Source: an uncultured virus (IMG/VR IMGVR_UViG_3300035428_000406) (Duplodnaviria; Heunggongvirae; Uroviricota; Caudoviricetes). From it: 64,000 nt of DNA. This document shows positions 1-64,000 of this stretch, in pieces (the stretch's first letter is position 1; the number at the start of each line of letters is the position of its first letter). The stretch lies in the IMG/VR virus record IMGVR_UViG_3300035428_000406; one strand, written 5' to 3'. Made by a program: the position numbers and the translations under genes. The notes beneath the pieces were generated by a model, which had not been told where the DNA came from, searched no databases, and saw nothing but the letters and a program-made list of their open reading frames with translations.

Positions 1-1476
1 ATGGCTACTTTCAAAGCTATCACGAAAGCCAAACGAAAGGACGGCTTTTACCCGGTCTACATTCGTGTGACCCACCAAACCAAGTTGGCCTACATCGTCA
101 CTGACAAGTTGGTCAACGCTTCCGGCCTCTCTCGCACAGGCGAGATTGAGGACCCCTATGTGATGCAGTATTGCACCCGAAAGATTATCGAGTATGTCGA
201 GAGACTGAACAAAGTTGACATCGAGCGTTGGAGCGTCCGCGACGTTGTGGACTATCTGAAGTCAGGCGAGGCCGACATCAGCTTCAGCGACTATGCCCGA
301 AAACACATTGACCGCATGATGCAGCGCGGGCAGAAGCGTAACGCGCGTAACTACGAAATGGCGTTGAATCATCTTGAACGTCATGCCGGCACAACATCGG
401 TCATGTTCTCGCAGCTGACATCAACGTTTGTCAACGATTGGTTGAAGACGTTGGAGACGACGCACAGGGCAAAGGAGATGTACCCGATTTGTCTGCGTCA
501 GGTGTTCAAGGCAGCTATCGAGGAATACAACGACTACGACAACGGCGTGATTCGTATCCGCACGAATCCGTGGGGAAAAGTCAAGATACCCGAAGCGGAT
601 CGGCCGGAGAAACTTGCAGTCACGCCACAGGCGGCGAGGGCATTTTTCGCAGCACCTATCCCTGAAAGCAAGATGAAAGCACCATTGGAGGAAATTGGCC
701 GTGACGTGGCCATGATGGTGCTATGCCTCGCAGGTATAAACACGGTTGACCTCTACAACATGAAGAAGTCGGACTACTACGACGGTATCATACACTACCG
801 CAGAGCCAAGACCAAGAAATTCAGGGCTGATAATGCCTACATCGAAATGCGAGTGCCGTCTATACTGTTGCCGCTGTTCGAGAAGTACGCCACACCCGAC
901 GACGACCCATTCCTGTTCAGCTTTCACGAGCGTTACCGCACGTCGGACAGTCTCGGCAGTAATGCCAACAGTGGTATCAAGAAGATTTGCGAGAGCATAG
1001 GCATTAAAGGCGACGACCGTTATTGTGTCTATACGTTCCGCCACACATGGGGAACTATCGCACAAAACGACTGCGGCGCAAGCATTAGCCAAGTGGCTTT
1101 TGCTATGAACCATGCGAACGGCCACGAGGTGACGCGCGGTTATCTCCGCATAGACTTCTCCCCTGCATGGAGATTGAACGAGCAGGTTGTTGACCTGATT
1201 TTCTACTCGGCCACCGAGAGCGAGAAGAAAGACCCGGAAGACGCGATGTTCCGTTTTTCGGCGAAGCACCTCATTCACGGCGGCGCATATTTCCGTGGCA
1301 AACTGTTGGGCGAAATAAACGACACCGGCTACAACAACATCGACGAGGTTATAAAGGCTCTTGTGCCTTTCGTGCCTGACGATGTGCCGATGCGCTCAAT
1401 GGTACAGTTCAAAATCGACATCGTGGACAAAGGCCTTTCGCAGACCTATGAGCGCATGAAGGGCAAAGGCTTTTGA
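1..1476 (+). CDS. Tyrosine integrase, Bacteroidetes phage type, with C-terminal extension
   Basis: N-terminal arm-binding-like YPVYIRVT; CLAGINTVDL, YTFRHTWGT, AMNH, VTRGY catalytic-region motifs. Confidence 0.9.
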   Translation: MATFKAITKAKRKDGFYPVYIRVTHQTKLAYIVTDKLVNASGLSRTGEIEDPYVMQYCTRKIIEYVERLNKVDIERWSVRDVVDYLKSGEADISFSDYARKHIDRMMQRGQKRNARNYEMALNHLERHAGTTSVMFSQLTSTFVNDWLKTLETTHRAKEMYPICLRQVFKAAIEEYNDYDNGVIRIRTNPWGKVKIPEADRPEKLAVTPQAARAFFAAPIPESKMKAPLEEIGRDVAMMVLCLAGINTVDLYNMKKSDYYDGIIHYRRAKTKKFRADNAYIEMRVPSILLPLFEKYATPDDDPFLFSFHERYRTSDSLGSNANSGIKKICESIGIKGDDRYCVYTFRHTWGTIAQNDCGASISQVAFAMNHANGHEVTRGYLRIDFSPAWRLNEQVVDLIFYSATESEKKDPEDAMFRFSAKHLIHGGAYFRGKLLGEINDTGYNNIDEVIKALVPFVPDDVPMRSMVQFKIDIVDKGLSQTYERMKGKGF

Positions 1477-1690
1477 AGTCGCGGCCCCCCCTGTTTTCTT
1501 TCCAACCCCTTTCGACCGACGAGGCATTTTCGCTTCGCCGGTCTTTTTCTTTTCAAAAAACAAAATCGAAAATTGAGTTTTCAAAAATGTCGTTGTTGTC
1601 GTTTCTTCTATCTACGTCTTCTTTTATTTATTTTCTTTTTATTTCTTTTCCTTTCTTTTCTTTTGTGTACTTAATTCCGTAATTAAATCG

Positions 1691-1924
1691 AGCTAACCCA
1701 TAGTTTACTCAAACAAAACCCCAATTAAGTTTGAGGAAATGAAAAATCCCGAAATAACCTCAAACAAAACCCATAGCTAACCCATAGTTTACTCAAACTT
1801 TTCCTATTTGCGCGGAGCGGTTAAATTCCGCCCTATTTTTCGCCTTTTTCTATCCACCAACGAGGAATAAAAACGAGCCAGCCCCCTGTTTACTCAAACA
1901 AAACCCCAATTAAGTTTGAGGAAA
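1691..1924. repeat. Iteron-like direct repeats (candidate replication origin or packaging/recombination site)
   Basis: 37-bp exact repeat GTTTACTCAAACAAAACCCCAATTAAGTTTGAGGAAA at 1703-1739 and 1888-1924; 24-bp exact repeat at 1691-1714 and 1775-1798; internal CTCAAAC/GTTTGAG dyad. Confidence 0.85.
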
Positions 1925-1963
1925 CCCCGCCAACTTAATGAAGTTTCCTTCGCGAAGTGCAAC

Positions 1964-1993
1964 AAAAAACCGCCGACAGATTGTCAGGCGGTT
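1964..1993 (-). terminator. Intrinsic terminator after small terminase-like gene
   Basis: Minus strand AACCGCCTGACAATCTGTCGGCGGTTTTTT: hairpin plus U tract. Confidence 0.7.
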
Positions 1994-2036
1994 GCTGTCT
2001 AAAGTAGAGCCGAGTAGATAAAGCGGTCCAAGGCTG

Positions 2037-2324
2037 TTAATCTTCGTCCTCTCCTGCCAATTCGGCGAGGCGGTCTTCGATTGTTTTCTCCTTGTCGCCG
2101 GTGTTGAGGTCGATGGCCGTAGCTTGCATTTTGGGCATGGTGTACTGCATGAGCCTTTCTGCAATCACGAGGCGGTCTTTTGGATCGAGAGCCATAAAGT
2201 CGGACGTCATAAGGCCGCTCTCGGAATAGTCGGCGAGCAACGACACGATGACTTCTTTGCCCAACATGGTAGACTTGTTGGGTATGCCTTTCTTTCGTCC
2301 TCCTGTTTTCTTACCTATTGCCAT
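2037..2324 (-). CDS. Putative terminase small subunit
   Basis: Starts MAIGKKTGGRKKGIPNK, a GGRxKGxPNK motif typical of TerS-like proteins; start moved to ATG 2324, downstream of the promoter. Confidence 0.55.
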   Translation of the reverse strand: MAIGKKTGGRKKGIPNKSTMLGKEVIVSLLADYSESGLMTSDFMALDPKDRLVIAERLMQYTMPKMQATAIDLNTGDKEKTIEDRLAELAGEDED

Positions 2325-2331
2325 GCGGTTA

Positions 2332-2370
2332 AAGTTAATACATCGCCACAAAGATAATAATGTAAATTCG
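2332..2370 (+). promoter_or_regulatory. Putative late promoter for ejection-protein/giant-protein operon
   Basis: AAGTTAA (2332-2338), 24 nt, TAAATTCG (2363-2370). Confidence 0.65.
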
Positions 2371-2387
2371 CCCACATAATTTAAGTT
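2349..2387 (-). promoter_or_regulatory. Putative late promoter for terS-like gene
   Basis: AACTTAA (2387-2381), 24 nt, TATCTTTG (2356-2349). Confidence 0.65.
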
Positions 2388-2408
2388 CAACTAATCACAT
2401 TTCTCAAT

Positions 2409-2906
2409 ATGGGCATATTAGGCGGCGCAATAGGTGCAGGTTTAGGTGCTGTCGGCAGTATCTTCGGCGGCATATCTGCGTCTAAAGCCATGAAACGTGT
2501 TAAAAAGAATTTGCAGGAGCAGCGACGCAAGAATCAAGATTGGTACGACCGCCGCTATAACGAGGACGCAACCCAGCGAGCCGACGCACAGGCTATCCTG
2601 ACCAAAACCGAGGAGTCTATCCGCAACCGCAACAAACAGGCCGCAGGGGCGCAGGCCGTCATGGGCGGTACTGATGAAAGCGTTGCGGCGGCTAAAGCGG
2701 CCAATAACGAGGCTCTTGCAACTGCGACAACCAACATCGCTGTCAACGGCGAGGCTCGAAAGGACGCTATCGAGAGCCAGTATTTACAAACCGACGCGAA
2801 TATTCAGCAAGCACTCAATGACCTTGAACAGAAGAAAGCGGCCAACGTTTCACAGGCCATTCAGGGCGTGACACAGGCCGGTGCGAACATCGCGGGAATA
2901 CTCTAA
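2409..2906 (+). CDS. Putative internal virion/ejection (DNA pilot-like) protein
   Basis: Gly-rich hydrophobic N-terminus MGILGGAIGAGLGAVGSIFGG followed by Ala/Gln-rich coiled coil; first gene of the operon leading to the giant protein. Confidence 0.55.
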   Translation: MGILGGAIGAGLGAVGSIFGGISASKAMKRVKKNLQEQRRKNQDWYDRRYNEDATQRADAQAILTKTEESIRNRNKQAAGAQAVMGGTDESVAAAKAANNEALATATTNIAVNGEARKDAIESQYLQTDANIQQALNDLEQKKAANVSQAIQGVTQAGANIAGIL

Positions 2907-2911
2907 TAACT

Positions 2912-4142
2912 ATGGCTGTAACAACCGATGAAATATTAGCAAGAGGCAAAGGTCCGGTGCAACAGCAACAGACGTGGGCAGAACAGCCCACAGTTGCCGG
3001 TATTCCTGTAGTGTCGTCAATTGTTCCGCCTGAAGTTGGTAAAGCTATGGGTGCGGGCAAAGATCCGACAGGCGTTGAGAACGTGAACTATGATACTGTG
3101 ACAATGCAGGGCGCACCTAACAATCCGAAAAACGCTCGTGAAGTTGTCGAGCGTGGCGTTGTCAATGTAGCCAATCCACAGCCTCCACAGCCGCAGACCG
3201 AGACCGACACGGAGCAAATAACGCCTGTATCCGAACAGCAGACAGCCCCCGAAGGTAAGAAGCTGTCATACGTTGAAATGTTCCAGCAGATGTCGCCATA
3301 TAAGCCCCCAACTCCCGAAGAACTTGAAAAGGAGCGCAAGCGGCAGAAGCGTGAGGCTATCTTCGCCGCTATCGGCGAGGGTATCTCGGCTATGAGTAAT
3401 CTCTATTTCACTACACAGTATGCCCCAAATGCTTTCGACCCCTCAAGAGGTATGGCCGCAAGCACCAAAGCACGCTTCGACCAACTGAAGAAAGACCGTG
3501 AGCAGAACCAGCGTGAGTACATGGAAGGCTTCATGCGCGCTATGAAATGGGACGCAGACGACGCAAAAGACGAGCGGAATTGGACCCATACAATCGAGCG
3601 CGAGAAGGTGACCGACCATTATAAGGAAGCAGCCGACGNNNNNNNNNNNNNNNNACCGAGACGCAGCTATGGCTCAACTCCGCATGGATTTAATGCAGGG
3701 TAAAATCAACCAACAGGAAGCCGCCGCCGAAGCCAAGCGTATTGAAGCTGACTATGCCGAAGCCTATTGGCAGTCGCGTATCAACAAAAACAACTACCGC
3801 CGTCCGATTGGTTCAGGTAGCCGTGGCGGAAGCGGACGCCCCGGAGAATATCCGTGGTATGACTCCGACGGAAACAAGCACTATGCCCACTCTTATGAGG
3901 CCATGAGGCAAAATGCTATCGATCATGGCACATGGAACGAGGCTGAACAAGAATCATCGTCAAAGCGCACCACCACCGACCGACGAGGCAAAACCAAAAG
4001 CGAAACGTCCACAACCACAACTAAACCCGCCAAAGGACATTCTTCTGCTCCACAGGGCGGCAAGAAGCCCAACCCAATGGGCGGCGACGGCGGAAACTCC
4101 GGCAGTGGCAACAAGAAGAAAAAGAAAAACCCAATGAGTTAA
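2912..4142 (+). CDS. Putative internal virion protein; probably one gene split by an assembly gap
   Basis: ORFs 2912-3703 and 3669-4142 meet at the N run; sequence after the gap reads RDAAMAQLRMD in the second frame. Confidence 0.6.
3639..3654. other. Assembly gap (16 N)
   Basis: Run of N in the sequence. Confidence 1.
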
Positions 4143-4146
4143 CGTA

Positions 4147-7100
4147 ATGGCAACTGACAATAAACGAAAATTATACGATGCCCTCTCGCAAGACTTCGAT
4201 ATGGGCAGTTATGAGCAGTTCTGCGCAGACCTCAACGACGAGGGCAAGCGTCGCAAGCTCTACGACGCGACCAGTCAAGACTACGACCTCGGCACATGGG
4301 ATAGCTTCTCACAGCAGTTAGGATATGGACAGGCCGCTGCACCCGTTCCTGAAAGACCTGCCGCTCCTGTCGATACTCCTGTGTCGTCCACATCGCCAAA
4401 GCCCACTGAATATTTCAAACTACGCCGTGGCGGCAAGGACTTCACGGTATCAACCGACGAGGTAAATGCTGCCGGCGGTCTGTCGTCGTGGGCACAGGCA
4501 CACCCCGGTGCTCCTATCCGTGTCTATATGCAGGGTAAAAAGGAAGACGGGACCGACTTCGACGGTCATGTTGACCTATCCGTAGCCCACGATCGAAGAA
4601 AACGACGTGGCTACAAGTACACAACCACAAGCAATGCTATTGAGGATAAGCCATGGCAACCGACCGAACAGGAGAAAATTGCCATGGCTCATCAGCTCCA
4701 CCAAATGCAAGCGCAGAGCGACGCCATGTTTGCCGAGAATCGCGAACGTATGGAGAATGTCTCCGAGTATTATCGTGGCAACCGTGGCCTCGGCTTCCAT
4801 ACTGTCGAGGGAAAGCCGGTATTCAATCCGCAGACCGGCCAAATGGAGAAGACCTACCTCACGCCTATGGGCGACCGCACAACAAACAAAGCGGCAGCAG
4901 ATATGTCTACGTTCAATTTCCGTCAGGCTATGGCAGCCGCCGATATGTCGGTGGGCGCACAGATACGTCGAGCCGAGGCCGAACTTGCCGAACTGCGCAA
5001 ACAGTTCGAGGATAGTAAGAGCCGTGTTCATGATGAATGGACCGAGGACTACGAAAAAAACGACGCGCCTCTCGCCGCCGTACTTGCTGCCAATACCTAT
5101 GTGCCTCGTCAGACTTCCGACAAGGAAAACTCCGCTCTGCGTGTCGCTATCCGCCAAAGGGAAGAACAGCTCAAGAACTTGTACGAGGAACGAGACAGGC
5201 AGATTGGCAAGGATGTCGGCTTTTGGCGTGGCTTCGGTCGTATCGTCAGCGACAGCCGCACATGGGACTTCGGTACAGGCGACCTGTTGGACGCTATGAC
5301 CATGCTTAATGCCGACCAATATTCAGCCCCCAACGCTACCGAGGGCGAGAAACGAGCCGGTCAAGAAATGCTCAAGGCGGCTTACGATGCACAACAGACT
5401 GAACAAATGTTTGGCGAAAACGCCTCATTCTGGAACAGGGCCGGTGTTATGACCGGCTATATGCCGTCGTTCATGCTCGACTTTGCGCTTACAGGCGGCG
5501 GTTTTGAAGTTGTCAATGTTGCAGGTAAGGCCGCGGCTCGTGGCTCTGCAAAACTGATAGGCGAAGCAGCCATTAAGGAAATGACCGAGTTAGGTGTCAA
5601 AGCCTATGCCAAGAGATACGGTCTCCGTGGCGTTGGCCGTATGGCAGAGAATTGGACTATCAAGGCACTCGGTACGACCGCAGACGAGTTATTGATTCGC
5701 GCTCCGCTCATGACCAACACCATTCAGGCAGGTAAGACCGCCGCAGACATCATCGACCGCAAACTCGGTGATGTGCAAGTTGACGCTAACGGCAATTATA
5801 ATTTTGCCAATGACAAGACTTGGGGCAGTGCTGTTTGGCAGGGGGAGGCCAACGCTATCATAGAGAACTACTCGGAAATGTTCGGCACACACCTTGATGT
5901 GGTTGGACCGGCACTCGTAAAGGCACTTTCAAAGACTTACGGCGGAAAGCGTATCAGCGGTATGCTTGCACGCGCCAATGCGTCGAGCTACGGTCAAATC
6001 CTTGCTACTACTCGCAAGCATTTTGAACGGCTCGGCGTGTCTGACTACTTCGGCGAGGTTGGCGAAGAATACTATGGCCAGCTGTGGCGAACCATGCTCA
6101 ATCTTGAAGACGCATATACCAATGAGCCAGTCTACGACGCAGAGGGCAATCAGGTACTCGACGCAGAGGGCAACCCTGTCTACAAGCGTAAGAACCTATT
6201 GTTTACAGGCCAGTTCCACGGCGATATTTGGGGCGGCATGGCTCTATCTATGGGCTTAATGGGTGCAGGTAAGTACACAATTTCAGGTATAGCCTATGGC
6301 AGCATGAAACATCAGGTCAATGTGGCCGATCGTGTTGCCGCTGAAATATTCACGCCTGAACGCTGGGAGCCTATCCGCGAAATTATTGACAGCACTACCA
6401 ATGAAGACATCGGTACACTTGCCGAAAGCATGGTAAACGACCCCAACCTCTCCGACGAGGAACGTGCGGCCGTCATGGAATATATGGAACGCAGCCTTAA
6501 TCTCCGTGGCCTCAACCTCGGTGCTATGGCGCAGAGCCGTGGTGCAGCTGATGAGGAAGGTGTGGAAATACCTACACCTGTCGAAATGGATATGGACAAC
6601 GAATTCAGTCAGTCCTACATCGACGGCTACGAGGCTTCCAGCCCGCAGGAAATGGCGGACGCACAGAATATGTACGAGTATCAGCGTCAGCGAGCCGAGA
6701 GCATGTTTGAGCCGAGTGTGCTTGAATCGCTCGACAGCAACCCAGTTGCTACTCTTATGGATATGTCGCAGACCGGCCTCTACTCGCAGGAAGAGATAGA
6801 CGCAGCCCGTGACTACATCAATGCCAAGACCGTGCGCGACGGCATTTTGCAACGTGTCAATGACAACATCGACGAGCAAATCGCCCAAAGCGACGCGATG
6901 ATAAATGCCCGTGTCAATCCGGCAAGCGGCATGATACAACCTGCCGTTATGGGTCTCGACGACCGTCAGGTGTACGTTGTAGGCGGCTCGCTCTCTATCA
7001 ATCCCGACGGAACAATAGACCGCGAGGCTTCCGATGAGAGCGTAGTCGTCCGCGACGCTGTGACTGGAGAGGTGGAATTTGTCGATCCAAGGTCTATTGT

Positions 7101-10100
7101 GTCGGCCGGCGAAGCTATCGACCCCGAAATGGAAAAGGCACTTGCCGTCGATAATATTCGCCAACAGGCCGCACAGGCCGCAGCCGACGCTCTGAACGGC
7201 ACACTCGCTTTCAATCCGGGCGACGTTGTGCAAATCAATGACGGCGGCGGTGTCGTTCAGGTTACTGTCCTCGGTCCTATTGTCGATGAAGAAAGCGGTA
7301 TGCCTATCGAGGGTCAGGTAATGGTACAGTTTCCCAACGGACAGCAGACCGCATTTGCCAAAGAGCAACTCCAAGCCTTTGCAGACGCGGCCAATCTGGA
7401 ACGTATAAACGAATTTGAGCAGCAACGTGGAGCCGAGCGCGCACAGCAACAGGCTACTGAAGCCGAAGCCATGCGGCCACAGTTTGCCCTCAATGATGAA
7501 TTTACCATACTCAACGACAACGGGACACCTATTCGCGGCTCGATCACTGCCGAACTCGACGAGGACGGTACTGTGGAAATACACACGGAGGAACCTCTCA
7601 ACGGCAACCATGTGAACCGCCTTACACCTGCCGAACTTGAAGAAATGTTCGACACGTATAACGGTCTACCTGTCTCCCTGCCTGTTCCCGAAATAGAGAA
7701 AACCGTTCCCAATCTTGACGAAATGCCCGAAAATGCAGGGCAAAATGGAGAAATTTCCCCGGAAACCGTTCCCAATCCCGATGTGACAGCAGAGGCAGAA
7801 CCCCAGCAGTCTGCGCTGTCTCGTGTTCCTGTCGATGAACAGGGACAGCGTAACTATCTCGACACTGATGCAGATACAGCGTATGACGCTTTTGTGGAGC
7901 TGTCGGAAGGCGACGAGGCTTTGGCCGCAGAAGTCATTGCCGACTATGTAGAAGAAGCCGAGGACGATTTCAAGGCAGCAGAAAAAGCACTCAACAAGAC
8001 AAAAGAGGGCAAGCCGGAGAAGCGGAAGAAAGGCGACCCCGCGCCGACCGATGAGGAACGAGTGGCCATAAAGAAAGCCGCCAAACAAGCACTCGCAGAG
8101 GCACAGGCTATCCGTGACCGTGCGAAAGCCAACCTCGACCATTGGAAAAAGATTGCCGGCACAAAGCAACGCCGAGAGGCCGACCGCCGAAGCGCAGAGG
8201 ACGCAGAGGCTCGTCGCCGTGCAGCGGAACGTGCAGCAGAGGAAGCACGATTAAAGGCAGAACGAGAAGAAGCGGAGCGTATCGAGCGCGAAGCACTCAA
8301 CGGCGTGCCTGATTGGAATGTCGATACACCCGCCGACGCTCGTGCTCGTGGCTACCGTCGTAATGGACCGCAGAAAGTTGACCGTCCCGAAATCATCGAC
8401 AATCATGCTATCGGCAATTCGATTGAGGTCAAGTTTGGCGACGACGTTATGCCAACAGGCAACATCGCCATTATTGAAGCCTCACAGTTGCAACCGAGCC
8501 ACCGCTACGGTCAACGTAATCCCGCACACTTCCTTGACGAAGCACAACCCAAAGAACGCAAGGATGCAGCAAGCCGTTTTGCAGCAGCCAAAATTGCCGA
8601 AACCATGCGCCCCGAAGAAATCACATCGAGCGTCACGGCCTTTACCGGCGCACCGAGCGTCAACAGCCGTGGCGAGGTTATTCAGGGTAACAACCGAGGC
8701 GAAGCACTCCGCCTCATGTACGAGGGTTATGCCGATTCTGCCGCCAAGTATAAGCAGTATCTTATCGACCATGCCGCCGAGTTTGGGCTTACTCCTGAAG
8801 CTATCGAGGCTTTTGAGCAGCCTGTACTCGTCAATATGCTCGACGTGTCGGACGAAAACGCCATTACCCTCGGCCAGTATGTTGCACAGGACACCGAGAG
8901 CGGCGGGATTGAGCGTATAAAGCCCAAGAACGCAGTGCAGAAAATGGGTAACAAAATTCGCAGCTTTGCAAACCTGTTGCTCCGCTCTGCCGATGATGAG
9001 GCCACATTTGCCCAGCTTGTGGACTCTAACGGCGTTGAGGTGTTGAAATGGATGAATCAACAGGGGTTCATCACAAATACCCAATATGCAAGTGCTTTCG
9101 ATAGCAGAGGCAACCTCACAGCCGAAGCCGCCAACGACCTCAAGGGTATCATGTATCAGTCTATCTTCACAGGTGGAAGCACTCGCCTTGAAGAAATGTT
9201 CAACAAAATGCCGGCAAAAGCGCAACGAGCTATCCTCGCAACGGCCTTCCGCGACTATGACAGTGCTTTCGCTGACCGCATGATCAACGAGATACAGCAG
9301 TCTATTATCGCTTTTGACGCACTCATGGGTTATGAGGCGTTCCGTGAAGCGACTAATGCCGAAGCTACACAGAACGCAGTCGAGGCTTGGAAGTTGCAGT
9401 TCGCCTTTGACGATGTTTCAGGAGAGCCTTATCTTCCCTCGGAAACTTTCAGTAACTTTGCACTCACACTTGCGGCCATGTATAAAGGCCACACCCAAAG
9501 ACATATTCAGTCGGTTTTCAACATGATGTATGACATCGTGCAAGGTACTGAACAGGATAATCTCTTTGAGGCCGCAGACAAGACCCCGAAACCTCTTGCC
9601 GAGGCCATACATCGTGTGCTTAATCTCGAATATCAACCCATAGTAAAACCAACAACTAACAATGGAACAAATGGAAGTGCTGTATTGGACGTCGATAGTG
9701 AAGATGGCCAAGATGGGCGAACAGGAAGCAGTGGAAACACTGACGGCGCAGAACAAAATCCGCAATCAGGAGAACCGACCGACAGTGGAACAGGAGCTGC
9801 AGGCGATAGCAGACAAGGGGGCGAAGTAGCCAACGAGGAAGGAGTCTTTACTCCTGAAGAAATCGAAGCTCTGTCTCACGCCACCTTTACCAACACCGAA
9901 TCGGGACAGACAATCAAACTGACCGGCCACGTTATCATGCCCGACGGCAGAGCCGCCTTCAAGGGCAATATGAATAATGAGCATGGTAGCCAAGGCCGCT
10001 TCATGCACAATCTTATCCGCAAGCTACTCGACAGTCCGTCATGGACGACCGACGCCGTAATGCCGTCGGCAGCACAAGAAAGCGAGCAACACGACTTTGA

Positions 10101-13100
10101 CGACCTCGACAACTCTGCGTTGGCCGAGCGTATTGATGTGTCCGATGATGATTGGACTGAGGGAGAGGACCAGACACCCACTTACAAGCGCACAATCACT
10201 ATCGACGGCAAGCACCAAGTCATTCAGATCGACGAACCCGACGGCAATGGCTTCTACATTGGCTCACGCTTCGAGTATCAGGGTGAACACTTCGGTAGCC
10301 TTACCGAAGTGATAGACCACATCGACAAGCAGGCTCAACTCGCCGCTAACATCGCCGAAGCTGAAGCCGAGGTTAACACCGACCCAACACCGGGACAGAA
10401 GGAAGCGGGCAACTATAAGAAAGGCCATGTGCAGGTTGGCACATTCGACGTGACAATCGAAAATCCAAGAGGTTCAATTCGTCGCGGTACTGACGCTAAC
10501 GGAAAAGAGTGGCAGACCGAAATGAAGAACACCTACGGCTATATTCGTGGCACTGAAAGTGTTGACGGCGACCACATCGACGTATTCCTTGCTGAAAATA
10601 TTGATGAATGGAATGGCCGCAGAGTATTTATTGTCGACCAGTACAACGAGGACGGCACATTCGATGAGCATAAAGTCATGCTCGGCTTTAATGACAAGGC
10701 CGACGCTGTAATCGCATACCAATCCAACTATGAAGACGGCTGGATGCGCAAGCGTCGTATTGTTGTCAATTCCGTAATCATCGAAGACTTCGAGAAATGG
10801 ATTGAGAGCAGCCACCGCAAGACAAAACCATTTGCCGACTACACCATATCGCAGCGAGGAGAGACCGAAGAAGTCGGTGGCAGCAGCAACGAAGATAATC
10901 AAGACAGTAACGGCTTGATAAAACTCCGCGAACTTCTGACATCAAAAGGCATGAACTCGGACGGTGTTGCCAATGTTGAAACAGTTGTAAAAACTTTGGC
11001 AAAACAACTTTCGGGAAATCTCCGGCTTCGCTCAATACTTGACAGCAATGGTTATGATTGGCAAAAGGAGGAGGCTGCAATGAATCTTGTCGGTGACTTA
11101 ATGAACGACCGCATGTTGAGTGGAGCAGAAGAAACTATCGACATACTGTTCAAAAGCGAGCCTTACAATGAAGCAATCAGAACGGCAATTGCTCATGAGG
11201 CACTTAACATTCTGATTGATCAGGATAACATCGCAATCGGGAACAGTACAACTCAAAGCAATGGTTATACTATCTCTGCCAAACCGTACACCAACAAGCA
11301 GCAGAAAACGCTCGACACCTATCTTGTTACCTTTGAGCGCGAGTTGAGCAAGGAAGAAAAGAAAGCAATGTCGGCCACAGCTCGCTCCGATTTTAAGGGT
11401 TGGTATGATAAGGAGACCGGCGGTTTTATGCTCCGAAGCCGTGAGGACGCCGAGGCTTTCGCCCAAAAGTATAACATCACAGATGAATCTCCGCTGTCGG
11501 TTGATGATATGCGCCCGGCTGAAGCAGCTGTGGAACAAACATCAACGGAACAGGCCAAAGAAGATGTTGCCGAAGACGACAACGAAAAGCCGGTCAATCC
11601 GAGTGGCAACCGTATTGTGACTGATGAACAGTATGCCGACTATCTCGCCCGATTCAAGAAGAAGCTCGGTGGACAGCTCAATATGGGTATCGACCCCGAA
11701 ATTTTACAACTCGGCGCGATGATGGCTGTGTACCACATCGAAAAAGGCACACGCAAATTTGCCGCCTATGTCAAGGCTATGATACACGACCTTGGCGAAA
11801 TGTCGGATAAAGTGCCGTACCAGTATCTCAAAGGCTTCTACAAGAACGCCCACAACATGCTTGAATTTGACGCGCCCGATATTGCCAAGGAAATGGACAG
11901 TGACGAGGTCGTCAACGCTACCGATGTCGCCGCAATAGTCAGTGGCCATATCGACGCTATTGCCACAGCCGAAATGGTAACCGCCGAGCAACAGGCAGAA
12001 GCAGAACGTTCCGAGGCAGAACGCAAACTCAAAGAGGAACGCAACAAGCGTAGAACCAACGCAGACGGTTCTACCACCACGACTATCAATGAGGGTGGTA
12101 CGGAGATAGAAATAACCGAGGGTGACTTTATACCCGGAGTGCTCCCAACTCTCGATACCGAGAAGAAACCCTCCGTCAAAAAGAAACCCGGCAAAGCAAA
12201 ACCGAAGCCAACGACCGACGACGGTTTGTTTGATACCGTCGAGGACGACGCAACGGTAGCACCAACTATCGCCGTACCAGAACAGCGACCTGCTGCAGAC
12301 CTCATCGGCGATTCTGCCGCATATCAGGAGCGAGAGGCACAGACCGTTGAATTGGTAGAGGAAATCGGCGGCGTGATTGAGAACCGTGTCGACATGCTTC
12401 AGCTCGATTCTGAAAGCGTGAAACCTCTTACCATGACCGATGTTAAGAAAATGGCCGCGAAGTATCCCGCCCTCAAAGATATTAGCGACACCGACCTTCA
12501 GGAACTTGTCGAGCTTGCGATGACACAGCTTACGCGCTCCGAAGCCCTTGTTAACATCGACAGCACAGCCGAGCAGCAGCGGTCAGCCTACGACCGCATT
12601 GTCAACCTGTATCAGATACAGCCGAGTCTCAACGCACGCGACAGTGAACGCCTCATCAAGCAGCAGTATTCCACACCTACACCTTTCGGCTTCGTAATGG
12701 GCCAATTCGTCCGCGCCGGAGGAAAGGCCGTTGGCAGTATGCTGGAGCCAAGCGCAGGTAACGGCGCACTCACAATTACCGTACACCCGTCTGTCGTCCA
12801 TGTGAACGATATAGACGACGCACGGCTTGCCAATCTTCGCAAACTCGGCTACGGACAAGTGACAGCACAGGACGCACTGTTGCCTTTCAATGGCGATAAG
12901 GTGGACGTTGTTATGACGAACCCACCGTTTGGCACTGTAACTGAAAAGGTATACGACGGCATTTTCCGTGTTTCGAGCCTTGAGGGCCAAATGGCAATCA
13001 ACGCTCTGGAGCAGATGAAAGACGACGGTCGAGCCGCAATCGTGATAGGTGGAAACACAAGTTATCGCACAAATGGCTCGATGAACCCCAAAGATGCCGC

Positions 13101-16100
13101 ATTTTTTGGCTATCTTTACAGCCACTATAACGTCACAGATGTTATCAACATAAGCGGCAAGGCTCTATACTCTCGCAATGGTACAGGCTACGATGTGCGC
13201 ATGATACTGATTGACGGACGCAAGACCGGCGAATTTCAGCGTGTCTATCCACCCGTCAAGGCCAAAGCTCGCGCAGAGCAGGTAACAACATTTGACGAAC
13301 TTTATAAACGTGTTCAAGATGATATACAGCAAATTCAGCAAATGGGGCGTCAGTCTGCCGATGTGCAGCGAGACCCTGAAACAGCCGCTGACGGAACAGC
13401 GGGTGCGCCTGTTCGTTCAGGAAACAATCGTCCGAACGCAGGAGCAGGGCAACGACCCGGTACAACAAGCAATGCAGTCCGAGATACACCCCGGACCGAT
13501 AGCGGACAGTCTACACCCACAAATGACAGCCAACGACCTGTTGGAGTGGATAATGCAGACGCAGGAAATGCAGGAAGCACTGATAATGTTCCGCAACCAA
13601 AGCCCCAACAGCCCCGAAGCGTCGGAAGTGGAAGCACACAAGATGGAACAGGAAGAAGTGGAAGCGATGGACGTGGAGCAACTTCTTCTCGACCTGACCG
13701 TGGCGCAGAGCGACTGGAGGTAAAACCCGACCTCACTACCGAGAAAGTACCATATCCCAACCAAAGTGACAACGGTTTTACCCTCATGTCGGTAGTGCCG
13801 GCGGCACAGGCAACGGTACTACAAAAGAGCCTCGGCGAAATCGGAGACGTAGACCAATACCTCGTAGATGAGCTTGGCTATTCGAGTAAAGATGAACTTT
13901 ACAAATATCTTGCAGCCGAGCAGATAGACTCCGTTGCACTTGCCATACACCAAATGAATAAGGGCAACGCCTTTATCATCGGCGATATGACAGGTGTAGG
14001 AAAAGGCCGTCAGGGTGCGGCCCTCATACGTTATGCAGTTAAACAGGGCAAAGTGCCTATTTACTTCACGCAGAAACCTACACTCTATACTGATAACTAC
14101 CGAGACCTTGCAGACATCGGCAGCAGTGATCTCCGTCCGTTCATTATAGCGTCCAACGCCAAAGACGCTAATATCGTTGACGCAGACGGCAATATCGTTC
14201 ACAAGCTCCCGTCGAAGAAAGAGCAAGAACGTGTGTATAACTACATCATGGAGCATGGCACACTTCCTGATGAGTACGATTATGTACTTACCACATACGA
14301 CCAAATCAAGAATGGTACAGCCGACTATGCACAGAATGAAGACGGCACATGGGCAATCGGAGCGCGAAAGCTGCCAAAGAACAGCAAGGGCTACACAACT
14401 GCCGACCATAACGGTCAGACGCGGCGCGATGCACTCGCAAGACTCGCAGAGGGCAATATCGCCATACTTGACGAGAGCCATACCGTTGGCGGCGATAGTG
14501 GCTGTGGCCGCTATATGCAGATGTTGACATCACAGGCCGGCGGTGTCACATTCCTGTCAGCTACATTTGCGAAGCGCGCGGACAACATGCCTATATATGC
14601 ACAACGTACTGCAATCGCAGAAGCCGGTGTTAAAGCCTCTGAACTGATTGAGGCTATTATGAAAGGTGGTGTTACCTTGCAGGAAATCATGTCGAAGCAG
14701 TTGGTTGAATCCGGCCAAATGATAAGACGTGAGCGCAGCTTCGAGGGCGTGACTATTGATTGGTTAAGTGTAGAGGAAGAAACAAACCGCCGTCAGCGTG
14801 AGCAGTTTAACGAAGTCGCCAACATCTTCAACGCCATTCGTAACTTCCAAGACGACTACATCACACCGATAATCGACGCCAAAAACGAAGCAGCCGCAGA
14901 GTTTGGTGCAACCGTAGGCCATACACAAGGCACAAAGGACTTGGGCGTTAAGAATGTTCCATTTGCCTCGAAGATGTATAACCTCGTCAATCAGTTGCTC
15001 TTTGCCCTGAAAGTGGACGCTGTTGCTGACCGTGTAGTAGAAAACCTGCGTAATGGCTACAAGCCTGTTATCAGCTTCACAAATACAATGGAAGGCTTCT
15101 TGTCATCAGCTCCGAAAGGTGTTGCTATGGATGATGTGCCTAACTTCTCGCTCACTCTCATGCGAGCACTCGACGGAGTAATGCGTTTTACCGAAAAGGA
15201 CGCAGACGAAAATAGCGAGGGTGGTACTATATCTTTGAGCGACCTTTCGGCAGAGGGGCAAAATGCCTACAATGCAATTCGTGAAAAGATAATGAACCTT
15301 AGTGCCGACCTGCCAATATCTCCTATGGACGCAATCCGCATGAAGATAGAGGAAGCCGGTTACAGCGTCGCCGAGATAACAGGACGCACTATGCAGCTCA
15401 ACCGAACCGAGGACGGCCGATATATCGTTGAGGCTCGAAAAGACCGAGATAAGAAAGCCGCCATGCGTGACTTCAACTCAGGCAAGCTCGATGTGTTGAT
15501 GATTAACAAATCAGGCTCTACGGGCATATCGCTTCATGCGTCAAGCAAGTTTGAGGACCGTCGTCCCCGTGTCATGGTGTTTGCTCAATTCCAGAGCGAC
15601 ATTAACGACGAGGTGCAAATGCGAGGCCGTATCGACCGCAGCGGACAGGTTACCCGTGGCCGCTACGAATACATCATGTCGACAATCCCGGCAGAGCAAC
15701 GTATTCAAATGATGTTCAAGGCCAAGTTAAAGAGCCTCGACGCAAATACAACATCGTCGCAAAAGTCGAAATTCAATGAAATGGAGATTGTTGACTATCT
15801 AAACAAGTACGGCGATGAAGTTGTGTGGGAATACATGAAAGAACACCCCGAACTTGCAGAACGTCTCGGCGATCCGTTGAATATGCTTCAGGAGAAAAAC
15901 GATGAAGACGGGCCTCGCACGTCTGACAAAGAGGACACATCGAAGAAGTCGGGCTGCGCAGGTAAAATTTCGCGCTATCTTGCTTTCCTTTCCGTTGAGG
16001 AACAGGACGAGATATTCCGTGAAATCACTGAAGCCTATCGTGTGAAAATCCAGCTTCTTGACGACGCCGGAGAAAATGACCTTGAAATCACTACGATGCC

Positions 16101-19100
16101 ACTACGCGCCGATACCAAGCGCAAGCAGATTTGGCACGACGGAGAAAACCCCGGCAGCGGCAACGCTTTCGCCGACAACACCTATGTCGAAGAAGTCGAG
16201 GTTGACGTACTGAAAAAGCCGATGAAGCGCAGCGAAATAGCGGAAGCAACTCGCAAATTCATGGGAGAACACTATGCCGAATTAAACGGCAGCGTGGATT
16301 GGCAGCACTATATTCGCACCAAAGGCGATGAGATTGAACTATTCTTCCAGGCAAAGGCAAACGAAGCCGTCGGTAAATTGAGAGAAGCCGGAGAAGCCCG
16401 TATCGCCAAAGCAAGAGAAAAAGCGGTTAGTTCTGCAACGAAAGCAAGAGGGCGAGGCGAAAACAACTTTACTGACGAGGAAATTCAGTCTCTCGCTGAT
16501 ACCGTTGCCAATGAGGAACGCCTAAAGGAAGAACAGAAACAGCGTAAACGCCACGAAGAAATCATGGCTGTAAAAAATCGTATTCTGTCGTTACTCAACA
16601 GTCTTCGTGCGGAAAAAATCTATGTCGTGCCGCAAGACCTTAAACAAGGTACTGCGGAAATGTTCTCGCAGACATTTGGTACATTCGTTGGTTTCAAATT
16701 CAACAAGAGCTATACGCTCGGCTCTTCGACCGCAATATTCGCGACACTCGACGGCCGTCGTAAAGTTGAACTGGCGTTGAGCGATTCTGCAATCAACACT
16801 ATAATGGGCGCGACGGAAATTGCCTACCGCTATTCTCCGAAAGAGATTAACGCAATCACTATGGAGAATTGGGATAGTAATGTACCTACGCAGACACGTC
16901 AGAAGCGGTACATCATTACCGGCAATCTTCTTCAGGCTCTCGTTGATACCGAGAAAGGCGATAAGACCAGAGGCAACCTCATTAATTATTCCACTATTGA
17001 CGGAGAAACACGTCAGGGTATCCTTATGGGCGAGAATTTCAAACTGACCGACCTGCGCAACAGCGCACCGTTGAGCAGTCGCCTCGCCCAGATAAGAGAG
17101 GGCAAAGCCATAGTCAGCGAGAATGGTGACGTGCAGATCGAGCGTGAAATGTACGATTGGCGACATCGTGGCGAATATGAATTGCGCGTACCGAAGTCAA
17201 AGCAACGCGGTGGCATTTACACAATGCACCCCGACCTGTTGAAACTCGTAGACGGTCACAACTTCATAACCAAAGGCAACAGCATGGTTGCGTATGTAGC
17301 CGAGGCTGATATTGCCAAAGTGGTGGATATGTTGAGCCGTGCGCCGTTCAACCTTACAGTGCTGCAAGAGTCGAAGCTATCGGACGTTTCAGCAGATGAA
17401 GCAGAGGACGATGTCCTGTGCCGCCCTGTGACCGATAAGGCCACCCTTGAACACCTGAATAGCGAACCCACAATCAAGGTCTACCGAGCCATGCAGATTA
17501 TTGACGGAGGTCTCCGTCCGCCAATGTCGGCAAGAGTAAGTGGGAAACTGCGCGAGGCTACTGAAATCGGTGTATGGGAAGAAGCAGAGGAACGCCCGGA
17601 ACTCGCAGACGATAAAGGCAAATTCAAACTCAACAAGGGTAATGGCAAGACTATCGACGCCGCATATAATCCCTATATCCATACGTCACGGTCGCCTATA
17701 AACGACCAGTTCAGTAGCGCATGGAGCCGCCCCGAACTTGTAACGGTCGAGGTTGAAGTTCCGGCGAGTGAGTTGACAAGCGAATACCATGCAGAGAAAG
17801 CTAAAGACAGCGTTGGAGAAAAGGAATGGAAGAGCGGTCCCGTAGGTCGCGCACTGGCCAAGGTCGGTCAGGTGCGTAAAGTCATACTTAGCCGCTGGAG
17901 CAGAGTTGTCCGTGTCGTTCCTATCGAAGAAGTAGCCGACGCTTTTGCACAGCGACTGAACGCCCACGGTATAGAAGTGCCGTTTAACACAGTGCCCCCG
18001 GCTCTGCGCGACGCACTTGTTGAACGTGGCGTGAAGATTGGCAAGCCTGAAAACAGCAATGCCGGTAAGGCTTCAATGCCAGCTTTCGAGCAGTGGATAC
18101 TCGAACAAGAGCGTCAGCGAATGGGCGACGGCTACGGTGCTTACAGCGACGCAGAGGTATCGTATGCCAACGACCCTATATCAAAGGTAATGGGCAAAAA
18201 CCGTTTCAGCAAGAAGCGTCAGGCCGAGTTTGCCGCTCGTGAGCGTCAGCGCATGGCGACCCGTATTCAGGAGCTTGCAGAGCGTATGCACCTCAACAAC
18301 GTGGAGATTCTCACGGACGCTTCACAGCTTGAAGGCAAGAGAGCCAAAGCAAAGGGTTTCTACAACAAGCGCACAGGCAAAATCACAATCGTAATCCCGA
18401 ACAACATCAGCACTATCGATGCAGAGCAGACACTTCTCCATGAAGCCGTGGCACATTACGGCTTGCGTCAGCTTTTCGGAGAGCAGTTTAATACGTTCCT
18501 CGATAACGTGTATGATTCTGCGGACGAGAGCATACGTCGCAAGATAGCAGAAATGGCCGCTAAAAACGGCTGGGACTTTCGCACTGCAACCGAGGAATAT
18601 CTTGCAGGACTGGCCGAAGATACTAATTTCAGCGAGGCGCAGAACTATTCGGGTTGGTGGTCGAAAATTAAACGTCTGTTCCTTTCTATGCTTGAAAGCA
18701 TAGGTTTCGAGGGTTTCCGCGACAAGACGGGTGTTGTCTTGACCGACAACGAACTTCGCTATATCCTATGGCGTAGCTATGAAAATCTTGCCGAGCCGGG
18801 CCGTTACCGCAGCATACTCGGAGAGGCCGCAGACGTAGCCAAGCAGAGCGAGTTGAAAGTCGGCAACTATGCAGAGCAAGGTATCGAAGCAGATTATGCC
18901 GCAGAGGGCGACATGTATCGTTCCGGCGACTTTTCGCCCCGTGACCGTGTGTTTGCTCGCTATGCCTACGAGAGCATGGTGAGAAGTGGCAGCTATCAAT
19001 TCAAAGAGGCCGTTCAAGATAGTATGTTAGGGCTTAAGAAACTCTATCAGGCTATTCTCGGCAGGAATACCCGAATTGAAGATGTCCCCGGCTTTGAGAA

Positions 19101-21861
19101 CGCCTACCTGTTTGAAAACCGCATGAGCAGTATGAATGCCGGAGAACAACACGAATACTTCCAACGCTATATGCAGCCGCTTCTGCAAGAGATTGGCCAC
19201 ATAGCCGGAGCAAACAAGCGCAAACGCAGGGAACTGACCGACTACATCATGGCCAAGCATGGTCTTGAGCGCAACGAATATATGCGCAACGAGGCGGCCG
19301 CCAACGGCGAGGAAACCGACCGCGACTTTGCCGGACTTATCGGGCTGACAGGTGAAGCCGATTGGCAGAGCGCAGAAGATACTGCACGGCAGTGGGTTGA
19401 CGACTACGAAGCCATGTATGACACAGCACCACTGTGGGAAGCTATCAACAAAGCGACAAAGGCCACACTCGAAAAAGTGTATATTTCAGGTATCATCAGT
19501 AAGGAGACATACGAGAAGATACTTGGAATGTATAACTACTATGTTCCTCTGCGCGGTTGGAATGAGAAAACGAGCGACGAGGTGTATGGCTACCTGACAA
19601 GTAAAGACGGCCCACTCGGTGGCAGTATCATGAAAAAGGCAGAAGGCCGTGAGAGTATGGCCGACGATCCTATTGCCACAATCGGCATGATGGCCGACGA
19701 CGCAATCCGTCAGGGCAACCGCAACCTTATGAAACAGCGTTTTCTCAATTTCATACTCAACCACCCCAGTGACGCTGTTAGTGTGCATGACCTGTGGCTC
19801 GAATACAACGACGTTACCGGCGAGTGGGTTCCTGTCTTTGCAGACGTTGAAGAAACCGATACCGCCGACGTGGTAGAACAAAAGGTTAAGGACTTCGAGG
19901 AGCGCATGGAAGCATTACGCAACGCCGAGCCTGACAAGTATAAGAGAGGCCGCGAGGCACAGCACATACCGTACAAGGTTGTGCGTGGCAATCTCCGCGA
20001 ACATCAGATACTCATCAAGCGCAATGGCCGTACTTCCGTCGTTACCATAAACGGTAATCCGAGAGCGGCACAAGCAATCAACGGCCTTACCAATCCCGAC
20101 GTAGATCAGAATGGTATTGTCGGCAATATGTTGAAAGCCGGTACTTGGGTTAATCGTCAACTCTCGGCATTTTACACCACTCGTAACCCTGACTTTGTTG
20201 TAGGCAACTTCTTCCGCGATATGTTGTACTCCAACTGTATGACATGGGTAAAGGAAAGTCCGCGATACGCTCGACGCTTCCACAAGAATTTTGCTCGTGT
20301 AAATCCTATCGTAATGCGCCGTCTTCTTGGCAAGTGGGAGAAAGGCACACTTGATATGAGCAATCATATTGAGAACCTGTTCTATCAATTTATGAAGAAT
20401 GGTGGCGAGACCGGCTATACTAACGTCCGCGACATCGAGGGACACAAGAGAGCTGTCGCAGCCGAACTGAAGAAACAAAGTAGCACAGGCCGCCGAGTGT
20501 GGACCGCACTCGGTATGCAGTTAGACCTGCTCAACCGTGCCGCGGAGAACTGCGCCCGCTTCGCCGCTTTTGTTACCTCTCGTGACTTTGGCCGCAACAT
20601 CGACCGAGCAATCTATGACGCAAAGGAAATAAGTGTCAACTTCAACAAGAAAGGCAGTGGCGGCAAAATGGTTAACGCCACCGGCCAAACCAAACTCGGC
20701 AAGACGGGTGCATATCTTAGCGGTGGTGGCCGTCTCCTGTATGTGTTCTGGAATGCCGGTATTCAGGGTATGACCAACTTCGGCCGTCAGGCAAAATTGC
20801 ACCCGGCAAAATTCTCCGTGGGAGCTACGGCCTTGTTCACACTCGGCTATGTTATTCCCATGCTTGCCCAAATGGTAGGCGGTGGAGACGGTGACGATGA
20901 CGACAAGAACGCATATTACAACCTGCCTGAATACGTTCGTCGTTCAAACATCTGCTTCTATGCCGGCGACCAATGGATAACGATCCCTCTACCTATTGAG
21001 TATCGTGCCATGTACGGTATGGGAGAGCTTGCGCACGGTGTAATAAGCGGCAACGAGCGTTACAGCAATTCCGAACTTGCCCGCCAAATGACATCGCAAG
21101 TATCGCAGATTTTCCCGATAGATATGCTTGAAGGTGGAGGCGGTGTTTCTCCATTCATACCGAGTGCGGCCAAACCGTTTACCGAAGCCTACATCATGAA
21201 TAAGGGTTGGACAGGCTTACCCGTCTACAAGGATACTCCATACAACAAGAATATGCCTGAATGGACGAAAGCCTATGCAAGTGCCGACAAACATCTTGTG
21301 GACTTTGCCAAGTGGCTAAACGAGACATCAGGCGGCGACGACTTCAAGAAAGGCTCAATTGACATTAACCCTGCCAAGATTGAGTATCTACTCAACGGTA
21401 CTTTCGGCGGTCTGTTTACTTTCCCTAACAAGGTGAAGAAGTCCGCAGAGACGGCCTTTGGCGATCGAGATTTTGAGTGGCGAAATATGCCGATTGCCAA
21501 CCGCCTTATCAAGTCAGGCGATGAGCGTACTGCAAACCGCAAGCTCCAAAACGAGTATTTCAAGTACAAGAAAGAGTATGAAGAAATCGGGGAGCGTATG
21601 CGCAAGTATGAGAACGCCGACGAACAGGGCATAATGGGCTATGCCGAGAAGATAGACTTTTTAGAAAATTCTCCTGAATACGCTCGTTGGGAAATTTTCG
21701 ATGAGTTTAAGGCAGACCTCGACTCGTACAGAGAAGACCTCGCAATCGAGACTGACGTGGAAGAACGCAAGCGTATTGAGGCGGAAATGTACGCTGTAAT
21801 GCGTGAACTTATTAACGCACTCCACAACCCGGAAGCATACCGTAATAGCGAACAGGAATAG
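4147..21861 (+). CDS. Giant polyvalent DarB-like protein (5904 aa)
   Basis: ParB-like GAPSVNSRGEVIQGNNR (~8650); pyrophosphatase-like YGYIRGTESVDGDHIDVF (~10540); MTase EPSAGNG (12745) and NPPF (12919); Strawberry-notch-like SF2 helicase GDMTGVGKGRQ (13981), DESH (14470), QMRGRIDRSGQ; HEAVAH peptidase motif (18439); LPD38-like C-terminus. Confidence 0.85.
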   Translation: MATDNKRKLYDALSQDFDMGSYEQFCADLNDEGKRRKLYDATSQDYDLGTWDSFSQQLGYGQAAAPVPERPAAPVDTPVSSTSPKPTEYFKLRRGGKDFTVSTDEVNAAGGLSSWAQAHPGAPIRVYMQGKKEDGTDFDGHVDLSVAHDRRKRRGYKYTTTSNAIEDKPWQPTEQEKIAMAHQLHQMQAQSDAMFAENRERMENVSEYYRGNRGLGFHTVEGKPVFNPQTGQMEKTYLTPMGDRTTNKAAADMSTFNFRQAMAAADMSVGAQIRRAEAELAELRKQFEDSKSRVHDEWTEDYEKNDAPLAAVLAANTYVPRQTSDKENSALRVAIRQREEQLKNLYEERDRQIGKDVGFWRGFGRIVSDSRTWDFGTGDLLDAMTMLNADQYSAPNATEGEKRAGQEMLKAAYDAQQTEQMFGENASFWNRAGVMTGYMPSFMLDFALTGGGFEVVNVAGKAAARGSAKLIGEAAIKEMTELGVKAYAKRYGLRGVGRMAENWTIKALGTTADELLIRAPLMTNTIQAGKTAADIIDRKLGDVQVDANGNYNFANDKTWGSAVWQGEANAIIENYSEMFGTHLDVVGPALVKALSKTYGGKRISGMLARANASSYGQILATTRKHFERLGVSDYFGEVGEEYYGQLWRTMLNLEDAYTNEPVYDAEGNQVLDAEGNPVYKRKNLLFTGQFHGDIWGGMALSMGLMGAGKYTISGIAYGSMKHQVNVADRVAAEIFTPERWEPIREIIDSTTNEDIGTLAESMVNDPNLSDEERAAVMEYMERSLNLRGLNLGAMAQSRGAADEEGVEIPTPVEMDMDNEFSQSYIDGYEASSPQEMADAQNMYEYQRQRAESMFEPSVLESLDSNPVATLMDMSQTGLYSQEEIDAARDYINAKTVRDGILQRVNDNIDEQIAQSDAMINARVNPASGMIQPAVMGLDDRQVYVVGGSLSINPDGTIDREASDESVVVRDAVTGEVEFVDPRSIVSAGEAIDPEMEKALAVDNIRQQAAQAAADALNGTLAFNPGDVVQINDGGGVVQVTVLGPIVDEESGMPIEGQVMVQFPNGQQTAFAKEQLQAFADAANLERINEFEQQRGAERAQQQATEAEAMRPQFALNDEFTILNDNGTPIRGSITAELDEDGTVEIHTEEPLNGNHVNRLTPAELEEMFDTYNGLPVSLPVPEIEKTVPNLDEMPENAGQNGEISPETVPNPDVTAEAEPQQSALSRVPVDEQGQRNYLDTDADTAYDAFVELSEGDEALAAEVIADYVEEAEDDFKAAEKALNKTKEGKPEKRKKGDPAPTDEERVAIKKAAKQALAEAQAIRDRAKANLDHWKKIAGTKQRREADRRSAEDAEARRRAAERAAEEARLKAEREEAERIEREALNGVPDWNVDTPADARARGYRRNGPQKVDRPEIIDNHAIGNSIEVKFGDDVMPTGNIAIIEASQLQPSHRYGQRNPAHFLDEAQPKERKDAASRFAAAKIAETMRPEEITSSVTAFTGAPSVNSRGEVIQGNNRGEALRLMYEGYADSAAKYKQYLIDHAAEFGLTPEAIEAFEQPVLVNMLDVSDENAITLGQYVAQDTESGGIERIKPKNAVQKMGNKIRSFANLLLRSADDEATFAQLVDSNGVEVLKWMNQQGFITNTQYASAFDSRGNLTAEAANDLKGIMYQSIFTGGSTRLEEMFNKMPAKAQRAILATAFRDYDSAFADRMINEIQQSIIAFDALMGYEAFREATNAEATQNAVEAWKLQFAFDDVSGEPYLPSETFSNFALTLAAMYKGHTQRHIQSVFNMMYDIVQGTEQDNLFEAADKTPKPLAEAIHRVLNLEYQPIVKPTTNNGTNGSAVLDVDSEDGQDGRTGSSGNTDGAEQNPQSGEPTDSGTGAAGDSRQGGEVANEEGVFTPEEIEALSHATFTNTESGQTIKLTGHVIMPDGRAAFKGNMNNEHGSQGRFMHNLIRKLLDSPSWTTDAVMPSAAQESEQHDFDDLDNSALAERIDVSDDDWTEGEDQTPTYKRTITIDGKHQVIQIDEPDGNGFYIGSRFEYQGEHFGSLTEVIDHIDKQAQLAANIAEAEAEVNTDPTPGQKEAGNYKKGHVQVGTFDVTIENPRGSIRRGTDANGKEWQTEMKNTYGYIRGTESVDGDHIDVFLAENIDEWNGRRVFIVDQYNEDGTFDEHKVMLGFNDKADAVIAYQSNYEDGWMRKRRIVVNSVIIEDFEKWIESSHRKTKPFADYTISQRGETEEVGGSSNEDNQDSNGLIKLRELLTSKGMNSDGVANVETVVKTLAKQLSGNLRLRSILDSNGYDWQKEEAAMNLVGDLMNDRMLSGAEETIDILFKSEPYNEAIRTAIAHEALNILIDQDNIAIGNSTTQSNGYTISAKPYTNKQQKTLDTYLVTFERELSKEEKKAMSATARSDFKGWYDKETGGFMLRSREDAEAFAQKYNITDESPLSVDDMRPAEAAVEQTSTEQAKEDVAEDDNEKPVNPSGNRIVTDEQYADYLARFKKKLGGQLNMGIDPEILQLGAMMAVYHIEKGTRKFAAYVKAMIHDLGEMSDKVPYQYLKGFYKNAHNMLEFDAPDIAKEMDSDEVVNATDVAAIVSGHIDAIATAEMVTAEQQAEAERSEAERKLKEERNKRRTNADGSTTTTINEGGTEIEITEGDFIPGVLPTLDTEKKPSVKKKPGKAKPKPTTDDGLFDTVEDDATVAPTIAVPEQRPAADLIGDSAAYQEREAQTVELVEEIGGVIENRVDMLQLDSESVKPLTMTDVKKMAAKYPALKDISDTDLQELVELAMTQLTRSEALVNIDSTAEQQRSAYDRIVNLYQIQPSLNARDSERLIKQQYSTPTPFGFVMGQFVRAGGKAVGSMLEPSAGNGALTITVHPSVVHVNDIDDARLANLRKLGYGQVTAQDALLPFNGDKVDVVMTNPPFGTVTEKVYDGIFRVSSLEGQMAINALEQMKDDGRAAIVIGGNTSYRTNGSMNPKDAAFFGYLYSHYNVTDVINISGKALYSRNGTGYDVRMILIDGRKTGEFQRVYPPVKAKARAEQVTTFDELYKRVQDDIQQIQQMGRQSADVQRDPETAADGTAGAPVRSGNNRPNAGAGQRPGTTSNAVRDTPRTDSGQSTPTNDSQRPVGVDNADAGNAGSTDNVPQPKPQQPRSVGSGSTQDGTGRSGSDGRGATSSRPDRGAERLEVKPDLTTEKVPYPNQSDNGFTLMSVVPAAQATVLQKSLGEIGDVDQYLVDELGYSSKDELYKYLAAEQIDSVALAIHQMNKGNAFIIGDMTGVGKGRQGAALIRYAVKQGKVPIYFTQKPTLYTDNYRDLADIGSSDLRPFIIASNAKDANIVDADGNIVHKLPSKKEQERVYNYIMEHGTLPDEYDYVLTTYDQIKNGTADYAQNEDGTWAIGARKLPKNSKGYTTADHNGQTRRDALARLAEGNIAILDESHTVGGDSGCGRYMQMLTSQAGGVTFLSATFAKRADNMPIYAQRTAIAEAGVKASELIEAIMKGGVTLQEIMSKQLVESGQMIRRERSFEGVTIDWLSVEEETNRRQREQFNEVANIFNAIRNFQDDYITPIIDAKNEAAAEFGATVGHTQGTKDLGVKNVPFASKMYNLVNQLLFALKVDAVADRVVENLRNGYKPVISFTNTMEGFLSSAPKGVAMDDVPNFSLTLMRALDGVMRFTEKDADENSEGGTISLSDLSAEGQNAYNAIREKIMNLSADLPISPMDAIRMKIEEAGYSVAEITGRTMQLNRTEDGRYIVEARKDRDKKAAMRDFNSGKLDVLMINKSGSTGISLHASSKFEDRRPRVMVFAQFQSDINDEVQMRGRIDRSGQVTRGRYEYIMSTIPAEQRIQMMFKAKLKSLDANTTSSQKSKFNEMEIVDYLNKYGDEVVWEYMKEHPELAERLGDPLNMLQEKNDEDGPRTSDKEDTSKKSGCAGKISRYLAFLSVEEQDEIFREITEAYRVKIQLLDDAGENDLEITTMPLRADTKRKQIWHDGENPGSGNAFADNTYVEEVEVDVLKKPMKRSEIAEATRKFMGEHYAELNGSVDWQHYIRTKGDEIELFFQAKANEAVGKLREAGEARIAKAREKAVSSATKARGRGENNFTDEEIQSLADTVANEERLKEEQKQRKRHEEIMAVKNRILSLLNSLRAEKIYVVPQDLKQGTAEMFSQTFGTFVGFKFNKSYTLGSSTAIFATLDGRRKVELALSDSAINTIMGATEIAYRYSPKEINAITMENWDSNVPTQTRQKRYIITGNLLQALVDTEKGDKTRGNLINYSTIDGETRQGILMGENFKLTDLRNSAPLSSRLAQIREGKAIVSENGDVQIEREMYDWRHRGEYELRVPKSKQRGGIYTMHPDLLKLVDGHNFITKGNSMVAYVAEADIAKVVDMLSRAPFNLTVLQESKLSDVSADEAEDDVLCRPVTDKATLEHLNSEPTIKVYRAMQIIDGGLRPPMSARVSGKLREATEIGVWEEAEERPELADDKGKFKLNKGNGKTIDAAYNPYIHTSRSPINDQFSSAWSRPELVTVEVEVPASELTSEYHAEKAKDSVGEKEWKSGPVGRALAKVGQVRKVILSRWSRVVRVVPIEEVADAFAQRLNAHGIEVPFNTVPPALRDALVERGVKIGKPENSNAGKASMPAFEQWILEQERQRMGDGYGAYSDAEVSYANDPISKVMGKNRFSKKRQAEFAARERQRMATRIQELAERMHLNNVEILTDASQLEGKRAKAKGFYNKRTGKITIVIPNNISTIDAEQTLLHEAVAHYGLRQLFGEQFNTFLDNVYDSADESIRRKIAEMAAKNGWDFRTATEEYLAGLAEDTNFSEAQNYSGWWSKIKRLFLSMLESIGFEGFRDKTGVVLTDNELRYILWRSYENLAEPGRYRSILGEAADVAKQSELKVGNYAEQGIEADYAAEGDMYRSGDFSPRDRVFARYAYESMVRSGSYQFKEAVQDSMLGLKKLYQAILGRNTRIEDVPGFENAYLFENRMSSMNAGEQHEYFQRYMQPLLQEIGHIAGANKRKRRELTDYIMAKHGLERNEYMRNEAAANGEETDRDFAGLIGLTGEADWQSAEDTARQWVDDYEAMYDTAPLWEAINKATKATLEKVYISGIISKETYEKILGMYNYYVPLRGWNEKTSDEVYGYLTSKDGPLGGSIMKKAEGRESMADDPIATIGMMADDAIRQGNRNLMKQRFLNFILNHPSDAVSVHDLWLEYNDVTGEWVPVFADVEETDTADVVEQKVKDFEERMEALRNAEPDKYKRGREAQHIPYKVVRGNLREHQILIKRNGRTSVVTINGNPRAAQAINGLTNPDVDQNGIVGNMLKAGTWVNRQLSAFYTTRNPDFVVGNFFRDMLYSNCMTWVKESPRYARRFHKNFARVNPIVMRRLLGKWEKGTLDMSNHIENLFYQFMKNGGETGYTNVRDIEGHKRAVAAELKKQSSTGRRVWTALGMQLDLLNRAAENCARFAAFVTSRDFGRNIDRAIYDAKEISVNFNKKGSGGKMVNATGQTKLGKTGAYLSGGGRLLYVFWNAGIQGMTNFGRQAKLHPAKFSVGATALFTLGYVIPMLAQMVGGGDGDDDDKNAYYNLPEYVRRSNICFYAGDQWITIPLPIEYRAMYGMGELAHGVISGNERYSNSELARQMTSQVSQIFPIDMLEGGGGVSPFIPSAAKPFTEAYIMNKGWTGLPVYKDTPYNKNMPEWTKAYASADKHLVDFAKWLNETSGGDDFKKGSIDINPAKIEYLLNGTFGGLFTFPNKVKKSAETAFGDRDFEWRNMPIANRLIKSGDERTANRKLQNEYFKYKKEYEEIGERMRKYENADEQGIMGYAEKIDFLENSPEYARWEIFDEFKADLDSYREDLAIETDVEERKRIEAEMYAVMRELINALHNPEAYRNSEQE
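9662..9829 (+). CDS. Candidate overprinted 55-aa protein in +1 frame of giant gene
   Basis: A-rich start context CCAACAACTAACAATG; MEQMEVLYWTSIVKMAKMGEQEAVETLTAQNKIRNQENRPTVEQELQAIADKGAK; main frame is a G/S/D linker over the same span. Confidence 0.55.
   Translation: MEQMEVLYWTSIVKMAKMGEQEAVETLTAQNKIRNQENRPTVEQELQAIADKGAK
13319..13723 (+). CDS. Candidate overprinted 134-aa acidic helical protein in +1 frame of giant gene
   Basis: ORF track 13292-13723, ATG at 13319; amphipathic sequence (NDLLEWIMQTQEMQEALIMF...VEAMDVEQLLLDL); main frame is a G/S/R/D linker between MTase and helicase. Confidence 0.6.
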   Translation: MIYSKFSKWGVSLPMCSETLKQPLTEQRVRLFVQETIVRTQEQGNDPVQQAMQSEIHPGPIADSLHPQMTANDLLEWIMQTQEMQEALIMFRNQSPNSPEASEVEAHKMEQEEVEAMDVEQLLLDLTVAQSDWR

Positions 21862-21897
21862 TTAAACAATGGGTAATGCTTATGTGGTGTATATTTG
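21859..21897 (+). promoter_or_regulatory. Putative late promoter for portal
   Basis: TAGTTAA, 24 nt, TATATTTG. Confidence 0.7.
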
Positions 21898-21931
21898 CGC
21901 CCGTAAGCATTACCCTATAATCCAAAATACA

Positions 21932-23908
21932 ATGTCAACAAATAAGCTACATCGCATGAGCCGTGTGCGTCCACAGAAAATTGAGGACGATATGGATACT
22001 GTTGCCACTTCAAAGCGACGTGGCGACAGGCGTGCGTTTGATGTGCTAATGGAAGCGCAGCACCATTGGAACAATATGGACCAATTCCGGCGCGACCGTG
22101 AGCGCAATAAACGTTATTGCTACGGCGACCAGTGGAGAGATATAATCGAAGTGGACGGTTGCCAAATGACCGAAGAAGCATACATCGCCAAGCAGGGCAA
22201 TGTTCCCCTTAAAAATAACTTGATACGTCGCCTTGTGCGAAATGTGCTGGGTGTTTACCGCAGTCAGGCCAAAGAACCGACCTGTTATGCCCGTGACCGC
22301 GACGAGCAGAAACTTGGCGAGACCATGACCACAATATTGCAGTGCAATATGCAGCTAAACCGTATGACCGAGGTTTACGCTCGCACTATGGAAGAATTCT
22401 TGATTGGCGGTCTTATCGTACATCGCAAATCGTACAGTTGGCGTAATGAGAAAATGGACTGTTGGACTGATTATGTCAATCCCAACAATTTCTTTATCGA
22501 CAACAATATGCGCGACTTTCGAGGTTGGGACGTGTCTTTCCTCGGCGAAGTACACGATGTGTCTTTTGAAACTCTGTGTGCGCAGTTTGCGGAGTCGCCC
22601 GAAGATTACCGACGCTTCAAGGAGATATACACCTTTGCCCACAATAAGCAGTACATCGCCAACTATGCAGAGCGTTTTGGCTACTCGCGTCTCGAAAACT
22701 TCGACTTCTTATTCACAAGCGACCCAACACGTTGCAGAGTTATTGAAGTGTGGCGCAAGGAAGCCAAACCCCGCTATCGCTGTCACGACCTCAACAACGG
22801 CGATGTTTATAAAATCGACGTAGAAGATTATGACGAAATGGTTGGCAACATCAACAAGGAGCGTCTTATGCGAGGACGAGCCGCCGGTATGCCTGACGAT
22901 GAAATACCGCTGATACAGGCTACATGGATGATAGACCACTATTGGTACTACTACTATCTTACACCGTTCGGCCATATTCTTAAAGAGGGCGAAACACCAT
23001 ACGAGCACAAGAGTCACCCCTATGTCTTCAAGGCGTACCCATTTATCGACGGCGAAATACACAGCTTCGTGGCCGATGTGATAGATCAGCAGCGTTATAC
23101 CAACCGCCTTATCACGCTCTACGACTTCATTATGAGGGCAAGCGCAAAAGGCGTGCTCCTTTTCCCTGAAGGCTGTGAGCCGGACAATATGAGTATGGAG
23201 GATATTGCCGACGAATGGGGTAAATTTGACGGCATTGTCTACTACAAGCCAAAGCCCGGTGTTGCTGTGCCTCAACAGATAGCCAACAACTCGACGCAAA
23301 TCGGCATCACAGAATTGCTGAATCTACAACTGAAATTCTTTGAAGATATTTCAGGTGTGAACGGAGCATTGCAGGGCAAGCCCGGATATGCCAACCAAAG
23401 TGCCGCGCTCTATAATCAGCAGACGCAAAATGCTACCACGTCGTTGCTTGACTTGCTCGATAGCTTCAGTTACTTTGTCAAGGACGGCGCGATTAAGGAC
23501 GTGAAGAACATGCAGCAGTTCTATGACACCAAGCGCATATTCAACATCGTAGGCAAAAATGCGTGGGTTGAGTATGACCCCAAGACAATACGCGACGTTG
23601 ACTTTGACCTCTCTATTGTCGAAAGCACAAACACGCCGGCCTTCCGACAAATGGCCAACGATATACTTATGCAGTTATGGCAATCACAGGCAATATCGGT
23701 TGAGCAACTTCTGGAACATGGAGACTTCCCGTTTGCCGACGACCTGTTGCAGTCTATCCGCAGTCAAAAGGAACAACTCGAACAGGGTCAGATACCTGAA
23801 GCCATGTCGCCGCAATTACAACAGCAGATACAGGCCGGAGCCAATATGCAGAATGTTCAGGCCGCACGTCAAATGCTGATGAACCCACAGCCGAGAGCAG
23901 CCGCATAA
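21932..23908 (+). CDS. Portal protein (P22-like podovirus type)
   Basis: ~660 aa; YCYGDQW, NNLIRRLVRNVLG, DQQRYTNRL, EDISGVNGALQG motifs and Gln-rich C-terminus; start set at MSTNKL after the promoter. Confidence 0.8.
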   Translation: MSTNKLHRMSRVRPQKIEDDMDTVATSKRRGDRRAFDVLMEAQHHWNNMDQFRRDRERNKRYCYGDQWRDIIEVDGCQMTEEAYIAKQGNVPLKNNLIRRLVRNVLGVYRSQAKEPTCYARDRDEQKLGETMTTILQCNMQLNRMTEVYARTMEEFLIGGLIVHRKSYSWRNEKMDCWTDYVNPNNFFIDNNMRDFRGWDVSFLGEVHDVSFETLCAQFAESPEDYRRFKEIYTFAHNKQYIANYAERFGYSRLENFDFLFTSDPTRCRVIEVWRKEAKPRYRCHDLNNGDVYKIDVEDYDEMVGNINKERLMRGRAAGMPDDEIPLIQATWMIDHYWYYYYLTPFGHILKEGETPYEHKSHPYVFKAYPFIDGEIHSFVADVIDQQRYTNRLITLYDFIMRASAKGVLLFPEGCEPDNMSMEDIADEWGKFDGIVYYKPKPGVAVPQQIANNSTQIGITELLNLQLKFFEDISGVNGALQGKPGYANQSAALYNQQTQNATTSLLDLLDSFSYFVKDGAIKDVKNMQQFYDTKRIFNIVGKNAWVEYDPKTIRDVDFDLSIVESTNTPAFRQMANDILMQLWQSQAISVEQLLEHGDFPFADDLLQSIRSQKEQLEQGQIPEAMSPQLQQQIQAGANMQNVQAARQMLMNPQPRAAA

Positions 23909-23914
23909 TAATAA

Positions 23915-23947
23915 AATGGGCGAGTATTTCAAATATACTCGCCCGTT
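23915..23947. terminator. Bidirectional terminator between convergent portal and terminase operons
   Basis: AATGGGCGAGTAT / ATACTCGCCCGTT 13-bp stem with A/T flanks. Confidence 0.75.
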
Positions 23948-23949
23948 CA

Positions 23950-24144
23950 TTATTTTGTGTCAAATGCTTCCTTCGGCACACCCACACTTTCAAAAATCTC
24001 CTTTTCAATTTCTTTTATGCTCTGAGCACATTGTCTGACCTCATCGTATTTGATAGCAAGTGTATCATCAGTGAGAGTCGCTATTCCGTCGAGAGCATTA
24101 GGCTGACAATCGGGACCGTGGTAGCCGACATTATACTTTCCCAT
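23950..24144 (-). CDS. Hypothetical protein (64 aa)
   Basis: ORF overlapping the end of the upstream gene and ending at the terminator. Confidence 0.5.
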   Translation of the reverse strand: MGKYNVGYHGPDCQPNALDGIATLTDDTLAIKYDEVRQCAQSIKEIEKEIFESVGVPKEAFDTK

Positions 24145-24487
24145 TGTGTTTCTGCTTTGTCGCTTTTCGGTCAGCTTCGACCCATGCGAAGTATTGAATG
24201 ACTTTTTTCTTACGGTCTTCGGGCGAGAGGGACTGATTACCGTCGCGGTAGCCGGTGCAGTAGAAGCACTCGCGCACGAGGTCGAAGACGCGGGCTTCGC
24301 GTTGAATGTAGTGCTTCATCTTCAGGCGACGGAAATTGTAGCGATCCATGACGACGAGTTTTTTGCCGTAACTTCCATGTTGGGGCATGACGTAGTAACG
24401 GTGGCCAGTTTGCTGATGTGCCTTGTCGGCCATTTTGATTGCCTCGCGGAGTCGGAGGCTGGCTTTTAATTTTCTAAAGATGTTCAT
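24131..24487 (-). CDS. Hypothetical basic protein (118 aa)
   Basis: ORF directly downstream of terL with A-rich start context. Confidence 0.7.
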   Translation of the reverse strand: MNIFRKLKASLRLREAIKMADKAHQQTGHRYYVMPQHGSYGKKLVVMDRYNFRRLKMKHYIQREARVFDLVRECFYCTGYRDGNQSLSPEDRKKKVIQYFAWVEADRKATKQKHNGKV

Positions 24488-24504
24488 ATCGTTTAGTATG
24501 GTTG

Positions 24505-26613
24505 TTAAAATGTGGCCGCAGAAATAGGCTTACGGCGGCTGCGGTTAAATTTCTTTTGAACAGGTATAATCTTCGGCACGTCCATTTCATAGAAGCAGAT
24601 GTGCAGACCGATTGCTCGTGTCATCAGCAAGTCGTCATGCTTACCAACGATAGCACCGAAAGAGCCATTTTTACGCTTCTCATAGAAATTGTACTCGGCA
24701 AGACAACGCTCATCGCGCTCGACATACATAGCTTCTCTGATAACCTTAACGAGTGTTGAAATAATCATCGGCTTTGTTGACACATTGGTGTGGAAACCGT
24801 AGCGTTTGGGCGCGCCCTCGACAATAGCTTCCTCTGGTTGCTTGCGCTCATACAGGTTAGGATATACGTCCTTTACCTGATTGAGAATAAACTGTGATTG
24901 GTCGCCGTCAACGTCACGCTCCTTATCGTGTGTCTCAAGAGTATTGCTCTCAATAACGAGCAGAGAATTGTCGTAGTAGGCAGCTATCTGCGCCGCTTTC
25001 CATGCCAACAAGTCAATATCTATATGCCCGTACCATTGAGCCACAACGACAGGTTTGCCGCCCTCGGACATAAACAACCGGTCGAAAACAACGATAACAG
25101 ACCAGTCGGCCTTATGTGAACGACCGCCGACATCGACGACGGTAAGGTAGCGGTCAGTCACTCTTTCTTCCGGGTCAATTTCAGGCTGCGCCCATATCCA
25201 TAACAGCCCCTGCCGGTCCTCGCGGAAACGAAGATTTTGCAGAGCCTTTTTGCCCTCATCAAAGTCGGCATACACATCGCCGACTTGTAATGGCGGCTTA
25301 CAGGTTGCTTTAAGGGCCTCGACGCGATATTTGTCGAACACACGAGTGCCGGAGTGAACGAAAGCCTCAACATCATCAGACGGATATTCTGAAGCCATGA
25401 TAGCGTGTCCATTCGACTTGGCACGTTCACGGATATACCAATTTATCGCTTCAAGCGTTGCGCCTTTCTCCCACAGCCACCAAAGATAGCGACCACACTC
25501 CTCACGTTCCGATTCGGCGTTGCTATTTTCGCGGTTATCGTAAAGCCACCCGGCAAAGTCACGCCTTTGCCCGTCGTCGTCGAAGTCGAGTGAATATTGC
25601 TCAATATCAAACCACGAAACAAACATAGCTTCAAATTGAGACTTGCCAGTCTTTGCGGCATCGTATTCAATCTGAAAGAAGTTGCCCGTGCCATTGGCCG
25701 TAGACTCATACACAATCATGGTGTAAGGTTTATACAGCACACCCGAACATGCAGAGCGCACAATATCTTCAGGCGATTTCTTCTCGGTCTTTTCCCATAT
25801 ACCGACCTCGGAGCAGTGAACGAGGTTGTAGTCACCGCCACGACAGGAGTCAGGATTTTTGGCAGTACCAATCTTTATTTTGCAGTTACGCTGTGGCACT
25901 GAATGAATAAGACCCGACATACCGACACCGACAAGTTTAGGCTCGTTCTCGTCGTAGTCAGCACCTAACTTGTAGAGCATATCAACCGGGTATCGGTCGA
26001 GCATACGGTTAAACATGTCGCGAATTTCATCAGAGCCTGATGTTTGGTGGGCGATGATTAGAGAGTTGAGACCGACACGATGAACGAGCTGCAACCATGC
26101 CATATACAACTGCGACGTCGTAGAGCCACCCCACTGACGCGCTTTTAACAGGATAAGGCGTATCGGTTTACCGGCAATTCGCTTTTCCTCAAGTCGTTCG
26201 ACAAATCGACGCTGTGGTCTTGTCAAGCGAAACAGTACGTCCTCGCCGCCACCCTTATTCTTAATCCACACATAAGTAGCCGCCCAAAACGGGAAGTCAT
26301 GCCGAGAGCGTATGCGCACAAATTGTTCGACGACTTTAAGACGGTCAGCCTCATAATCTTCTTCGGCGTCATACTCCATGCCAAGCGTATCACACAGGAA
26401 CGCTTCAAGAGAGCCAGCGGCTATTAGCTGACGCACGAGCGGCACTTTGCTCATGGTATCAGGAAGCCATTGACGTTTAATCGGGAAGTCCTCAATCACA
26501 CACTCGAAGCGAGAGCCAACAGAGCCTTTGCCGGTTATAGGATTGAACGGAGCGTGAATTTCATCTAACCGCTCCTGATTTATTTTGAGAATTGCCGCTA
26601 CTTCTTTCTGCAT
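24505..26613 (-). CDS. terL: Terminase large subunit
   Basis: Walker A LLKARQWGGST, Walker B VHCSEVG, coupling motif YESTANG, nuclease VVDVGG and HDDLLM; start set at MQKEVAA. Confidence 0.9.
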   Translation of the reverse strand: MQKEVAAILKINQERLDEIHAPFNPITGKGSVGSRFECVIEDFPIKRQWLPDTMSKVPLVRQLIAAGSLEAFLCDTLGMEYDAEEDYEADRLKVVEQFVRIRSRHDFPFWAATYVWIKNKGGGEDVLFRLTRPQRRFVERLEEKRIAGKPIRLILLKARQWGGSTTSQLYMAWLQLVHRVGLNSLIIAHQTSGSDEIRDMFNRMLDRYPVDMLYKLGADYDENEPKLVGVGMSGLIHSVPQRNCKIKIGTAKNPDSCRGGDYNLVHCSEVGIWEKTEKKSPEDIVRSACSGVLYKPYTMIVYESTANGTGNFFQIEYDAAKTGKSQFEAMFVSWFDIEQYSLDFDDDGQRRDFAGWLYDNRENSNAESEREECGRYLWWLWEKGATLEAINWYIRERAKSNGHAIMASEYPSDDVEAFVHSGTRVFDKYRVEALKATCKPPLQVGDVYADFDEGKKALQNLRFREDRQGLLWIWAQPEIDPEERVTDRYLTVVDVGGRSHKADWSVIVVFDRLFMSEGGKPVVVAQWYGHIDIDLLAWKAAQIAAYYDNSLLVIESNTLETHDKERDVDGDQSQFILNQVKDVYPNLYERKQPEEAIVEGAPKRYGFHTNVSTKPMIISTLVKVIREAMYVERDERCLAEYNFYEKRKNGSFGAIVGKHDDLLMTRAIGLHICFYEMDVPKIIPVQKKFNRSRRKPISAATF

Positions 26614-27095
26614 GGTATCGGCATATTGATGAAGCCGACAATCAGTCCGGCCACATAACTGTAAAGATGAAGCCACCCATTTACGAGTGGGAACAAGAAA
26701 CCGACAGCGATATACAGGGCCATACACCCGTTGTAGTATAGTTTTCTCTTTACCTGAAAAGCAATTGAGCCAAGCAAAGCGAAGCAAACAGCAGACAGGC
26801 CGACCGTAGGCGTTGAGGATAGAACGAAGTCAGGAGCGGCCACGGCTATAAGATAAGCCGCTATTAACCGCCACCACAAAACATCGTATATAAACAGTAT
26901 CGAGATGAAGCACCAAGCATTTACTGCCGCGTGAAGAAATGAAGCGTGAAAAAACGAGTATCCAAGACGCTGCAAAATATCACAGCCGGTTGACACTCCT
27001 ACTACACTCCAATCAGGCACATAAATAAGTGAGGACAGCAAGATGAATACAACAATCAACAACCCCGTAGTTTTCTCGATTTTTCCGCAAACCAT
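26598..27095 (-). CDS. Rhomboid-family intramembrane serine protease
   Basis: Multiple TM segments; FFHASFLHAAVN (HxxxxHxxxN), GLSA catalytic Ser, WLHLYSYVAG catalytic His. Confidence 0.75.
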   Translation of the reverse strand: MVCGKIEKTTGLLIVVFILLSSLIYVPDWSVVGVSTGCDILQRLGYSFFHASFLHAAVNAWCFISILFIYDVLWWRLIAAYLIAVAAPDFVLSSTPTVGLSAVCFALLGSIAFQVKRKLYYNGCMALYIAVGFLFPLVNGWLHLYSYVAGLIVGFINMPIPCRKK

Positions 27096-27487
27096 TGTTT
27101 TCTCGCTTTTAAGATTAGTACACGCGCACTGCCAGGAGCCAAATAGAATTTAGGAGCGGGCTGTGCGATAACTGCTTCAATGAGCCGAGGTATAGACCAA
27201 TCAGTATTCTTGATACGCAAGGCCACGACACGACGATGTATCTCGAAAAACATCTCACGTTTATTTGGCCTCATATAATGTAGCTTATCGCCTCGCATGA
27301 TACTTGCCACCACGACAGCAGCGCGAGAAGCCGAGACCCAAAAACGAGCGGCCGGCATATCGACAACACTTTTGAATACATCAGGCATGGAAACGTGCTT
27401 ACACGTTTCCAAATATCGGAAATACGCCCTGAGTAAATCGCGCGTCCTTTCCCTGTGATATTCACTTTTGCTGCCAAAGTTTTTCAT
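27056..27487 (-). CDS. Hypothetical basic protein, possible transcription regulator
   Basis: 143 aa, Arg/Lys rich, helical; first gene of the terminase operon. Confidence 0.6.
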   Translation of the reverse strand: MKNFGSKSEYHRERTRDLLRAYFRYLETCKHVSMPDVFKSVVDMPAARFWVSASRAAVVVASIMRGDKLHYMRPNKREMFFEIHRRVVALRIKNTDWSIPRLIEAVIAQPAPKFYLAPGSARVLILKARKQWFAEKSRKLRGC

Positions 27488-27530
27488 TGATTGGGTTTAG
27501 AAGGCTCTTAAATTTGGTTTATTATACTTG

Positions 27531-27538
27531 CAAATTTA
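27531..27538 (-). promoter_or_regulatory. Bacteroidetes -7 element for regulator-rhomboid-terL operon
   Basis: TAAATTTG on minus strand, 44 nt upstream of ATG 27487; lacks the upstream late heptamer. Confidence 0.55.
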
Positions 27539-27553
27539 ATACACAAGTGGTAA

Positions 27554-27592
27554 AAGATAAAAGCTCGACTGTAATATTTGAGCGTATATTTG
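27554..27592 (+). promoter_or_regulatory. Putative late promoter for scaffold/capsid operon
   Basis: AAGATAA, 24 nt, TATATTTG. Confidence 0.7.
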
Positions 27593-27631
27593 CGCTATAA
27601 AAACATAGCAACAACTTATACCCAATCCATT

Positions 27632-28423
27632 ATGGCTGAAACCGAAACAGTTAAAAGCAAACGAGATTTGGCGTTGGAGCGTTTGAGGAGCAAGTATCCT
27701 GAAGAACAATTCGACGACGATGATCAGGTATTTGGTCGAATTAACGACGATTTCGCACAATTCGACAATGAACTTGCAGGCTATAAGGAGCGCGAGGGGA
27801 AATTCTCGGATATGTTTACTTCCGACCCACGTTCAGCTCGGCTGATGATGGGCTGGAAGAACGGAGACGACCCCGCCGTTGCCCTGATACGCCTGTATGG
27901 AGATGACATCAAAGATGCAATCGACGACCCCGAAAAACAGGAAGCTATCGCCGAGGCCAACAAGGAGTACATGGAACGCGTCGCCAAAGAAAAGCAATAC
28001 GAAGAAGAGTACACCGCCAACCTCGCCGAATCGCTGACACTGCTCGAAAAGGCTCAACAGGAACGTGGATTGAGCGACGAACAGATAGACGACGCTATGG
28101 CGTGGTTTATCGGCGTAGCAAAAGACGCAATGATGGGCAAGTTCTCACCTGAAACAATCGAAATGATTATCAAAGCGCAGAACTACGACAACGATGTTGC
28201 ACAGGCCGGAGAAGAAGGCGAGGTGCGAGGCAAGAACACCAAAGTCAAAGAGACCCTGCGCAAGCCTACCCGTGGCGACGGCACAGCCCAACTCGACGGC
28301 AAGAACGGCGGCGGCCGGCGCAGACAGTCCATGCCCGACATGGGAGCGATTGACCGCTATTCCGACGACAACTTGAACATCTTTGAACGTGGCGGCGAGA
28401 AGCGCACACCTATCAAACGATAA
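27632..28423 (+). CDS. Putative capsid scaffolding protein
   Basis: Acidic helical protein immediately upstream of the capsid gene; start MAETETVKSK. Confidence 0.6.
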   Translation: MAETETVKSKRDLALERLRSKYPEEQFDDDDQVFGRINDDFAQFDNELAGYKEREGKFSDMFTSDPRSARLMMGWKNGDDPAVALIRLYGDDIKDAIDDPEKQEAIAEANKEYMERVAKEKQYEEEYTANLAESLTLLEKAQQERGLSDEQIDDAMAWFIGVAKDAMMGKFSPETIEMIIKAQNYDNDVAQAGEEGEVRGKNTKVKETLRKPTRGDGTAQLDGKNGGGRRRQSMPDMGAIDRYSDDNLNIFERGGEKRTPIKR

Positions 28424-28462
28424 TTTAACCCAATATCAATAACCAATTTAATTATCAACTCA

Positions 28463-29899
28463 ATGGAAACAGTTAAAAAGACAACTCGTTTTCTGCTCAG
28501 TTTCATGCTGAGTATGATTGCTCTCGTCGCGGGGGCAAGTTCCGGGGTCTACATGGCCGCTGCAAGCGACCTCCCCGACGCAGGTAAGACAAATGCCGGA
28601 GCCGACGGCACAGGTGGTACTGACGGTATCGCGACCGAAACGCAGGGCCGCGCCGACGGCGACCCCAACTTCTACATGCAGGACATCGACAAGCGCATTA
28701 TCAAAATCCGTCCTATGGCTACGCCTATCGACCAAATTTCACGCTACGCCAAAGCCTCGTCCTGTTCGTCGTTTGAAGTCAAGTATTACAGCGTAGGCAC
28801 ACGCCCTATCTCGTGCAAGACCAGTTCCGCAGTCACCGCGCAGACAACAGGCGCGTCTATCACACTGCCCGTAGACGATGCCAACATGTTCACTCTCGAC
28901 GACACTATCCGCGTTGTCGGTGTGAAAGGCAAGTTTGACAATACCGGTGCTGCATATCCCACTGACAGCGACAACGTGCCTGACCTCGTGCTTTGTGTGT
29001 GCGGCAAGAGTTCAGACACCAATATGCCCACGGTTTATGCAGTCAACGGAAATAAGGACGCCACCACGGGATACGCTACTCTTGTACCTGCAATTCCCAG
29101 TGGTACGACCCTCGTGCGTATGGGTAAGGCTTGTGGCGAGCTTGACGTTCAGACCGGCCGTTTCAACAATATTCCCATGCCTGAAACCCAGTATTGCCAG
29201 AACTTCATGATACAGGTGGAGCAGTCCACTTTCGACAAAATTGCGGCCAAAGAAGTTAATTGGTCGTTCTCCGACATTGAGGAAGACGGCATCTATGATA
29301 TGCGACTCTCGCAGGAGAACACCTACCTGTTCGGCGTGAAGAATGTAATCAAGCACGTTGCCAAAGAGGGCATGAATACATGGTTTACAGGCGGTATTTG
29401 GTACATGGCAGGTAAGGACATCGAAGTAGGCGTATGGGATGAAAAGGCAGGTTGCGCAGTCATCACTGACGACAACCTTGTAGACATCACCAAAGACCTT
29501 TTCGTCGGCACAGGTATCGGCAATAAGCGCAAAATCCTGTTCTGTGGCTCCGATATGCTTTCGACTTTCTCGAAAATCAAGAGCGAGAAATTCCGCCTGA
29601 AAGACACCGTAGAGGTATGGAATCTGAAATTCAAGTCGTGGGACACAGACTTCGGCGAAGTTCTTACTATCCATCATGAGCTTTTCGATGCAAACGGTAT
29701 GAGCGACTGTGGCTTCGCCATGGACCCCGAATATCTCTCGAAGAAGACCCATGTATCGTGGGCGCGCAACGTTCTCGATCTGAAGACTGCCGGTATCCGC
29801 AACACCGACGCCGTGGTAATTCAGGAAGTCGCGTGCCTCTACCTGCGCTACGCAAAGGCGCACGCCCGTATGCGCCTCGCACAGAAGCCCACAGCGTAA
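28463..29899 (+). CDS. Major capsid protein (DUF5309/SU10-like) with hydrophobic N-terminal leader
   Basis: Position after scaffold and before a strong terminator; ETQYCQNF, ENTYLFG, WFTGGI motifs resemble HK97-fold MCPs of this type. Confidence 0.7.
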   Translation: METVKKTTRFLLSFMLSMIALVAGASSGVYMAAASDLPDAGKTNAGADGTGGTDGIATETQGRADGDPNFYMQDIDKRIIKIRPMATPIDQISRYAKASSCSSFEVKYYSVGTRPISCKTSSAVTAQTTGASITLPVDDANMFTLDDTIRVVGVKGKFDNTGAAYPTDSDNVPDLVLCVCGKSSDTNMPTVYAVNGNKDATTGYATLVPAIPSGTTLVRMGKACGELDVQTGRFNNIPMPETQYCQNFMIQVEQSTFDKIAAKEVNWSFSDIEEDGIYDMRLSQENTYLFGVKNVIKHVAKEGMNTWFTGGIWYMAGKDIEVGVWDEKAGCAVITDDNLVDITKDLFVGTGIGNKRKILFCGSDMLSTFSKIKSEKFRLKDTVEVWNLKFKSWDTDFGEVLTIHHELFDANGMSDCGFAMDPEYLSKKTHVSWARNVLDLKTAGIRNTDAVVIQEVACLYLRYAKAHARMRLAQKPTA

Positions 29900-29945
29900 A
29901 CGTACCCGGACATTTCAATATTCAGTAGTAGTTTTTCTCAATGAG

Positions 29946-29982
29946 AGGGGTGGACGGTTTAACCCAACCGCCTGCCCCTTTT
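29946..29982 (+). terminator. Intrinsic terminator after capsid gene
   Basis: AGGGGTGGACGGTT / AACCGCCTGCCCCT stem followed by T run. Confidence 0.7.
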
Positions 29983-30001
29983 ACTTTTCCAACCAATATC
30001 A

Positions 30002-30595
30002 ATGAAAAAATATATCGCCAAAACCAATGTCAGCATAAATGTTGTGCTGGCTTCAGGGGCAAACCGCCATGTCTCCTTCAGCTCACTCACAGGTGGCAGC
30101 AGTGTGTTCTACACCGACGACCCCGACCTCATTCAGGCAATGGAGCGACACTATAAGTTCGGCACACTCTTCCGTGTTGACACAGACTATGTCGCAGAAA
30201 AGCTGCGTAGCAAACCCGCCGCGAAGCCCAAGCCCATAATCATAGCCGAACAGCCGGCTGTCGCCGCCCCTGATACCGCTCCGTCACCAACTCCCACCGT
30301 CGAAGAAGTAGCCACTGCTCCCGAAGCACCAGAATCCGAAGATGCTGCTACCGAAAGCGAACAGCCCACGGCAGAAACCGACGACCAAGCCGAAGAAGAT
30401 AGCTCCGATGAAGTGACAGAAGAAACCGACGAAGAATCGGCAGAAAGCGAATACAAGACAATCGCTGTCTCTGACCCCGATTCGGCAAAATCTTATCTCG
30501 CTGAACACTTCGGCTACAGCCGTACCAAAATCAAAACCATCAAAGCGATTAAAGAAGCCGGTGCTGCTCACGGCATTGTCTTTGAGGGTATCTAA
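30002..30595 (+). CDS. Hypothetical protein with acidic Pro/Ala/Glu linker
   Basis: 197-aa ORF with A-rich start context. Confidence 0.7.
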   Translation: MKKYIAKTNVSINVVLASGANRHVSFSSLTGGSSVFYTDDPDLIQAMERHYKFGTLFRVDTDYVAEKLRSKPAAKPKPIIIAEQPAVAAPDTAPSPTPTVEEVATAPEAPESEDAATESEQPTAETDDQAEEDSSDEVTEETDEESAESEYKTIAVSDPDSAKSYLAEHFGYSRTKIKTIKAIKEAGAAHGIVFEGI

Positions 30596-30606
30596 ACCGC
30601 TCTGCC

Positions 30607-31242
30607 ATGATATACAAGTTGACCGAGATAGCGCGTGATGTTCGCATTGCCATAGACCAAAACATGACGAGTGAACAGCTATTAGCGACTGACGACATCG
30701 AAACGCTGTCGCTTGAGGACATCATACGCTCCAAAATCGTTGAGGCCGTGCGTCGCGTCGAAACCGCCGCCCCCGTCCATTTTTTGGAAGAGGGCCACGA
30801 CTTCGGCGACGCAGTGTATTGGGGCGACCTTGAAAGCGGTTGGGTTCTACTGCCCGACGACTTTATGCGCCTGATAGCATTCCGCATGAGCGATTGGGAG
30901 CGCACTGTCTATGCCGCTATCTCGGTTGATGATCCACTGTATGCAAAACAGTCTTCACGCTATAAGGGCATACGCGGCAACGTGCAGAAGCCAGTGTGTG
31001 CTGTCGTCAATCGAGCCGAGGGCAAGGCACTTGAATTCTATTCATGCAATAGCGAGGACGCATTTGTTTCGCGCGCTTCTTACCTACCATACCCTCACAT
31101 AGACGAGGACGACGGCATAGACATCAGCGAAAGGTGCTACACAGCGGTAGTTTATACCGTGGCAGCATTAGTATTAACCACCTACGGCGAAGCTGACAAA
31201 GCGTCGGCTCTAACCGAATTAGCTAAATCAATCTTACAGTAA
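30607..31242 (+). CDS. Putative head-tail adaptor/structural protein
   Basis: 211-aa ORF between capsid and adhesin genes; LPDDFMRL motif; function from position only. Confidence 0.5.
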   Translation: MIYKLTEIARDVRIAIDQNMTSEQLLATDDIETLSLEDIIRSKIVEAVRRVETAAPVHFLEEGHDFGDAVYWGDLESGWVLLPDDFMRLIAFRMSDWERTVYAAISVDDPLYAKQSSRYKGIRGNVQKPVCAVVNRAEGKALEFYSCNSEDAFVSRASYLPYPHIDEDDGIDISERCYTAVVYTVAALVLTTYGEADKASALTELAKSILQ

Positions 31243-34200
31243 TGAGTTCAATCCCAACAAAGCAAATAGACGGTGATGTTGCGGTAGGACGCAATGTCAG
31301 CGTAGGCGGTAAGGCTACCGTCCGGGGCTCTGCTACTATCGGCCATAACCTGAAAGTGGAAGGTTGGCTTGACGCGCCCAACGTGAAAGGCCCCAACAAG
31401 GGGCTATTCAAAACGGCGGTGCAACTGCGTGAAGCATATCCCAATCCGCATGAAGGTTGGTGGGCTTTAGTCGGTGACACTCTGCCCGCACAGGTCTACA
31501 TGGCCAACGGCGGTGCATGGGTAGGACAGACTAATGCCGACGGTACACCAAAACTCGCGGGCAATCCCACTGTGGACTCGTCGGAGTACATGGAAGCCGT
31601 CGAGGAAATGACAGAAGATCTTGAGGCCGTCAAAATCGAAGTCAACCAAAACAAAGAGGATATTCGCAATCTCCGCTCCGGCCAAACCACACAGGGAAAT
31701 CAAATCAACCTGTTGCAGACTGCTGTTGAAACGGCGCAGACACAGGCCAACAAAGGTGTTGCCAACGCTGCCACTGCACAAGCCGGTGTAAACGCCATAA
31801 ACAACAGCAAAGGCAAAGCCAACGGTTTTGCCCCGCTCGACGCTAACGCCAAAGTACCAGCGGCACATCTTCCGGGGTACGTTGATGATGTTGTCGAGTT
31901 CAACGCCTTTGTCGAGGGTGTGACTCCGCAGATGGCTTCAGCCAACAAAAATTCCACCGATGCCGGATGTATGGTGGTATATGATGTAAACTCAAACTGC
32001 TTTTTGCTTGCGGTATCTAACCGCAGCATTGCTTCCGAAACTGACTGGAATGTAGTCCTCAGACCACAGAGGCTTGCTTCAACTCCGTCCACGGCCGTTG
32101 ACAGCGAAGAAGCAACCAAGGTTCAAATTACGGACTATTGGAATATCAAAGATACCGGCATTACACTCATTCCCTCGGCTTTCACGTATTATAACAACTG
32201 GCTCGACGCAGAGGCGTTCGGCACCGTATCAACAAATGGCCGCATACCCGTGGCCGGTAAAATCTACACCTGCACATCGGTCAACACGACATCACGTTGG
32301 AGCGGGTCGGAACTTGTCAAGATAGGCTCTGACCTCGCTCTCGGTCACACTGCAGGGACCGCCTTCCCCGGTGATGAGGGTGCACAACTTCAGGAAAACG
32401 TCAAAAATCAGGAAGAAAACCTGCAATTAAACCGTCGCCGGATTGACAATATCAAAATCCTACCTTTTAACGGTATCTGGGACGGACAGGGGGCTGAGCC
32501 AACAAACGGAATTTTCCTTTGCCCCAGCCCTGACGGCGGTTGGTATTTCCGAGAGTTCGGCAACACCGGCTTCTATGACTTTCCAGAAGAAGACTACAAC
32601 TGCGACCTTCAAGCTAATTCCGGGACGCTATTTCGCCATGAAGATAGCCTATATCGTATCAAGCACGGCGAGATAGAGACATTTGTCACTGACAAAAATC
32701 TTAATGAAGCGACCGACAAAATAAAGAAGCCTCGTACATTCATCAACGCCAATCAGCTTCTCGACTACTCGGCCACCTACACTATCGGCGAAGTTTCCAA
32801 ACTTCTTGAAACGCAGTTCGGCAACCTATTCCACGTCCCCGGCATTGTAATCTCTTTCCGAGGCAAGAACAGTTGGGAGAGCAAGCAGTGGAACGGAGAC
32901 GACTCATTCACTGAAGATAGCGCATGGACCGACTTCGGGGTGAATGGCAACAACATCGGTAACACCGTTAACGTCAACGACGTTTGCGGAGATACTGAAT
33001 ACACTCTTAGTACGGCAATCAAGGCCGTACAGGATAAAGAGGCCGAGAGCGGAATCAAGTATTTCAAGAGTGGTGTGGTGCTGACCTACAAGACCGCAGA
33101 AAAGGATACCAAAGGCGCGCCCGTGTGGGAAGCCTATCAGTTTACCCGCGAAATAGCCGACATCAACCCTGCCGACCTTAAGCCGTGGATACCATTTGGC
33201 GGCGGTGGTAAATCGGAAATCGAGACGAAAGACGACCCTGCGGCCGGAGGTAAAGACGCATTTTCCACCGGCGGTGCATATAAGCATATCCCCCTCAAGT
33301 ACCGTGTGATACAGGACGACGGTACTGTAACCATTCAGCCGATGAATGAGGCCGGCGAAGATATAGGCGAATCCATTACTTTCTTTGCCTCTCAAGGCGG
33401 CGGTGGAGAAGTGTCGGGTACAATCGTTAATATCAAATTTCAAGAGTCGCCGCTTTACGGTGCTGTCGGGAAAGACATCATCGGCCATGCCTGTATCCGA
33501 TCGGTAACACAGTTAGGCGCGACCGAACAGCTCAACTCGATTGTATCGTTAAAGCTCATCGACCGAGACACCAACGTAGTAATACGCGAGTGGACAGTCA
33601 ACACACGCTCATCGGACGAGGACGAATACAATTTTGACATTCCTTTCTCCGGCCTGTTTGACGGTGCTGGTTCTCGCCGTTTCCGCTTGGAAGCTACCGA
33701 CGATACCGACCACACCGGCTACCGCTTCATAACGGTAACTGCCGTTGACGCTACTGTTGAAAGTACGCAGGTGCTTAACTACACATCTGACTATGTTATA
33801 CCCTACGGAAGCAATCGCACTGTAAATGTGCCTCTCTACAAATTTCCGCAGAACGTCAGCGAGAAAGGTATTCAGGCATTTATTGAAATATGGTGGAACG
33901 GAGAATGGCGTCCACTGACCGCCACGCCGCCCACACACTTCGACGCATACAGCAACAGTGCGCAGTTCAACCCTACCAACCTTTTCGGCGGTGGAGAGAA
34001 AATGCAGCATGGCGCATATCCCCTGCGCATACATGGCCGCGACGTGGCATCGGGCGTGACCGGCAACACAATCTATACCGCTGTTATGTGTATCGACCCC
34101 AACAGCAGTGTACCTGTTGTCGCCCTGCGATACAACGACACCGGCGACGGTACTGTCCGACTATACGACCGAATAAAGGTTGAGGTTGCCGCATACAACC

Positions 34201-37200
34201 CCAATCCGCAAGTGCTGTCTACATATGTTGCACTCAAAGCCGACGACCGCATCATTGGCCGTTACGAGCTTGGTGCAAACCAAATCGAGACCGCCGAAAT
34301 GCAGGTGTCGGGCTATCAGAGCGACGGAAGCGACAAAATCAACATCAAGGCCGAAGCCTACGACGGCGACAACGTGCTTGCCTCGTCGGGCACTATAAAT
34401 CTGACCGTGAAAGGTTCTGCAATTGACGCGGCACTCATGGCCGGCGAACTTTATCACTTCGACTTCTCTGGGCGCAGCAACTCCGAGCCGTCGCACGAAA
34501 TCGAGGAAGGCGACTATCACATCAACGTGCATGGCGCAAATTGGAGTAGCAACGGTTTCGTGAACTACCTCGGCCAAAATGCCCTGCGCATTGCAGAAAA
34601 TGTAACTGCCGAACTGAATCATGCCCCGTTCTCGTCGCGCACGATTGAGGCTACCGGCATGGCATATCAGATAATGTTTGCCACCAACAACATCAAGGAC
34701 GCAGAAGCAATGCTCCTGAAATGTGTCGATCCCGACAACGGTGCAGGCTTCTTCATCAAGGGCAACAAAGTCGGCCTACAATGCAAGACCGGTCAGCCCG
34801 CTCTTATAGAGCGTCGCTTCCCATGCGGAGAAATGCACACCGTCGCAATCGTAGTCGAACCAGCTACAACCGCTATCAACCGTAACGGTACGGACTGGGC
34901 CACCATGCGAATGTATCTTGACGGCGATCTTGTCGGTGCAATCGGCTACAATCCCGGCGGCAGTCGTCTGTTGAACATGAAGAATGTTGAAATGGACGGC
35001 ACGGACGGCGACCTGTATCTCTACTATATGCTGGCGTATCAGAGCTACTACGATTGGAGTCAGGCATTCCGCAACTACATCGTAAAGCTGACCGATACCG
35101 ACGCAATGATAGCCGAGTTCAACCGTGAGAATGTACTTGTGTCGCAGAACGCCGAGGGTTCAACCTCAATGCGACCGAGCGCACCTCTCCTGTTTGCTCA
35201 GGGTATGCCGTACTGTGTCTTTGTGGCCGACGATGAAGTACACAATCAGTTCGACTTCGGTAAAGGCGTTGACGACGACGGCACATCTACGTCGGACAAA
35301 TTCAAGATGACCGTCTACTACTACCACCCGACAAAGCCGTGGCGGTCGTTCAAGGCTATTCTCTGCGAGATACGCCGTCAGGGTACAACATCGGCTAAAC
35401 GCCCGAAGAAAAACTACCGTATCTACATCAAGAAAGCGACTGAAGTCATACCGCTCTATCCCGACTACACCAACGAGGACGCTCTGATTACTTACGCGCT
35501 TTTCGCAATGAAGAAAATCCGCGTGACCGATAACTCTATCCCTGTCGATGTTATCACAATCAAAGTGGACTACTCGAACTCCGGCGGTGCAAACGACTGT
35601 TCGGTGTGCGATATGGTCAACGCCACTTATCGCGCCCTCGGCGAAGAATTTCTGACCCCTGCGCAGCGTTGCTACGACGGCACATGGACGAAAGGCGACG
35701 TAAATTTGAGCGGTTTGCAGATGAACCATTCGACCGCGAACCACCCAATTGCGGTATTCCGCTCCAACAGCGACACCCTGCAAAACGTATGGTTTGAATC
35801 TAAAGGTAACTGGAAAGAGGACAAGGGCGAACAGGTAGCCCTCGGCTTCAAAGATGTACCCGGCTATAACAAGGGCTGTCTCAACTTCCAAGACGAGGTG
35901 TTTAATTGGGTGTGCGGTAATCCGGGAGAGAGCCTTGACCAAATGGAAGCGCGCTTCAAAACTATGGAAGGTCTCGACACAGGTATGCCGTATCTTCTCT
36001 ATCCCTATTGCAGCCGCAACTATCGCTTTATGCGTTATCAGAACGGCCAATGGAAGAACACCACCGGCTCGTGGATATGGACGGGAGCCAAGACCCGCAC
36101 CATAACAGGCGACGTGCTTAACCCCGTCGGCGGCTTCGAGCTGTTGACATATGAGGGCTTCGACTGGTGGCAGGGAGTTTCCTCGGTCGAGGACATGATG
36201 AAACCGTCGAAGAATATAGCGAAGTGGGTGCAGAAGCTCATCGACAAATCAAGCTCCGGCGTAACAGGCGAAGAGTTCCCTGCATGGACGTACTACTTTG
36301 AATGTATGGTTGACAACGACGCGTTACAGGCAGACCTCGCTATGGGGCGTATCGTTCCGTTCGAGCTGTATGTTCAGCTTCGTCTATGTGACTATTGCGA
36401 CTACGCTAAGCACCCCGACGAATGGGTAGAGCGTTGGAGCAACCACGCCTACAAGTTCCGCAACGTCCGTTCAGACATGGTGTATCTTGCCGACGCAGAC
36501 TATCAGAACGAGTTTGACTCGCTGTCGAAGAACCACCAACCCATGCACTTCTTGCTCGAAGGACACAATGTTGTCAACGGCGTGTATGATCCCGACAAAG
36601 AGGGCGCAACCTCGCCCGACGGTTTCAACTGCGACTTCGTGCTGACACGTCAGCCCGTGGTGCAGAATGCCAACAAGAAGTACGACATCGACGGCGCGTA
36701 TATGTCGGACAATGACGGCGGTGACACAGGCCAACCCGAAGCAGACCCGACAAAACCGAGCGACGAGGCTACAGGCTACGTCAATCCGTGGGCCGGTTGG
36801 GGTGCAGTGCCTTGGCGAGGCTACTTTGCGGCCAACACAGTCAAGACAGACGACAACGGCAGCGAAATTGAATACCAAAAGACCGTGGCCGCCATGCGAG
36901 CCGTGCAGGTTACTCTGGACGACGGCAGAACTATAAATCCGTTCTCTCCTGAAGGAGCAAAATACTACTTTGTCGACCAACACCTCAAAAAGTGGGCAAA
37001 GGTAGTATCGAGCTATGACGGTATTCGCAAGTACATAAAGTACACAGCTACGTCGGACGCGCTCTATTTCTACGCGCTTCAAGGTCTCGGTCTTGCCGCC
37101 GTCGCTCAATTCATCGAACAGCGTTGGCGTTTCCGCGACGGCTTCTATAAGACCGGCGGCTTCTTCACAGGAGTGCTGTCTGGCCGTATCGCCTGTGGCG

Positions 37201-39767
37201 ACAAAGCGGCAATCCGTATTGTTGCGGCCAAGAGTGGCTATTTCGGTATGGGCAACGACTCGTCAGGCTCACTATCGGCAGACGGTGCTGTCTATCTCGA
37301 AGAAGGCGAGGAATACATCTTTACCAACTTCTCGCACCAACAGGGCGCACTCCTGTATATCTATCAGGCAGACCGCATCAGAGAAATAGAATTTACCGAC
37401 GTGTCGCTGTCTGATAACTTCGACTTCTCTGTGATGAAACTCGCCGAGAAGATTATTATCGGCGGCGAGAACTACAAGCAGTACACTATCGGTTACAATC
37501 CGCTGACGCAGTTCGCCCTGTCTGAACTTCCGTTCCTAAAAGAGTTGGACATTCGCAACACTCCTGCCACAAGTGTTGATACTTCCAAGTGTCCGCGCCT
37601 TGAGAAACTGTTGGCCGGCGGTACGCAGTTGAGCGAATTTCAGGTAGCACAAACCTCGCCTGTCAACACCCTGCAACTGCCCGGCACTGTTACGCGCCTT
37701 GACCTTGTGAATCTGCCTATGCTGACATTCCCCGGTGGGTTGACGATCGAGAGCATGGAGCGAGTAAACCGACTAATGTTGTCGGGGTGTCCGCACGTTG
37801 ACCCGATGTCGTTAATCAACGGCATTATCAACTCATCGAGTATTCGGTATATACGACTGCCGGACGTGAATATCACAGCCCCCTCATCAATACTGACGAC
37901 ACTTAAAGCCAGCGGTGCTGTCGGTCTTGACTCCGCAGGAGCAGCCTATGAGGAGATGAACCAGTGTTCGGGTATCACAGGCCGTTGGATTTGTGAGGAC
38001 CTCATAGAGGACAGCACTCTCAACGACCTCGGCAAATACTTTCCACAATTGGAGCTGCACAACGCGCAGTTCTCAATGGTGACATACACCGATACCGCTG
38101 ACGACTCGGAGAATATATCGAACCCCGAAAACAAGACAGGCTATCTCTACGGCAACAAGTATGTGCCGAGCGGCCACTTCAAGCGGCTTGAAGAATTGAG
38201 CCACGGTGTACGCGGTATGTATGACAGCGTTGAGAAAGCCATGATGGTTGAGGAACTTGACGACAACGACTACAACTTCCTTGCTGACGGAACGAGCATA
38301 GACCTTACCGACGCAAGCGGACTTGGCTATGACTACTTCAAAGACGTTCCCGACAACTGGTATAAGGGAGTTAACGACTTCAAGAACCAACAGAAACATG
38401 GTTTCCGCTCGATCAACAAAGTCGAGCCACTCTCTACGGCAAGCAAGACCAACCGAAGTAAACTCTCGGATTTGCTTGTGGAAGCCAACTCCGCGCTTGT
38501 ACTGTCGCAGTTGCAGGTGGGAAGCGAGCCTGTGCGCAACATCAACGGCAACATGAGTGTGTATGCCATAGACGTTGAGGGCATGAAGCAGGTAAGGTGG
38601 CCCGGTGTCAACTCGGCAGAGGTCGGGTGTGCGTTCCTTGACGCTAACGGTAAGATTATAGAGATATTCCAAATGGCTATCTCCAACGCCCAGTTTGACT
38701 TTATCGTCGGCGAGGACTACATCTTTACCAACGTACCGAGCGGAGCTGCCAAGTTCATGTTCACTTCGCAGATAGGTTGTGACGACCAAGAGGCGATAGC
38801 CGTTGACAGTTCATCGCTTGAAGCCATTGAACCCGACTGGGTATTCTGCAAGGAGTTCCTTGTGGGTATCTACGGTATGGGGCAGGACGGACTGAACCGT
38901 GCACGCTCAATCTCCGGCACAAAGGCAGTTGTCGGAACAGGCACTGCAACGACTTCTCCGGCTTGGACCTATGATGAGAACGGCAAGGTAACGAATCTAT
39001 CCGTACCCGCCGGGCTTAACCGCACATATCTGGACTGTATGAACCTCTGCGAAATGCGAGGCGAGGGTTATCATGCTATCAGCTATGAGCAGTCAAAGAA
39101 CCTTGCCAATATCATCATGGAGTTGACAGGCACGCGCGACATTCAGGCAATATGCGGACGTGGCAACGGCGCAGGTTACACCACCGGCACACAGACTATC
39201 AGCGGCAAGAACATAAACGCCTACGGCAATATCACGCTAATCCACAGCGCAGGAAACGTGGGCAACCTTATGTTCGGTATCCAAGAGTTTGTCGGTTGTA
39301 ACTTTGAGTGGTTGGCACATGTGGCTATGAATGTGACTTCATTCAAGGATTGGAAAGCGAAGAAATGCCCGACCGATGAGGGTTCTTATCCGTTGGATAC
39401 CCGCTTCCATATCTATGATGTGGTGACTGACACCGAACGTTCCGTACAAGCCACACCGCAGGGTTCTGGCTATTGTATCAGCCGTGTACGCTTCGGCCGA
39501 TATATGGATGTCGTTCCGGGTAAATGCTCAAATGACAACTCGGCTTGGAATCAGAATTACTCCGACAAATGGGAGTATTCTAATGGCCGGTGCCGTGTCG
39601 TTGGCCGTGCGCACAACTACGCGAATGCGTATGGCGGTCTCGTTTATGCGAACGCGTACTACGTTTCTTCGAACTCGTACACGCACTACGGCTCTCGGCT
39701 CGCCTTCAGTGGAAAAATCATTCACAAAAAGAAAGGAGAAAAGACCGAAGAGAAACAAGCAGCTTGA
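31242..39767 (+). CDS. Giant tail fibre/adhesin (2841 aa), DGR target protein
   Basis: Fibre-like N-terminus, CotH-like RQGTTSAKRPKKNY (~35379), leucine-rich repeats (~37400-37900), C-type-lectin-like end (VGCNFEW...YGSRLAF) containing the VR. Confidence 0.85.
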   Translation: MSSIPTKQIDGDVAVGRNVSVGGKATVRGSATIGHNLKVEGWLDAPNVKGPNKGLFKTAVQLREAYPNPHEGWWALVGDTLPAQVYMANGGAWVGQTNADGTPKLAGNPTVDSSEYMEAVEEMTEDLEAVKIEVNQNKEDIRNLRSGQTTQGNQINLLQTAVETAQTQANKGVANAATAQAGVNAINNSKGKANGFAPLDANAKVPAAHLPGYVDDVVEFNAFVEGVTPQMASANKNSTDAGCMVVYDVNSNCFLLAVSNRSIASETDWNVVLRPQRLASTPSTAVDSEEATKVQITDYWNIKDTGITLIPSAFTYYNNWLDAEAFGTVSTNGRIPVAGKIYTCTSVNTTSRWSGSELVKIGSDLALGHTAGTAFPGDEGAQLQENVKNQEENLQLNRRRIDNIKILPFNGIWDGQGAEPTNGIFLCPSPDGGWYFREFGNTGFYDFPEEDYNCDLQANSGTLFRHEDSLYRIKHGEIETFVTDKNLNEATDKIKKPRTFINANQLLDYSATYTIGEVSKLLETQFGNLFHVPGIVISFRGKNSWESKQWNGDDSFTEDSAWTDFGVNGNNIGNTVNVNDVCGDTEYTLSTAIKAVQDKEAESGIKYFKSGVVLTYKTAEKDTKGAPVWEAYQFTREIADINPADLKPWIPFGGGGKSEIETKDDPAAGGKDAFSTGGAYKHIPLKYRVIQDDGTVTIQPMNEAGEDIGESITFFASQGGGGEVSGTIVNIKFQESPLYGAVGKDIIGHACIRSVTQLGATEQLNSIVSLKLIDRDTNVVIREWTVNTRSSDEDEYNFDIPFSGLFDGAGSRRFRLEATDDTDHTGYRFITVTAVDATVESTQVLNYTSDYVIPYGSNRTVNVPLYKFPQNVSEKGIQAFIEIWWNGEWRPLTATPPTHFDAYSNSAQFNPTNLFGGGEKMQHGAYPLRIHGRDVASGVTGNTIYTAVMCIDPNSSVPVVALRYNDTGDGTVRLYDRIKVEVAAYNPNPQVLSTYVALKADDRIIGRYELGANQIETAEMQVSGYQSDGSDKINIKAEAYDGDNVLASSGTINLTVKGSAIDAALMAGELYHFDFSGRSNSEPSHEIEEGDYHINVHGANWSSNGFVNYLGQNALRIAENVTAELNHAPFSSRTIEATGMAYQIMFATNNIKDAEAMLLKCVDPDNGAGFFIKGNKVGLQCKTGQPALIERRFPCGEMHTVAIVVEPATTAINRNGTDWATMRMYLDGDLVGAIGYNPGGSRLLNMKNVEMDGTDGDLYLYYMLAYQSYYDWSQAFRNYIVKLTDTDAMIAEFNRENVLVSQNAEGSTSMRPSAPLLFAQGMPYCVFVADDEVHNQFDFGKGVDDDGTSTSDKFKMTVYYYHPTKPWRSFKAILCEIRRQGTTSAKRPKKNYRIYIKKATEVIPLYPDYTNEDALITYALFAMKKIRVTDNSIPVDVITIKVDYSNSGGANDCSVCDMVNATYRALGEEFLTPAQRCYDGTWTKGDVNLSGLQMNHSTANHPIAVFRSNSDTLQNVWFESKGNWKEDKGEQVALGFKDVPGYNKGCLNFQDEVFNWVCGNPGESLDQMEARFKTMEGLDTGMPYLLYPYCSRNYRFMRYQNGQWKNTTGSWIWTGAKTRTITGDVLNPVGGFELLTYEGFDWWQGVSSVEDMMKPSKNIAKWVQKLIDKSSSGVTGEEFPAWTYYFECMVDNDALQADLAMGRIVPFELYVQLRLCDYCDYAKHPDEWVERWSNHAYKFRNVRSDMVYLADADYQNEFDSLSKNHQPMHFLLEGHNVVNGVYDPDKEGATSPDGFNCDFVLTRQPVVQNANKKYDIDGAYMSDNDGGDTGQPEADPTKPSDEATGYVNPWAGWGAVPWRGYFAANTVKTDDNGSEIEYQKTVAAMRAVQVTLDDGRTINPFSPEGAKYYFVDQHLKKWAKVVSSYDGIRKYIKYTATSDALYFYALQGLGLAAVAQFIEQRWRFRDGFYKTGGFFTGVLSGRIACGDKAAIRIVAAKSGYFGMGNDSSGSLSADGAVYLEEGEEYIFTNFSHQQGALLYIYQADRIREIEFTDVSLSDNFDFSVMKLAEKIIIGGENYKQYTIGYNPLTQFALSELPFLKELDIRNTPATSVDTSKCPRLEKLLAGGTQLSEFQVAQTSPVNTLQLPGTVTRLDLVNLPMLTFPGGLTIESMERVNRLMLSGCPHVDPMSLINGIINSSSIRYIRLPDVNITAPSSILTTLKASGAVGLDSAGAAYEEMNQCSGITGRWICEDLIEDSTLNDLGKYFPQLELHNAQFSMVTYTDTADDSENISNPENKTGYLYGNKYVPSGHFKRLEELSHGVRGMYDSVEKAMMVEELDDNDYNFLADGTSIDLTDASGLGYDYFKDVPDNWYKGVNDFKNQQKHGFRSINKVEPLSTASKTNRSKLSDLLVEANSALVLSQLQVGSEPVRNINGNMSVYAIDVEGMKQVRWPGVNSAEVGCAFLDANGKIIEIFQMAISNAQFDFIVGEDYIFTNVPSGAAKFMFTSQIGCDDQEAIAVDSSSLEAIEPDWVFCKEFLVGIYGMGQDGLNRARSISGTKAVVGTGTATTSPAWTYDENGKVTNLSVPAGLNRTYLDCMNLCEMRGEGYHAISYEQSKNLANIIMELTGTRDIQAICGRGNGAGYTTGTQTISGKNINAYGNITLIHSAGNVGNLMFGIQEFVGCNFEWLAHVAMNVTSFKDWKAKKCPTDEGSYPLDTRFHIYDVVTDTERSVQATPQGSGYCISRVRFGRYMDVVPGKCSNDNSAWNQNYSDKWEYSNGRCRVVGRAHNYANAYGGLVYANAYYVSSNSYTHYGSRLAFSGKIIHKKKGEKTEEKQAA
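39587..39701 (+). repeat. DGR variable repeat (VR)
   Basis: Matches 39899-40013 with 8 mismatches, all opposite TR adenines; encodes RCRVVGRAHNYANAYGGLVYANAYYVSSNSYTHYGSRL. Confidence 0.97.
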
Positions 39768-39787
39768 CACAAGGCGATGGTAACTTT

Positions 39788-39813
39788 CCCCGGCTGACGC
39801 AAGGAAGCCGGGG
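39788..39813 (+). other. GC-rich hairpin between VR and TR (possible DGR homing hairpin or RNA boundary)
   Basis: CCCCGGCT-N10-AGCCGGGG. Confidence 0.5.
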
Positions 39814-39898
39814 CGAGTGCCAAGGCCAAAACAAAGAATAACAATAACAATGCACGTTCACGTTCACACGTGGGCGATGCGAAAAAGGTAGAGTTTCC

Positions 39899-40013
39899 CC
39901 GGTGCCGTGTCGTTGGCCGTGCGAACAACAACGCGAATGCGAATGGCGGTCTCGTTTATGCGAACGCGAACAACGTTTCTTCGAACTCGAACACGAACAA
40001 CGGCTCTCGGCTC
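39899..40013 (+). ncRNA. DGR template repeat (TR)
   Basis: Intergenic, 12 AAY triplets in the VR frame, 160 nt upstream of RT. Confidence 0.95.
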
Positions 40014-40173
40014 ACATTAAGACGCATTAAATACGCCCCTTTGGGATAATATAATCGTTGCTCCGAACTGCCCACGTGTTGGGCGAATCGTCAACGAGGG
40101 AAACGAGCCTCGGCAACCCTCTCCGGTGCAGACCGGAAGAAAGCGGAAAAATATCTAATCGCGCCTGAAGGCC

Positions 40174-41847
40174 ATGACAAGAATAGAAGAAATACCATAT
40201 ATGACAGCAGAGGTCTATTCCCCCCAATATGGAGAGAAACGCTATCCCATACCCGATATGATGGGAGAGATAGCCGACATGCGCAATATAGAGGATAGTT
40301 TCGACTATGTTGTGAGCCATTTGGAGTGCGCAGACCAAAGGGAACATATCCGGCCACATAAAGCCGCGTACTGCAAAAGACTGAAAAAGTTATTGAGCAG
40401 TGGACAATTCAGAGTAACCGAAAAAGACATACGCACACTTGAAGTAACAGACGGCCCGAAAGCGAGGATAGTGCAATGCCCCACGGTGTTTCACAGGGTG
40501 GGTTGCCATGCGGTAATGGTTCCGTTTGAGCGACACACCTATCCGACCCTTATCACCAATACAGCCGCGAGCATAAAGGGCCGCGGTATGCACTGGCTTC
40601 ATCAGATTATTGAAGAAGATTTGGTAGCAGACCCGGAGGGAATGAAGATGTACTATCAGAGCGACATCTATCATTACTACGACTGCATCAGCCAAGATAT
40701 AATGATGAGGCAGGTAAGGGAGTACACAATCGACCCGTTGGTGTTGCCAATCGTTGACAACTTCATAACGCTGTTGAAGCAGGGATTATCGAAAGGGCTA
40801 CGCGCCTCACAGTGCCTTGCAAATCTACATCTGAACGGAGTTGACCATAAGATGTGTAAAGTTGTCAAGTATCATTTGATTGACGACCCGACAATTGAGG
40901 GTGGCAAAGGTGTTGCCGTCAGCGGTGAGGGCGAGTTGAAGATAAACGGCAAGCGGATACGCTACCATTACTACCGCTATTGTGACGACATCGTGATGTT
41001 TGCCTCAACAGCCAAAGAGTTATGGATATTGCGCAACTACCTTGCCGGACTATTGGCAGAACTCGGACTGACAATAAAGCCGTCGGAAGCGGTGCGCCCA
41101 ATCACAGAGGGACTTGACTATCTCGGCTTTGACACATTCAAACCAACGTTGAAAAAGACCAAGAACTGCGGAGAGGTGCTTCTGCCATACTCACGGATAA
41201 GGAAGCGAACAAAGAAGAAATTCGCCCGGAAGATGAGCGAGGTAAAATCGAAGAAGCGGAGACAAGTTCTAATCGGTTCATTCTTCGGCATGGCCGCACA
41301 TGCGGACTGCCGACATTTATTGAAAACTTTGCTGACAACAGCAGAATATAAGAAACTAAAACATAAGCGAAAAATGATAGAGTTTGGCGACATCAAACTG
41401 AAACCTACGAGGCTCAACGGCAAGAAGAACTTCAAGGGTGCAAAAATCTACCCACGGGAACTTGACCGACAGGCGTTCTTCATCGTGGACTTCGAGCGCG
41501 ACCTGATACCCAAATGGGCGCAAGATGAATATCAGCGCAAGTTGCAGGAAGCAGCGACTAATGGTCTGAACCCTGACCTTGTTCCTAAACCTGCAACAAA
41601 GTATCTGCTTCAACTCATCTATGAGAACAAGGCGCGGAAACTATGGACCGGCGACAGGGAGCTATGGGGCATCTTGGAGCAGTATGAAGAAGCCGACGGA
41701 CTGCCCATGTACGTTGTTGGCGAGGTGGACTTCTCGGAGCGGTTCCCAAAACTGAACCTCGTATCTCCGAAGAAATATGGCCTTACAAAGCCAAGCGATG
41801 AAGAACTTGAGCGACTGTTAATCCAACTCAACCTAAAACAACTTTAA
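40174..41847 (+). CDS. DGR reverse transcriptase with fused C-terminal domain
   Basis: IKGRGMH, SDIYHYYDCI, GLSKGLRASQ (DGR-type SQ), YYRYCDD (YCDD at 40978), GLDYLGF. Confidence 0.95.
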   Translation: MTRIEEIPYMTAEVYSPQYGEKRYPIPDMMGEIADMRNIEDSFDYVVSHLECADQREHIRPHKAAYCKRLKKLLSSGQFRVTEKDIRTLEVTDGPKARIVQCPTVFHRVGCHAVMVPFERHTYPTLITNTAASIKGRGMHWLHQIIEEDLVADPEGMKMYYQSDIYHYYDCISQDIMMRQVREYTIDPLVLPIVDNFITLLKQGLSKGLRASQCLANLHLNGVDHKMCKVVKYHLIDDPTIEGGKGVAVSGEGELKINGKRIRYHYYRYCDDIVMFASTAKELWILRNYLAGLLAELGLTIKPSEAVRPITEGLDYLGFDTFKPTLKKTKNCGEVLLPYSRIRKRTKKKFARKMSEVKSKKRRQVLIGSFFGMAAHADCRHLLKTLLTTAEYKKLKHKRKMIEFGDIKLKPTRLNGKKNFKGAKIYPRELDRQAFFIVDFERDLIPKWAQDEYQRKLQEAATNGLNPDLVPKPATKYLLQLIYENKARKLWTGDRELWGILEQYEEADGLPMYVVGEVDFSERFPKLNLVSPKKYGLTKPSDEELERLLIQLNLKQL

Positions 41848-41857
41848 CCAAAGAGAA

Positions 41858-42361
41858 ATGGAAAAAAGATTTGGCTCACCGAAAAGGCAGGACGGCTTAA
41901 TGAAAGTCGGCCGCAATAAGTATGACCTTTTCTTCGGCTTCGGCAAGGAGCATGAAGAAGACACAAGCGGTTGGAACTACTACCATAGGTTCACCCACCG
42001 CCCGACCCTTGATGAAATCAAGGCTGTAATCAACAAGCAGATTGACGCTGACACGGACGAGACAATCCTGCATGGCATGACGTGGGAGGGTAAGCCTGTG
42101 AAACTGGACAGCGAGAGTCAGACCAACCTCTTGGGGTTGTTGTTGAGTGCACAGGGAGACATGGCGACATTCCCGAAGAAATACAAGTTGGGCGACTACC
42201 CGGACGGAAGCGCAGCTTACCATGAGTTTGCCGACGCCACGGAGTTTATCGCCTTTGTATCTGCCGCCATAGAGCATAAGGATAACGCCTATGCTAAAGG
42301 CTGGAACGAAAAAGAGGCGTTAGAGAAATCAAACTGGAGTGCTTTCACTATAAACGAATAA
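41858..42361 (+). CDS. DUF4376-like protein (possible fibre assembly factor)
   Basis: RPTLDEIK, ILHGMTWEGKPVKLDSESQTN, KGWNEKE motifs. Confidence 0.6.
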   Translation: MEKRFGSPKRQDGLMKVGRNKYDLFFGFGKEHEEDTSGWNYYHRFTHRPTLDEIKAVINKQIDADTDETILHGMTWEGKPVKLDSESQTNLLGLLLSAQGDMATFPKKYKLGDYPDGSAAYHEFADATEFIAFVSAAIEHKDNAYAKGWNEKEALEKSNWSAFTINE

Positions 42362-42365
42362 TCTT

Positions 42366-42848
42366 ATGATACTTGAATTAATTGCAGTAACAGCGTCGTG
42401 TCTCATCATGACACTCTACCTGACGGCATACATCAATGCTATCGGTATTCCGGCCTCTATCAGTGCCACCTACTACCACACTGAAAAGAAATGGCTATTT
42501 CCGTCGGCCATATCCCTGACGGGGCTTTGCGCCCTTGTACCTCTGCTTAATCACACGCCGGAGAATTATCAGTTTGTGGCATTTTTCATCGTAGCCGCGG
42601 CTCTATTCGTTGCGGCAGCTCCCGCCTTTCGCGATGAAATGATAGGTAAAGTACATGGCATATCGGCCGCAGTGCTTGGACTGTGCGCCCTCGCATGGCT
42701 CGTACTGACTACCGGCTGTCCGTGGATAGCCATCATAGGTCTATGTGTGGCCGTCCTCGATCGAAAACGCTTCTTGTTTTGGTTTGAAGTCGGCGTGCTC
42801 TACAACTTGTTTTTATCCATTATTACCGTTGTGGCTATGAACGGATAA
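42366..42848 (+). CDS. Multi-pass membrane protein
   Basis: About five hydrophobic segments; GIPASISATYY motif. Confidence 0.7.
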   Translation: MILELIAVTASCLIMTLYLTAYINAIGIPASISATYYHTEKKWLFPSAISLTGLCALVPLLNHTPENYQFVAFFIVAAALFVAAAPAFRDEMIGKVHGISAAVLGLCALAWLVLTTGCPWIAIIGLCVAVLDRKRFLFWFEVGVLYNLFLSIITVVAMNG

Positions 42849-42886
42849 AGTTAACACAGTGGTTTCAAAACCACATTCTATCTTTG
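42848..42886 (+). promoter_or_regulatory. Putative late promoter for lysis cassette
   Basis: AAGTTAA, 24 nt, TATCTTTG. Confidence 0.7.
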
Positions 42887-42911
42887 AACACAAAACCGAC
42901 ATTATCACAAA

Positions 42912-43355
42912 ATGGAAGAAGCCGTTAGATTTTTACTACACGACCACCTATATCACCATATCGTGATTATCTGCCTGTGCGTAGGTGGTATGTTGTTTGC
43001 AATGCTCGTTGACCTCATCTTCGGAGTAAAGAAGGCCCGTGCACTCGGTCAGGCCACAACAAGCACAGGCTATAAGAAGACGTGCGAGAAAGGTAAAAAG
43101 TATTTTACTCCCTTTGCAGTGCTTATGTGCATAGACATAATCGCGAGTGTACTGTTGCCGGCCCCGTTCTTCTCAATGATTTGGTCTGCCTACTGCCTGT
43201 TCTGTGAATTTAAGAGCGTCCGCGAAAAATCGTGGACAAAGGCAGAACTTCGTAAGGCCGAGCGTACAATGAATATAGTAATCGAAAACAAAGAGGACAT
43301 AGCCAAACTTCTTGCAGAACTTGTCCTTGGCGAAACTAAAAAACTAAACCAATGA
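42912..43355 (+). CDS. Holin
   Basis: TM segments, DLIFGVKKA and EFKSVREK motifs, directly upstream of the endolysin. Confidence 0.7.
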   Translation: MEEAVRFLLHDHLYHHIVIICLCVGGMLFAMLVDLIFGVKKARALGQATTSTGYKKTCEKGKKYFTPFAVLMCIDIIASVLLPAPFFSMIWSAYCLFCEFKSVREKSWTKAELRKAERTMNIVIENKEDIAKLLAELVLGETKKLNQ

Positions 43356-43801
43356 GAAAGATTAAATACATCGTCGTGCATTGCACGGCAGGTAACCAAC
43401 AGCAGAAAGCAAAGGACGTGGTATATTTCCACACCGGCCCGAAGTCAAAAGGGTGTTACGGTTGGAGCGCGCCCGGCTATCATCACATCGTCGAGGCCGA
43501 CGGTACGGTCGTAAACACATGGCCTGAAGAAAAAATCTCCAATGGCGTAAAAGGCCACAACTCCGAGTGTATTAACATCTGCTGGATTGGTGGCTATGGC
43601 TCGGTTGATAATCGCACCACAGCGCAGAAACACGCTCTAATCAATCTTGTCAAAACCCTAAAGGCAAAATATCCCAATGCAGAAGTACGCGGACACCGTG
43701 ACTTTTCCGTAGATAAGAACGGCAACGGTATCATAGACCCGTGGGAGCGCCTAAAGGACTGCCCATGCTTCGATGCAATAACTGAATATAAGCATATATG
43801 A
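43352..43801 (+). CDS. Endolysin, N-acetylmuramoyl-L-alanine amidase (T7 lysozyme type)
   Basis: IVVHCT, GYH, GHRD, KDCPCFD zinc-amidase motifs. Confidence 0.9.
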   Translation: MRKIKYIVVHCTAGNQQQKAKDVVYFHTGPKSKGCYGWSAPGYHHIVEADGTVVNTWPEEKISNGVKGHNSECINICWIGGYGSVDNRTTAQKHALINLVKTLKAKYPNAEVRGHRDFSVDKNGNGIIDPWERLKDCPCFDAITEYKHI

Positions 43802-44292
43802 AGCAGTTGCTCTATCTCACAGCCGCTTTTCTCGTCGGGTGTATCGCTACGGCAATATTCCTCACGGAGCGTAAGCCCGTTGAGCCGGCGGTAACGACTG
43901 TTACACTCTACGACACTATCCCTTACTACATCGCTGTGGCAAGGGATAGCGTTGTGGTTCGTTATGAGACACGCCGCTTGCCGATGATAGACACCACGTC
44001 AAATGTTGGGAGTGAAGATAACCTCATTGTCAAAAATGACAGCGCAGACGTGCTAATTCCAATCACGCAAAAGGAGTATCAGGACAGCACCTATCACGCA
44101 TGGGTGAGCGGCTATGCGGTCAATCTCGACAGCATATACACCTATTCCCGGCATGAATACACTACGGTGCAGCTTCCACCCTCGAAACCCAAGCGTTGGC
44201 ATTTAGGCATTACTGCCGGTTTGGCTATCACACCCAAAGGAGTGCAACCATATATCGGCGGCGGTTTAACATACTCTTTCAAATCATTCTAA
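43798..44292 (+). CDS. Putative spanin-like lysis accessory protein
   Basis: N-terminal TM and C-terminal beta-hairpin (WHLGITAG...PYIGGGLTY); follows the endolysin. Confidence 0.55.
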   Translation: MKQLLYLTAAFLVGCIATAIFLTERKPVEPAVTTVTLYDTIPYYIAVARDSVVVRYETRRLPMIDTTSNVGSEDNLIVKNDSADVLIPITQKEYQDSTYHAWVSGYAVNLDSIYTYSRHEYTTVQLPPSKPKRWHLGITAGLAITPKGVQPYIGGGLTYSFKSF

Positions 44293-44294
44293 CC

Positions 44295-44807
44295 ATGCCC
44301 ACAATAATCCTACAAGTCAACAAAGCAGCGGTGTGGAACGAGGTTGCAAAGACTTCGGGCTATACAGGCGACAAAATGACCGACGCAGACGAAAACGCCT
44401 ATGAGCGAATTCTGATAACCGATGAAGATCAAAAGAGCTTGCAGCGTTTTTGGGAAGAAGCCGTGGCCGTCGCCAACGACCAACTCAAAGAAATGCTGGA
44501 AACAGCAAGCTCCATGAACAGCGACTATAAAGTCGCTCTCCATGTGTCGCGCAGTTATGACACGGTGCTTAATGCGAGCGTACAAGCCGCACTTACGAGC
44601 TACTTCATATCGGCGATTGTCGGACGCTGGTATAAATTCAGCAACAAGGGCGAGGCCGATAGCTACTTATCCGAGGCCGCAAACATGATGGACGATGTTC
44701 TGCGCAAACTCTACTCTCGCAAGCGACCGCGCCGCCCCAATAGAGAAGGAACCACTATTCGCCCAATAATTCCTGACGCACCAATAATAACAGACCCCAA
44801 TAATTAA
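44295..44807 (+). CDS. Putative structural (ring/connector) protein, paralog 1
   Basis: Shares the YF..W..N..A..Y..R.RP pattern with the next two ORFs; start MPTIILQ. Confidence 0.6.
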   Translation: MPTIILQVNKAAVWNEVAKTSGYTGDKMTDADENAYERILITDEDQKSLQRFWEEAVAVANDQLKEMLETASSMNSDYKVALHVSRSYDTVLNASVQAALTSYFISAIVGRWYKFSNKGEADSYLSEAANMMDDVLRKLYSRKRPRRPNREGTTIRPIIPDAPIITDPNN

Positions 44808-44812
44808 CGAAT

Positions 44813-45316
44813 ATGGCACAGAAAAAAGTTGTTACCGCCACGATTGTCATGGACGAATTGCTCTATGACATCATGAACGAAACTTACCTGCGAGGCCGTA
44901 CCATTCAGGACGACACCAACTATAAGCAGGTAGCAAGTATGTTCGCCTCGCTCGACGAGGAAAACCAAGACAAGATACTTCGCTCGATTAAAAAGGCTTT
45001 CAGCGAAGTCAAGACCGAGCTTGCCGAGTATCTCACCGAAAACGGTCTGACGACCGACAACAAACTCATATCGGCCACGGCCGATCTCGTGCTGTCGCTG
45101 ACTATGCCAAGCAACTTCAATGAAGCAGCAACAGCCGGAGTGGCAGAAGCGGTCCACGACTATATCCGCAACTCTGCCGTGAGCGACTGGTATCTCGTAA
45201 CCAACAAGGCCGACGCAAGCGACTACACCGGCCTCGCCGCCCGAAGCCTCGAAAACATACGCAAGAGTGTGAGCAAGCGCAGCCGTCCTATGCGCCGAGC
45301 CGCCGCCGGCAACTGA
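44813..45316 (+). CDS. Putative structural protein, paralog 2
   Basis: VHDYIRNSAVSDWYLVTNKADASDY...KRSRPMRR. Confidence 0.6.
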   Translation: MAQKKVVTATIVMDELLYDIMNETYLRGRTIQDDTNYKQVASMFASLDEENQDKILRSIKKAFSEVKTELAEYLTENGLTTDNKLISATADLVLSLTMPSNFNEAATAGVAEAVHDYIRNSAVSDWYLVTNKADASDYTGLAARSLENIRKSVSKRSRPMRRAAAGN

Positions 45317-45317
45317 C

Positions 45318-45863
45318 ATGGCCTGTTGCTATAACGGTAACGGACGAGGCCGCGGACAGGAGCAGACAGTGAAGAATACACTCGTCTTTCTCCGCGAAGA
45401 ATTATTGCTTGACATAGAGAACTACACCTTTGTGACAGGCGACATAATGCCCGTGGAAGATGAACACCTGAAACATCAGGTCTTCGATGTAGCACAGGAC
45501 GGAAACGAAGACCTTGCCACCCGTGTACTCAATCTCGCCCATTCCGAATGTGTAGAAAGCCTATACCCCTACACCAAGACACCTTGCATACAAGATGAAA
45601 AACTCGATGATAAGTTGGTGGTGCCGGAGCAGTACGAGATAGAGCTGGCTTTGCCCAAACAATTCTCGCGCACTACGGTGTTGCTTTTGAAAGAACTTAT
45701 CCACGACTATTTTGTGTGCCGGGTGTTGGTGGAGTGGCTGGGTATTACCTGCCCGACGGCACAGCCGTTTTGGAAAGAACGGTTGGAATTGCTTATGGGC
45801 AGAATGAAACGCGCCTTACTTGGCCGACGAAAGCCACTGCGACGCGGACAATCAATGTTCTAA
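45318..45863 (+). CDS. Putative structural protein, paralog 3
   Basis: IHDYFVCRVLVEWLGITCP...RRKPLRR. Confidence 0.6.
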   Translation: MACCYNGNGRGRGQEQTVKNTLVFLREELLLDIENYTFVTGDIMPVEDEHLKHQVFDVAQDGNEDLATRVLNLAHSECVESLYPYTKTPCIQDEKLDDKLVVPEQYEIELALPKQFSRTTVLLLKELIHDYFVCRVLVEWLGITCPTAQPFWKERLELLMGRMKRALLGRRKPLRRGQSMF

Positions 45864-45865
45864 AC

Positions 45866-45897
45866 AAAGGCCGGGACGCTCACGCGCTCCGGCCTTT
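45866..45897. terminator. Bidirectional terminator at the convergence of the two arms
   Basis: AAAGGCCGG...CCGGCCTTT. Confidence 0.75.
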
Positions 45898-45923
45898 CCA
45901 CATATTAATTAATTCTCAAAAGC

Positions 45924-48770
45924 TCATCTTGGTTGGTTGGTTTTCCTTGTTTGATACTGCACTGTTGCGCCGTAGATACTCTCATCTTCGGAGAGCGACG
46001 TTACACACGCAATACGGAAATACTTGTAAGGCGAACCTCTGAACCCACGTAGGTAATGGTCTTTACTGGACCACACCAAGTGCCAGTTTACAAGGTCGCG
46101 AGAACCATAGAGAACACTTTGGACGTGTCCCTTGATAAAGTTTCCGCGCTGAATTATCGTATCTATAGTTTTATGAATATCTTGTAATTCAAGTTTGAGT
46201 GGGCGAGTAACAAAGAATCCATTGGAGCGTATCGGTATAGATTTTATGAGTGTATCCTCCCGCTGATTTTGAGATTGCGAATTTTGCGCAGCGCGCAGAG
46301 GCATAGGTTTTTCAAAAGCCGTCCACCCGGTCAAATCCTTCAGGGCCGTCCCTACTTGAATTTCCGGAGTAAAAGGAAATCTTGAAGAATCAGAGAATTT
46401 CCAACCGACATATTGTTGAGAGAAATCAACAAGTTTTCCGTCCTGACTCATGGCAAATGCATCAGGATATGAGTCAACTGTGGATTTAACGACATTGGCC
46501 ATCAAGCCCCACTCTTTAGACTTCAAAGAATATACATATGCACAGTTGCTGTCTCCACAGATGATTATCCGCTGATGCAAATAATCATAAATCATTTGAC
46601 ATGTTTTCAGGAAGTCTCCAAATGGGGCATATTTATACTGACTGGAGCTACAGCCCGCCAATTGAGCTATAGCCGCCATTGACGGTAAATCAGAGAGAGC
46701 AAACGGTGTCTCTGTTCCAATCAATTCAGAAATACACACACTGTTAGATCCGGAGAGCAACATTACGCCACGTGACGAAGGGAACAACACCGCATTGTCG
46801 ATTTGAGTAATGCCTTTGGCATTAGTACAGACATCGCGTGTTATAGGCTGTCGAGCGGTGTAGAAACCATTTGAACCGACCTCCAATGCCCAAACGCCTT
46901 CGGTTGTAAAAGCATAGAGCGGGAACTGTCCGAACTGACCTTGCGAAAGTGCTTTTGCCGCAGTCGAAATGCCGACAATCGAGCCTGAACCGATTGTATT
47001 TATGCCGTTTACTGGAAACGAGAAAGGGTTATTTACTTCTGATGTATAGACCTTATTCCCCATTGGCACATTTGCAGATGTATTTCTCGTTTCCGGCTCT
47101 GCATTGTTTGTCGGTTTAGCCTCTATACCTAACAAACCATACCAATATGCACCGTTGAGGAAGTCATGGGGCACAAGGTCGATGATAATTTCCGTACTAT
47201 CAAACGTGAAAACCATCTTGTAGGCCGCAGAATCCGGGTAATAGAGATAACGAGGGAAATTCTTGGCCAAATCCCATGAGGCAGAGTTGGCGACAACATT
47301 ATTAACGACCTTACACAATACACCGTTGAGGCGAGTATAAACGGTAATAGCGATATTTTTCTCGGCTTCGGTCGGAGTAGTCGCTTGAACGGCTGATTTC
47401 AGAGGAAATGGTTTAGCCGGTGTGAGATGTACGTCGGCAAGGTTAAGGCGAGAGTTGAATGTAAGAAGATAATTGGCCGACAACTCGCAATGGCTTTGGT
47501 AATCATCAGTTAATGTTTGTCGTGTTACTATTGAGTCCAATTCCGTTGACTCCAAAGGCAAACGCTTATGGGCTTCCATAGCCTTTACTGTGTCAATATC
47601 AACAGAAGCCACTTTATAGAACAGATTAACGCCTTTTATATCATCATGGAATTTATCGTTAAGTGACAATTCCCAAGCCGCAAATGAAGATGCTCCATCT
47701 GTTGTTAAGAAATGGTCAATGAAATTATTACCGCTTCGAGTTTCAGAATAGTGACCTACGAAAATTTTGGACGGTATAATATCCGGATGTAAACGTATAT
47801 CATAGCCATTAGGATTCCAATCATAATATGATTCGAGTAGGATCGAGCGAGAACTGCCCAAACGTTTGACTCTCTTTGATTGGTCGTAGGTGTAAATTGG
47901 AGCCGATATGAATATGTCTATACCGGCAATTAGGTCCTTCCAATTTTGTAAAGACTCGGTAGCACCATCATCAAGTATTTTATAGTCAAGAGAAAAATAA
48001 GGAACATCTAATGTTGACGGTACAGTCTGCACACCGGTCGCTGCAGTGTATTCACCAACCTTTATAAACGGGGGTATAACGTTTGGCAACATCAATATCG
48101 GTGCAGAATGCCAAGAGTAAGAGCCGTCATATAGACGATATGCGTACCTGACAAAGAAAGGCATATAGAAATATCCTTTGTTGGTAATATTCTCCTTGAC
48201 ACTTGCTAAAAGAAGTCCGAGAACTGCATTAGAATTTTCCTCGGTGTCTGCGGGCCTGGCAGACGTTCTTCCACTTCTTTCAAATGTTATATTCAATTCC
48301 TCACTGTTGCTACATGTTCCGACTCGCGTCATACCGAAAGATATAGATACAAATGGAGGCTTACTTGCAAGCACAATGTAATCGCCATCTTTCCACAAGG
48401 TATACCGCAACCCATCATCTGTCGCAACAACAAGGGTATTGCCAACAATAGCAATATCCTTTATGCCATGATATTGTGATATTAACTTTGCGCCACTTTC
48501 ATTTGCATAGACATCGGTTTTCTTTAGCCAATACAAACTTTCCCCTTCATCAGTCTTACGGATTATTATGTAGTTGTCTTGATTTGGGACATGGTGTATT
48601 AACTTGACAATGCCGCCAAGATTGCAATTAAAAATTGGCTTTGGAGGAAAGAGCGGCTTAAGAGAGCCGTCTTCTGGTATCAAGTTCAGCATACCCGATT
48701 GTCCGCCGTCTTGACATTCGTAGTCTGACGGAACAACTGAATACCCGGAATATTTAATATCCTGTATCAT
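45924..48770 (-). CDS. Putative tail tubular/stabilisation protein (~948 aa)
   Basis: Beta-rich; SEVNNPFSFP, ALSQGQFGQFPLYAFTTEGVWAL motifs; start MIQDIKYSG; lies under a late-type promoter. Confidence 0.6.
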   Translation of the reverse strand: MIQDIKYSGYSVVPSDYECQDGGQSGMLNLIPEDGSLKPLFPPKPIFNCNLGGIVKLIHHVPNQDNYIIIRKTDEGESLYWLKKTDVYANESGAKLISQYHGIKDIAIVGNTLVVATDDGLRYTLWKDGDYIVLASKPPFVSISFGMTRVGTCSNSEELNITFERSGRTSARPADTEENSNAVLGLLLASVKENITNKGYFYMPFFVRYAYRLYDGSYSWHSAPILMLPNVIPPFIKVGEYTAATGVQTVPSTLDVPYFSLDYKILDDGATESLQNWKDLIAGIDIFISAPIYTYDQSKRVKRLGSSRSILLESYYDWNPNGYDIRLHPDIIPSKIFVGHYSETRSGNNFIDHFLTTDGASSFAAWELSLNDKFHDDIKGVNLFYKVASVDIDTVKAMEAHKRLPLESTELDSIVTRQTLTDDYQSHCELSANYLLTFNSRLNLADVHLTPAKPFPLKSAVQATTPTEAEKNIAITVYTRLNGVLCKVVNNVVANSASWDLAKNFPRYLYYPDSAAYKMVFTFDSTEIIIDLVPHDFLNGAYWYGLLGIEAKPTNNAEPETRNTSANVPMGNKVYTSEVNNPFSFPVNGINTIGSGSIVGISTAAKALSQGQFGQFPLYAFTTEGVWALEVGSNGFYTARQPITRDVCTNAKGITQIDNAVLFPSSRGVMLLSGSNSVCISELIGTETPFALSDLPSMAAIAQLAGCSSSQYKYAPFGDFLKTCQMIYDYLHQRIIICGDSNCAYVYSLKSKEWGLMANVVKSTVDSYPDAFAMSQDGKLVDFSQQYVGWKFSDSSRFPFTPEIQVGTALKDLTGWTAFEKPMPLRAAQNSQSQNQREDTLIKSIPIRSNGFFVTRPLKLELQDIHKTIDTIIQRGNFIKGHVQSVLYGSRDLVNWHLVWSSKDHYLRGFRGSPYKYFRIACVTSLSEDESIYGATVQYQTRKTNQPR

Positions 48771-48772
48771 TT

Positions 48773-49156
48773 TTAGGCGAGATTTAGATGTACGATAATA
48801 GGTAGCAACCGTCGGCCTTGTTCGTCGATTATAAGTTCTCCACATGGGAGCGCAGCTTTATCGACGGCTTTGCTAACAGCTAGTATTGCTTTACACAATC
48901 GAGACGACGACCCACGAAAATGCAGACAAGTACCTTTGGACCTCGACGGAAACACCTGCGCTTCATAGCTGCCACACGAAGCTCTATCGGCATGACAGGC
49001 TATATACAGGTAATACTCGCAGCCGTCGCTCAACACGTCCACCACGTCGTCGGGGGATATGTTGAGCGCACGAACAACACGAGCTTTCAGGTCGAAGTGG
49101 CCGTCGGCACGGAAGATAACATCAGAGCGGCGAACTGTTCCGAGTAAACTTTTCAT
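48773..49156 (-). CDS. Hypothetical protein
   Basis: ORF ending just upstream of the tail gene; start MKSLLG. Confidence 0.6.
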   Translation of the reverse strand: MKSLLGTVRRSDVIFRADGHFDLKARVVRALNISPDDVVDVLSDGCEYYLYIACHADRASCGSYEAQVFPSRSKGTCLHFRGSSSRLCKAILAVSKAVDKAALPCGELIIDEQGRRLLPIIVHLNLA

Positions 49157-49550
49157 GCGGCCTCTCGATTTGGAAATAGACACGGCCTTGCGGCGTGACT
49201 TGGGTTGTTACTGTGAGCTTGCAGGGCTTCATAAACCGAGCCACGCTGTAGTCGTAGAGTATCTTTGCGACAGTTGGGTTGAGGCTTTCAAAACCTATGC
49301 ACTTGTGCTTTGAGTTATACTGAATGTCGGCCAACTGTGTAGGTTGGTCAAACGACGGATTCACGGCAAAACCGTAACACTCCGTGGCCGGCGTGTAGAA
49401 CACAAACACTTTGGGCTGTATGTCCTCGTTTCCGTATATTTTTTTGATGTTACGGAAAAGACGGCGTGAGAATGTGACAGAGTTGTCGCGAGCGTCCATT
49501 ATCACGAAGTTGTGGCTGTTGCGCCACCATGTGATGAGTTTATGAAGCAT
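49122..49550 (-). CDS. Hypothetical protein, probably on a leaderless mRNA
   Basis: ATG lies 5 nt after the -7 box. Confidence 0.65.
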   Translation of the reverse strand: MLHKLITWWRNSHNFVIMDARDNSVTFSRRLFRNIKKIYGNEDIQPKVFVFYTPATECYGFAVNPSFDQPTQLADIQYNSKHKCIGFESLNPTVAKILYDYSVARFMKPCKLTVTTQVTPQGRVYFQIERPHEKFTRNSSPL

Positions 49551-49554
49551 GAGG

Positions 49555-49593
49555 CGAATATAGTATGTATTATTTAGAGTATGTTGTTAACTT
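49555..49593 (-). promoter_or_regulatory. Putative late promoter for the leftward tail operon
   Basis: AAGTTAA (49593-49587), 24 nt, TATATTCG (49562-49555). Confidence 0.7.
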
Positions 49594-49815
49594 GGAATAG
49601 TCGTGTCGCGAACGGAACGACACGGTTTCCACAAACTTGTAGGATAGGTTGCTTTCGAGGGCGTTGCGGTGTGTGTTGGCCTCTTGCTTGCTTCGGAAGA
49701 TGAAGCTCGAAACCTCGCACTTGTTAGTGCCTCGCGTGTGAATGATATTGGCGTAGTATTTACGACCGAGAATAAACGCCACAATCTCGGTCAGGACTGT
49801 TGTTGTCTGATTCAT
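49570..49815 (-). CDS. Hypothetical protein (81 aa)
   Basis: ORF with a 4-nt overlap to the upstream gene. Confidence 0.6.
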   Translation of the reverse strand: MNQTTTVLTEIVAFILGRKYYANIIHTRGTNKCEVSSFIFRSKQEANTHRNALESNLSYKFVETVSFRSRHDYSKLTTYSK

Positions 49816-50279
49816 GTTGATTGTTGTTTTGGTTTTCTTGTTGACGAATGGCCCGGCTTAAAGCGATATTTCTCACTTCCGGGTATGATGAAGCCTTTAG
49901 GTGGGTAAGTACCATTTCTCAAATGGCTCTCCTTTGCCTTGCGGGTGGTAAATGCTTGGCACTCTTTCATAAACTGCAGAGTCTTTTCTACACCGAGTTT
50001 GCGAGCTATGCGAACACAGGAGCGTAAACTAATGCCCAGTTTCAGTGTACATATTTCAGTACGCATGTGCGGATAATTGAGTTTCAGCCATAGTAAATCG
50101 CGGCTGTCAAGATGAATTTTATTCGGATCATCTTTTTTTGGTAATCCGAGCTTGTGCGCTTTTACATATACAGCTTGAAGGGGACGACCAATTTCTTCTG
50201 CGATAAGCCGTGCAGGTTTATCAGTTTTCCACGCCGAGCGGAGCATTTCTATTTCCTGTTCAGTCCACAGTCGTTTCAT
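49812..50279 (-). CDS. HTH-repeat DNA-binding protein
   Basis: WTEQEIEML...IAEEIGRPLQAVYVKAHKLGL, a second similar unit, and RFKPGH. Confidence 0.6.
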   Translation of the reverse strand: MKRLWTEQEIEMLRSAWKTDKPARLIAEEIGRPLQAVYVKAHKLGLPKKDDPNKIHLDSRDLLWLKLNYPHMRTEICTLKLGISLRSCVRIARKLGVEKTLQFMKECQAFTTRKAKESHLRNGTYPPKGFIIPGSEKYRFKPGHSSTRKPKQQST

Positions 50280-50673
50280 ATCGTCCTTTCAGTAATTCGG
50301 GGTTGTCGTGGATGTTGCCGATGATTTCCATCTTATCAGAGAATTCTTCCCACCAATCGTTCCCGGGGTGTTGTAAGTTCATTACCCAGAAATATTCATC
50401 GTGATAGTGTTCGCAAGGCATCAACGCCCACGACATCTTATCCCAAAGGACAACACGAGGATAACGTCCATTTACTGTGATAATATCTCCCTCGTATATC
50501 TCCTTGCCGTTGAGGTCGAGCAGGCCTGTGAATTGGCCGACGGTCTCAGCTTGCACCCACGGTTGAGATTTGCTATTGCGGATGGCGAATGTGTTATCGC
50601 CATAGTCTATCAGGCTGCCATAGACCCAGTGGCCGTTAGCCGTTGTCTTGCCCCTAAATTTAATCGTTCTCAT
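50260..50673 (-). CDS. YopX-family protein
   Basis: MRTIKFRG, VGQFTGLLDLNGKEIYEGDI, EIIGNIHDNPELL. Confidence 0.9.
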   Translation of the reverse strand: MRTIKFRGKTTANGHWVYGSLIDYGDNTFAIRNSKSQPWVQAETVGQFTGLLDLNGKEIYEGDIITVNGRYPRVVLWDKMSWALMPCEHYHDEYFWVMNLQHPGNDWWEEFSDKMEIIGNIHDNPELLKGRYETTVD

Positions 50674-50855
50674 AACTTTTTGATTTTGTCTGTTAATTCT
50701 TGGGAGAAGCGGAAATATCCTAAAAAGGGTGATTGCTTGCAAATTCCTCTCAATCTACCACACATCCAACCAAGATGACACTCACTACATTTCGGCAGGG
50801 AAATATGTGGCGGTATAATCTCATAGACCTTGCCGTCAATTATTATTCCGTTCAT
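50670..50855 (-). CDS. Small Cys-rich hypothetical protein
   Basis: MNGIIIDGKVYE, CSEC, two further Cys; 4-nt overlaps on both sides. Confidence 0.6.
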   Translation of the reverse strand: MNGIIIDGKVYEIIPPHISLPKCSECHLGWMCGRLRGICKQSPFLGYFRFSQELTDKIKKL

Positions 50856-51280
50856 AGTCGTTTGATTTTATCGGGGAAACACTCTTGTACTTCTTTGAGG
50901 GCTTTGAATGCTGCTTCCATCGGGGTCTTGCCCCATGATATTCCACAGCACAAAGTGCGCTCAAGTGTTGCCAATCCTACCAATCGCTCATAAGCACACT
51001 CCCATGGCGTTATCTCTAATGGCTGATCGAGGAAAGTGTCAGGCTTGTTTGCAATTGTTTCGTTGTAGGTTATATCTGCTTCAAGTTTGCAGATTATATC
51101 CTCCAAGGTATAGGCCGGAGTACTCGCAAGATTATCGGGGATAATACCTCCAGCGACACTCAGCCGAGTTTTGCCGTCGGACAAGCGTACCAACCACACC
51201 ATACTCGCGTCCGAGCAATCCAAACCGAGGGATTGAAGCTCGCGCATATGGTCTACACTTAGGGCTATTTGTGGTTTCAT
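50852..51280 (-). CDS. Hypothetical phage protein
   Basis: MRELQSLGLDCSDASM...AYTLEDI; resembles 51488-51853. Confidence 0.65.
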   Translation of the reverse strand: MKPQIALSVDHMRELQSLGLDCSDASMVWLVRLSDGKTRLSVAGGIIPDNLASTPAYTLEDIICKLEADITYNETIANKPDTFLDQPLEITPWECAYERLVGLATLERTLCCGISWGKTPMEAAFKALKEVQECFPDKIKRL

Positions 51281-51504
51281 CTCATTTCTATTGTTTTAGT
51301 TGTTGGCAATCCATCTTGCCAAGTGGGATGTCTATGCCCATATAATACTTGACATAAATTCCTGGCAAGTCTTTCTGCCTGTCGACATTCCGCGTTGAAA
51401 TCTTCATCTAATGTCCCACACATAGAAGAAAGCGACTCAAGCAATTCTCTAATATCATCAGCTTCTTTCAGAGTTAATGATATTCTACTATTCTCTCTTT
51501 TCAT
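51277..51504 (-). CDS. Hypothetical protein (75 aa)
   Basis: Overlapping ORF in operon. Confidence 0.55.
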   Translation of the reverse strand: MKRENSRISLTLKEADDIRELLESLSSMCGTLDEDFNAECRQAERLARNLCQVLYGHRHPTWQDGLPTTKTIEMR

Positions 51505-51853
51505 TCTTACTTCTCGTTAAAGTCAAATATAATAGCTCGAATAGCGCGTCGATGAGTTCGGGTGCGATAAAGTGTGTCATATTCTTATACCTGACTACCC
51601 ATACCTTATTTCTTATATCCCATTCCATTGATAGCGGACAAACTAAAATAAAGTAGCCGTTTTGCTCGCTCGCTGGTATCTCTTTAGGCAGGAGCGAGAG
51701 AATGTCGGCAATATTGAAGATTTTTTCATGGCAAATCATATTACCACATGGCACTTCAACACATTCGCTTGCGTTGCTTGGGCTGACACCAAGCTCTATG
51801 AGGCGTTGTGATTGTTCGGGGGTTAGTTTAGCCTTCATTTTAATTTCAGTCAT
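51488..51853 (-). CDS. Hypothetical phage protein
   Basis: QSQRLIELGVSPSNASE...FNIADILSLLP; start moved to MTEIK. Confidence 0.6.
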   Translation of the reverse strand: MTEIKMKAKLTPEQSQRLIELGVSPSNASECVEVPCGNMICHEKIFNIADILSLLPKEIPASEQNGYFILVCPLSMEWDIRNKVWVVRYKNMTHFIAPELIDALFELLYLTLTRSKNEKRE

Positions 51854-52076
51854 ATTTGTGCCAATTACGAAATGATAGACGACTAACTTGTAACCACGTT
51901 TTGGAATTGCCGCCGCTTGATGTTCCTTGTGCGCAGATTTGCCCCAAGACACGCTTTCCATTCACATTAAGCACAGGATAGACCAAAGGGCTTCCGTCTA
52001 TCTCCGAGAATGTGATATACAAGTCGGATAGGCCGTCAACACCGGATAGGTCGGTGAGTTTGTCGTAGTCAATCAT
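51846..52076 (-). CDS. Hypothetical protein (76 aa)
   Basis: ORF in operon. Confidence 0.5.
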   Translation of the reverse strand: MIDYDKLTDLSGVDGLSDLYITFSEIDGSPLVYPVLNVNGKRVLGQICAQGTSSGGNSKTWLQVSRLSFRNWHKYD

Positions 52077-52099
52077 AGTTTGTCAAATTAGGGCTATGC

Positions 52100-52396
52100 T
52101 CATTCGTTTTTCCATACAATTTCAAGCGGTCGGTCAAAGTAAATCCACTCCCAACGGATATTGAGCCATGCAATATCCAACGACTTGGAATACTTGGAGT
52201 AGTACCACCACCAGTACCGCTTACCAAGGGTCAAGCTGATTCTAAACGCTCCTTTCTTGCGGTAGGTGCTGACTATGACGTAACCCTTGCGGCAATATCG
52301 CTTGCATGTTTCAAGATCGCGGTGTTCAAATGATATGCCAGTCATGTCAGCCGACCTCACCTGATACCCGCTTATAGCTTTTTGTTTCGCTTTCAT
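52100..52396 (-). CDS. Hypothetical Trp-rich protein
   Basis: ORF with a 4-nt overlap to the upstream gene. Confidence 0.55.
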   Translation of the reverse strand: MKAKQKAISGYQVRSADMTGISFEHRDLETCKRYCRKGYVIVSTYRKKGAFRISLTLGKRYWWWYYSKYSKSLDIAWLNIRWEWIYFDRPLEIVWKNE

Positions 52397-52737
52397 ATTT
52401 GTTTACCGAGTTTGATGATGAATACCTCCATATCTTCGGGCGCACCCCATTCGGGATTGCCTTTACCGATTGTGAAACCCTCAATCTCGAAGATCATTGT
52501 TGTTGAAGTGTAGCCACGATGAAAGCAGACGTGTGAGTAGTCTTTGAAATTTATTATCCGCTCTTGCTCCAATCGTCCAAAATAGTGGCATATTTTTTCT
52601 CCGTCCTTTGTCAGTATCAGCAATCGTTTTATCCAATACTCGGTGAGGTCACGATATTCCTCCGGCTTAACACCCGAAGCAATCATGTCGTACCACTTGC
52701 CTTTGAGAATTAGGTGTAACTGATTTTCCATAATCAA
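52393..52737 (-). CDS. ASCH/PUA-like domain protein
   Basis: LHLILKGKWYDMIASGVKPEEYR, FHRGY, GNPEWGA. Confidence 0.7.
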   Translation of the reverse strand: MIMENQLHLILKGKWYDMIASGVKPEEYRDLTEYWIKRLLILTKDGEKICHYFGRLEQERIINFKDYSHVCFHRGYTSTTMIFEIEGFTIGKGNPEWGAPEDMEVFIIKLGKQI

Positions 52738-52740
52738 TTA

Positions 52741-53415
52741 TCAGGTTTTTAATGTCCGAGACAAGGAGATTGATCTATACGGATTTATGCTGAAAATCGG
52801 CATAATGATTATGTCGATGTCGTCATTTAGATTGAATAGTGTGGCGCGTGTGCTACCACCAAAAGTGACAGTACATTCAGCACAATCGCAGAATCTCATT
52901 GCCTCAAGAAGCAACTGTAATAGTGAGGCCCTAAAATTTAGCAACCCTATTCGCACAGCGGCATCAGGGGCTATAACTTTTCGTCCAGAGGGTTCAGATT
53001 TTGACAACGACATATAACCGCTGCCGTCGCATACCGGACACTCGAAAACCCTTGTCCAGTGCCTGTATTCCCAATCAACTCTACCGTCTCCGTTACATTC
53101 TTTACAATCCACATCTTCTCCGACAGTAATCATTTCATCTATTAGCGGAGCATAGGAGATAGCATTTTCAAGCGTCAACGCCGTAAGTATCCCGTTGGGA
53201 GTACATGTCGGGAACAGCTTGTTGGTGTTATCGCTATTGTATTGAGGATAATCGGCGGTTGTAAGATACCCGTTGACACGGATAAGTATATGGGTTTCCG
53301 TGGCAAACACTTGGTTTCGTTCACGCCACGGCTTCATGAACTTTGCTCGATCTTCGTCGGTGCTGACAAACATCTGCAATAGTTCATCTATGGATTTGAT
53401 TTTATTTTCGCTCAT
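52741..53415 (-). CDS. Hypothetical protein with DnaJ-type zinc finger
   Basis: CKECNGDG and CPVCDGSG. Confidence 0.7.
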   Translation of the reverse strand: MSENKIKSIDELLQMFVSTDEDRAKFMKPWRERNQVFATETHILIRVNGYLTTADYPQYNSDNTNKLFPTCTPNGILTALTLENAISYAPLIDEMITVGEDVDCKECNGDGRVDWEYRHWTRVFECPVCDGSGYMSLSKSEPSGRKVIAPDAAVRIGLLNFRASLLQLLLEAMRFCDCAECTVTFGGSTRATLFNLNDDIDIIIMPIFSINPYRSISLSRTLKT

Positions 53416-53520
53416 GTTATATAATGCTTTTGAGAAATTGTATATAATTTTCCGAGAAAATTGTATTTAGGTAATGATGAATTGAATATTGAAGTAGTAT
53501 TCCTGATTGAGACGGCGCAC

Positions 53521-53627
53521 CTGCGGAAACCGCCACGGGCTATCTCCATAAGGAATGAAGATAACCCGCTGTTTTGTATCGACGGTTATTCCGTGGCGGC
53601 GCAGCCGGTAGAGCAAGTTGGCTCTAC
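53521..53627 (-). ncRNA. Candidate structured intergenic RNA element
   Basis: Nested inverted repeats (9 bp, 14 bp with G-U on the minus strand, 7 bp, 5 bp) in a GC-rich spacer. Confidence 0.45.
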
Positions 53628-53642
53628 GCTTTAGCGGCGGTG

Positions 53643-54182
53643 TCATGCTCCTGTGTGTCCAAAGCCGCCAGTGCCTCGTTTAGTCTCGGACAATTCCTCG
53701 ACAACTTCAAAATGATCGACACTGGCGACGTTATAAAACGTCATTTGCGCAATGCGAGTACCGGCTTTAATCAGGAATGGTTTTCCCGGTTCATGGTTGA
53801 GTATGATAACACCACACTCGCCCCGATAGTCGGGGTCAATCTTGCCGACGATAACATCAGCGTTAAAGTAGTCGGCCATGTCTACACGGCTGAATAGAGG
53901 GCCGTCGTAGTCCTCTTCGTCTCGTTGAAGTTTTGATGGAGACGGAGACCCCGGCTTGATAAGTTCAAACCCCTCGATACCTTTGGAAGAAAAGCCGGAA
54001 CGTGGCTCAACTTTAGCCTCGACACCTTTCGGAAGTTCCAGAGCGAATCCGAGAGGAATAACCTGTCGTTTACGCTCAATGCAGATGTCACAAGGGACGG
54101 CAAGGTCATAGCCGATTGCGTCCTCGGTCTTTTTGACGGGAAGAAGTGCGTCGTTACGCAGTTTTTTAATTTTGATGTTCAT
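53643..54182 (-). CDS. dut: Trimeric dUTPase with internal insertion
   Basis: AIGYDL, PRSG, GKIDPDYRG, RIAQM, RGTGGFGHTG. Confidence 0.92.
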   Translation of the reverse strand: MNIKIKKLRNDALLPVKKTEDAIGYDLAVPCDICIERKRQVIPLGFALELPKGVEAKVEPRSGFSSKGIEGFELIKPGSPSPSKLQRDEEDYDGPLFSRVDMADYFNADVIVGKIDPDYRGECGVIILNHEPGKPFLIKAGTRIAQMTFYNVASVDHFEVVEELSETKRGTGGFGHTGA

Positions 54183-54189
54183 ACGACGA

Positions 54190-54555
54190 TTATTTAGAGT
54201 TGAGAATTTCGCAAAGCTCATCGGCTTCACGACGGTTAAATTCCTCGTCTTCATCATCGAAGCCTTTGATGAATGTATGGTATTCCGAGCCGTTGATAAA
54301 GCAGCGGCGGAGTACGACCCAACGAGAGCCGCTTGTGCATGGAGAAGCGTAGTATGTCACATCTTCATGGTTCATTACGGAACAGATTTTGTCAAGGCTG
54401 GACTTCAAAGTCTCTTTATCGCCGAAAAGTTCCAGATTATTTAACTTTAAGTCTTTGACTTTGTGACGCAGCCTGCCGTTGATGTAGACACAGCGACCAA
54501 GCAGAAATGCCAGCACAACAGTGAGGCATATTGCGATTGTTGATACGATTGTCAT
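54190..54555 (-). CDS. Hypothetical protein with N-terminal TM
   Basis: 121-aa ORF. Confidence 0.6.
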   Translation of the reverse strand: MTIVSTIAICLTVVLAFLLGRCVYINGRLRHKVKDLKLNNLELFGDKETLKSSLDKICSVMNHEDVTYYASPCTSGSRWVVLRRCFINGSEYHTFIKGFDDEDEEFNRREADELCEILNSK

Positions 54556-54842
54556 TTTGATGAGGTATTTGATTTTTGAACTGACTTCAAAGCGTTGTAG
54601 ACATTTTCTGCATTAGTAATTGCCAATGTTAGAACTTTACAAACGGATTCGGTAACTTGCTTAACCTTCGCCCAGTCCATGTCTGAATCGAAGCAGCTAT
54701 TGGTGATATGTGTGGCAAGTGCCGAGGTTAGGAGCGAAAGTGCTTCGCCGGACGGGAGTGGCTCAATTGCCTTTTCAACTTCTTCCAATGCCTTTTTATA
54801 GGCAGGATTGTCCATTACAGATTTATTCATCTTATTAGCCAA
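54552..54842 (-). CDS. Hypothetical protein
   Basis: ORF in operon; exact start uncertain. Confidence 0.55.
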   Translation of the reverse strand: MANKMNKSVMDNPAYKKALEEVEKAIEPLPSGEALSLLTSALATHITNSCFDSDMDWAKVKQVTESVCKVLTLAITNAENVYNALKSVQKSNTSSK

Positions 54843-54856
54843 AATTTAATGTTGGT

Positions 54857-55717
54857 TTATCGGCGAGACTCGCCGGTTAGAGGTATGACGTTATAAGTTT
54901 TGAAGCGATCTACCAAACGGCCATAAGCGTCTTTGGCGTTGAACATGGCCGTCAGTTTGGCGTTGTCGAGGTTAGTCGTAAGGTGGGCGAACTTGCGGTC
55001 CGATATAGCCATAGTCCACAGTTCATTACGAGCGTGCAGGAAGTCGGAAACAATCGTAAGCGTATCTATGCCGTAGAATGGTCGGTTTTCCACTCCAATA
55101 TCGTTGAGACATAGATGTATGGGCTTAATCTGAAACCCGGTCGAGCCTTCCTCGTTGTATGTGTAGAGGTCGATATTGTTATGCAACGAAAAGTGATTGA
55201 CCATTTGCGTGACAGACACATTCAGGAAGTATCGAGGATTTTTCGTGCGCTTTAGATACTCACTGAAAATTTGCATCATCAGCGTTTTGCCTGTGCCTTT
55301 CTTTCCTTGAAGCATAATGTTCTTATGCAGCTTATAGCCACGGTCGGGGAAGACTTCTTCAGCAAGTGGGCAACCGTTGAAATAAAGCAACAGAAAGCGT
55401 ATCACATCTTTGTTGTGCTCGTCTATCTCGAAGCGTCGGTTTTGAGGCTTCAGGACAATCTCATTGGCGACGTAGATAAGGAAATTCGCGTGTGCGTTGT
55501 AGATGTTCTGGTCGGCGAGATTGTTAGCTTCAAGCCTCGCTTTCTCGTTTTCTTTTTGTGACAAGATGACGAGCTTGTCTATTTCATGCCACGGGGCTTC
55601 TTTCTTACTGTCGCGGCAACGCAGCGTGTGCAACATCGCCTGATCCCATTCGAGGTTACCTGTCGGCTTCTTGCCGTATTTGGCAAGTTCGGTAATTAGA
55701 GTTTGTGGATATGCCAT
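54857..55717 (-). CDS. P-loop ATPase, DnaC-like helicase loader
   Basis: GKKGTGKT, LCLNDIG, TTNL, RLVDRF; follows the initiator. Confidence 0.8.
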   Translation of the reverse strand: MAYPQTLITELAKYGKKPTGNLEWDQAMLHTLRCRDSKKEAPWHEIDKLVILSQKENEKARLEANNLADQNIYNAHANFLIYVANEIVLKPQNRRFEIDEHNKDVIRFLLLYFNGCPLAEEVFPDRGYKLHKNIMLQGKKGTGKTLMMQIFSEYLKRTKNPRYFLNVSVTQMVNHFSLHNNIDLYTYNEEGSTGFQIKPIHLCLNDIGVENRPFYGIDTLTIVSDFLHARNELWTMAISDRKFAHLTTNLDNAKLTAMFNAKDAYGRLVDRFKTYNVIPLTGESRR

Positions 55718-55719
55718 TG

Positions 55720-56523
55720 TTAAATGTCTTTACTGCCGAAGCCGCCTGAATAGGTGTAGTCAGTCGGCGAGTTGTCGGCGATAGTTGCAGAAACGTCGTT
55801 GAGCTTGCCTTGCGATAGCAGGTTGCAGAAATGCCGTTTTGCGTCGGTCACATCGTCATGCTCACGCTTTTCTCGTGACAGACAGTGGAGCTTGAAGTTT
55901 GCGACCTTATGCTTGAATTGTTCTGAAGTTAGGTTATATCTCATGCAGACCGGCTCGCTCCATATTGTGTCGGACAGCATAGCAGCGATGGAGTCGTCGA
56001 GCGGAACAGGCGCGCTCTTTTGCTTGAATACAGGCGCGGGAGCGTCGGCCACCGGCGGCGCAGGTTGAGTGACGACTTTCGGAGCTTTGGGAGAGGGCGG
56101 GGACGGTGGAGTTTGCTTCGCCGGAGCAGGTACTGGGTTATCGAGTAGACAATACTCCGTAATAGCATTTTTGCGGTGCATTTTCGTGCTGATAGCTTGG
56201 TATCTGCGTTGAATACCTTTGCTCGTCAATATGGAAGCCGAATCAAACAGGTCCTTATTGAAGAAATCCCACTTAACCAAGCGTTTTATAATCTGGTCGA
56301 GCAAGTCAGCAGAGACGCCCGGCAACTCTTTGAGCAGTTTGAATTTCAACATTTCAGTCCACTCTATGTAGTAACCGTTGCGATATACCGCACAGAGCAG
56401 CTTGATTGTCGTAATCTCGCCTTTGATACCAAACTCGCCGCTTATGGCATACAACTTTTCATCGGAAAAGAAGTCAACATCAAACGGAAAGTAATCAAGA
56501 CCATGCTTTATTGGACGTGCCAT
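55720..56523 (-). CDS. Replication initiator (DUF4373/Lin1244-like N-terminus)
   Basis: GLDYFPFDVDFF, ILTSKGIQRRY motifs. Confidence 0.8.
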   Translation of the reverse strand: MARPIKHGLDYFPFDVDFFSDEKLYAISGEFGIKGEITTIKLLCAVYRNGYYIEWTEMLKFKLLKELPGVSADLLDQIIKRLVKWDFFNKDLFDSASILTSKGIQRRYQAISTKMHRKNAITEYCLLDNPVPAPAKQTPPSPPSPKAPKVVTQPAPPVADAPAPVFKQKSAPVPLDDSIAAMLSDTIWSEPVCMRYNLTSEQFKHKVANFKLHCLSREKREHDDVTDAKRHFCNLLSQGKLNDVSATIADNSPTDYTYSGGFGSKDI

Positions 56524-56525
56524 AA

Positions 56526-56921
56526 CTAAATCTCTTTTATTGTGATACCATGCACCAACAACATCAACTTACGTTTGATGATGTATTCGGGAGTGTGAAA
56601 GCCTTTTGTGTCCTCGACTACGGTTTGCCCGGTGGCATTGTCGATATACACGAAGTCAGCCTTATACCGTACAGGCTTTTCCTCTATCCCCTCGCAGTTG
56701 ATCTGCGAGGGGATAAGGAGATAAACCACCTGTTCGCGTAAGTCAGAAATCAGGCCGGCTTTGAGCAGCAGCTTCAACTGTTGTGCGCGGTAATACTCTT
56801 TCTTTGAGTCGTAGCCGTTGCACTTTTCAGCATGATACTTGCTTTTCTTCTTGCCGGTTCCTGATTTTTGTTTCTCTGCGAGAGCACGGAATTGTTCAAC
56901 CGTCAGCTTTTCCCGTTCCAT
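56526..56921 (-). CDS. DUF1064-like PD-(D/E)xK nuclease
   Basis: YDSKKE, YKADFVY, VEDTKG. Confidence 0.8.
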   Translation of the reverse strand: MEREKLTVEQFRALAEKQKSGTGKKKSKYHAEKCNGYDSKKEYYRAQQLKLLLKAGLISDLREQVVYLLIPSQINCEGIEEKPVRYKADFVYIDNATGQTVVEDTKGFHTPEYIIKRKLMLLVHGITIKEI

Positions 56922-57357
56922 TTGTTGAAGACAGCTTTGCCGGATAAATATCTATGATTTTTGTCTCGGCAACCTTTTCGATCTCGAAGTCGGCCATAGT
57001 TCCCTTCATGCCTTTGTTGAAAGTGTCGGTAGCTTCCTGTTGGCTGTCGGCCTGTACCATGACATAAACAGCCGTCCGGCGTTCCTTTGCCGACTTTTCA
57101 TCAACAGTGATGATGTTATACTTGACAGACCACCATTTATCGGCGCAGTTGTTGAAGAAAATCTCCGCGATATTGGTTTTCTTAATCGCTGGTATGCTGA
57201 AATCGCCGCTGATGTAGGGCTTGCACTCTTCGATTATGCGTGCTTCTGCCTCGGTGAAGCTGAGGGCATCGACAAGGTAAGATTCGGTTACTTTTTTTAC
57301 GGAGCCGTTCTCCATCATCTTGTCGAAGCGTACTTTACATTCAAACCACAGTGCCAT
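56896..57357 (-). CDS. DUF4494-like protein
   Basis: WFECKVRF, YLVDALSFTEAEARI. Confidence 0.8.
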   Translation of the reverse strand: MALWFECKVRFDKMMENGSVKKVTESYLVDALSFTEAEARIIEECKPYISGDFSIPAIKKTNIAEIFFNNCADKWWSVKYNIITVDEKSAKERRTAVYVMVQADSQQEATDTFNKGMKGTMADFEIEKVAETKIIDIYPAKLSSTNGTGKADG

Positions 57358-57359
57358 AG

Positions 57360-57641
57360 TTATGCCTTGGAATTAAGTTTGTCTTTGAGTTCTTTGGAAA
57401 GCACGAGTTTGGCGGAGCGGTGGGCCGGTATAACCATAGGTTTGTCAGCACCGATGTCGCGGCCAATCTTCTCGGCCTTTACAACAGGTTTGATTGTGGC
57501 AAACCCACGGAGTGTTACCGCCTCGCCACGAGCGAGAGAGTCGGATATTGTGCTGATAACGCCCTCGACGGCACGAATGGCCGATGAACGATGAAGGCCA
57601 CAGTTGTTAGTCAAGTGGTCGATGATGTCTTGCTTTGTCAT
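57360..57641 (-). CDS. HU-family DNA-binding protein
   Basis: MTKQDII, GEAVTLRGFATI, GRDI, IPA. Confidence 0.88.
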   Translation of the reverse strand: MTKQDIIDHLTNNCGLHRSSAIRAVEGVISTISDSLARGEAVTLRGFATIKPVVKAEKIGRDIGADKPMVIPAHRSAKLVLSKELKDKLNSKA

Positions 57642-57808
57642 TTTTCTGATTGTTGTTTTTTAAGTTTACGGTTTATCTTTTCTTTAAGCTGATTGATAGC
57701 CCATGCGTGTGTGCTATTACGCAGTCCTTTCTTGGACTTGTATTGCTCGATAGCAATATCAAGGCATGTCAGGATACGTTCAATATCTGCATTGCTAATT
57801 TCAACCAT
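57638..57808 (-). CDS. Small hypothetical protein (56 aa, not in ORF track)
   Basis: MVEISNADIERILTCLDIAIEQY...; fills the gap with overlaps at both ends. Confidence 0.55.
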   Translation of the reverse strand: MVEISNADIERILTCLDIAIEQYKSKKGLRNSTHAWAINQLKEKINRKLKKQQSEK

Positions 57809-59204
57809 AGTCCATGAACATGTTTACCAACTCATCGAAATACAGTTGGTCGGTTGGTACGTCGTCGTCAGTGCCTAATATCTGATTGGCGATTGACTTT
57901 TTATCGTGGATAATCCGGTAGAGTTTATGGTCGATAGTATGCTCACCGAGCAAGTAATAACACGTCACGTTCTCTTTTTGGCCTATGCGGTGACAGCGGT
58001 CCTCGCACTGACAGCAGTCGGCATAAGTCCACGGAAATTCCACAAAAGCCACGGAAGACGAGGCCGTCAGGGTCAAGCCGACACCTGCGGCCTTGATAGA
58101 ACAGATAGCGAGTTTGGAGTGTCCGCCCTGAAAGCTATCCACAGCCGCCTGTTTCTCGACAAGGCTTTCACGGCCTGTAATAGTGACGGCTTTTGGAAAT
58201 TGTTTTTTGAGAGCGTCCACAATATCGTGATAGGAGCAGAAGACAACCAGTGGCTTGTCGTTGGCAAGATGTGTCTTGATGAAGTCCACGGCCTGTTTAA
58301 CTTTGCCTTTGGCGGACAAGGAGCGCAGAGTCATGAACTTTACCAACGCTTTCATACGCATTTTGCGGCGTATCTCCACGTCGGTACACTCGGTGTATTC
58401 TTCGAGATAGCGGCGCAGATCGTTCTCTGCAACGTCGTATTCCTCGCGGTTGCTGATGTCAACGTATAGATCGACGCGTGTCTTGTCGGGCAAGTCGGTC
58501 AATACCGTTTTCTTTTCGCGGCGTATCATGCACTTGTCGTAGAGTTGACGCGATAATTCCGAGAGGTCACTGTCTTTATCGCCGTAGTCGGTCAGGAACT
58601 TGCCACGACCGCCAAACTCCGTCAGCCGCTCCATAATCGAGAGCTGCGCAACGAGGTCGTGCGGACGGTTGACGACAGGAGTTCCGGAGAGCAGCACGAT
58701 ATACGGTTTGCCGGTGGTTATGCCTTTTGTGAATATTGTTTGCTGTGCGCCGGGGTCTTTGACGCGGTGGCTCTCGTCGATGATAACGGAGCGGAAGCGT
58801 TTTATATCAGGGCAGAAAACAACATCTTTCAATCGGAATGTGCCGTTGGCCTTAATATCCCACACGAAGTATTTGCGTAGGCTCTCGTAGTTGACAATGG
58901 CAACCTGATACATTCCCATTTGAAGCAGGTATGGCCACGTCGTTCTTGTGGAATTATCAAGGACTAACGCTTTCTTATCGGTAAACTTTTCAAACTCGCG
59001 TTGCCAATTTATCTTCAACGAGGCAGGGCAGATAACCAAACAGGGGTAGGCATTGGCGCAGTCGGCAATACCTATGCTCTGCAAGGTCTTTCCAAGCCCC
59101 GGCTCGTCGCCGATTATCAATCGCTTTTTTTGCAAACCGAAAAGAATACCGTCGCGCTGATAGGGGTAAGGCTCGACACGGAGATTATGTTTTAGTTCGG
59201 GCAT
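57801..59204 (-). CDS. SNF2-family (SMARCAL1-like) helicase
   Basis: GDEPGLGKT, IIDESH, SGTP, QCEDRCHRIGQ. Confidence 0.9.
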   Translation of the reverse strand: MPELKHNLRVEPYPYQRDGILFGLQKKRLIIGDEPGLGKTLQSIGIADCANAYPCLVICPASLKINWQREFEKFTDKKALVLDNSTRTTWPYLLQMGMYQVAIVNYESLRKYFVWDIKANGTFRLKDVVFCPDIKRFRSVIIDESHRVKDPGAQQTIFTKGITTGKPYIVLLSGTPVVNRPHDLVAQLSIMERLTEFGGRGKFLTDYGDKDSDLSELSRQLYDKCMIRREKKTVLTDLPDKTRVDLYVDISNREEYDVAENDLRRYLEEYTECTDVEIRRKMRMKALVKFMTLRSLSAKGKVKQAVDFIKTHLANDKPLVVFCSYHDIVDALKKQFPKAVTITGRESLVEKQAAVDSFQGGHSKLAICSIKAAGVGLTLTASSSVAFVEFPWTYADCCQCEDRCHRIGQKENVTCYYLLGEHTIDHKLYRIIHDKKSIANQILGTDDDVPTDQLYFDELVNMFMDYG

Positions 59205-59407
59205 AGTCGATAATCCTTTCCTTTGAGCGTTGGCAGACGGCTCTCGACGTGCCGTTTAATCTTTGAAAGAGAGAAAACAGGCACACCGAAAGCGTCTATA
59301 CTGTCGGCCAACAAGGTTGACACACGCATGGTATGGACAAACTTGTCGCCGAGCATGATGTCAAATTCAATATACTTTCGCATAGTCAATAGAGATTGAA
59401 GCACCAA
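59192..59407 (-). CDS. Hypothetical protein
   Basis: ORF in operon; likely start MRKYIEFD. Confidence 0.5.
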   Translation of the reverse strand: MVLQSLLTMRKYIEFDIMLGDKFVHTMRVSTLLADSIDAFGVPVFSLSKIKRHVESRLPTLKGKDYRLCPN

Positions 59408-60048
59408 TACTGAAATGCAAGCTCCTCGTATTTCTCGCGGCCACGATTGTATATCTCATCGCCTCGCTCGATGAATTTTTTGAATATCCGGCAGTTCTTT
59501 TTGCTGATAGCATAGATAAAATCGCGGTTTGACCGTGCGATGTCCATGTACCATGCACGGGAGCGATCCCAGTCGAAATAATCAACGGCCTCATCAAATT
59601 CGGCCTGTGAAGCGGCAAAGGTGGTTTTGAGGTCTCCACCGAAGTGAAACATTTTCAACCACCAATCCCACTTACAGCGAGTATCGAGAGTGAAGGGGAA
59701 GTCGCCATACTCAAATTGCTGGTCATGATTTACCATGAAGCATTGAGTGTCGGATTCTGCCAACACCTTTGCGAGAAACGGGTCCCGACGAGCTTCCATG
59801 CGCAAAGCCTTGTGCATTTCGCGAGCGTGGCGAAACTCGTCCTCGTTATACTGAACATCATCGACAGTCAGGCGGTAGTAGTTAACGCGTGACGGTTCGG
59901 TGATAATAGCGTCGACGAGATTGCCGAAACGGAAAGCAGCCTCTTTATTCCCGAATTGGATACGGGGGTGGAGAATGTTTTTCAGTTCGGTAAGGTCAGA
60001 GTTGGAAACCTCGCTACGATTGTAGTATTCATCGGGGTTGTGGTTCAT
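59386..60048 (-). CDS. RecE/ExoVIII-like PD-(D/E)xK exonuclease
   Basis: SNSDL, FGNLVDA, RCKWD, DLKTT; near recT. Confidence 0.75.
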   Translation of the reverse strand: MNHNPDEYYNRSEVSNSDLTELKNILHPRIQFGNKEAAFRFGNLVDAIITEPSRVNYYRLTVDDVQYNEDEFRHAREMHKALRMEARRDPFLAKVLAESDTQCFMVNHDQQFEYGDFPFTLDTRCKWDWWLKMFHFGGDLKTTFAASQAEFDEAVDYFDWDRSRAWYMDIARSNRDFIYAISKKNCRIFKKFIERGDEIYNRGREKYEELAFQYWCFNLY

Positions 60049-60049
60049 A

Positions 60050-61255
60050 TCACTGTGCCTTTACGTCGTCGTAATATTCGAGGCCGGCATTTTCTACGAA
60101 TACGCTTTCTTTGCTCGCGAGCTTCTCGCAGAAAGTAACTTGCTTTTTGAAAATCTTGGCAAGTTCTTCGACGGACAGGGTGCAACCCTCGCGCTGCCAC
60201 CACAGCGAAACAATGCCGAGAAATGCGGACGGGTCGTTAACCTTGATTTTCTTGCTTACCTTGGCTTTTGGAGTGTAGACCTGTTCGGCTTTTGCCATGC
60301 CGAAAAGCCCTGCCATTTCAGCGTTGGACTTGTCGAGTTCGGCTTTTTGCTTGGCCTCGGCTTCTGCTCGCTGTCGCTCCTGTTCCTTTCGTGCAGCTTC
60401 CTCGGCCTCACGCTTCGCCATTTCGGCCTTGAGTTGGGCAGCCTCGGCAGCATCAGCAGCAGCCATGCGCTCAAGTTCTATTTTCTTTGAGGGTAGTTTG
60501 TCAAGTATCTCGCGGCGGTATTCGTCCACCTCGAACACAAATTGTTCCTCAAAGCTGGGTAGCAGTTTTCGGAATACTTCGTTGCGAATAGCCTTTGCCT
60601 CGTCGGGCGATATGTTATAGGGCAGACGCACGGCCGACGGCGGACACCAGTCGGCAGGGAGCGTGGACTGATAGCCCGTAACGGTATCGAACACGGCTGT
60701 ATAGTTGTCGAGGTTTACCTCGCTGTTCATCTTGGTAAGCTCATTGATAGAGCCGGTGACAAGATTGTTGAACGAGCGTCGGTAGTCCTCCTCGACGTCG
60801 GCGCGATAGCCCTCTTTGGCTCTGATAAGCTCCTGTGCGGCGAGTTCGGCCTGACGGCGGCGTTCCTCTTCCTCGCGTTTCTTGGCGGCATAGGCGTTGC
60901 GGTATTGCGCGATACGATAGGGAACAGTATCTTTCTTTGTCGGGTCGATAGAGTTTTCGAGTATGGTAAACTCGGAGCGCACCTGATCGAACAGTTTTGT
61001 TACAGGCGAGCGACGTTCGTTCATGGCTTTTACCGTGCGGCGTGTTTTCTCGATAAAGACAGCGAGACGGCGGTCGAGGTCGTCACTCATGCCGCAACGC
61101 TCAATCTCGTCGAGCAGTTGTTGGCCGGCCTCGGCGCAACGCTGACTTGACAGGGCGTTGGTTTGGTACGACTGTGGACCGGCCTGAACAATCGTAGCGA
61201 TGTTTTCCTGACGCACGATAACAGCGTCGGGAACAGGAATAAGTTGGTTGCTCAT
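60050..61255 (-). CDS. Coiled-coil protein of the recombination module
   Basis: ~400 aa, E/A/R rich; start MSNQLIP. Confidence 0.7.
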   Translation of the reverse strand: MSNQLIPVPDAVIVRQENIATIVQAGPQSYQTNALSSQRCAEAGQQLLDEIERCGMSDDLDRRLAVFIEKTRRTVKAMNERRSPVTKLFDQVRSEFTILENSIDPTKKDTVPYRIAQYRNAYAAKKREEEERRRQAELAAQELIRAKEGYRADVEEDYRRSFNNLVTGSINELTKMNSEVNLDNYTAVFDTVTGYQSTLPADWCPPSAVRLPYNISPDEAKAIRNEVFRKLLPSFEEQFVFEVDEYRREILDKLPSKKIELERMAAADAAEAAQLKAEMAKREAEEAARKEQERQRAEAEAKQKAELDKSNAEMAGLFGMAKAEQVYTPKAKVSKKIKVNDPSAFLGIVSLWWQREGCTLSVEELAKIFKKQVTFCEKLASKESVFVENAGLEYYDDVKAQ

Positions 61256-61308
61256 GTTGGTTGGATTTAGGCCGTGCCTACCCACGAGAGGCAGACACGG
61301 CAGGGTTT

Positions 61309-62271
61309 TTAAAATGTTTCGTCGTCGTTGTCGGACTGTGAGGGGTCAACGGTAACACCTGCCGACGTGTCGGGCGCAGGTGCAAAGCTTTCGGTGGGCG
61401 CAGATGCGGGGTACTGTTGTTGGTCGTCGCCTGTCATGCCATAGAAGTCATCGTCCTGTCGGGGTGCTTCGTCAGCCTCGTATGTTGTACCCCTGCCGAT
61501 ACGCAGTTTCGGGTAGGTCTTGAAAGCGTGTTTGATACACTTGGCCATAAGGAAGCCACTGTCGATACGGTTGCCTTCGCCCGATGAATACAGGGCGTTG
61601 GGCACTTCGACGTAAGCCCTTGCGTTGTTATCCCACTTCTTGTTGGCCTTGCCCGAATAACCGGCGAGGCGTCGCCAATCTTCTTCGAGCATGACAGCGT
61701 AGTCAATCGAGCCGTCGGCGCGAGTAATGCGCATGAAGCAAGCGACGGGACGTTCGGAGTTGTGGTTGATGTTGAGGGTGTATTCTACCGACTTCGTGCC
61801 GTTGTGGTCGGTAAAGCTGAATCCGTCGCCCTCGTAGACAATAACGGGGTTGTCGGCATGGCGTATCTGCCCTGCGCGTGTGCGCTGTATCAATTCGCCG
61901 TAGCCGGAGATTGTAAGAGTGCAGCGTTGCTCATAGATGTCTTTGCCGTTAGCGTCCTTTGCGCCGGTCTTGTAGCCTCGTGGCTGGAGATAGGCAAGGG
62001 CACGCGTTCCCGGCTCGACCGAGAGGCCGCAGACGGCGAGGTCGATAAACGCGATGAATATAGACACCGGCGTACAGGCTTTGAGGTTTGCACTGTCGGC
62101 CAGTAGTCGGTTGAAGTGGATTGCTTCGCGCTCATAGGTTGCTTCGGCGTTAGCTTCGCCCCACAGCGCACCGTAAAGGTCGATGAAGCGTTGGCGCACA
62201 AGATCGTCCTTGACGATTTCCATCGGCTTCAGAGAAGCGACGTGTTGTGCAGAAACATTTACTTTGCTCAT
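61309..62271 (-). CDS. recT: RecT-family ssDNA annealing protein
   Basis: CTPVSIFIAFIDLAVCGLS, ISGYGEL, VYEGDGF, MAKCIKHAFK; acidic tail. Confidence 0.8.
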   Translation of the reverse strand: MSKVNVSAQHVASLKPMEIVKDDLVRQRFIDLYGALWGEANAEATYEREAIHFNRLLADSANLKACTPVSIFIAFIDLAVCGLSVEPGTRALAYLQPRGYKTGAKDANGKDIYEQRCTLTISGYGELIQRTRAGQIRHADNPVIVYEGDGFSFTDHNGTKSVEYTLNINHNSERPVACFMRITRADGSIDYAVMLEEDWRRLAGYSGKANKKWDNNARAYVEVPNALYSSGEGNRIDSGFLMAKCIKHAFKTYPKLRIGRGTTYEADEAPRQDDDFYGMTGDDQQQYPASAPTESFAPAPDTSAGVTVDPSQSDNDDETF

Positions 62272-62327
62272 GTTGAGTGTTATTTAGTTAAAAAATCGGG
62301 TTGTCTGTTCGGAAGTATCACGTTTAG

Positions 62328-62359
62328 AAAAAAAGCCGGCCCCAACTCGTGAGGCCGGC
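62328..62359 (-). terminator. Intrinsic terminator upstream of recT
   Basis: GCCGGCC-N11-GGCCGGC-TTTTTTT. Confidence 0.8.
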
Positions 62360-62397
62360 ATTACCTAAACATGAGCAGAATTGAAATAATCCTACTG

Positions 62398-62475
62398 TGG
62401 ACGGTGCCGGAGTCGAACCAGCCTCTCTGCGTCAGCGCGCCTCAGCAGTGTTTCAGCCAAGAATACTAACCGCCC
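62398..62475 (-). ncRNA. tRNA-like RNA 1 (no recognisable anticodon loop)
   Basis: Acceptor GGGCGGT/ACCGTCC, T arm GCTGG-TTCGACT-CCGGC; D and anticodon arms aberrant. Confidence 0.6.
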
Positions 62476-62477
62476 GG

Positions 62478-62508
62478 AAAAACCGTCCACGCTTCACAGC
62501 GGAGACGG
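62478..62508 (-). terminator. Terminator-like hairpin between tRNA-like RNAs
   Basis: CCGTCTCCGC-TGTGAA-GCGTGGACGG-TTTTT. Confidence 0.6.
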
Positions 62509-62555
62509 CAAGAACATTGATTGAATGTGGTTAGGAATTGATACCTATTGTGGAT

Positions 62556-62638
62556 TGGGACAACAGGCAGGGGTCGAACCTGCGCATGTGACACTCAATT
62601 ACCTGTTGAGCCGCTCTACCAACTGAGCTACTGTTGTC
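62556..62638 (-). tRNA. Non-canonical tRNA, anticodon GGT (Thr-like), encoded CCA
   Basis: GACAACAG/CTGTTGTC 8-bp acceptor, D arm GCTC-AGTTGGTA-GAGC, stem GCTCAA/TTGAGT with loop CAGGTAA, T arm GCAGG-TTCGACC-CCTGC. Confidence 0.7.
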
Positions 62639-62832
62639 TGGGTCAATATGTAGGGCAGCGACTTAACGCTGCATTAAAAGTCATACTTGCTACTCACGCT
62701 CATAGCGTCCGTTCATGTGTATCGCATCGGGTATTTTATCCCCCAGATTAGCTACCGTCTCGCTATGTATGAGTTGAGGTACGCGTACCTTGCGAGGTCA
62801 GGCCACCCGCTATGGGCCGTTTTTATTGAGTG

Positions 62833-62911
62833 TGGACGGAGCAGGACTCGAACCTGCAACCACCGGCTTTCGTTAACCGGCCTCTATCCGATTGAGTTTA
62901 TGTACCCGTCC
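62833..62911 (-). tRNA. tRNA-like RNA 3, Arg(ACG)-like with altered loops
   Basis: Acceptor GGACGGG/TCCGTCC, D arm CTC-AATCGGATA-GAG, CCGG-TTAACGAAAG-CCGG, T arm GCAGG-TTCGAGT-CCTGC; about 5 extra nt before the D arm. Confidence 0.6.
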
Positions 62912-62918
62912 GGGCTGA

Positions 62919-63182
62919 CTATCTGAAATAGTCCTGTTTGTTATCTTTGAGCCTTTGAAGTTCTGAAACCTTGTATTCCAACTTTTGTATGCGCTTACAA
63001 GGCTCAATTTTTCCTGTATCTCGCCACCGCTCGACGTTCGATCGACCGAAGCGGCGAAATGCCTCATTTTGGCAGATGTATTCCGGCTCTTCCTTTTTGC
63101 GTATCCGCTCTGCAAGAGCGTCGGCAAGGTCGTTGAGGAATACCGCATAGGGCACGGCTCTATCGCTAAACTGTATTGTCAT
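62919..63182 (-). CDS. Excisionase-like small DNA-binding protein
   Basis: ICQNEAFRRFGRSNVERWRDTGKI, winged-helix-like pattern. Confidence 0.55.
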   Translation of the reverse strand: MTIQFSDRAVPYAVFLNDLADALAERIRKKEEPEYICQNEAFRRFGRSNVERWRDTGKIEPCKRIQKLEYKVSELQRLKDNKQDYFR

Positions 63183-63327
63183 ATCCTATTTGCTCTTTGG
63201 TTATCTTCCACTTCAGGCCGGTGACCGTCTGCAAATGTGCCTTAATCTCCTTTGCTTTGGCGAGAGTGTCGGCCCATGCTTCAGTGTGATTGTCACGGCC
63301 AACCGGCCTGATGTAGTATCGTATCAT
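63166..63327 (-). CDS. Small hypothetical protein (53 aa)
   Basis: MIRYYIRPVG; 4-nt overlap with the upstream gene; 3' part of the 63166-63597 track ORF. Confidence 0.5.
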   Translation of the reverse strand: MIRYYIRPVGRDNHTEAWADTLAKAKEIKAHLQTVTGLKWKITKEQIGYDNTV

Positions 63328-63554
63328 GATTTTACCCTTACTTGTTTGGCATTGTGTTCGCGCAGCTCCTTGAGTGAAGCCCGGAAAAACATTAGATAGC
63401 CACTGACATAGCCGATAATCGCGAAGCACACGGCGCAGAAGATTTGCCCTGCGAATAGGCAACGAAGGCTGTATGAAGCACCAAACAGGATAACCAACAC
63501 GGAGAAGACGACCTGACCGACGTAGAATATTTTTGCTAATGTTCGCATAGTCAT
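63324..63554 (-). CDS. Small two-TM membrane protein
   Basis: Two hydrophobic helices. Confidence 0.6.
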   Translation of the reverse strand: MTMRTLAKIFYVGQVVFSVLVILFGASYSLRCLFAGQIFCAVCFAIIGYVSGYLMFFRASLKELREHNAKQVRVKS

Positions 63555-63560
63555 TATCGT

Positions 63561-63725
63561 TTAGAGTGTTTCTTGTACGGAGTCGTAGAGTTCCCAACGC
63601 AGGTCGGTCAATCGTTCGCGAGCTTCCTCTGTGTCGGCGTAATGGATAAGAATGTCGATGTCGCGGTAACGCCAGCGGCTGATATTCTCGGCTTTCTTGA
63701 TGAGTTCTTTGTCGAAGTCGGTCAT
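63561..63725 (-). CDS. Small hypothetical protein (54 aa, not in ORF track)
   Basis: MTDFDKELIKKAENISRWRYRDID... Confidence 0.55.
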   Translation of the reverse strand: MTDFDKELIKKAENISRWRYRDIDILIHYADTEEARERLTDLRWELYDSVQETL

Positions 63726-63736
63726 GGCATTAGGTT

Positions 63737-63970
63737 TTAATAGGGTTCAACTCCGGCAGCGATAAAGGCGGCTTCTTCATCGACCGAGCCACACCATGTG
63801 TCGAGATATTCGTTGGTGGCCTGATAGGTGTTGTCGTCGTGGGCATAGCCACGAGCGGCGCAGAAAGCCGACCATGATATTTCGGCGCGCATTTCATCGA
63901 GTGCTACCTGATTGGACTTGCAGCCGGAGAGAGCGGCCATGATTGCGAGAGTGAGAATTATTTTCTTCAT
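63737..63970 (-). CDS. Small lipoprotein
   Basis: MKKIILTLAIMAALSGC lipobox. Confidence 0.75.
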   Translation of the reverse strand: MKKIILTLAIMAALSGCKSNQVALDEMRAEISWSAFCAARGYAHDDNTYQATNEYLDTWCGSVDEEAAFIAAGVEPY

Positions 63971-64000
63971 GTTTGTAGATGTTTATGCGGTAGCAACTCC

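Follow-up and report, generated by a model that had tools for sequence, protein, structure and literature searches.

Does a short reading frame that lies inside a giant phage gene, out of frame with it, encode a protein of its own? The question is raised by a window of 64,000 nucleotides (the whole stretch of DNA that was analysed) from an uncultured virus of the Caudoviricetes, IMG/VR record IMGVR_UViG_3300035428_000406. At positions 9662-9829 (+) it holds an ORF of 55 amino acids, running from an ATG at 9662-9664 to a TAG at 9827-9829 in the +1 frame of the gene at 4147-21861. Comparison with homologous loci suggests that this ORF very probably does encode a protein, as a gene that lies out of frame within that of a giant polyvalent protein, and in many gut Bacteroidales phages one stretch of DNA looks to encode two proteins at once.

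The nested frame and its host gene

The host gene (4147-21861, +) encodes a DarB-like polyvalent protein of 5904 amino acids from a temperate Bacteroidales phage, and it matches a record annotated as 'DarB-like antirestriction'. Its domains are ddrB-ParB, InPase, a Sbno-like helicase (AAA_34/Helicase_C_4) and LPD38, with Pfam scores that are all above the cut-offs (PF18763, 85.8 bits; PF18823, 170.9; PF18857, 152.6; PF13871, 85.9; PF13872, 63.2). The ddrB-ParB domain (PF18763) covers host residues 1440-1564 (nucleotides 8464-8838, E 3e-24), and together with a conserved helical extension it makes up the block at 8398-9639 (+) that was used as the query for homologues. The portal gene (21869-23908, phrog_156, E 3e-109) begins 8 nt past the giant gene and is followed by terminase and head genes, which gives the giant gene a late, virion-related neighbourhood. 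This set of unrelated effector domains in one polypeptide, including DdrB-ParB, InPase and LPD38 as well as methylase and helicase parts, is like that of the polyvalent proteins of phages and conjugative elements and of P1 DarB/DdrB in the available text of Iyer et al. 2017 (PMC5512222), and the position among late genes beside the portal is also the phage-type polyvalent setting.

The nested ORF lies wholly within the host gene, on the same strand and in another frame. Around it, the +1 frame is bounded by a TAA at 9644-9646 and a TAG at 9827-9829, both built from Val codons of the host frame (GTA-A and GTA-G). In the host frame the same bases are linker codons (9661-9828, +; NGTNGS...GGEV), a hydrophobic-poor stretch rich in G, S, D, T and N that reads NGTNGSAVLDVDSEDGQ...GGEV. 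The initial annotation had described a +1-frame ORF directly after the ParB-like domain that starts and stops at the borders of a G/S/D linker, and both points are seen in the sequence, with the stops at the linker edges. In the homologous place of record PQ571269, the giant CDS is the sole annotation.

The length of the ORF is unremarkable: in +1, the host gene has 14 ORFs of at least 55 amino acids that begin with ATG, along with 18 stretches of 61 codons or more that lack a stop. A +1 stop requires T at position 2 of a host codon (F, L, I, M or V), and a hydrophilic linker is therefore automatically open in this frame. What goes beyond chance is the conservation across homologues and not the length of the nested ORF.

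Conservation and selection over the overlap

The window peptide was searched with jackhmmer against all six-frame stop-to-stop pieces of 165 sources with the ParB-like domain, which include many close relatives and are not independent loci. A full-length match was obtained in 144 of the 165. Each one lies in +1 as counted from the ParB frame, follows the ParB-like domain immediately and leaves the host frame open throughout; since these 144 loci were ascertained via the ParB domain, their ParB linkage is partly given by construction. The matches comprise 96 unique peptides, and 143 of the 144 have M at position 1 of the model. As a control, four other +1 ORFs of the window were uninterrupted in 3, 40, 46 and 4 of the 165 sources, versus 143 for the target. 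Frame-specific conservation across homologues, which had been proposed as a check on the nested ORF, was thus found. The ORF is retained at about 33-49% ParB identity (L164, L149, L136, L132), and it keeps the same place from 92% to about 33% identity while the following host domain varies. The cultured Bacteroides phages BKO1-TP3 and BS-TP4 (L003 and L004) also carry it.

Selection on the two frames was assessed in the 141 ungapped rows of the 144 (95 of them unique), by simple Nei-Gojobori counting between pairs that used neither a tree nor an overlap-aware model. Over the overlap, pN/pS in the 95 unique sequences was 0.50 in +1, 1.38 in the host frame and 0.74 in +2; the reverse frames gave 0.69, 1.32 and 0.78 and were interrupted by stops in 35-44 of the 95 rows. 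Amino-acid identity was 0.53 in the +1 frame versus 0.38 in the host frame. Nucleotide identity was only 0.64, with the hydrophobic/polar patterning, the start and the stop retained. The variability also shifts its codon phase: base entropy at host codon positions 1, 2 and 3 was 1.07, 0.94 and 0.66 in the overlap versus 0.73, 0.61 and 1.46 in the ParB domain. Read as +1 codons, the positions of the overlap rank 3 > 1 > 2 in variability, and this periodicity appears in one frame only. The pN/pS values point to purifying selection on the +1 frame as a protein, and the phase shift agrees with them. Taken by itself, the value of 0.50 in +1 is a moderate one.

The host frame is open across the overlap in 98 of 98 unique rows, for which a probability of 0.02-0.03 would be expected, assuming peptide codons drawn from ordinary usage; this frame is also maintained. 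Its hydrophobic fraction is 0.097 within the overlap versus 0.31 upstream and 0.26 downstream, and the hydrophobic-poor stretch matches the overlap exactly for nested ORFs that range from 50 to 146 amino acids. The alignments show that selection maintains both frames over the overlap. The nested frame evolves as a protein, and all that is preserved of the host frame there is its openness and its hydrophilic character. The inter-domain 'linker' is therefore a frame-shifted shadow of the small gene.

A second nested +1 ORF, of 134 amino acids, lies at 13319-13723 (+) in the linker that separates the methyltransferase part from the helicase part. Its pN/pS was 0.20 in its own frame versus 1.98 in the host frame (7 unique sequences), and its frame is uninterrupted in 8 of 9 related loci. 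A phase scan covered nine giant genes and 1175 scan windows, less 74 that were not assessable; the 9662 region fell outside it because only four of the nine genes share the ParB-linker architecture there. The 13319 region was the only assessable region of the gene in which host codon position 3 was not the most variable. The initial annotation had suggested a repeated design of an enzyme domain followed by a dual-coding linker, and the second ORF, with the same pN/pS signature, bears this out.

Start signal and predicted peptide

The nested ATG is preceded by an A-rich initiation region at 9645-9661 (+), with A at -3. Among 83 unique start contexts, A was present at -3 in 96%, at -6 in 72%, at -12 in 86% and at -13 in 83%. 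According to the available text of Baez et al. 2019 (PMC6847099), A at 0, -3, -6, -12 and -13 are positive determinants of initiation in Bacteroidia. The profile fits this signature as that text gives it, and a start region of Bacteroidetes type had indeed been claimed for this site; with an ATG in 143 of 144 sources, the nested gene appears to have a start of its own. The window's own nested start has 17 A-rich upstream bases and A at -3, but C at -6, -12 and -13. The peptide would be produced by independent initiation at its own ATG through an SD-less, A-rich signal of the Bacteroidia kind.

Concerning transcription, TAACTTTG at 9453-9460 (+) matches the Bacteroidia -7 promoter consensus TAHHTTTG and is a candidate internal promoter, found in 82 of 100 unique rows. 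It is located in host codons S-N-F-A, about 200 nt upstream of the nested ATG, and a transcript of the nested gene could possibly begin from it. Third-base entropy at the codons of the motif is 0.27, 0.40 and 0.59 versus a mean of 1.47. Against this promoter hint, TAACTTTG sits in codons whose S-N-F-A product is conserved, and the leader would be long, about 170-200 nt. Contigs from RNA libraries span parts of 9006-9999, including 9653-9803, with starts that are not resolvable and possible DNA carry-over; gaps in their cover carry no meaning. It should also be mentioned that initiation inside a translated ORF of 17.7 kb is mechanistically awkward.

The predicted product, some 54 residues long, is acidic (median pI 4.6; median net charge of the core -4.5). 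M1 and E5 are invariant, and W9, A16, G19, A23, L27, R34 and L46 are nearly so. AlphaFold2, run with 94 sequences, gave a three-helix bundle with a pLDDT of 94.3 and a pTM of 0.73 (helices 3-17, 21-36 and 42-54). The C-terminal tails of the family are variable and modular; the model of the long form L120 (129 amino acids, 15 rows) reached a pLDDT of 71.5, with 51-77 in its second half, and was judged insufficient as a query for fold comparison. For the peptide model, Foldseek returned 0 matches in the PDB at E<=10, the best hit of a wide VIA-align search was generic helical (Z 4.7), and BFVD gave none at E<=0.001. A PDB profile search gave a single match at E 1.3, and the ESM Atlas gave no usable one. 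The window peptide matched no Pfam family at E<=0.01, and no PHROGs family was found for the module. The pattern A..W...A..G..EA...L presumably resembles an SLR. A TPR/Sel1-like repeat was considered and discarded: the best match, TPR_17 in the long homologue P0005 (E 0.021), scored 15.5 bits, below the cut-off of 24.4.

Relatives of the peptide are numerous. A profile search of 1.84 billion representatives gave 125 matches at E<=1e-3, 69 of them at E<=1e-10, mostly of 47-100 amino acids and beginning at M1. In some matches of 150-346 amino acids the module stands at the N-terminus, or within about 20 residues of it, and is followed by other sequence; two long proteins of this kind, P0089 and P0107, were not found in viral contigs or phage records. 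The module is present twice in P0018 and P0095, and in P0088 and P0090 a part of it lies in frame, C-terminal to another domain. These last two and P0084, which hold a partial module only, look like chimeras of indels or gene calling. With these matches, the phages and prophages of gut Bacteroidales gain an uncharacterised family of small proteins that counts 125 sequence clusters or more; its members are hardly ever reported by gene callers because they lie inside a giant gene.

A scan of metagenomes matching the module alone found three loci, one ParB-linked and two free-standing. In the latter, L166 (a 200-kb contig) and L167 (a 152-kb contig), the module is a gene of its own outside any giant ORF; that of L166 has TATCTTTG upstream, and L167 has a stop in the frame equivalent to the host frame. 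Both copies are about 90% identical to the nested copy of L165, in unrelated contexts.

Competing readings, origin and role

One alternative is that a hydrophilic linker cannot hold +1 stops, and the open frame with its ATG is a by-product that yields no product. The 14 comparable ORFs in the gene and the origin of both bounding stops from Val codons at the linker edges would fit this, but such an argument accounts for the openness only and not for an ATG whose position is shared by 143 of the 144 sources. The conservative replacement in +1 (pN/pS 0.50 versus 1.38), the low variability of host codon position 3, the confident AlphaFold2 fold and the free-standing homologues all argue against it, and we regard a chance ORF as extremely improbable. 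Equally improbable is that the constraint belongs to a nucleic-acid element, either a structured RNA or a site in the DNA (for ParB-type binding or for packaging, for instance), with the protein pattern in +1 being incidental. The constrained synonymous sites of the host frame and the adjoining ParB-like domain invite the idea of a cis site; however, the constraint has codon periodicity in +1 only, nucleotide identity is 0.64, the hydrophobic/polar pattern, the start and the stop are kept, and the translated alignment folds confidently.

A programmed +1 frameshift at the end of the ParB-like domain would instead give an N-terminal fragment of about 1,840 amino acids carrying the three-helix module and ending at 9827. 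The module always follows the ParB domain in the matched loci, P0088 and P0090 hold part of it in frame behind another domain, and processing of polyvalent proteins into units is envisaged in the available text of PMC5512222. Nevertheless, a +1 stop lies just 1-6 codons ahead of the ATG in 115 of the 144 sources, and a frameshift needs neither a conserved ATG nor an A-rich context. The bases between stop and ATG are lineage-specific, with no shared slippery motif or shift site upstream of the +1 segment among the 144 sources, and the free-standing genes and the longer proteins with an N-terminal module mostly begin at the same Met; this reading is very unlikely. A further alternative accepts the nested gene as real and takes it to be unrelated to the host protein, a hitch-hiker of the 'moron' type in cheap coding space, for instance for an acidic anti-defence protein. 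It is favoured by the free-standing copies with about 90% identity in unrelated contexts (L166 and L167 versus L165), by the variable modular tails and the acidic core (median net charge -4.5), and by the embedding of Rz/Rz1, which gave no functional advantage beyond coding capacity in the available text of PMC6139136. The constant place after the ParB-like domain from 92% to about 33% identity stands against it, in a comparison biased by the way the loci were found, and we consider the hitch-hiker possible though rather unlikely.

Returning to the nested gene as such, its frame is probably older than that of the linker. Relatives of the peptide occur free-standing and also fused at the N-terminus of longer proteins. 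An ancestral gene with the ParB domain may have been joined to the next gene by a reading frame that ran through a small gene already present in another frame, which suggests a route of polyvalent-protein assembly in which genes fuse with a small gene between them. The locus shows that a low-complexity linker of a multidomain protein can be the by-product of a second gene, which changes how such linkers and their disorder predictions should be read.

As for its role, the peptide could tentatively be an accessory of the virion-delivered polyvalent protein, that is a binding partner, an adaptor for assembly or packaging, or a regulator of the ParB-like domain; we give this somewhat less than an even chance. 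From its position, it may be a cognate binder or neutraliser of that domain. A complex prediction of the ParB block (33 rows) with the peptide, made without controls, gave scores of 0.00 and 0.00, which speak neither for nor against binding. The analogy comes from P1, where the genes of the small proteins Ulx, DdrA and Hdf adjoin those of DarB or DdrB and the proteins are packaged in order with the large anti-restriction protein, according to the description available in PMC12810830; they offer no more than a functional analogy for a putative small partner of a DarB-like giant, and their genes are not nested. More generally, it is conceivable, though doubtful, that the disordered linkers of polyvalent proteins are shadow frames of small genes swallowed at fusion and kept alive, with products that serve the preceding domain, and that polyvalent proteins grow in this manner. 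If so, the nested products could be a packaging adaptor, a chaperone or an immunity-like regulator of the domain that each follows, and the two unrelated nested genes in the two main linkers of this one protein would be the earliest known cases of a widespread design that annotation systematically misses.

The closest known arrangement is that of lambda Rz/Rz1, in which a phage gene lies wholly within another in +1, has a real product as the outer gene does, and is usually missed by gene callers, and pairs of this type occur separated, overlapped or embedded across phages (available text of PMC6139136). The nested peptide gene likewise has nested and free-standing copies. However, the peptide has no relation in sequence, fold or function to the spanins. 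The host here is a multidomain protein of 5904 amino acids in which the overlap falls on an inter-domain spacer, its frame shows no conserved sequence over the overlap (pN/pS 1.38), and the same gene holds a second, unrelated nested gene. Overlapping viral regions encode more disorder, as far as the available text of bioRxiv 10.1101/229690 and PMC6195259 goes, and the locus resembles viral overprinting in that one frame is ordered and conserved and the other is disordered and fast-evolving. Unlike the usual view, disorder and probable youth belong here to the long host frame, the short nested frame being the older, and the overlap appears to come from gene fusion across a small gene and not from the birth of a new ORF. 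In the available text of Iyer et al. 2017 (PMC5512222), 'overlapping' and 'frameshift' occur 0 times each, and nested linker genes are outside the architecture described there. A search of the literature outside subscription journals and supplements found, among the papers listed, no description of a gene nested within that of a polyvalent or DarB-like protein.

The cultured phages BKO1-TP3 and BS-TP4 make the idea of a nested gene testable, and the nested start can be removed with the host protein unchanged. Moreover, with about 95 unique sequence pairs at deep divergence, the locus is a clean example from nature in which dual-coding constraints can be studied.

The giant host gene and its nested ORF

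The window belongs to a temperate Bacteroidales phage of the mouse gut, and mouse-gut metagenome runs hold DNA near-identical to it. Besides an integrase (1-1476), a portal (21869-23908) and genes for a terminase, a head protein, a reverse transcriptase, a helicase and RecT, it carries a giant ORF of 5904 aa (4147-21861, plus strand), in which Pfam recognizes ddrB-ParB (aa 1440-1564), InPase, AAA_34/Helicase_C_4 and LPD38. Its homologue is named 'DarB-like antirestriction' in the nearest phage records (about 69% nucleotide identity), and its product is a phage-type polyvalent protein as defined by Iyer et al. 2017 (PMC5512222). The reverse-transcriptase gene (40174-41847, plus strand; phrog_1423, E 8e-57) lies only a few hundred bases downstream of the gene for a 2841-aa protein (31242-39767, plus strand; phrog_14959, function unassigned), which might be a diversity-generating retroelement arrangement.

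The initial annotation had described a 55-aa ORF in the +1 frame, bounded by the borders of the linker that follows the ParB-like domain. This ORF was confirmed at 9662-9829 (plus strand; ATG at 9662, TAG at 9827-9829), and both flanking stops are built from Val codons at the linker edges. The window alone would have suggested a chance ORF: the length is ordinary, since the +1 frame of the giant gene contains 14 ORFs that start with ATG and reach 55 aa or more, and a hydrophilic linker is automatically open in +1, because a stop in that frame can arise only where the host codon has T in second position and so encodes a hydrophobic residue. This reading was overturned by the comparison across homologous loci. 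A total of 164 further loci were gathered, giving 165 sources with the window: two from a search with its ParB-plus-linker stretch, two from named phage records, and 80 viral and 80 genome contigs fetched by ParB-domain alignment, with ParB identities to the window from 92% to 28%. Seeded by the window peptide and run against all six-frame stop-to-stop pieces, jackhmmer returned a full-length match in 144 of the 165 sources. All 144 lie immediately after the ParB domain, in +1 relative to its frame, with the host frame open throughout; this is the frame-specific conservation by which the initial annotation had proposed to check the ORF. They comprise 96 unique peptides, with Met at model position 1 in 143 of 144. 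In the same pipeline, the target ORF was uninterrupted in 143 of 165 sources, versus 3, 40, 46 and 4 for the controls, four further ORFs that the window has in +1.

Of the 21 sources in which no full-length match was returned, five are truncated loci and 16 are distant ones (ParB identity at most 46%), one of which, L145, gives a partial match of 31 bits. In several of the distant loci, this place is occupied by other +1 ORFs that begin with ATG. Those of loci L141, L145, L146, L147 and L160, which lack a full-length jackhmmer match, start where the ParB domain ends, and some bear a faint resemblance to the module.

Selection on the two frames and the second ORF

The frame test covered 50 codons, with 141 of the 144 rows ungapped and 95 unique. 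Among these 95, pN/pS was 0.50 in +1, 1.38 in the host frame and 0.74 in +2, and mean pairwise amino-acid identity was 0.53 in +1 versus 0.38 in the host frame; an alternative, biased choice of rows by +1 anchors gave the same numbers. The reverse frames showed values of 0.69, 1.32 and 0.78, with stops in 35-44 of the 95 rows. Base entropy at host codon positions 1/2/3 was 0.73/0.61/1.46 in the ParB domain and 1.07/0.94/0.66 in the overlap, where variability is lowest at host position 3 and highest at +1 position 3. Despite this constraint on +1, the host frame is maintained across the overlap, since not one of the 98 unique rows interrupts it; with peptide codons drawn anew from uniform or from local usage, the probability of its staying open would be 0.03 or 0.02. 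The host-frame hydrophobic fraction is 0.097 in the overlap, 0.31 before it and 0.26 after it; the hydrophobic-poor stretch tracks the nested ORF over its whole length range of about 50-146 aa, and the next globular host domain starts directly after the nested stop. The host-frame 'linker' is the overlap itself.

A repeated design of dual-coding linkers had also been suggested from a second +1 ORF of 134 aa (13319-13723, plus strand), located in the linker that joins the methyltransferase part to the helicase part, and this suggestion held. Both main linkers of the giant protein are dual-coding, because the second ORF is uninterrupted in eight of nine related loci, presents a pN/pS of 0.20 versus 1.98 in the host frame (seven unique sequences from close relatives, 79-91% identity) and was the sole region flagged when the entire 17.7-kb gene was scanned for codon phase in nine relatives (1101 of 1175 scan windows assessable). 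Among known arrangements, the embedded Rz/Rz1 spanin genes (PMC6139136) come closest, but the present case differs in its host, in lying over a spacer, in its product and in occurring twice. The literature searched on these topics contained no report of a gene nested inside one for a polyvalent or DarB-like protein.

The peptide family and its free-standing copies

The peptide core is acidic (median pI 4.6), with M1 and E5 invariant and W9, A16, G19, A23, L27, R34 and L46 nearly so. AlphaFold2, run on 94 sequences, predicted a three-helix bundle (pLDDT 94.3, pTM 0.73); fold, structure-database and family searches gave no match to known folds or families. The C-terminal tails are variable and recur in a modular manner. 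In seven loci [L120, L125, L133, L015 (2723-3109), L078, L107 and L162 (2723-3160)] the nested ORF reaches 129-146 aa and carries a second, helical domain ending ...RNPKGW, which aligns to part of the database proteins P0103, P0107 and P0108 (174-294 aa), and the hydrophobic-poor host-frame stretch is correspondingly longer.

When 1.84 billion representatives were searched with a profile of the module, 125 proteins matched at E<=1e-3, mostly of 47-100 aa and beginning at M1. Some members are longer (150-346 aa); in these the module lies at the N-terminus or no more than about 20 residues from it, and other sequence follows. Two copies each are present in P0018 and P0095, and NCBI holds one 55-aa member, named only 'unknown'. 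Three proteins of the representative library (P0084, P0088 and P0090) switch between the nested and host frames midway in the module, which probably reflects indels, faulty assembly or chimeric gene calls.

A metagenome scan recovered the module three times: once nested after a ParB domain (L165) and twice as a free-standing gene, adjoining a Y-family polymerase-like ORF in L166 (1996-2181 of a 200-kb contig) and a RelA/SpoT-like ORF in L167 (5002-5171 of a 152-kb contig). Both copies are flanked by unrelated genes and share about 90% identity with the nested L165 copy; the promoter-like motif TATCTTTG lies upstream of the gene in L166, and L167 presents a stop in the frame equivalent to the host frame. 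Since the family extends beyond the overlap and includes these free-standing copies, one with a host-equivalent stop, the small gene functions as an independent unit, and its frame is probably the older one, with the linker as the younger. Two genes could have fused across the small gene, creating the linker.

Possible role and expression of the nested gene

Regarding function, the peptide could, tentatively, be an accessory to the delivered polyvalent protein, serving the neighbouring ParB-like domain as its partner, adaptor or regulator. This role is proposed because even deeply diverged loci keep the ORF directly behind that domain although the domain that comes next differs, and because small proteins co-packaged with DarB in P1 (PMC12810830) offer a precedent. 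The free-standing copies in L166 and L167 speak for the main rival, an unrelated passenger gene such as an acidic anti-defence protein, which is considered rather unlikely.

As for translation, SD-less initiation in Bacteroidia involves upstream adenines at -3, -6, -12 and -13, according to Baez et al. 2019 (PMC6847099). Across 83 unique ATG contexts, A occupies these positions in 96%, 72%, 86% and 83%, which fits that rule and bears out the Bacteroidetes-type start region noted in the initial annotation. A frameshift product is disfavoured because, in 115 of 144 sources, a +1 stop precedes the ATG by 1-6 codons and the sources have no slippery motif in common. Parts of 9006-9999 are covered, at an identity of at least 99%, by short contigs from metatranscriptomes (three libraries, two studies), and one spans 9653-9803, such contigs being blind to transcript ends and open to DNA carry-over.

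A match to the -7 promoter consensus of Bacteroidia, TAACTTTG, is located at 9453-9460 (plus strand) in the host codons S-N-F-A, about 170-205 nt upstream of the nested ATG, and the motif is found in 82 of 100 unique rows. It is a candidate internal promoter for the nested gene, a hint rather than proof. Conservation at the synonymous sites of the S-N-F-A codons is strong: their third-base entropies (0.27/0.40/0.59 versus a mean of 1.47) are the lowest among the 121 assessable codons printed, save one Asp column (0.44).

Follow-up and report, generated by a model that had tools for sequence, protein, structure and literature searches.

The window, i.e., the entire stretch of 64,000 nucleotides of viral DNA analysed here, harbors a giant open reading frame (ORF) that encodes a phage 'polyvalent' protein (Table 1), and its carrier is a temperate Bacteroidales phage. 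The host protein yields Pfam matches to ddrB-ParB (3.5e-24), InPase (1.6e-50), AAA_34 (2.6e-17), Helicase_C_4 (5.3e-24) and LPD38 (1.7e-44), and the portal gene (21869-23908; phrog_156, 2.7e-109) lies directly downstream, with its start 8 nucleotides past the stop of the host gene. The main-frame sequences EPSAGNG and TNPPFG are presumably the SAM-binding and catalytic motifs of an N6-adenine methyltransferase. No Pfam methyltransferase family was matched in the host protein at E ≤ 0.01; in Acinetobacter phage records, tblastn retrieved a gene that is annotated as 'N-6 DNA Methylase', and the host-frame dN/dS of the methyltransferase domain is 0.07. The helicase coordinates in Table 1 derive from residues 503-579 and 989-1231 in the translation beginning at position 12400. 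With methyltransferase motifs upstream and AAA_34 and Helicase_C_4 downstream, the host gene contains a DarB-like dyad, which is defined in PMC5512222 as an adenine methyltransferase C-terminally fused to a superfamily 2 (SNF2/Sno-type) helicase. The same source names ddrB-ParB, InPase and LPD38 as phage-type polyvalent domains (PMC5512222), and their presence, along with the linkage to the portal gene, identifies the host gene as a phage polyvalent gene. The protein joins a DarB-like pair and a DdrB-type ParB domain and is encoded adjacent to the portal gene, and in phage P1 darB is likewise located beside prt (PMC5512222).

Table 1. Features of the giant host gene and of the putative genes nested within it (positions in the window)
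Feature	Position	Strand	Basis
Host gene, 5904-aa phage 'polyvalent' protein	4147..21861	+	ORF; Pfam matches
Second nested +1-frame ORF of 55 aa, within a different spacer (G/S/T/D-rich) of the host gene	9662..9829	+	Periodicity flip
Methyltransferase domain of the host protein	12640..13317	+	Main-frame EPSAGNG, TNPPFG; ends just before the nested ATG
+1-frame TAA closing the frame from the 5′ side	13283..13285	+	12 codons upstream of the nested ATG
Probable region of translation initiation for the nested gene	13294..13318	+	A+T-rich, unstructured, A at -3, -12 and -13
Probable nested +1-frame gene, predicted 134-aa acidic alpha/beta protein (P0001)	13319..13723 (stop codon included)	+	Conservation, periodicity, dN/dS, AF2
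Host-frame 'linker', 133 codons, sequence-unconstrained read-through of the nested gene	13321..13720	+	Host dNN/dSN 1.3
Strawberry-notch/SNF2-type helicase of the host protein	13906..16092	+	AAA_34, Helicase_C_4; downstream of the nested gene

The spacer between the DarB-like methyltransferase and the helicase contains an ORF, complete from start to stop, that is nested in a larger ORF of the same strand but read in another frame. As described in the initial annotation, it extends over 134 codons in the +1 frame relative to the ORF 4147..21861, being bound by an ATG at 13319 and a TAA at 13721-13723. The corresponding stop-free run (13286-13723) comprises 145 codons and offers two other possible starts, TTG at 13292 and GTG at 13310. 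The initial annotation had also called the main frame over this ORF a G/S/R/D/N-rich linker and the C-terminus of the nested product acidic. The main frame is rich in G, R, S, D, Q, A, P and T, and the nested protein as a whole is acidic, with a pI of 4.43 and a net charge of -13.

We examined whether stop codons interrupt the +1 frame, or the ATG is lost, in homologous giant genes. All 12 close loci (75-91% host identity) show the same ATG, zero +1 stops and the same place of the stop codon, and in 32/32 viral loci the nested ORF is intact and the host frame is open over the whole locus; 7 of these 32 derive from contigs already in the 12-locus set and the other 25 have only 30-38% identity in the nested protein. 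Among 14 metagenome loci, 12 are nested, the exceptions being one broken low-coverage contig and one standalone copy. Hence, every nested relative is free of +1 stops and retains the ATG. Frames +0 and +1 are the only ones without stops in 13/13 sequences, the antisense frames containing 0-3 stops. Moreover, the distances of nested and flanking sequences are correlated (Spearman rho = 0.80, 78 pairs), and none of the 12-, 32- and 14-locus sets contains an empty-site variant. The loci are phylogenetically related, so that the locus counts overstate independence; they fall into about three deep clades, each of which has several sub-lineages. The nested arrangement co-diverges with the host gene in the two clades of the family to which the window protein belongs.

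The family of the nested protein comprises 20 close proteins and 27 representatives. Its acidity is a constant property, as the pI ranges from 4.05 to 4.71 and the net charge from -12 to -27 in 24/24 members including a standalone one. AF2 modelling of the nested protein gave a pLDDT of 87.6 and a pTM of 0.84, with two of the five models reaching a pLDDT of only 59.1 and 57.5, respectively. No family in Pfam, PHROGs or NCBIfam (E ≤ 0.01) and none in PADLOC was assigned to the nested proteins. A search of the ESM Atlas with the nested protein gave no match, the best hit of a PDB profile search with the nested family had an E-value of 0.4, and Foldseek against PDB and BFVD returned nothing at E ≤ 0.001; in a wide VIA-align search the window model reached a best Z of 2.9 and the BS-TP4 model one of 4.0. 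The nested protein is thus predicted to be a compact alpha/beta domain to which the searched libraries offered no relative.

The standalone homologue (L051, 2989-3423) is 38% identical to the nested protein and starts at the same Met. It is adjoined by the defence gene AbiD, with neither a methyltransferase nor a helicase beside it, which weakens the idea put forward in the initial annotation that the nested product is a partner, such as an inhibitor or chaperone, of the adjacent enzyme domain. No further standalone copies were found in plasmids or isolated phages. When 401 genomes from the phylum and 401 from the order were sampled, a match was obtained in one genome each, which in both cases was the centre genome itself. 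One family protein, P0042, carries a 127-aa N-terminal extension; neither viral nor metagenome contigs revealed its genomic context.

With regard to translation, the 25 nucleotides preceding the nested ATG contain 64% A+T, in agreement with the A/T-rich context noted initially, and rank in the top 6.4% of the 25-nt windows in the gene. The minimum free energy of the 61 nucleotides around the ATG is -4.1 kcal/mol as compared to a gene mean of -12.4 (sd 4.1), which places the site among the least-structured 1.6%. An A is found at position -3 in 17/19 distinct contexts, where three of the 19, from the BS-TP4 clade, were cut out of register. An A at -3 and low structure are described in PMC6847099 as initiation determinants in Bacteroidetes. 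We therefore suggest that synthesis of the nested protein would start internally, from the conserved ATG in an unusually unstructured A/T-rich patch with A at -3, start signals that would serve Bacteroidetes ribosomes instead of a Shine-Dalgarno sequence. A change of the ATG to ACG would be synonymous for the host protein (GAT to GAC), and the nested gene is consequently removable without altering the giant protein.

Programmed frameshifting would be an alternative route to this product, in which ribosomes leaving the giant ORF synthesize a truncated polyvalent protein that ends in the 134-aa domain. That the nested ORF shares its strand with the translated gene around it is compatible with such an event, and two database proteins, P0029 and P0059, begin in the host frame and continue in the +1 frame. 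However, both are single records on contigs that are about 1 kb long or of unstated length, and they are more simply explained by assembly indels. The +1 stop 12 codons before the ATG, which is at the same place in the window and in 12/12 close loci, leaves only a very short stretch for the shift, and no slippery motif was noticed by eye therein. Moreover, Met1 is invariant in 21/21 aligned family members, and GAT supplies the ATG in 15/15 distinct window-type contexts, yet it is the minor Asp codon of the giant gene (32.5%). Finally, the standalone homologue begins at the same Met, and the first predicted strand of the domain starts from residue 2. Frameshifting is thus very improbable.

The late giant mRNA may serve as template for translation of the nested protein, perhaps together with an internal transcript. 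Contigs from RNA libraries cover the nested ORF in 4 runs of 2 studies; their strand, level and ends are not readable and DNA carry-over is possible. These contigs start at positions 13143-13162, and none covers 12800-13142 in the four runs. The starts are at most a weak hint at the 5′-end of an internal transcript; one run shows an adapter-like loose end there. The promoter consensus of the Bacteroides type is TAnnTTTG; no exact match to it is present near 13100-13160, and the motif is not enriched in the window (40 found versus 34 expected).

A gene hidden in a methylase-bearing phage gene has a precedent. The ShiLan domain is an HNH endonuclease encoded out of frame within the DNA methylase genes of actinophages (Arsenault, Gosselin & Gogarten 2025, PMC11855218). 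The likeness lies in the out-of-frame position and in the stop-free host frame, which in the description of ShiLan is thought to form a harmless loop (PMC11855218). The nested ORF might accordingly be a selfish inserted element akin to these homing endonucleases, which is tolerated because the host reads through it. The site adjoins a methyltransferase here as well, a standalone copy exists elsewhere, and P1 DarB lacks such an insert. In contrast to ShiLan, described as a homing endonuclease with presence/absence polymorphism (PMC11855218), the nested family matched neither HNH nor any other nuclease family in Pfam, PHROG or NCBIfam (E ≤ 0.01), and no fold match was obtained. Furthermore, it is located between domains rather than within the methylase and occupies the same site in every relative examined, with no empty-site variant among the loci compared; the correlation of nested and flank distances fits vertical co-descent rather than homing. 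We consequently judge a selfish origin to be highly unlikely.

It could further be argued that there is no gene at all, the +1 frame being open only because the linker DNA is poor in T and being kept in relatives by shared ancestry. Several properties of the window sequence are in line with this notion. The T content of the nested stretch is 13.8%, the nested run ranks only third among the longest +1 runs of the giant gene, and long frames are present across the same stretch on the minus strand. When the synonymous codons of the main frame were redrawn, the +1 frame stayed open in 43% of 5000 trials (P = 0.43), and upon redrawing of the whole gene 77% of 300 cases contained, at some position, a +1 run as long as 145 codons or longer. 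Within a single sequence the open +1 frame is therefore no more than expected by chance, and it is the comparison with relatives that lifts the nested ORF above chance.

In this comparison, the diversity at host codon positions 1, 2 and 3 was 0.287, 0.152 and 0.107 inside the ORF and 0.069, 0.046 and 0.433 downstream of it. In 30-codon windows the periodicity is that of the +1 frame from 13321 to about 13660. The initial annotation had proposed dN/dS in the +1 frame as a check, and the ratio (dNN/dNS) over the nested ORF is 0.20 (bootstrap CI 0.14-0.28) as compared to 1.3 (CI 0.93-2.0) for the host frame (dNN/dSN). In the flanks and in a control +1 ORF of 125 codons (14150-14527) the +1 ratios are 0.71-1.55 with CIs that include 1, and the host ratios are 0.03-0.07. 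The pattern is repeated in a second clade of 18 distinct loci with a +1 ratio of 0.43 (0.30-0.63) and a host ratio of 0.95. The estimator is a home-made pairwise count in the spirit of published overlapping-gene methods rather than a tree-based likelihood. Taken together, purifying selection acts on the amino-acid sequence of the +1 frame, and the host frame over the nested gene evolves as though its residues did not matter.

Poverty in T would not generate a substitution pattern that is specific for the +1 frame (2<1<3) and has its edges at about the borders of the ORF, nor does it explain the +1 ratio of 0.20 beside a host ratio of about 1.3, the confidently predicted fold or the standalone homologue. 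Moreover, antisense frames gain stops in relatives, and the other long alternative-frame runs (4586-5299, 8255-8920, 6283-7665 on the minus strand, and 14150-14527), which we considered as genes, were rejected, as they display the ordinary host-frame pattern. That the locus holds no gene is thus exceedingly improbable. An RNA structure or regulatory element that constrains the synonymous sites of the host without a second protein has a next to negligible probability: it would be in keeping with the conserved host third positions (0.107 versus about 0.43 in the flanks) and with an ORF body that folds more stably than the ORF start, but it gives no reason for a three-base periodicity matching +1 codons over 400 nucleotides, and no account of the conservative +1 replacements, of the stop-free +1 frame through multiple-of-three indels (L008) or of a protein family with a standalone member of different nucleotide composition.

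From conservation and dN/dS, which strongly support the original proposal of an overprinted gene between the methyltransferase and helicase domains that escaped annotation, we conclude that 13319-13723 very probably is a genuine gene that codes for a protein in the +1 frame of the surrounding giant polyvalent-protein gene. The nested family, with its 27 representative clusters and a confident predicted fold, is essentially missing from phage annotation because gene callers forbid long overlaps on the same strand.

How the host frame stays open across the nested gene is apparent from its codon usage. T occupies 3.7% of the wobble positions in the nested gene as compared to 31.9% in the standalone gene. 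The nested wobble position coincides with host codon position 1 and every stop codon starts with T, and therefore the near absence of T at the third positions of the nested gene keeps the host frame free of stops. Correspondingly, T is found at host codon position 1 in 5/133 codons over the linker versus 12% elsewhere in the giant gene. Redrawing the synonymous codons of the nested gene while keeping its protein introduced a mean of 7.3 host-frame stops, and the host frame remained open in 0/5000 trials. No host-frame stop occurs in any nested locus, as opposed to 13 stops in the equivalent frame of the standalone homologue. Since the read-through is unconstrained and the small resident gene is constrained, the apparent G/S/R/D/Q-rich interdomain linker is a by-product reading, which bears out the initial suggestion that its composition reflects the shifted reading of a gene for a folded protein. 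Spacers of low complexity in other giant proteins, from phages or plasmids, may likewise be shadows of constrained genes, which would change how they are read; flipped codon periodicity together with T avoidance at host position 1 offers a diagnostic.

Phage genes embedded on the same strand include Rz1 within Rz of phage lambda (+1 frame) as well as B in A and E in D of phiX174. By the customary view of overprinting, the younger frame is the disordered and weakly constrained one. Here the weakly constrained frame is that of the giant host gene, whereas the small nested gene is constrained and its product predicted to be folded. In common with overprinted viral genes in general (reviews PMC8227390 and PMC3494269; method PMC4316641), the locus shows two frames, asymmetric selection and one product for which the libraries searched held no relative. 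Like the lambda and phiX174 examples (PMC5295617, PMC6139136), it presents a small complete gene in a larger one on the same strand, with both products expected from one DNA stretch, an arrangement that pipelines tend to miss. In contrast to these, the host gene encodes a multi-enzyme virion protein of 5904 aa with the overlap in an interdomain spacer, the residues of the host frame are not constrained (dN/dS about 1.3) and T avoidance keeps this frame open, the nested product is a predicted soluble acidic alpha/beta protein rather than a lipoprotein or lysis protein, and two putative nested genes reside in one host gene. The nested gene adds a variant to embedded phage genes such as Rz1 in Rz or the HNH endonucleases hidden in methylases.

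The function of the nested protein can only be approached by analogy. T7 Ocr and ArdA are acidic DNA mimics, and the nested family is likewise small, strongly acidic and found in an antirestriction context. The predicted fold of the nested protein is a compact alpha/beta domain, and neither Ocr nor ArdA is present among its fold matches (Foldseek against PDB and BFVD at E ≤ 0.001; wide VIA-align, best Z 2.9) or its PDB profile matches (best E 0.4). Both are listed as restriction-enzyme binders in PMC5512222. P1 encodes next to darB a small protein of 146 aa, Ulx, which is listed as aiding the localisation of DarB (PMC9024508, PMC12810830). Unlike the nested gene, ulx stands on its own downstream of darB. 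Homology was not supported by hhalign of the family profile against Ulx (probability 0.7%, E 0.079), and a functional analogy of the nested protein with Ulx is a guess. The only +1 ORF at the equivalent position of P1 darB was likewise rejected as a counterpart, as it encodes a basic, low-complexity product and the host frame there is that of an ordinary protein without low-complexity spacer. Our best guess, held with slightly less than even confidence, is an anti-defence or accessory factor that would work with or alongside the injected antirestriction module. Some other function is a less likely option, and a helper in assembly or packaging of the giant protein, by analogy with Ulx, is slightly less likely still.

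The only other place in the giant gene with flipped periodicity is the ORF at 9662-9829. Its peptide is recognisably conserved from a conserved Met in the window and 12 loci; the C-terminal end is variable, and four rows are without a stop within the stretch compared. The diversity is 0.357, 0.28 and 0.256 at the three positions versus 0.51-0.57 at position 3 of the flanks, and the ratios (pNN/pNS) are 0.56 (CI 0.41-0.77) for the +1 frame and 1.05 for the host frame. A similar ORF is present in BS-TP4. We consider it conceivable, though unlikely, that dual coding is the rule for linkers of polyvalent proteins, each linker being the read-through of a gene for a small folded protein under a no-T-at-wobble rule. 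The nested proteins would then act either as partners of the enzyme domains that they separate, co-expressed in stoichiometric amounts and possibly injected along with them, or as anti-defence effectors in their own right; one nested gene would have escaped to a bacterial locus beside AbiD. If so, this escape would hint at a direct role in phage-defence conflict, and the arrangement would be old enough to be common to the phage of the window and the cultured BS-TP4.

For BS-TP4, a cultured Bacteroides phage with B. salyersiae BG8 as its host, only the giant CDS is listed in the record. In the alignment of its clade, which comprises 8 distinct sequences, the periodicity switch recurs, with a diversity of 0.167, 0.101 and 0.032 inside the nested stretch versus 0.29-0.35 at position 3 of the flanks, which points to a nested gene that is analogous to the one in the window and lies at the same junction. 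PMC12694917 reports BS-TP4 in 31.3% of 930 human gut viromes. The host gene is a DarB-like antirestriction weapon of a group of temperate phages that includes a prevalent gut phage, and therefore the hidden co-encoded protein is a candidate for a new anti-defence or assembly factor. We do not claim homology between the window and BS-TP4 nested families, as BLASTP and hhalign gave E-values of 0.15, 0.024 and 0.3, which are not significant. The two nested proteins are alike only in the predicted order of their secondary structure elements and in short motifs, namely P-x-LTE and a final SDW.

The window sequence belongs to a temperate phage of Bacteroidales, which encodes a large terminase, a capsid-like protein and replication genes in addition to the genes listed in the table. 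Its biggest gene specifies a protein with Pfam matches to ddrB-ParB, InPase, AAA_34/Helicase_C_4 (a Strawberry-notch-type helicase) and LPD38. Directly upstream of the helicase, a methyltransferase-like segment containing EPSAGNG and NPPF matches genes annotated as N-6 DNA methylase. The product is a phage-type 'polyvalent protein' with a DarB-like methylase-helicase dyad, as described for this class in the accessible part of PMC5512222. The giant gene adjoins the portal gene, as does P1 darB, and its product is an antirestriction weapon that is probably packaged and injected. The position of the reverse transcriptase gene downstream of that for a 2841-aa protein suggests a diversity-generating retroelement; according to the part of PMC12694917 available to us, such elements are present in Bacteroides phage BS-TP4.

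Coordinates of the features discussed (positions in the window unless another locus is named)
Feature	Position	Strand	Remarks
Integrase	1-1476		
Giant gene (main frame)	4147-21861	+	5904 aa
Second nested ORF	9662-9829	+	55 aa, +1 frame, starts MEQMEVLYWTSIVKMAK; in another G/S/T/D-rich spacer
Nested gene	13319-13723	+	134 aa, +1 frame
Control +1 ORF	14150-14527		125 codons
Portal	21869-23908		
2841-aa protein	31242-39767		upstream of reverse transcriptase
Reverse transcriptase	40174-41847		phrog_1423, 7.5e-57
AbiD abortive-infection gene	L051 1533-2417		Pfam Abi_2 8.5e-45; PADLOC AbiD 6e-54
Second small acidic ORF	L051 2608-2973		between AbiD gene and standalone homologue
Standalone homologue	L051 2989-3423		38% identity, ordinary base composition
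BS-TP4 nested +1 ORF	L013 6836-7195 (PQ571277)		115 aa from conserved start at second Met; same methyltransferase-helicase spacer

Between methyltransferase and helicase, the main frame turns into a spacer rich in G, R, S, D, Q, A, P and T, and the +1 frame is open at 13286-13723. The initial annotation had described an ORF at this place with an ATG and a product of 134 aa with an acidic C-terminus, which is correct; the product as a whole is acidic. Taken from the window sequence alone, this ORF proves nothing. Only 13.8% of the nested stretch is T, two longer +1 runs occur elsewhere in the giant gene, the minus-strand frames are also long at this position, and the +1 frame stayed open in 43% of 5000 trials in which the main-frame synonymous codons were redrawn.

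We therefore turned to loci related to the window from the methyltransferase across the spacer to the helicase, 8 of them viral and 4 from genomes, at 75-91% identity. The same ATG, the same end point and zero +1 stops were found in 12/12 loci, and only frames +0 and +1 were stop-free in all 13 sequences. The +1 peptide is better conserved than the main-frame spacer, with identities of 69-75% versus 52-59% in the most distant loci. Database searches returned 20 close relatives of the nested protein (46-94% identity, 120-144 aa, no Pfam family), and a profile search with the nested family yielded 27 representative clusters, of which 21 had E<=1e-10. When the family alignment was used for scanning, 32 viral loci were retrieved, 7 from contigs already seen and 25 with only 30-38% identity to the window protein; each of the 32 has an intact small ORF in +1 relative to a giant frame without stops over the whole 3.5-6.4 kb locus. 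Of the 14 loci from metagenomes, 12 show the nested arrangement; the other two are a broken contig (coverage 2.5) and a standalone gene.

The pattern of substitutions likewise assigns the coding constraint to the +1 frame. Diversity at main-frame positions 1/2/3 was 0.287/0.152/0.107 inside the nested ORF compared with 0.069/0.046/0.433 downstream, and in 30-codon windows the periodicity switched at 13321 and reverted at ~13660. Inside the ORF the third +1 position varies most and the second least, which is the pattern left by coding in that frame. Using a pairwise counting scheme in which changes are sorted by their effect in each frame, we obtained a +1 ratio (dNN/dNS) of 0.20 (bootstrap CI 0.14-0.28) and a main-frame ratio (dNN/dSN) of 1.3 (0.93-2.0) for the nested stretch. 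In the flanks and the control ORF, the +1 ratios were 0.71-1.55, with intervals that include 1, and the main-frame ratios 0.03-0.07. Hence the homologues, examined for stop avoidance and dN/dS as the initial annotation had envisaged, lack +1 stops, keep the ATG and show constraint in this frame. The distant clade (18 distinct sequences) displays the same periodicity flip, with a +1 ratio of 0.43 (0.30-0.63) and a main-frame ratio of 0.95.

The most instructive result is the asymmetry between the two frames. When the main-frame protein is held fixed, the +1 frame is hardly constrained; when the nested protein is held fixed and its synonymous codons are redrawn from the phage's own usage, a mean of 7.3 main-frame stops arises and 0/5000 sequences remain open. 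T occupies 3.7% of the third positions of nested codons versus 31.9% in the standalone homologue, which contains 13 stops in the frame matching the main frame. Correspondingly, T stands at main-frame position 1 in 5/133 codons inside the nested stretch versus 12% elsewhere in the giant gene. Since each third position of a nested codon is a first position in the main frame, and every stop begins with T, avoidance of T alone keeps the giant frame open, and the spacer has its composition because it is fixed by the nested codons. The codon redraws and the avoidance of T at the wobble position thereby bear out the earlier suggestion that the linker resembles the gene of an ordinary protein read in a shifted frame.

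With regard to origin, distances of the nested protein co-vary with those of the flanks (rho 0.80 over 78 pairs), and its divergence is ~2.2x faster than theirs. In the family tree, which is only midpoint-rooted and has many weak branches, the standalone homologue branches within the diversity of the nested members, and its grouping with the wider clade of the window is supported at 92/93. Its locus, L051, has the appearance of bacterial DNA and gives a weak SusD-like match; the homologue lies 570 nt downstream of the AbiD gene. Most simply, the gene became nested once, long ago, then descended vertically together with the host gene and later escaped a single time; alternatively, a gene that already existed may have been inserted into the giant gene. 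Unlike the nested gene, the HNH endonucleases hidden in methylase genes of actinophages behave as homing elements, as stated in the accessible part of PMC11855218. Neither a spacer of this kind nor a nested gene is present in P1 darB.

A few family members deviate from the nested arrangement. P0029 and P0059, two database proteins, pass from the host frame into +1, and locus L049 has a broken host frame; these probably reflect assembly indels in contigs that are short or of low coverage, though they may be natural frameshift variants. The distant member P0042 (264 aa) has a protein-like N-terminal extension of 127 aa rich in W, Y and C and could be a fusion or be embedded in a different way; no DNA context for it was found in viral or metagenome contigs.

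Met1 is invariant in 21/21 aligned members. The nested ATG arises from the main-frame Asp codon GAT, the minor Asp codon of the giant gene (32.5%), yet used in 15/15 distinct window-type contexts. The 61-nt segment surrounding the ATG ranks within the least-structured 1.6% of the giant gene, the 25 nt 5' of the ATG are 64% A+T, and A is found at -3 in 17/19 distinct contexts, three of which (those of the BS-TP4 clade) had been extracted in a shifted register. Low structure and A-3 are determinants of initiation in Bacteroidetes, which do not use Shine-Dalgarno sequences (PMC6847099, available part). The nested protein would thus be made by initiation at the conserved ATG. A +1 stop 12 codons upstream of the ATG and the identical start of the standalone gene speak against its synthesis as a frameshift product. 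Contigs from RNA libraries (4 runs of 2 studies) span the nested ORF without sequence difference and with the highest depth there. All begin within 13143-13162 and none spans 12800-13142, which hints only weakly at a transcript starting internally at 13143-13162; a convincing promoter or clear motif was not found near this site.

A counterpart is present in Bacteroides phage BS-TP4, a cultured temperate phage that is 40% identical to the window over the main-frame query stretch. Its record annotates the giant CDS alone, as hypothetical. The BS-TP4 nested ORF has relatives down to 61% identity, and the clade shows the flip (0.167/0.101/0.032 inside versus 0.29-0.35 at flank third positions). 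Sequence comparison did not show homology between the two nested families; AlphaFold models of both share the order of elements, i.e. two N-terminal strands, a long helix, a helix pair, a strand and terminal helices. Two further giant genes may be broken or shorter versions, namely that of the BS-TP4-like viral contig L063, with 8 stops in the giant frame, and that of the metagenome locus L057, where this frame stops 436 nt short of the locus end.

Embedded out-of-frame phage genes are already known, as exemplified by Rz1 in Rz, the phiX174 overlaps and the HNH endonucleases hidden in methylase genes. Our literature search found no description of nested genes in the spacers of polyvalent proteins or in Bacteroides phages. 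The words 'overlapping' and 'linker' are absent from the accessible part of PMC5512222, and that of PMC12694917 is silent on polyvalent proteins and gene overlap.

For the window protein, AlphaFold2 (21 sequences) gave a pLDDT of 87.6 and a pTM of 0.84, two of the five models reaching only 59.1 and 57.5; for the BS-TP4 type (7 sequences) the values were 79.8 and 0.76. Neither model matched solved or viral predicted structures above noise, and family libraries returned no named family for either protein. All 24 family members tested are acidic (pI 4.05-4.71). Weighing a small acidic folded protein, an antirestriction host gene and a relative beside a host defence gene, we tentatively favour a role in anti-defence or as an accessory factor, exercised together with the DarB-like module or alongside it. 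Some other function is rather unlikely. Slightly less probable still would be a helper in assembly or packaging of the giant protein, by analogy to the 17-kDa head protein Ulx of P1, which 'aids DarB localization' (PMC9024508, available part) and has no detectable relation to the nested family.

Finally, a periodicity scan of the whole giant gene in the window and three genome copies revealed a flip elsewhere only at 9592-9800, apart from the poorly alignable ~10936-11155. From a conserved Met, the second +1 peptide is recognisably conserved in the window and 12 loci (58-85% main-frame identity), with a variable C-terminal end; the main-frame spacer shows no such conservation. Its +1 ratio (pNN/pNS) was 0.56 (0.41-0.77) and the main-frame ratio 1.05, and BS-TP4 carries a similar ORF. 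The other long alternative-frame ORFs of the giant gene behave as non-coding. At 10936-11155, all three codon positions are highly variable (0.5-0.7) among the four copies, a signature unlike that of the nested genes and indicative of a hypervariable or poorly alignable segment.

Follow-up and report, generated by a model that had tools for sequence, protein, structure and literature searches.

Heads of tailed phages are thought to be built from soluble subunits, with the trimming of precursors carried out by soluble proteases inside the prohead. The locus described here raises the question of whether a capsid protein could instead pass through the membrane on its way to the head. The whole stretch of DNA analyzed, 64,000 nucleotides long (the window), is the genome of a temperate podophage-like phage of gut Bacteroidales. 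It carries a gene for a rhomboid-type intramembrane protease at the start of the large terminase gene, as well as a divergently encoded major capsid protein (MCP) that begins with a hydrophobic leader. The features concerned are as follows.

24505..26613, minus strand: large terminase gene terL, 702 aa counted from ATG 26613
26598..27095, minus strand: mini-rhomboid, 165 aa, six predicted TM helices
26667-26669, minus strand: rhomboid catalytic codon, His143
26793-26795, minus strand: rhomboid catalytic codon, Ser101
26919-26921, minus strand: rhomboid codon of the TM2 His/Asn pair (oxyanion region), N59
26931-26933, minus strand: rhomboid codon of the TM2 His/Asn pair (oxyanion region), H55
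27056..27487, minus strand: terS-like gene, 143 aa (phrog_27246, PHROG 1.7e-77)
27632..28423, plus strand: candidate scaffolding protein, acidic, 263 aa, directly upstream of the MCP gene
28463..29899, plus strand: MCP gene, HK97-fold, SU10-type
28463..28564, plus strand: MCP type-A leader, residues 1-34, conserved, AF2 helix at 2-26
28565..28660, plus strand: MCP linker, residues 35-66, acidic, Gly/Thr-rich, flexible
28661..29899, plus strand: MCP HK97-fold core, residues 67-478 (Pfam SU10_MCP; Foldseek)

The original prediction took 28463-29899 for the capsid gene, and this assignment held. The MCP matched the Pfam family SU10_MCP (PF17236) over residues 64-470 with 5.3e-28 (98.8 bits compared to a cut-off of 24.1). 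In the Foldseek search the capsid of Vibrio phage VP1 came first (9in6_M, 8.7e-21), followed by the capsids of crAss001, SU10, and HK97. Judged by profile and structure model, the protein is an HK97-fold major capsid protein of the SU10 type. The gene upstream of it matched phrog_22323 (4.6e-138) from residue 19; its ORF opens at TTG 27578 while the PHROG match begins at ATG 27632. The position of this acidic gene is conserved in the phages BS-TP4, BKO1-TP3, and BF1-TP2, and its position and composition make it a probable scaffold.

On the opposite strand, terL matched the PHROG terminase families phrog_2 (6.8e-17) and phrog_5989 (1.9e-12), and its use as a query recovered intact homologs in prophages. 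The start at ATG 26613 was placed from the ORF translation, which reads open as a 702-aa protein; if this start is used, the beginning of terL overlaps the end of the rhomboid gene by 16 nt. The rhomboid gene in turn overlaps the terS-like gene by 40 nt. The operon opens with the terS-like gene, and the rhomboid always follows immediately, a pairing seen in distant clades too. Two repeated motifs appear in the alignment of the terS-like family (A8), and the position of the gene suggests a small terminase. Many ORFs of the window had no assigned family.

The polytopic rhomboid proposed near the terL start was upheld by motifs, profiles, and the modeled fold alike. The protein has the motifs H50-x4-H55-x3-N59, G99-L-S101, and H143, and the residues H50, H55, N59, P96, G99, S101, and H143 were invariant in 33 of 33 phage homologs; in a wider rhomboid alignment (A6) N59 was substituted in one of 20 sequences. 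The score of the window protein against Pfam PF01694, the rhomboid family of MEROPS S54, was 22.3 bits, 0.3 bits below the gathering cut-off of 22.6, and two relatives exceeded the cut-off (L130 with 41.2 bits and L137 with 32.2 bits). A profile made of the 33 homologs matched H. influenzae GlpG (2nr9) with E 5.3e-6, the G-L-S of TM4 and the His of TM6 aligning to the GlpG motifs. The AF2 model showed a six-helix core fold (pLDDT 92.1, pTM 0.87), and the first 38 Foldseek matches listed were all GlpG or iRhom (TMq 0.55-0.68, probability 1.00). According to sequence and model, 26598-27095 is a rhomboid with its catalytic residues intact.

For the MCP, the N-terminus reads METVKKTTR...SDLP, basic, then hydrophobic, then small residues, just as had been described. 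In the type-A leader, a basic n-region (residues 1-9) precedes a hydrophobic helix of 14 residues (10-23). An invariant G24 comes next, followed by a run of small residues that closes with Met-Ala-x-Ala. The Kyte-Doolittle 19-residue mean peaked at 1.9 for residues 11-29. Residues 27-67, which follow the AF2 helix, had pLDDT <50, and the linker opens with a conserved Leu-Pro-Asp-Ala-Gly. No other structural protein of the window has such a hydrophobic segment, apart from two weaker stretches: the Gly-rich extreme N-terminus of a T7 gp14-like protein (2409-2906, mean 1.67) and an internal stretch of a 5904-aa protein (mean 1.65). The remaining strongly hydrophobic proteins of the window are the rhomboid and two membrane proteins of the lysis cassette.

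We found the leader in all 80 close IMG/VR relatives and could trace it to 37% identity; down to this level G24 was invariant and A20 and A32 were nearly so. The pN/pS ratio of MCP codons 1-35 was 0.17, a sign of purifying selection. Sequence comparison thus shows a leader that is translated and conserved. The original prediction had contrasted an A/T-rich context of ATG 28463 with a GC-rich context of the alternative ATG 28553, and a hand count of the 33 nt upstream agreed (24% G+C compared to 70%). An internal start at Met31 (ATG 28553) was rejected as the cause of the conserved Met, since several clades have Leu, Ile, Val, Phe, or Thr there instead. This start is also disfavored by its G+C-rich context and by the purifying selection on the codons upstream of it. 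A minor second start at ATG 28553 is possible.

The original prediction had recognized no soluble prohead protease in the window, and the family searches agreed. Neither Pfam nor PHROGs gave a match to prohead protease families among window ORFs of at least 50 aa (the 5904-aa protein was searched in Pfam only), and a gene for a soluble protease of the S78/S77/U9/U35/ClpP type was not found among the ORFs scanned. It is conceivable, though quite improbable, that the leader is neither inserted in the membrane nor removed, and serves inside the prohead as a helix resembling a scaffold or a delta domain, with the rhomboid as its chaperone or holder. A separate scaffold-like gene combined with no prohead protease recalls P22-type assembly, where cleavage is not needed; moreover, a second, longer kind of hydrophobic leader (type B) persists in other phages without a dedicated protease. 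However, the invariance of the catalytic Ser, His, and H/N pair in all 33 rhomboid homologs argues for catalysis. Also, leaderless MCP homologs begin 4-7 residues ahead of Leu-Pro-Asp-Ala-Gly, exactly at the leader/linker junction where the cut would be expected, as a mature end should.

We then come to the distribution of the two genes among relatives. The rhomboid was present in 78 of the 80 IMG/VR loci with close capsid relatives; one of the two misses had no upstream DNA and the other had a truncated remnant. Such a remnant counts against the proposed reading: the type-A locus L022 keeps the leader, with only 88 aa of the rhomboid at a contig end. In the BF1-TP2 clade the rhomboid was co-present in 19 of 19 cases. 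A scan seeded with the capsid clade at 30-40% identity found the type-A leader together with the terS-like/rhomboid pair in 24 of 26 loci. For a locus scan the 21-sequence alignment of distant capsids (A5) was too diverse, and the smaller alignments A7 and A10 took its place.

Whole-genome profile searches in Prevotellaceae prophages detected the rhomboid in all 15 genomes whose capsid gene encodes a leader and in none of the six whose capsid gene is leaderless. Among the leaderless genomes tested, terL was kept in four of five, and so was the terS-like gene. At the three leaderless loci examined, the terS-like gene adjoins the next conserved gene and the rhomboid is gone, with no remnant detected by tblastn. 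Prevotellaceae prophages that seemed to lack the rhomboid in local searches (+/-10 kb) turned out to be an artifact of prophage rearrangement; the whole-genome searches find the gene.

In a 46-row capsid tree we observed five coincident changes of leader and rhomboid, and in a 92-row tree the two changed together seven times. Six independent pairs in the latter lie on well-supported (starred) branches, and all were concordant (sign test p=0.031). The co-occurrence of leader and rhomboid that the original prediction proposed as a check is present in the related phages. Among 401 evenly sampled Bacteroidales genomes, the rhomboid was found only alongside the type-A leader: in 4/4 genomes with type A, 0/17 with type B, and 0/4 leaderless ones. 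Across all these comparisons, many of the absences come from incomplete MAGs. Four IMG/VR records with type-B leaders (G002-G005), one of them 93% complete, had no rhomboid either. Phages that combine a leader-bearing MCP with no rhomboid, which the original prediction had named as evidence against itself, do exist, but the leader there is the different, longer type B.

What is new here is that, in the genomes compared, the type-A leader and the rhomboid are kept or lost together. This strict evolutionary coupling makes a functional link between the two well supported. One could still suppose that the two merely share a history and that the rhomboid targets something else, such as a membrane protein of the host, a factor in lysis or superinfection exclusion, or a different protein of the virion. 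The only other mention of a phage rhomboid that we found, in a paper on phage DLP5 (PMC5834331), lists it as a moron gene, and the lysis cassette of the window holds further membrane proteins. On the other hand, the leader and the rhomboid belong to separate genes located 1.3 to about 17 kb apart and still change jointly seven times, so that two separate deletions are needed each time. The rhomboid is, besides, fixed within the terS-like/terL operon. We give a different target very little credence.

A cut by host signal peptidase I at Ala-x-Ala is unlikely too, though slightly less so. The rhomboid would then be secondary, for example, clearing from the membrane the hundreds of leader peptides left over per virion. 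Inspection by eye shows a tripartite Sec-type layout, with a basic n-region, a hydrophobic h-region, and small residues at -3/-1; at 34 residues, the leader exceeds the usual signal-peptide length. The Ala-x-Ala motif suits signal peptidase I just as well: A32 is almost invariant, the next residue varies, and position 34 is usually Ala, in agreement with the -3/-1 rule. Rhomboid clean-up likewise predicts the coupling of leader and rhomboid. Still, type-B leaders would yield equal debris, yet none of those 17 genomes has the rhomboid. In the BF1-TP2 clade the motif is followed immediately by Pro, which is unfavorable to signal peptidase I. Finally, Sec export of a capsid protein would make no biological sense and would contradict the cytoplasmic head assembly of tailed phages.

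The reading that we consider probable is that the MCP is a precursor with a signal-anchor-like type-A leader, trimmed by the phage rhomboid before the prohead is built. The leader would insert in the inner membrane, and the six-helix rhomboid, made from the operon shared with the terS-like protein and terL, would recognize the weakened outer end of the leader helix and remove the leader. Small residues in that part of the helix are a feature of the kind found in rhomboid substrates (Spitz, TatA). The mature MCP, with an N-terminus that we infer to lie near Leu-Pro-Asp-Ala-Gly, would be released to build proheads. Since some relatives have neither leader nor rhomboid, the pair would be an accessory layer of control (timing, placement, or hiding of the MCP) outside the assembly chemistry itself; the repeated paired loss suggests a detachable module. 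Coupling to packaging would be a further possibility, the overlapping reading frames being the one link seen. As a more tentative generalization, in a large clade of tailed phages of gut Bacteroidales the MCP might be parked in the inner membrane by a cleavable helix and freed by a viral intramembrane protease, maybe to time assembly with packaging or to hide the MCP from host sensors. Type B would be a second version of an MCP linked to the membrane, independent of a protease or dependent on a host one.

The topology poses a problem for cleavage by the rhomboid. The leader is basic before the helix and acidic after it, so the positive-inside rule predicts N-in. The charged loops of the rhomboid, as read from the sequences, predict that it is oriented like GlpG, its active site facing the periplasm. 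Taken together, these leave a simple tether-and-release into the cytoplasm topologically unexplained. A cut on the periplasmic side is predicted to put the new N-terminus of the MCP on the wrong side of the membrane, and the chain is predicted to pass through the rhomboid in the sense opposite to that of classical type-I substrates. A helical-hairpin leader as a way around this is not supported, as type A would provide a second arm of no more than 6-7 residues. Both this puzzle and the reversed substrate polarity are relevant to intramembrane proteolysis in general.

If correct, the proposed route would add to the head pathway of tailed phages a membrane step with no counterpart among those described, and would supply one of the few natural, genetically defined enzyme-substrate pairs for bacterial-type rhomboids. 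We found no paper linking a phage rhomboid to capsid processing; in the available text of the paper on BS-TP4 and BKO1-TP3 (PMC12694917), the terms "rhomboid" and "mass spectrometry" are absent. The leader/rhomboid pair occurs in the already cultured phages BS-TP4, BKO1-TP3, and BF1-TP2 and is thus directly testable. The phage family is common in Bacteroidales of the human gut and rumen.

Several known systems resemble parts of this arrangement. As with the HK97 gp4/delta domain and T4 gp21/gp23, an N-terminal piece of the MCP would be present in the precursor and missing from the functional form. The prohead proteases of HK97 and T4, however, are soluble enzymes packaged in the prohead, and the propeptides they remove are no membrane helices. 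T4 heads do start assembly on the inner membrane.

In Providencia stuartii, the rhomboid AarA removes a short N-terminal extension of TatA, thus activating it (PMC3712462). The likeness extends to a bacterial-type six-helix rhomboid, an N-terminal extension, and a small set of dedicated substrates. TatA is N-out and its helix is cut at the N-terminal end, whereas in the phage pair the hydrophobic helix is the extension itself, N-in is predicted, and the cut motif is at the C-terminal end of the helix. In addition, the substrate would be a shell protein of the virus, which also encodes the enzyme.

Rhombosortase/GlyGly-CTERM (TIGR03902) is similar in that a minimal dedicated rhomboid co-occurs with one membrane-helix signal. 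There the signal is C-terminal and consists of Gly-Gly, a helix, and basic residues, but the phage signal is N-terminal, has the mirror order (basic, helix, small residues), and would mark a single substrate. The window rhomboid had no match to TIGR03902 in NCBIfam and so falls outside the rhombosortases, while for three phage homologs this family was the best NCBIfam match, with 17-29 bits compared to a cut-off of 84. With GlpG (E. coli 2ic8, H. influenzae 2nr9) the phage rhomboid shares the fold, the Ser-His dyad, and the TM2 His/Asn pair. It differs in having about 20% identity, no cytoplasmic domain, a length of only 165 aa, and, in the alignment, a short loop L1 without the Trp of the Trp-Arg motif.

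The 165-aa product of 26598-27095 (minus strand) had a Pfam rhomboid score of 22.3 bits, just below the cut-off of 22.6. A profile of 33 phage homologues matched H. influenzae GlpG across the whole core (E 5.3e-6). The AlphaFold model was confident (pLDDT 92.1, pTM 0.87), and in a Foldseek search with it the first 38 listed rows (ranks 1-38, one rank being absent) were all GlpG or iRhom structures. Residues H50, H55, N59, P96, G99, S101 and H143 were invariant in 33/33 rhomboid sequences. The profile match, the fold and these catalytic-motif residues bear out the original prediction of a rhomboid; GenBank annotation already labels the gene so in the phages BS-TP4 and BF1-TP2. Judging by its charged loops, the protein would be oriented N-in/C-in, as is usual, and its active site would face the periplasm.

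The product of 28463-29899 (plus strand) is an SU10-type, HK97-fold capsid protein, as had been proposed. In the model, residues 2-26 form a helix, 27-67 are disordered and the folded core begins at residue 70. Residues 1-34 (28463-28564), comprising a basic tail, a hydrophobic helix and a small-residue stretch, are called here the type-A leader; residues 35-66 are the linker. ATG 28463 is located 39 nt past the stop of the scaffold-like gene (27632-28423, plus strand), with an A/T-rich spacer. Among nine close relatives, pN/pS of the capsid gene was 0.17 at codons 1-35 and 0.10 at codons 25-41; values this low place the translation start upstream of ATG 28553, the alternative start considered earlier. 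The leader was carried by 80/80 close IMG/VR relatives (the best 80 of 458 matches) and by relatives down to 37% identity, in which G24 was invariant and A20 and A32 nearly invariant. Its hydrophobic core is variable in sequence and constant in character, while the best-conserved parts of the region are the small-residue stretch after this core and a Leu-Pro-Asp-Ala-Gly motif. By this pattern of conservation the leader is real.

We found the rhomboid in 78 of the same 80 close loci, again the best 80 of 458 matches. One of the two misses had no upstream DNA and the other, L022, was the sole discordant locus seen. At L022 (408-674, minus strand) the type-A leader is kept and the rhomboid is an 88-aa N-terminal remnant at the contig end, which may represent decay or an assembly artefact. 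In the BF1-TP2 clade the rhomboid was present in 19/19 loci. A scan seeded with the rhomboid gave 80 loci, 75 of which had the capsid gene inside the locus; in 74 of these 75 the scoring recognised a leader. The exception, L179, was scored wrongly due to an over-extended ORF; it shares its contig with L051, which does show the leader. Another scan, seeded with a capsid clade 30-40% identical to that of the window, gave 26 loci. A leader of this kind, together with the terS-like/rhomboid pair, was present in 24 of them (the seed clade and a second clade nearer to the window's), and the remaining two had a different leader and no rhomboid.

We also drew an even sample of 401 Bacteroidales genomes, in 27 of which the capsid family was present.

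Leader type and phage rhomboid in the 27 capsid-bearing genomes of the even sample
Type-A leader: 4 genomes; rhomboid in 4/4, same contig, 1.4 to 17 kb distant
Type-B leader: 17 genomes; rhomboid in 0/17 (E<=1e-10)
Leaderless: 4 genomes; rhomboid in 0/4
Broken capsid gene: 1 genome; rhomboid in 0/1
Odd Gly-rich leader: 1 genome; rhomboid-profile match 15 kb distant

The type-B leader has a longer hydrophobic stretch, no linker, and a conserved Ala-rich, Val-Ile-Pro-Gly-like end motif just ahead of the core. The proposed pairing held for the type-A leader and did not extend to homologous capsid proteins with the type-B leader. Five IMG/VR records searched whole, four with type-B leaders (one of them 93% complete) and one leaderless, had no Pfam rhomboid at E<=0.1. 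The type-B loci L107-L112, L352-L367 and L369 make up a large sister clade whose capsid proteins have the longer hydrophobic leader immediately before the core; they are without phage rhomboid, and no gene separates the terS-like gene from terL.

The head genes of Prevotellaceae prophages are rearranged, and their rhomboid escaped local searches; these prophages were therefore examined by whole-genome search with the phage rhomboid profile. Among the best 80 of 480 genome matches, the rhomboid was found in 15/15 Prevotellaceae genomes with leader-bearing capsid proteins and in 0/6 with leaderless ones. Of five leaderless genomes tested, four had intact terL and four had the terS-like gene. At the three Prevotellaceae loci examined, the terS-like gene borders directly on the following conserved gene, at the place of the rhomboid in leader-bearing relatives, and tblastn found no rhomboid remnant. 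The leaderless capsid proteins start 4-7 residues ahead of the Leu-Pro-Asp-Ala-Gly motif, that is, at the leader/linker junction. In the prophage loci L276, L277, L288 and L293, genes of ~1900-aa signal-peptide-bearing proteins lie directly upstream of the capsid gene, in the normal place of the scaffold gene, and terL and the terS-like/rhomboid pair are 12-30 kb off or on other contigs.

In a maximum-likelihood tree built from the 46 rows for which both traits were known, leader and rhomboid each changed 5 times, in every case jointly; with 3 starred independent pairs, significance was out of reach (p=0.25). On a FastTree tree of 92 rows, including distant clades, there were 7 coincident changes of leader and rhomboid, and all 6 starred independent pairs were concordant (two-sided sign test p=0.031), with many rhomboid absences in the tree data coming from incomplete MAGs. 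Excluded from the trees were L258, L281, L283 and L296 (N-terminally truncated genes), L022 (discordant) and L374 (atypical leader).

The rhomboid is strictly associated with a single leader type, and the two were repeatedly lost together from head modules that are otherwise intact; this argues that the rhomboid acts on the type-A leader. Intramembrane removal of the leader would be the natural mechanism, in line with the membrane-anchored head maturation originally proposed. Three points count against a simple leader-removal version of rhomboid action. By its charges the leader would be N-in. Cleavage would then fall on the periplasmic side and leave the new N-terminus there, whereas head filling takes place in the cytoplasm. 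The chain direction of the leader through the rhomboid would be opposite to that of classical rhomboid substrates; one precedent of a type-II substrate is described, Drosophila Star, cut by Rhomboid-1 (PMC2950126). Finally, the Ala-x-Ala of the type-A leader suits signal peptidase I as well, a rival candidate for the cut, and phages with type-B leaders do without a rhomboid of their own. Since leaderless, rhomboid-less prophages persist, the data suggest that the leader/rhomboid pair is an accessory control layer.

No paper in which a phage rhomboid acts on a capsid protein was found in full-text literature searches. In term searches, 'phage', 'virus' and 'viral' were absent from a 2025 rhomboid review (PMC12615303), and the rhomboid was unmentioned in the paper describing BS-TP4 and BKO1-TP3 (PMC12694917). 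Contributed here are the evidence of leader/rhomboid co-loss, the capsid start at the leader/linker junction and the even-sample table.

Among named phages, the nearest relatives are three cultured temperate phages of Bacteroides: BS-TP4 and BKO1-TP3, with capsid proteins 80% identical to the window's, and BF1-TP2, at about 47-49%. All three have a head module with the terS-like, rhomboid and terL genes on one strand and the scaffold-like and capsid genes running divergently. Other genes of the window, whose sequence has 16 N characters, are as follows.

4147-21861, plus strand: polyvalent protein, a single 5904-aa ORF with ddrB-ParB (ParB-like), inorganic pyrophosphatase, Strawberry-notch-type helicase and LPD38 domains
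21869-23908: P22-type portal
31242-39767, plus strand: tail-region protein, 2841 aa
40174-41847, plus strand: reverse transcriptase, adjoining the tail-region protein
42366-43801, plus strand: lysis cassette, two polytopic membrane proteins, then N-acetylmuramoyl-L-alanine amidase
Elsewhere in the window: T7 gp14-like internal protein; recombination and replication genes; integrase

The polyvalent protein is probably an ejected internal virion protein. The homolog of the 2841-aa protein in BS-TP4, gp14, is described as a target of a diversity-generating retroelement (PMC12694917). The terS-like protein (27056-27487, minus strand) had no family match in Pfam or NCBIfam. It has two repeats with a Pro-Ala-x-Arg-Phe-Trp/Tyr-Val-Ser-like motif (family alignment A8), and the protein is kept from type-A through type-B phages.
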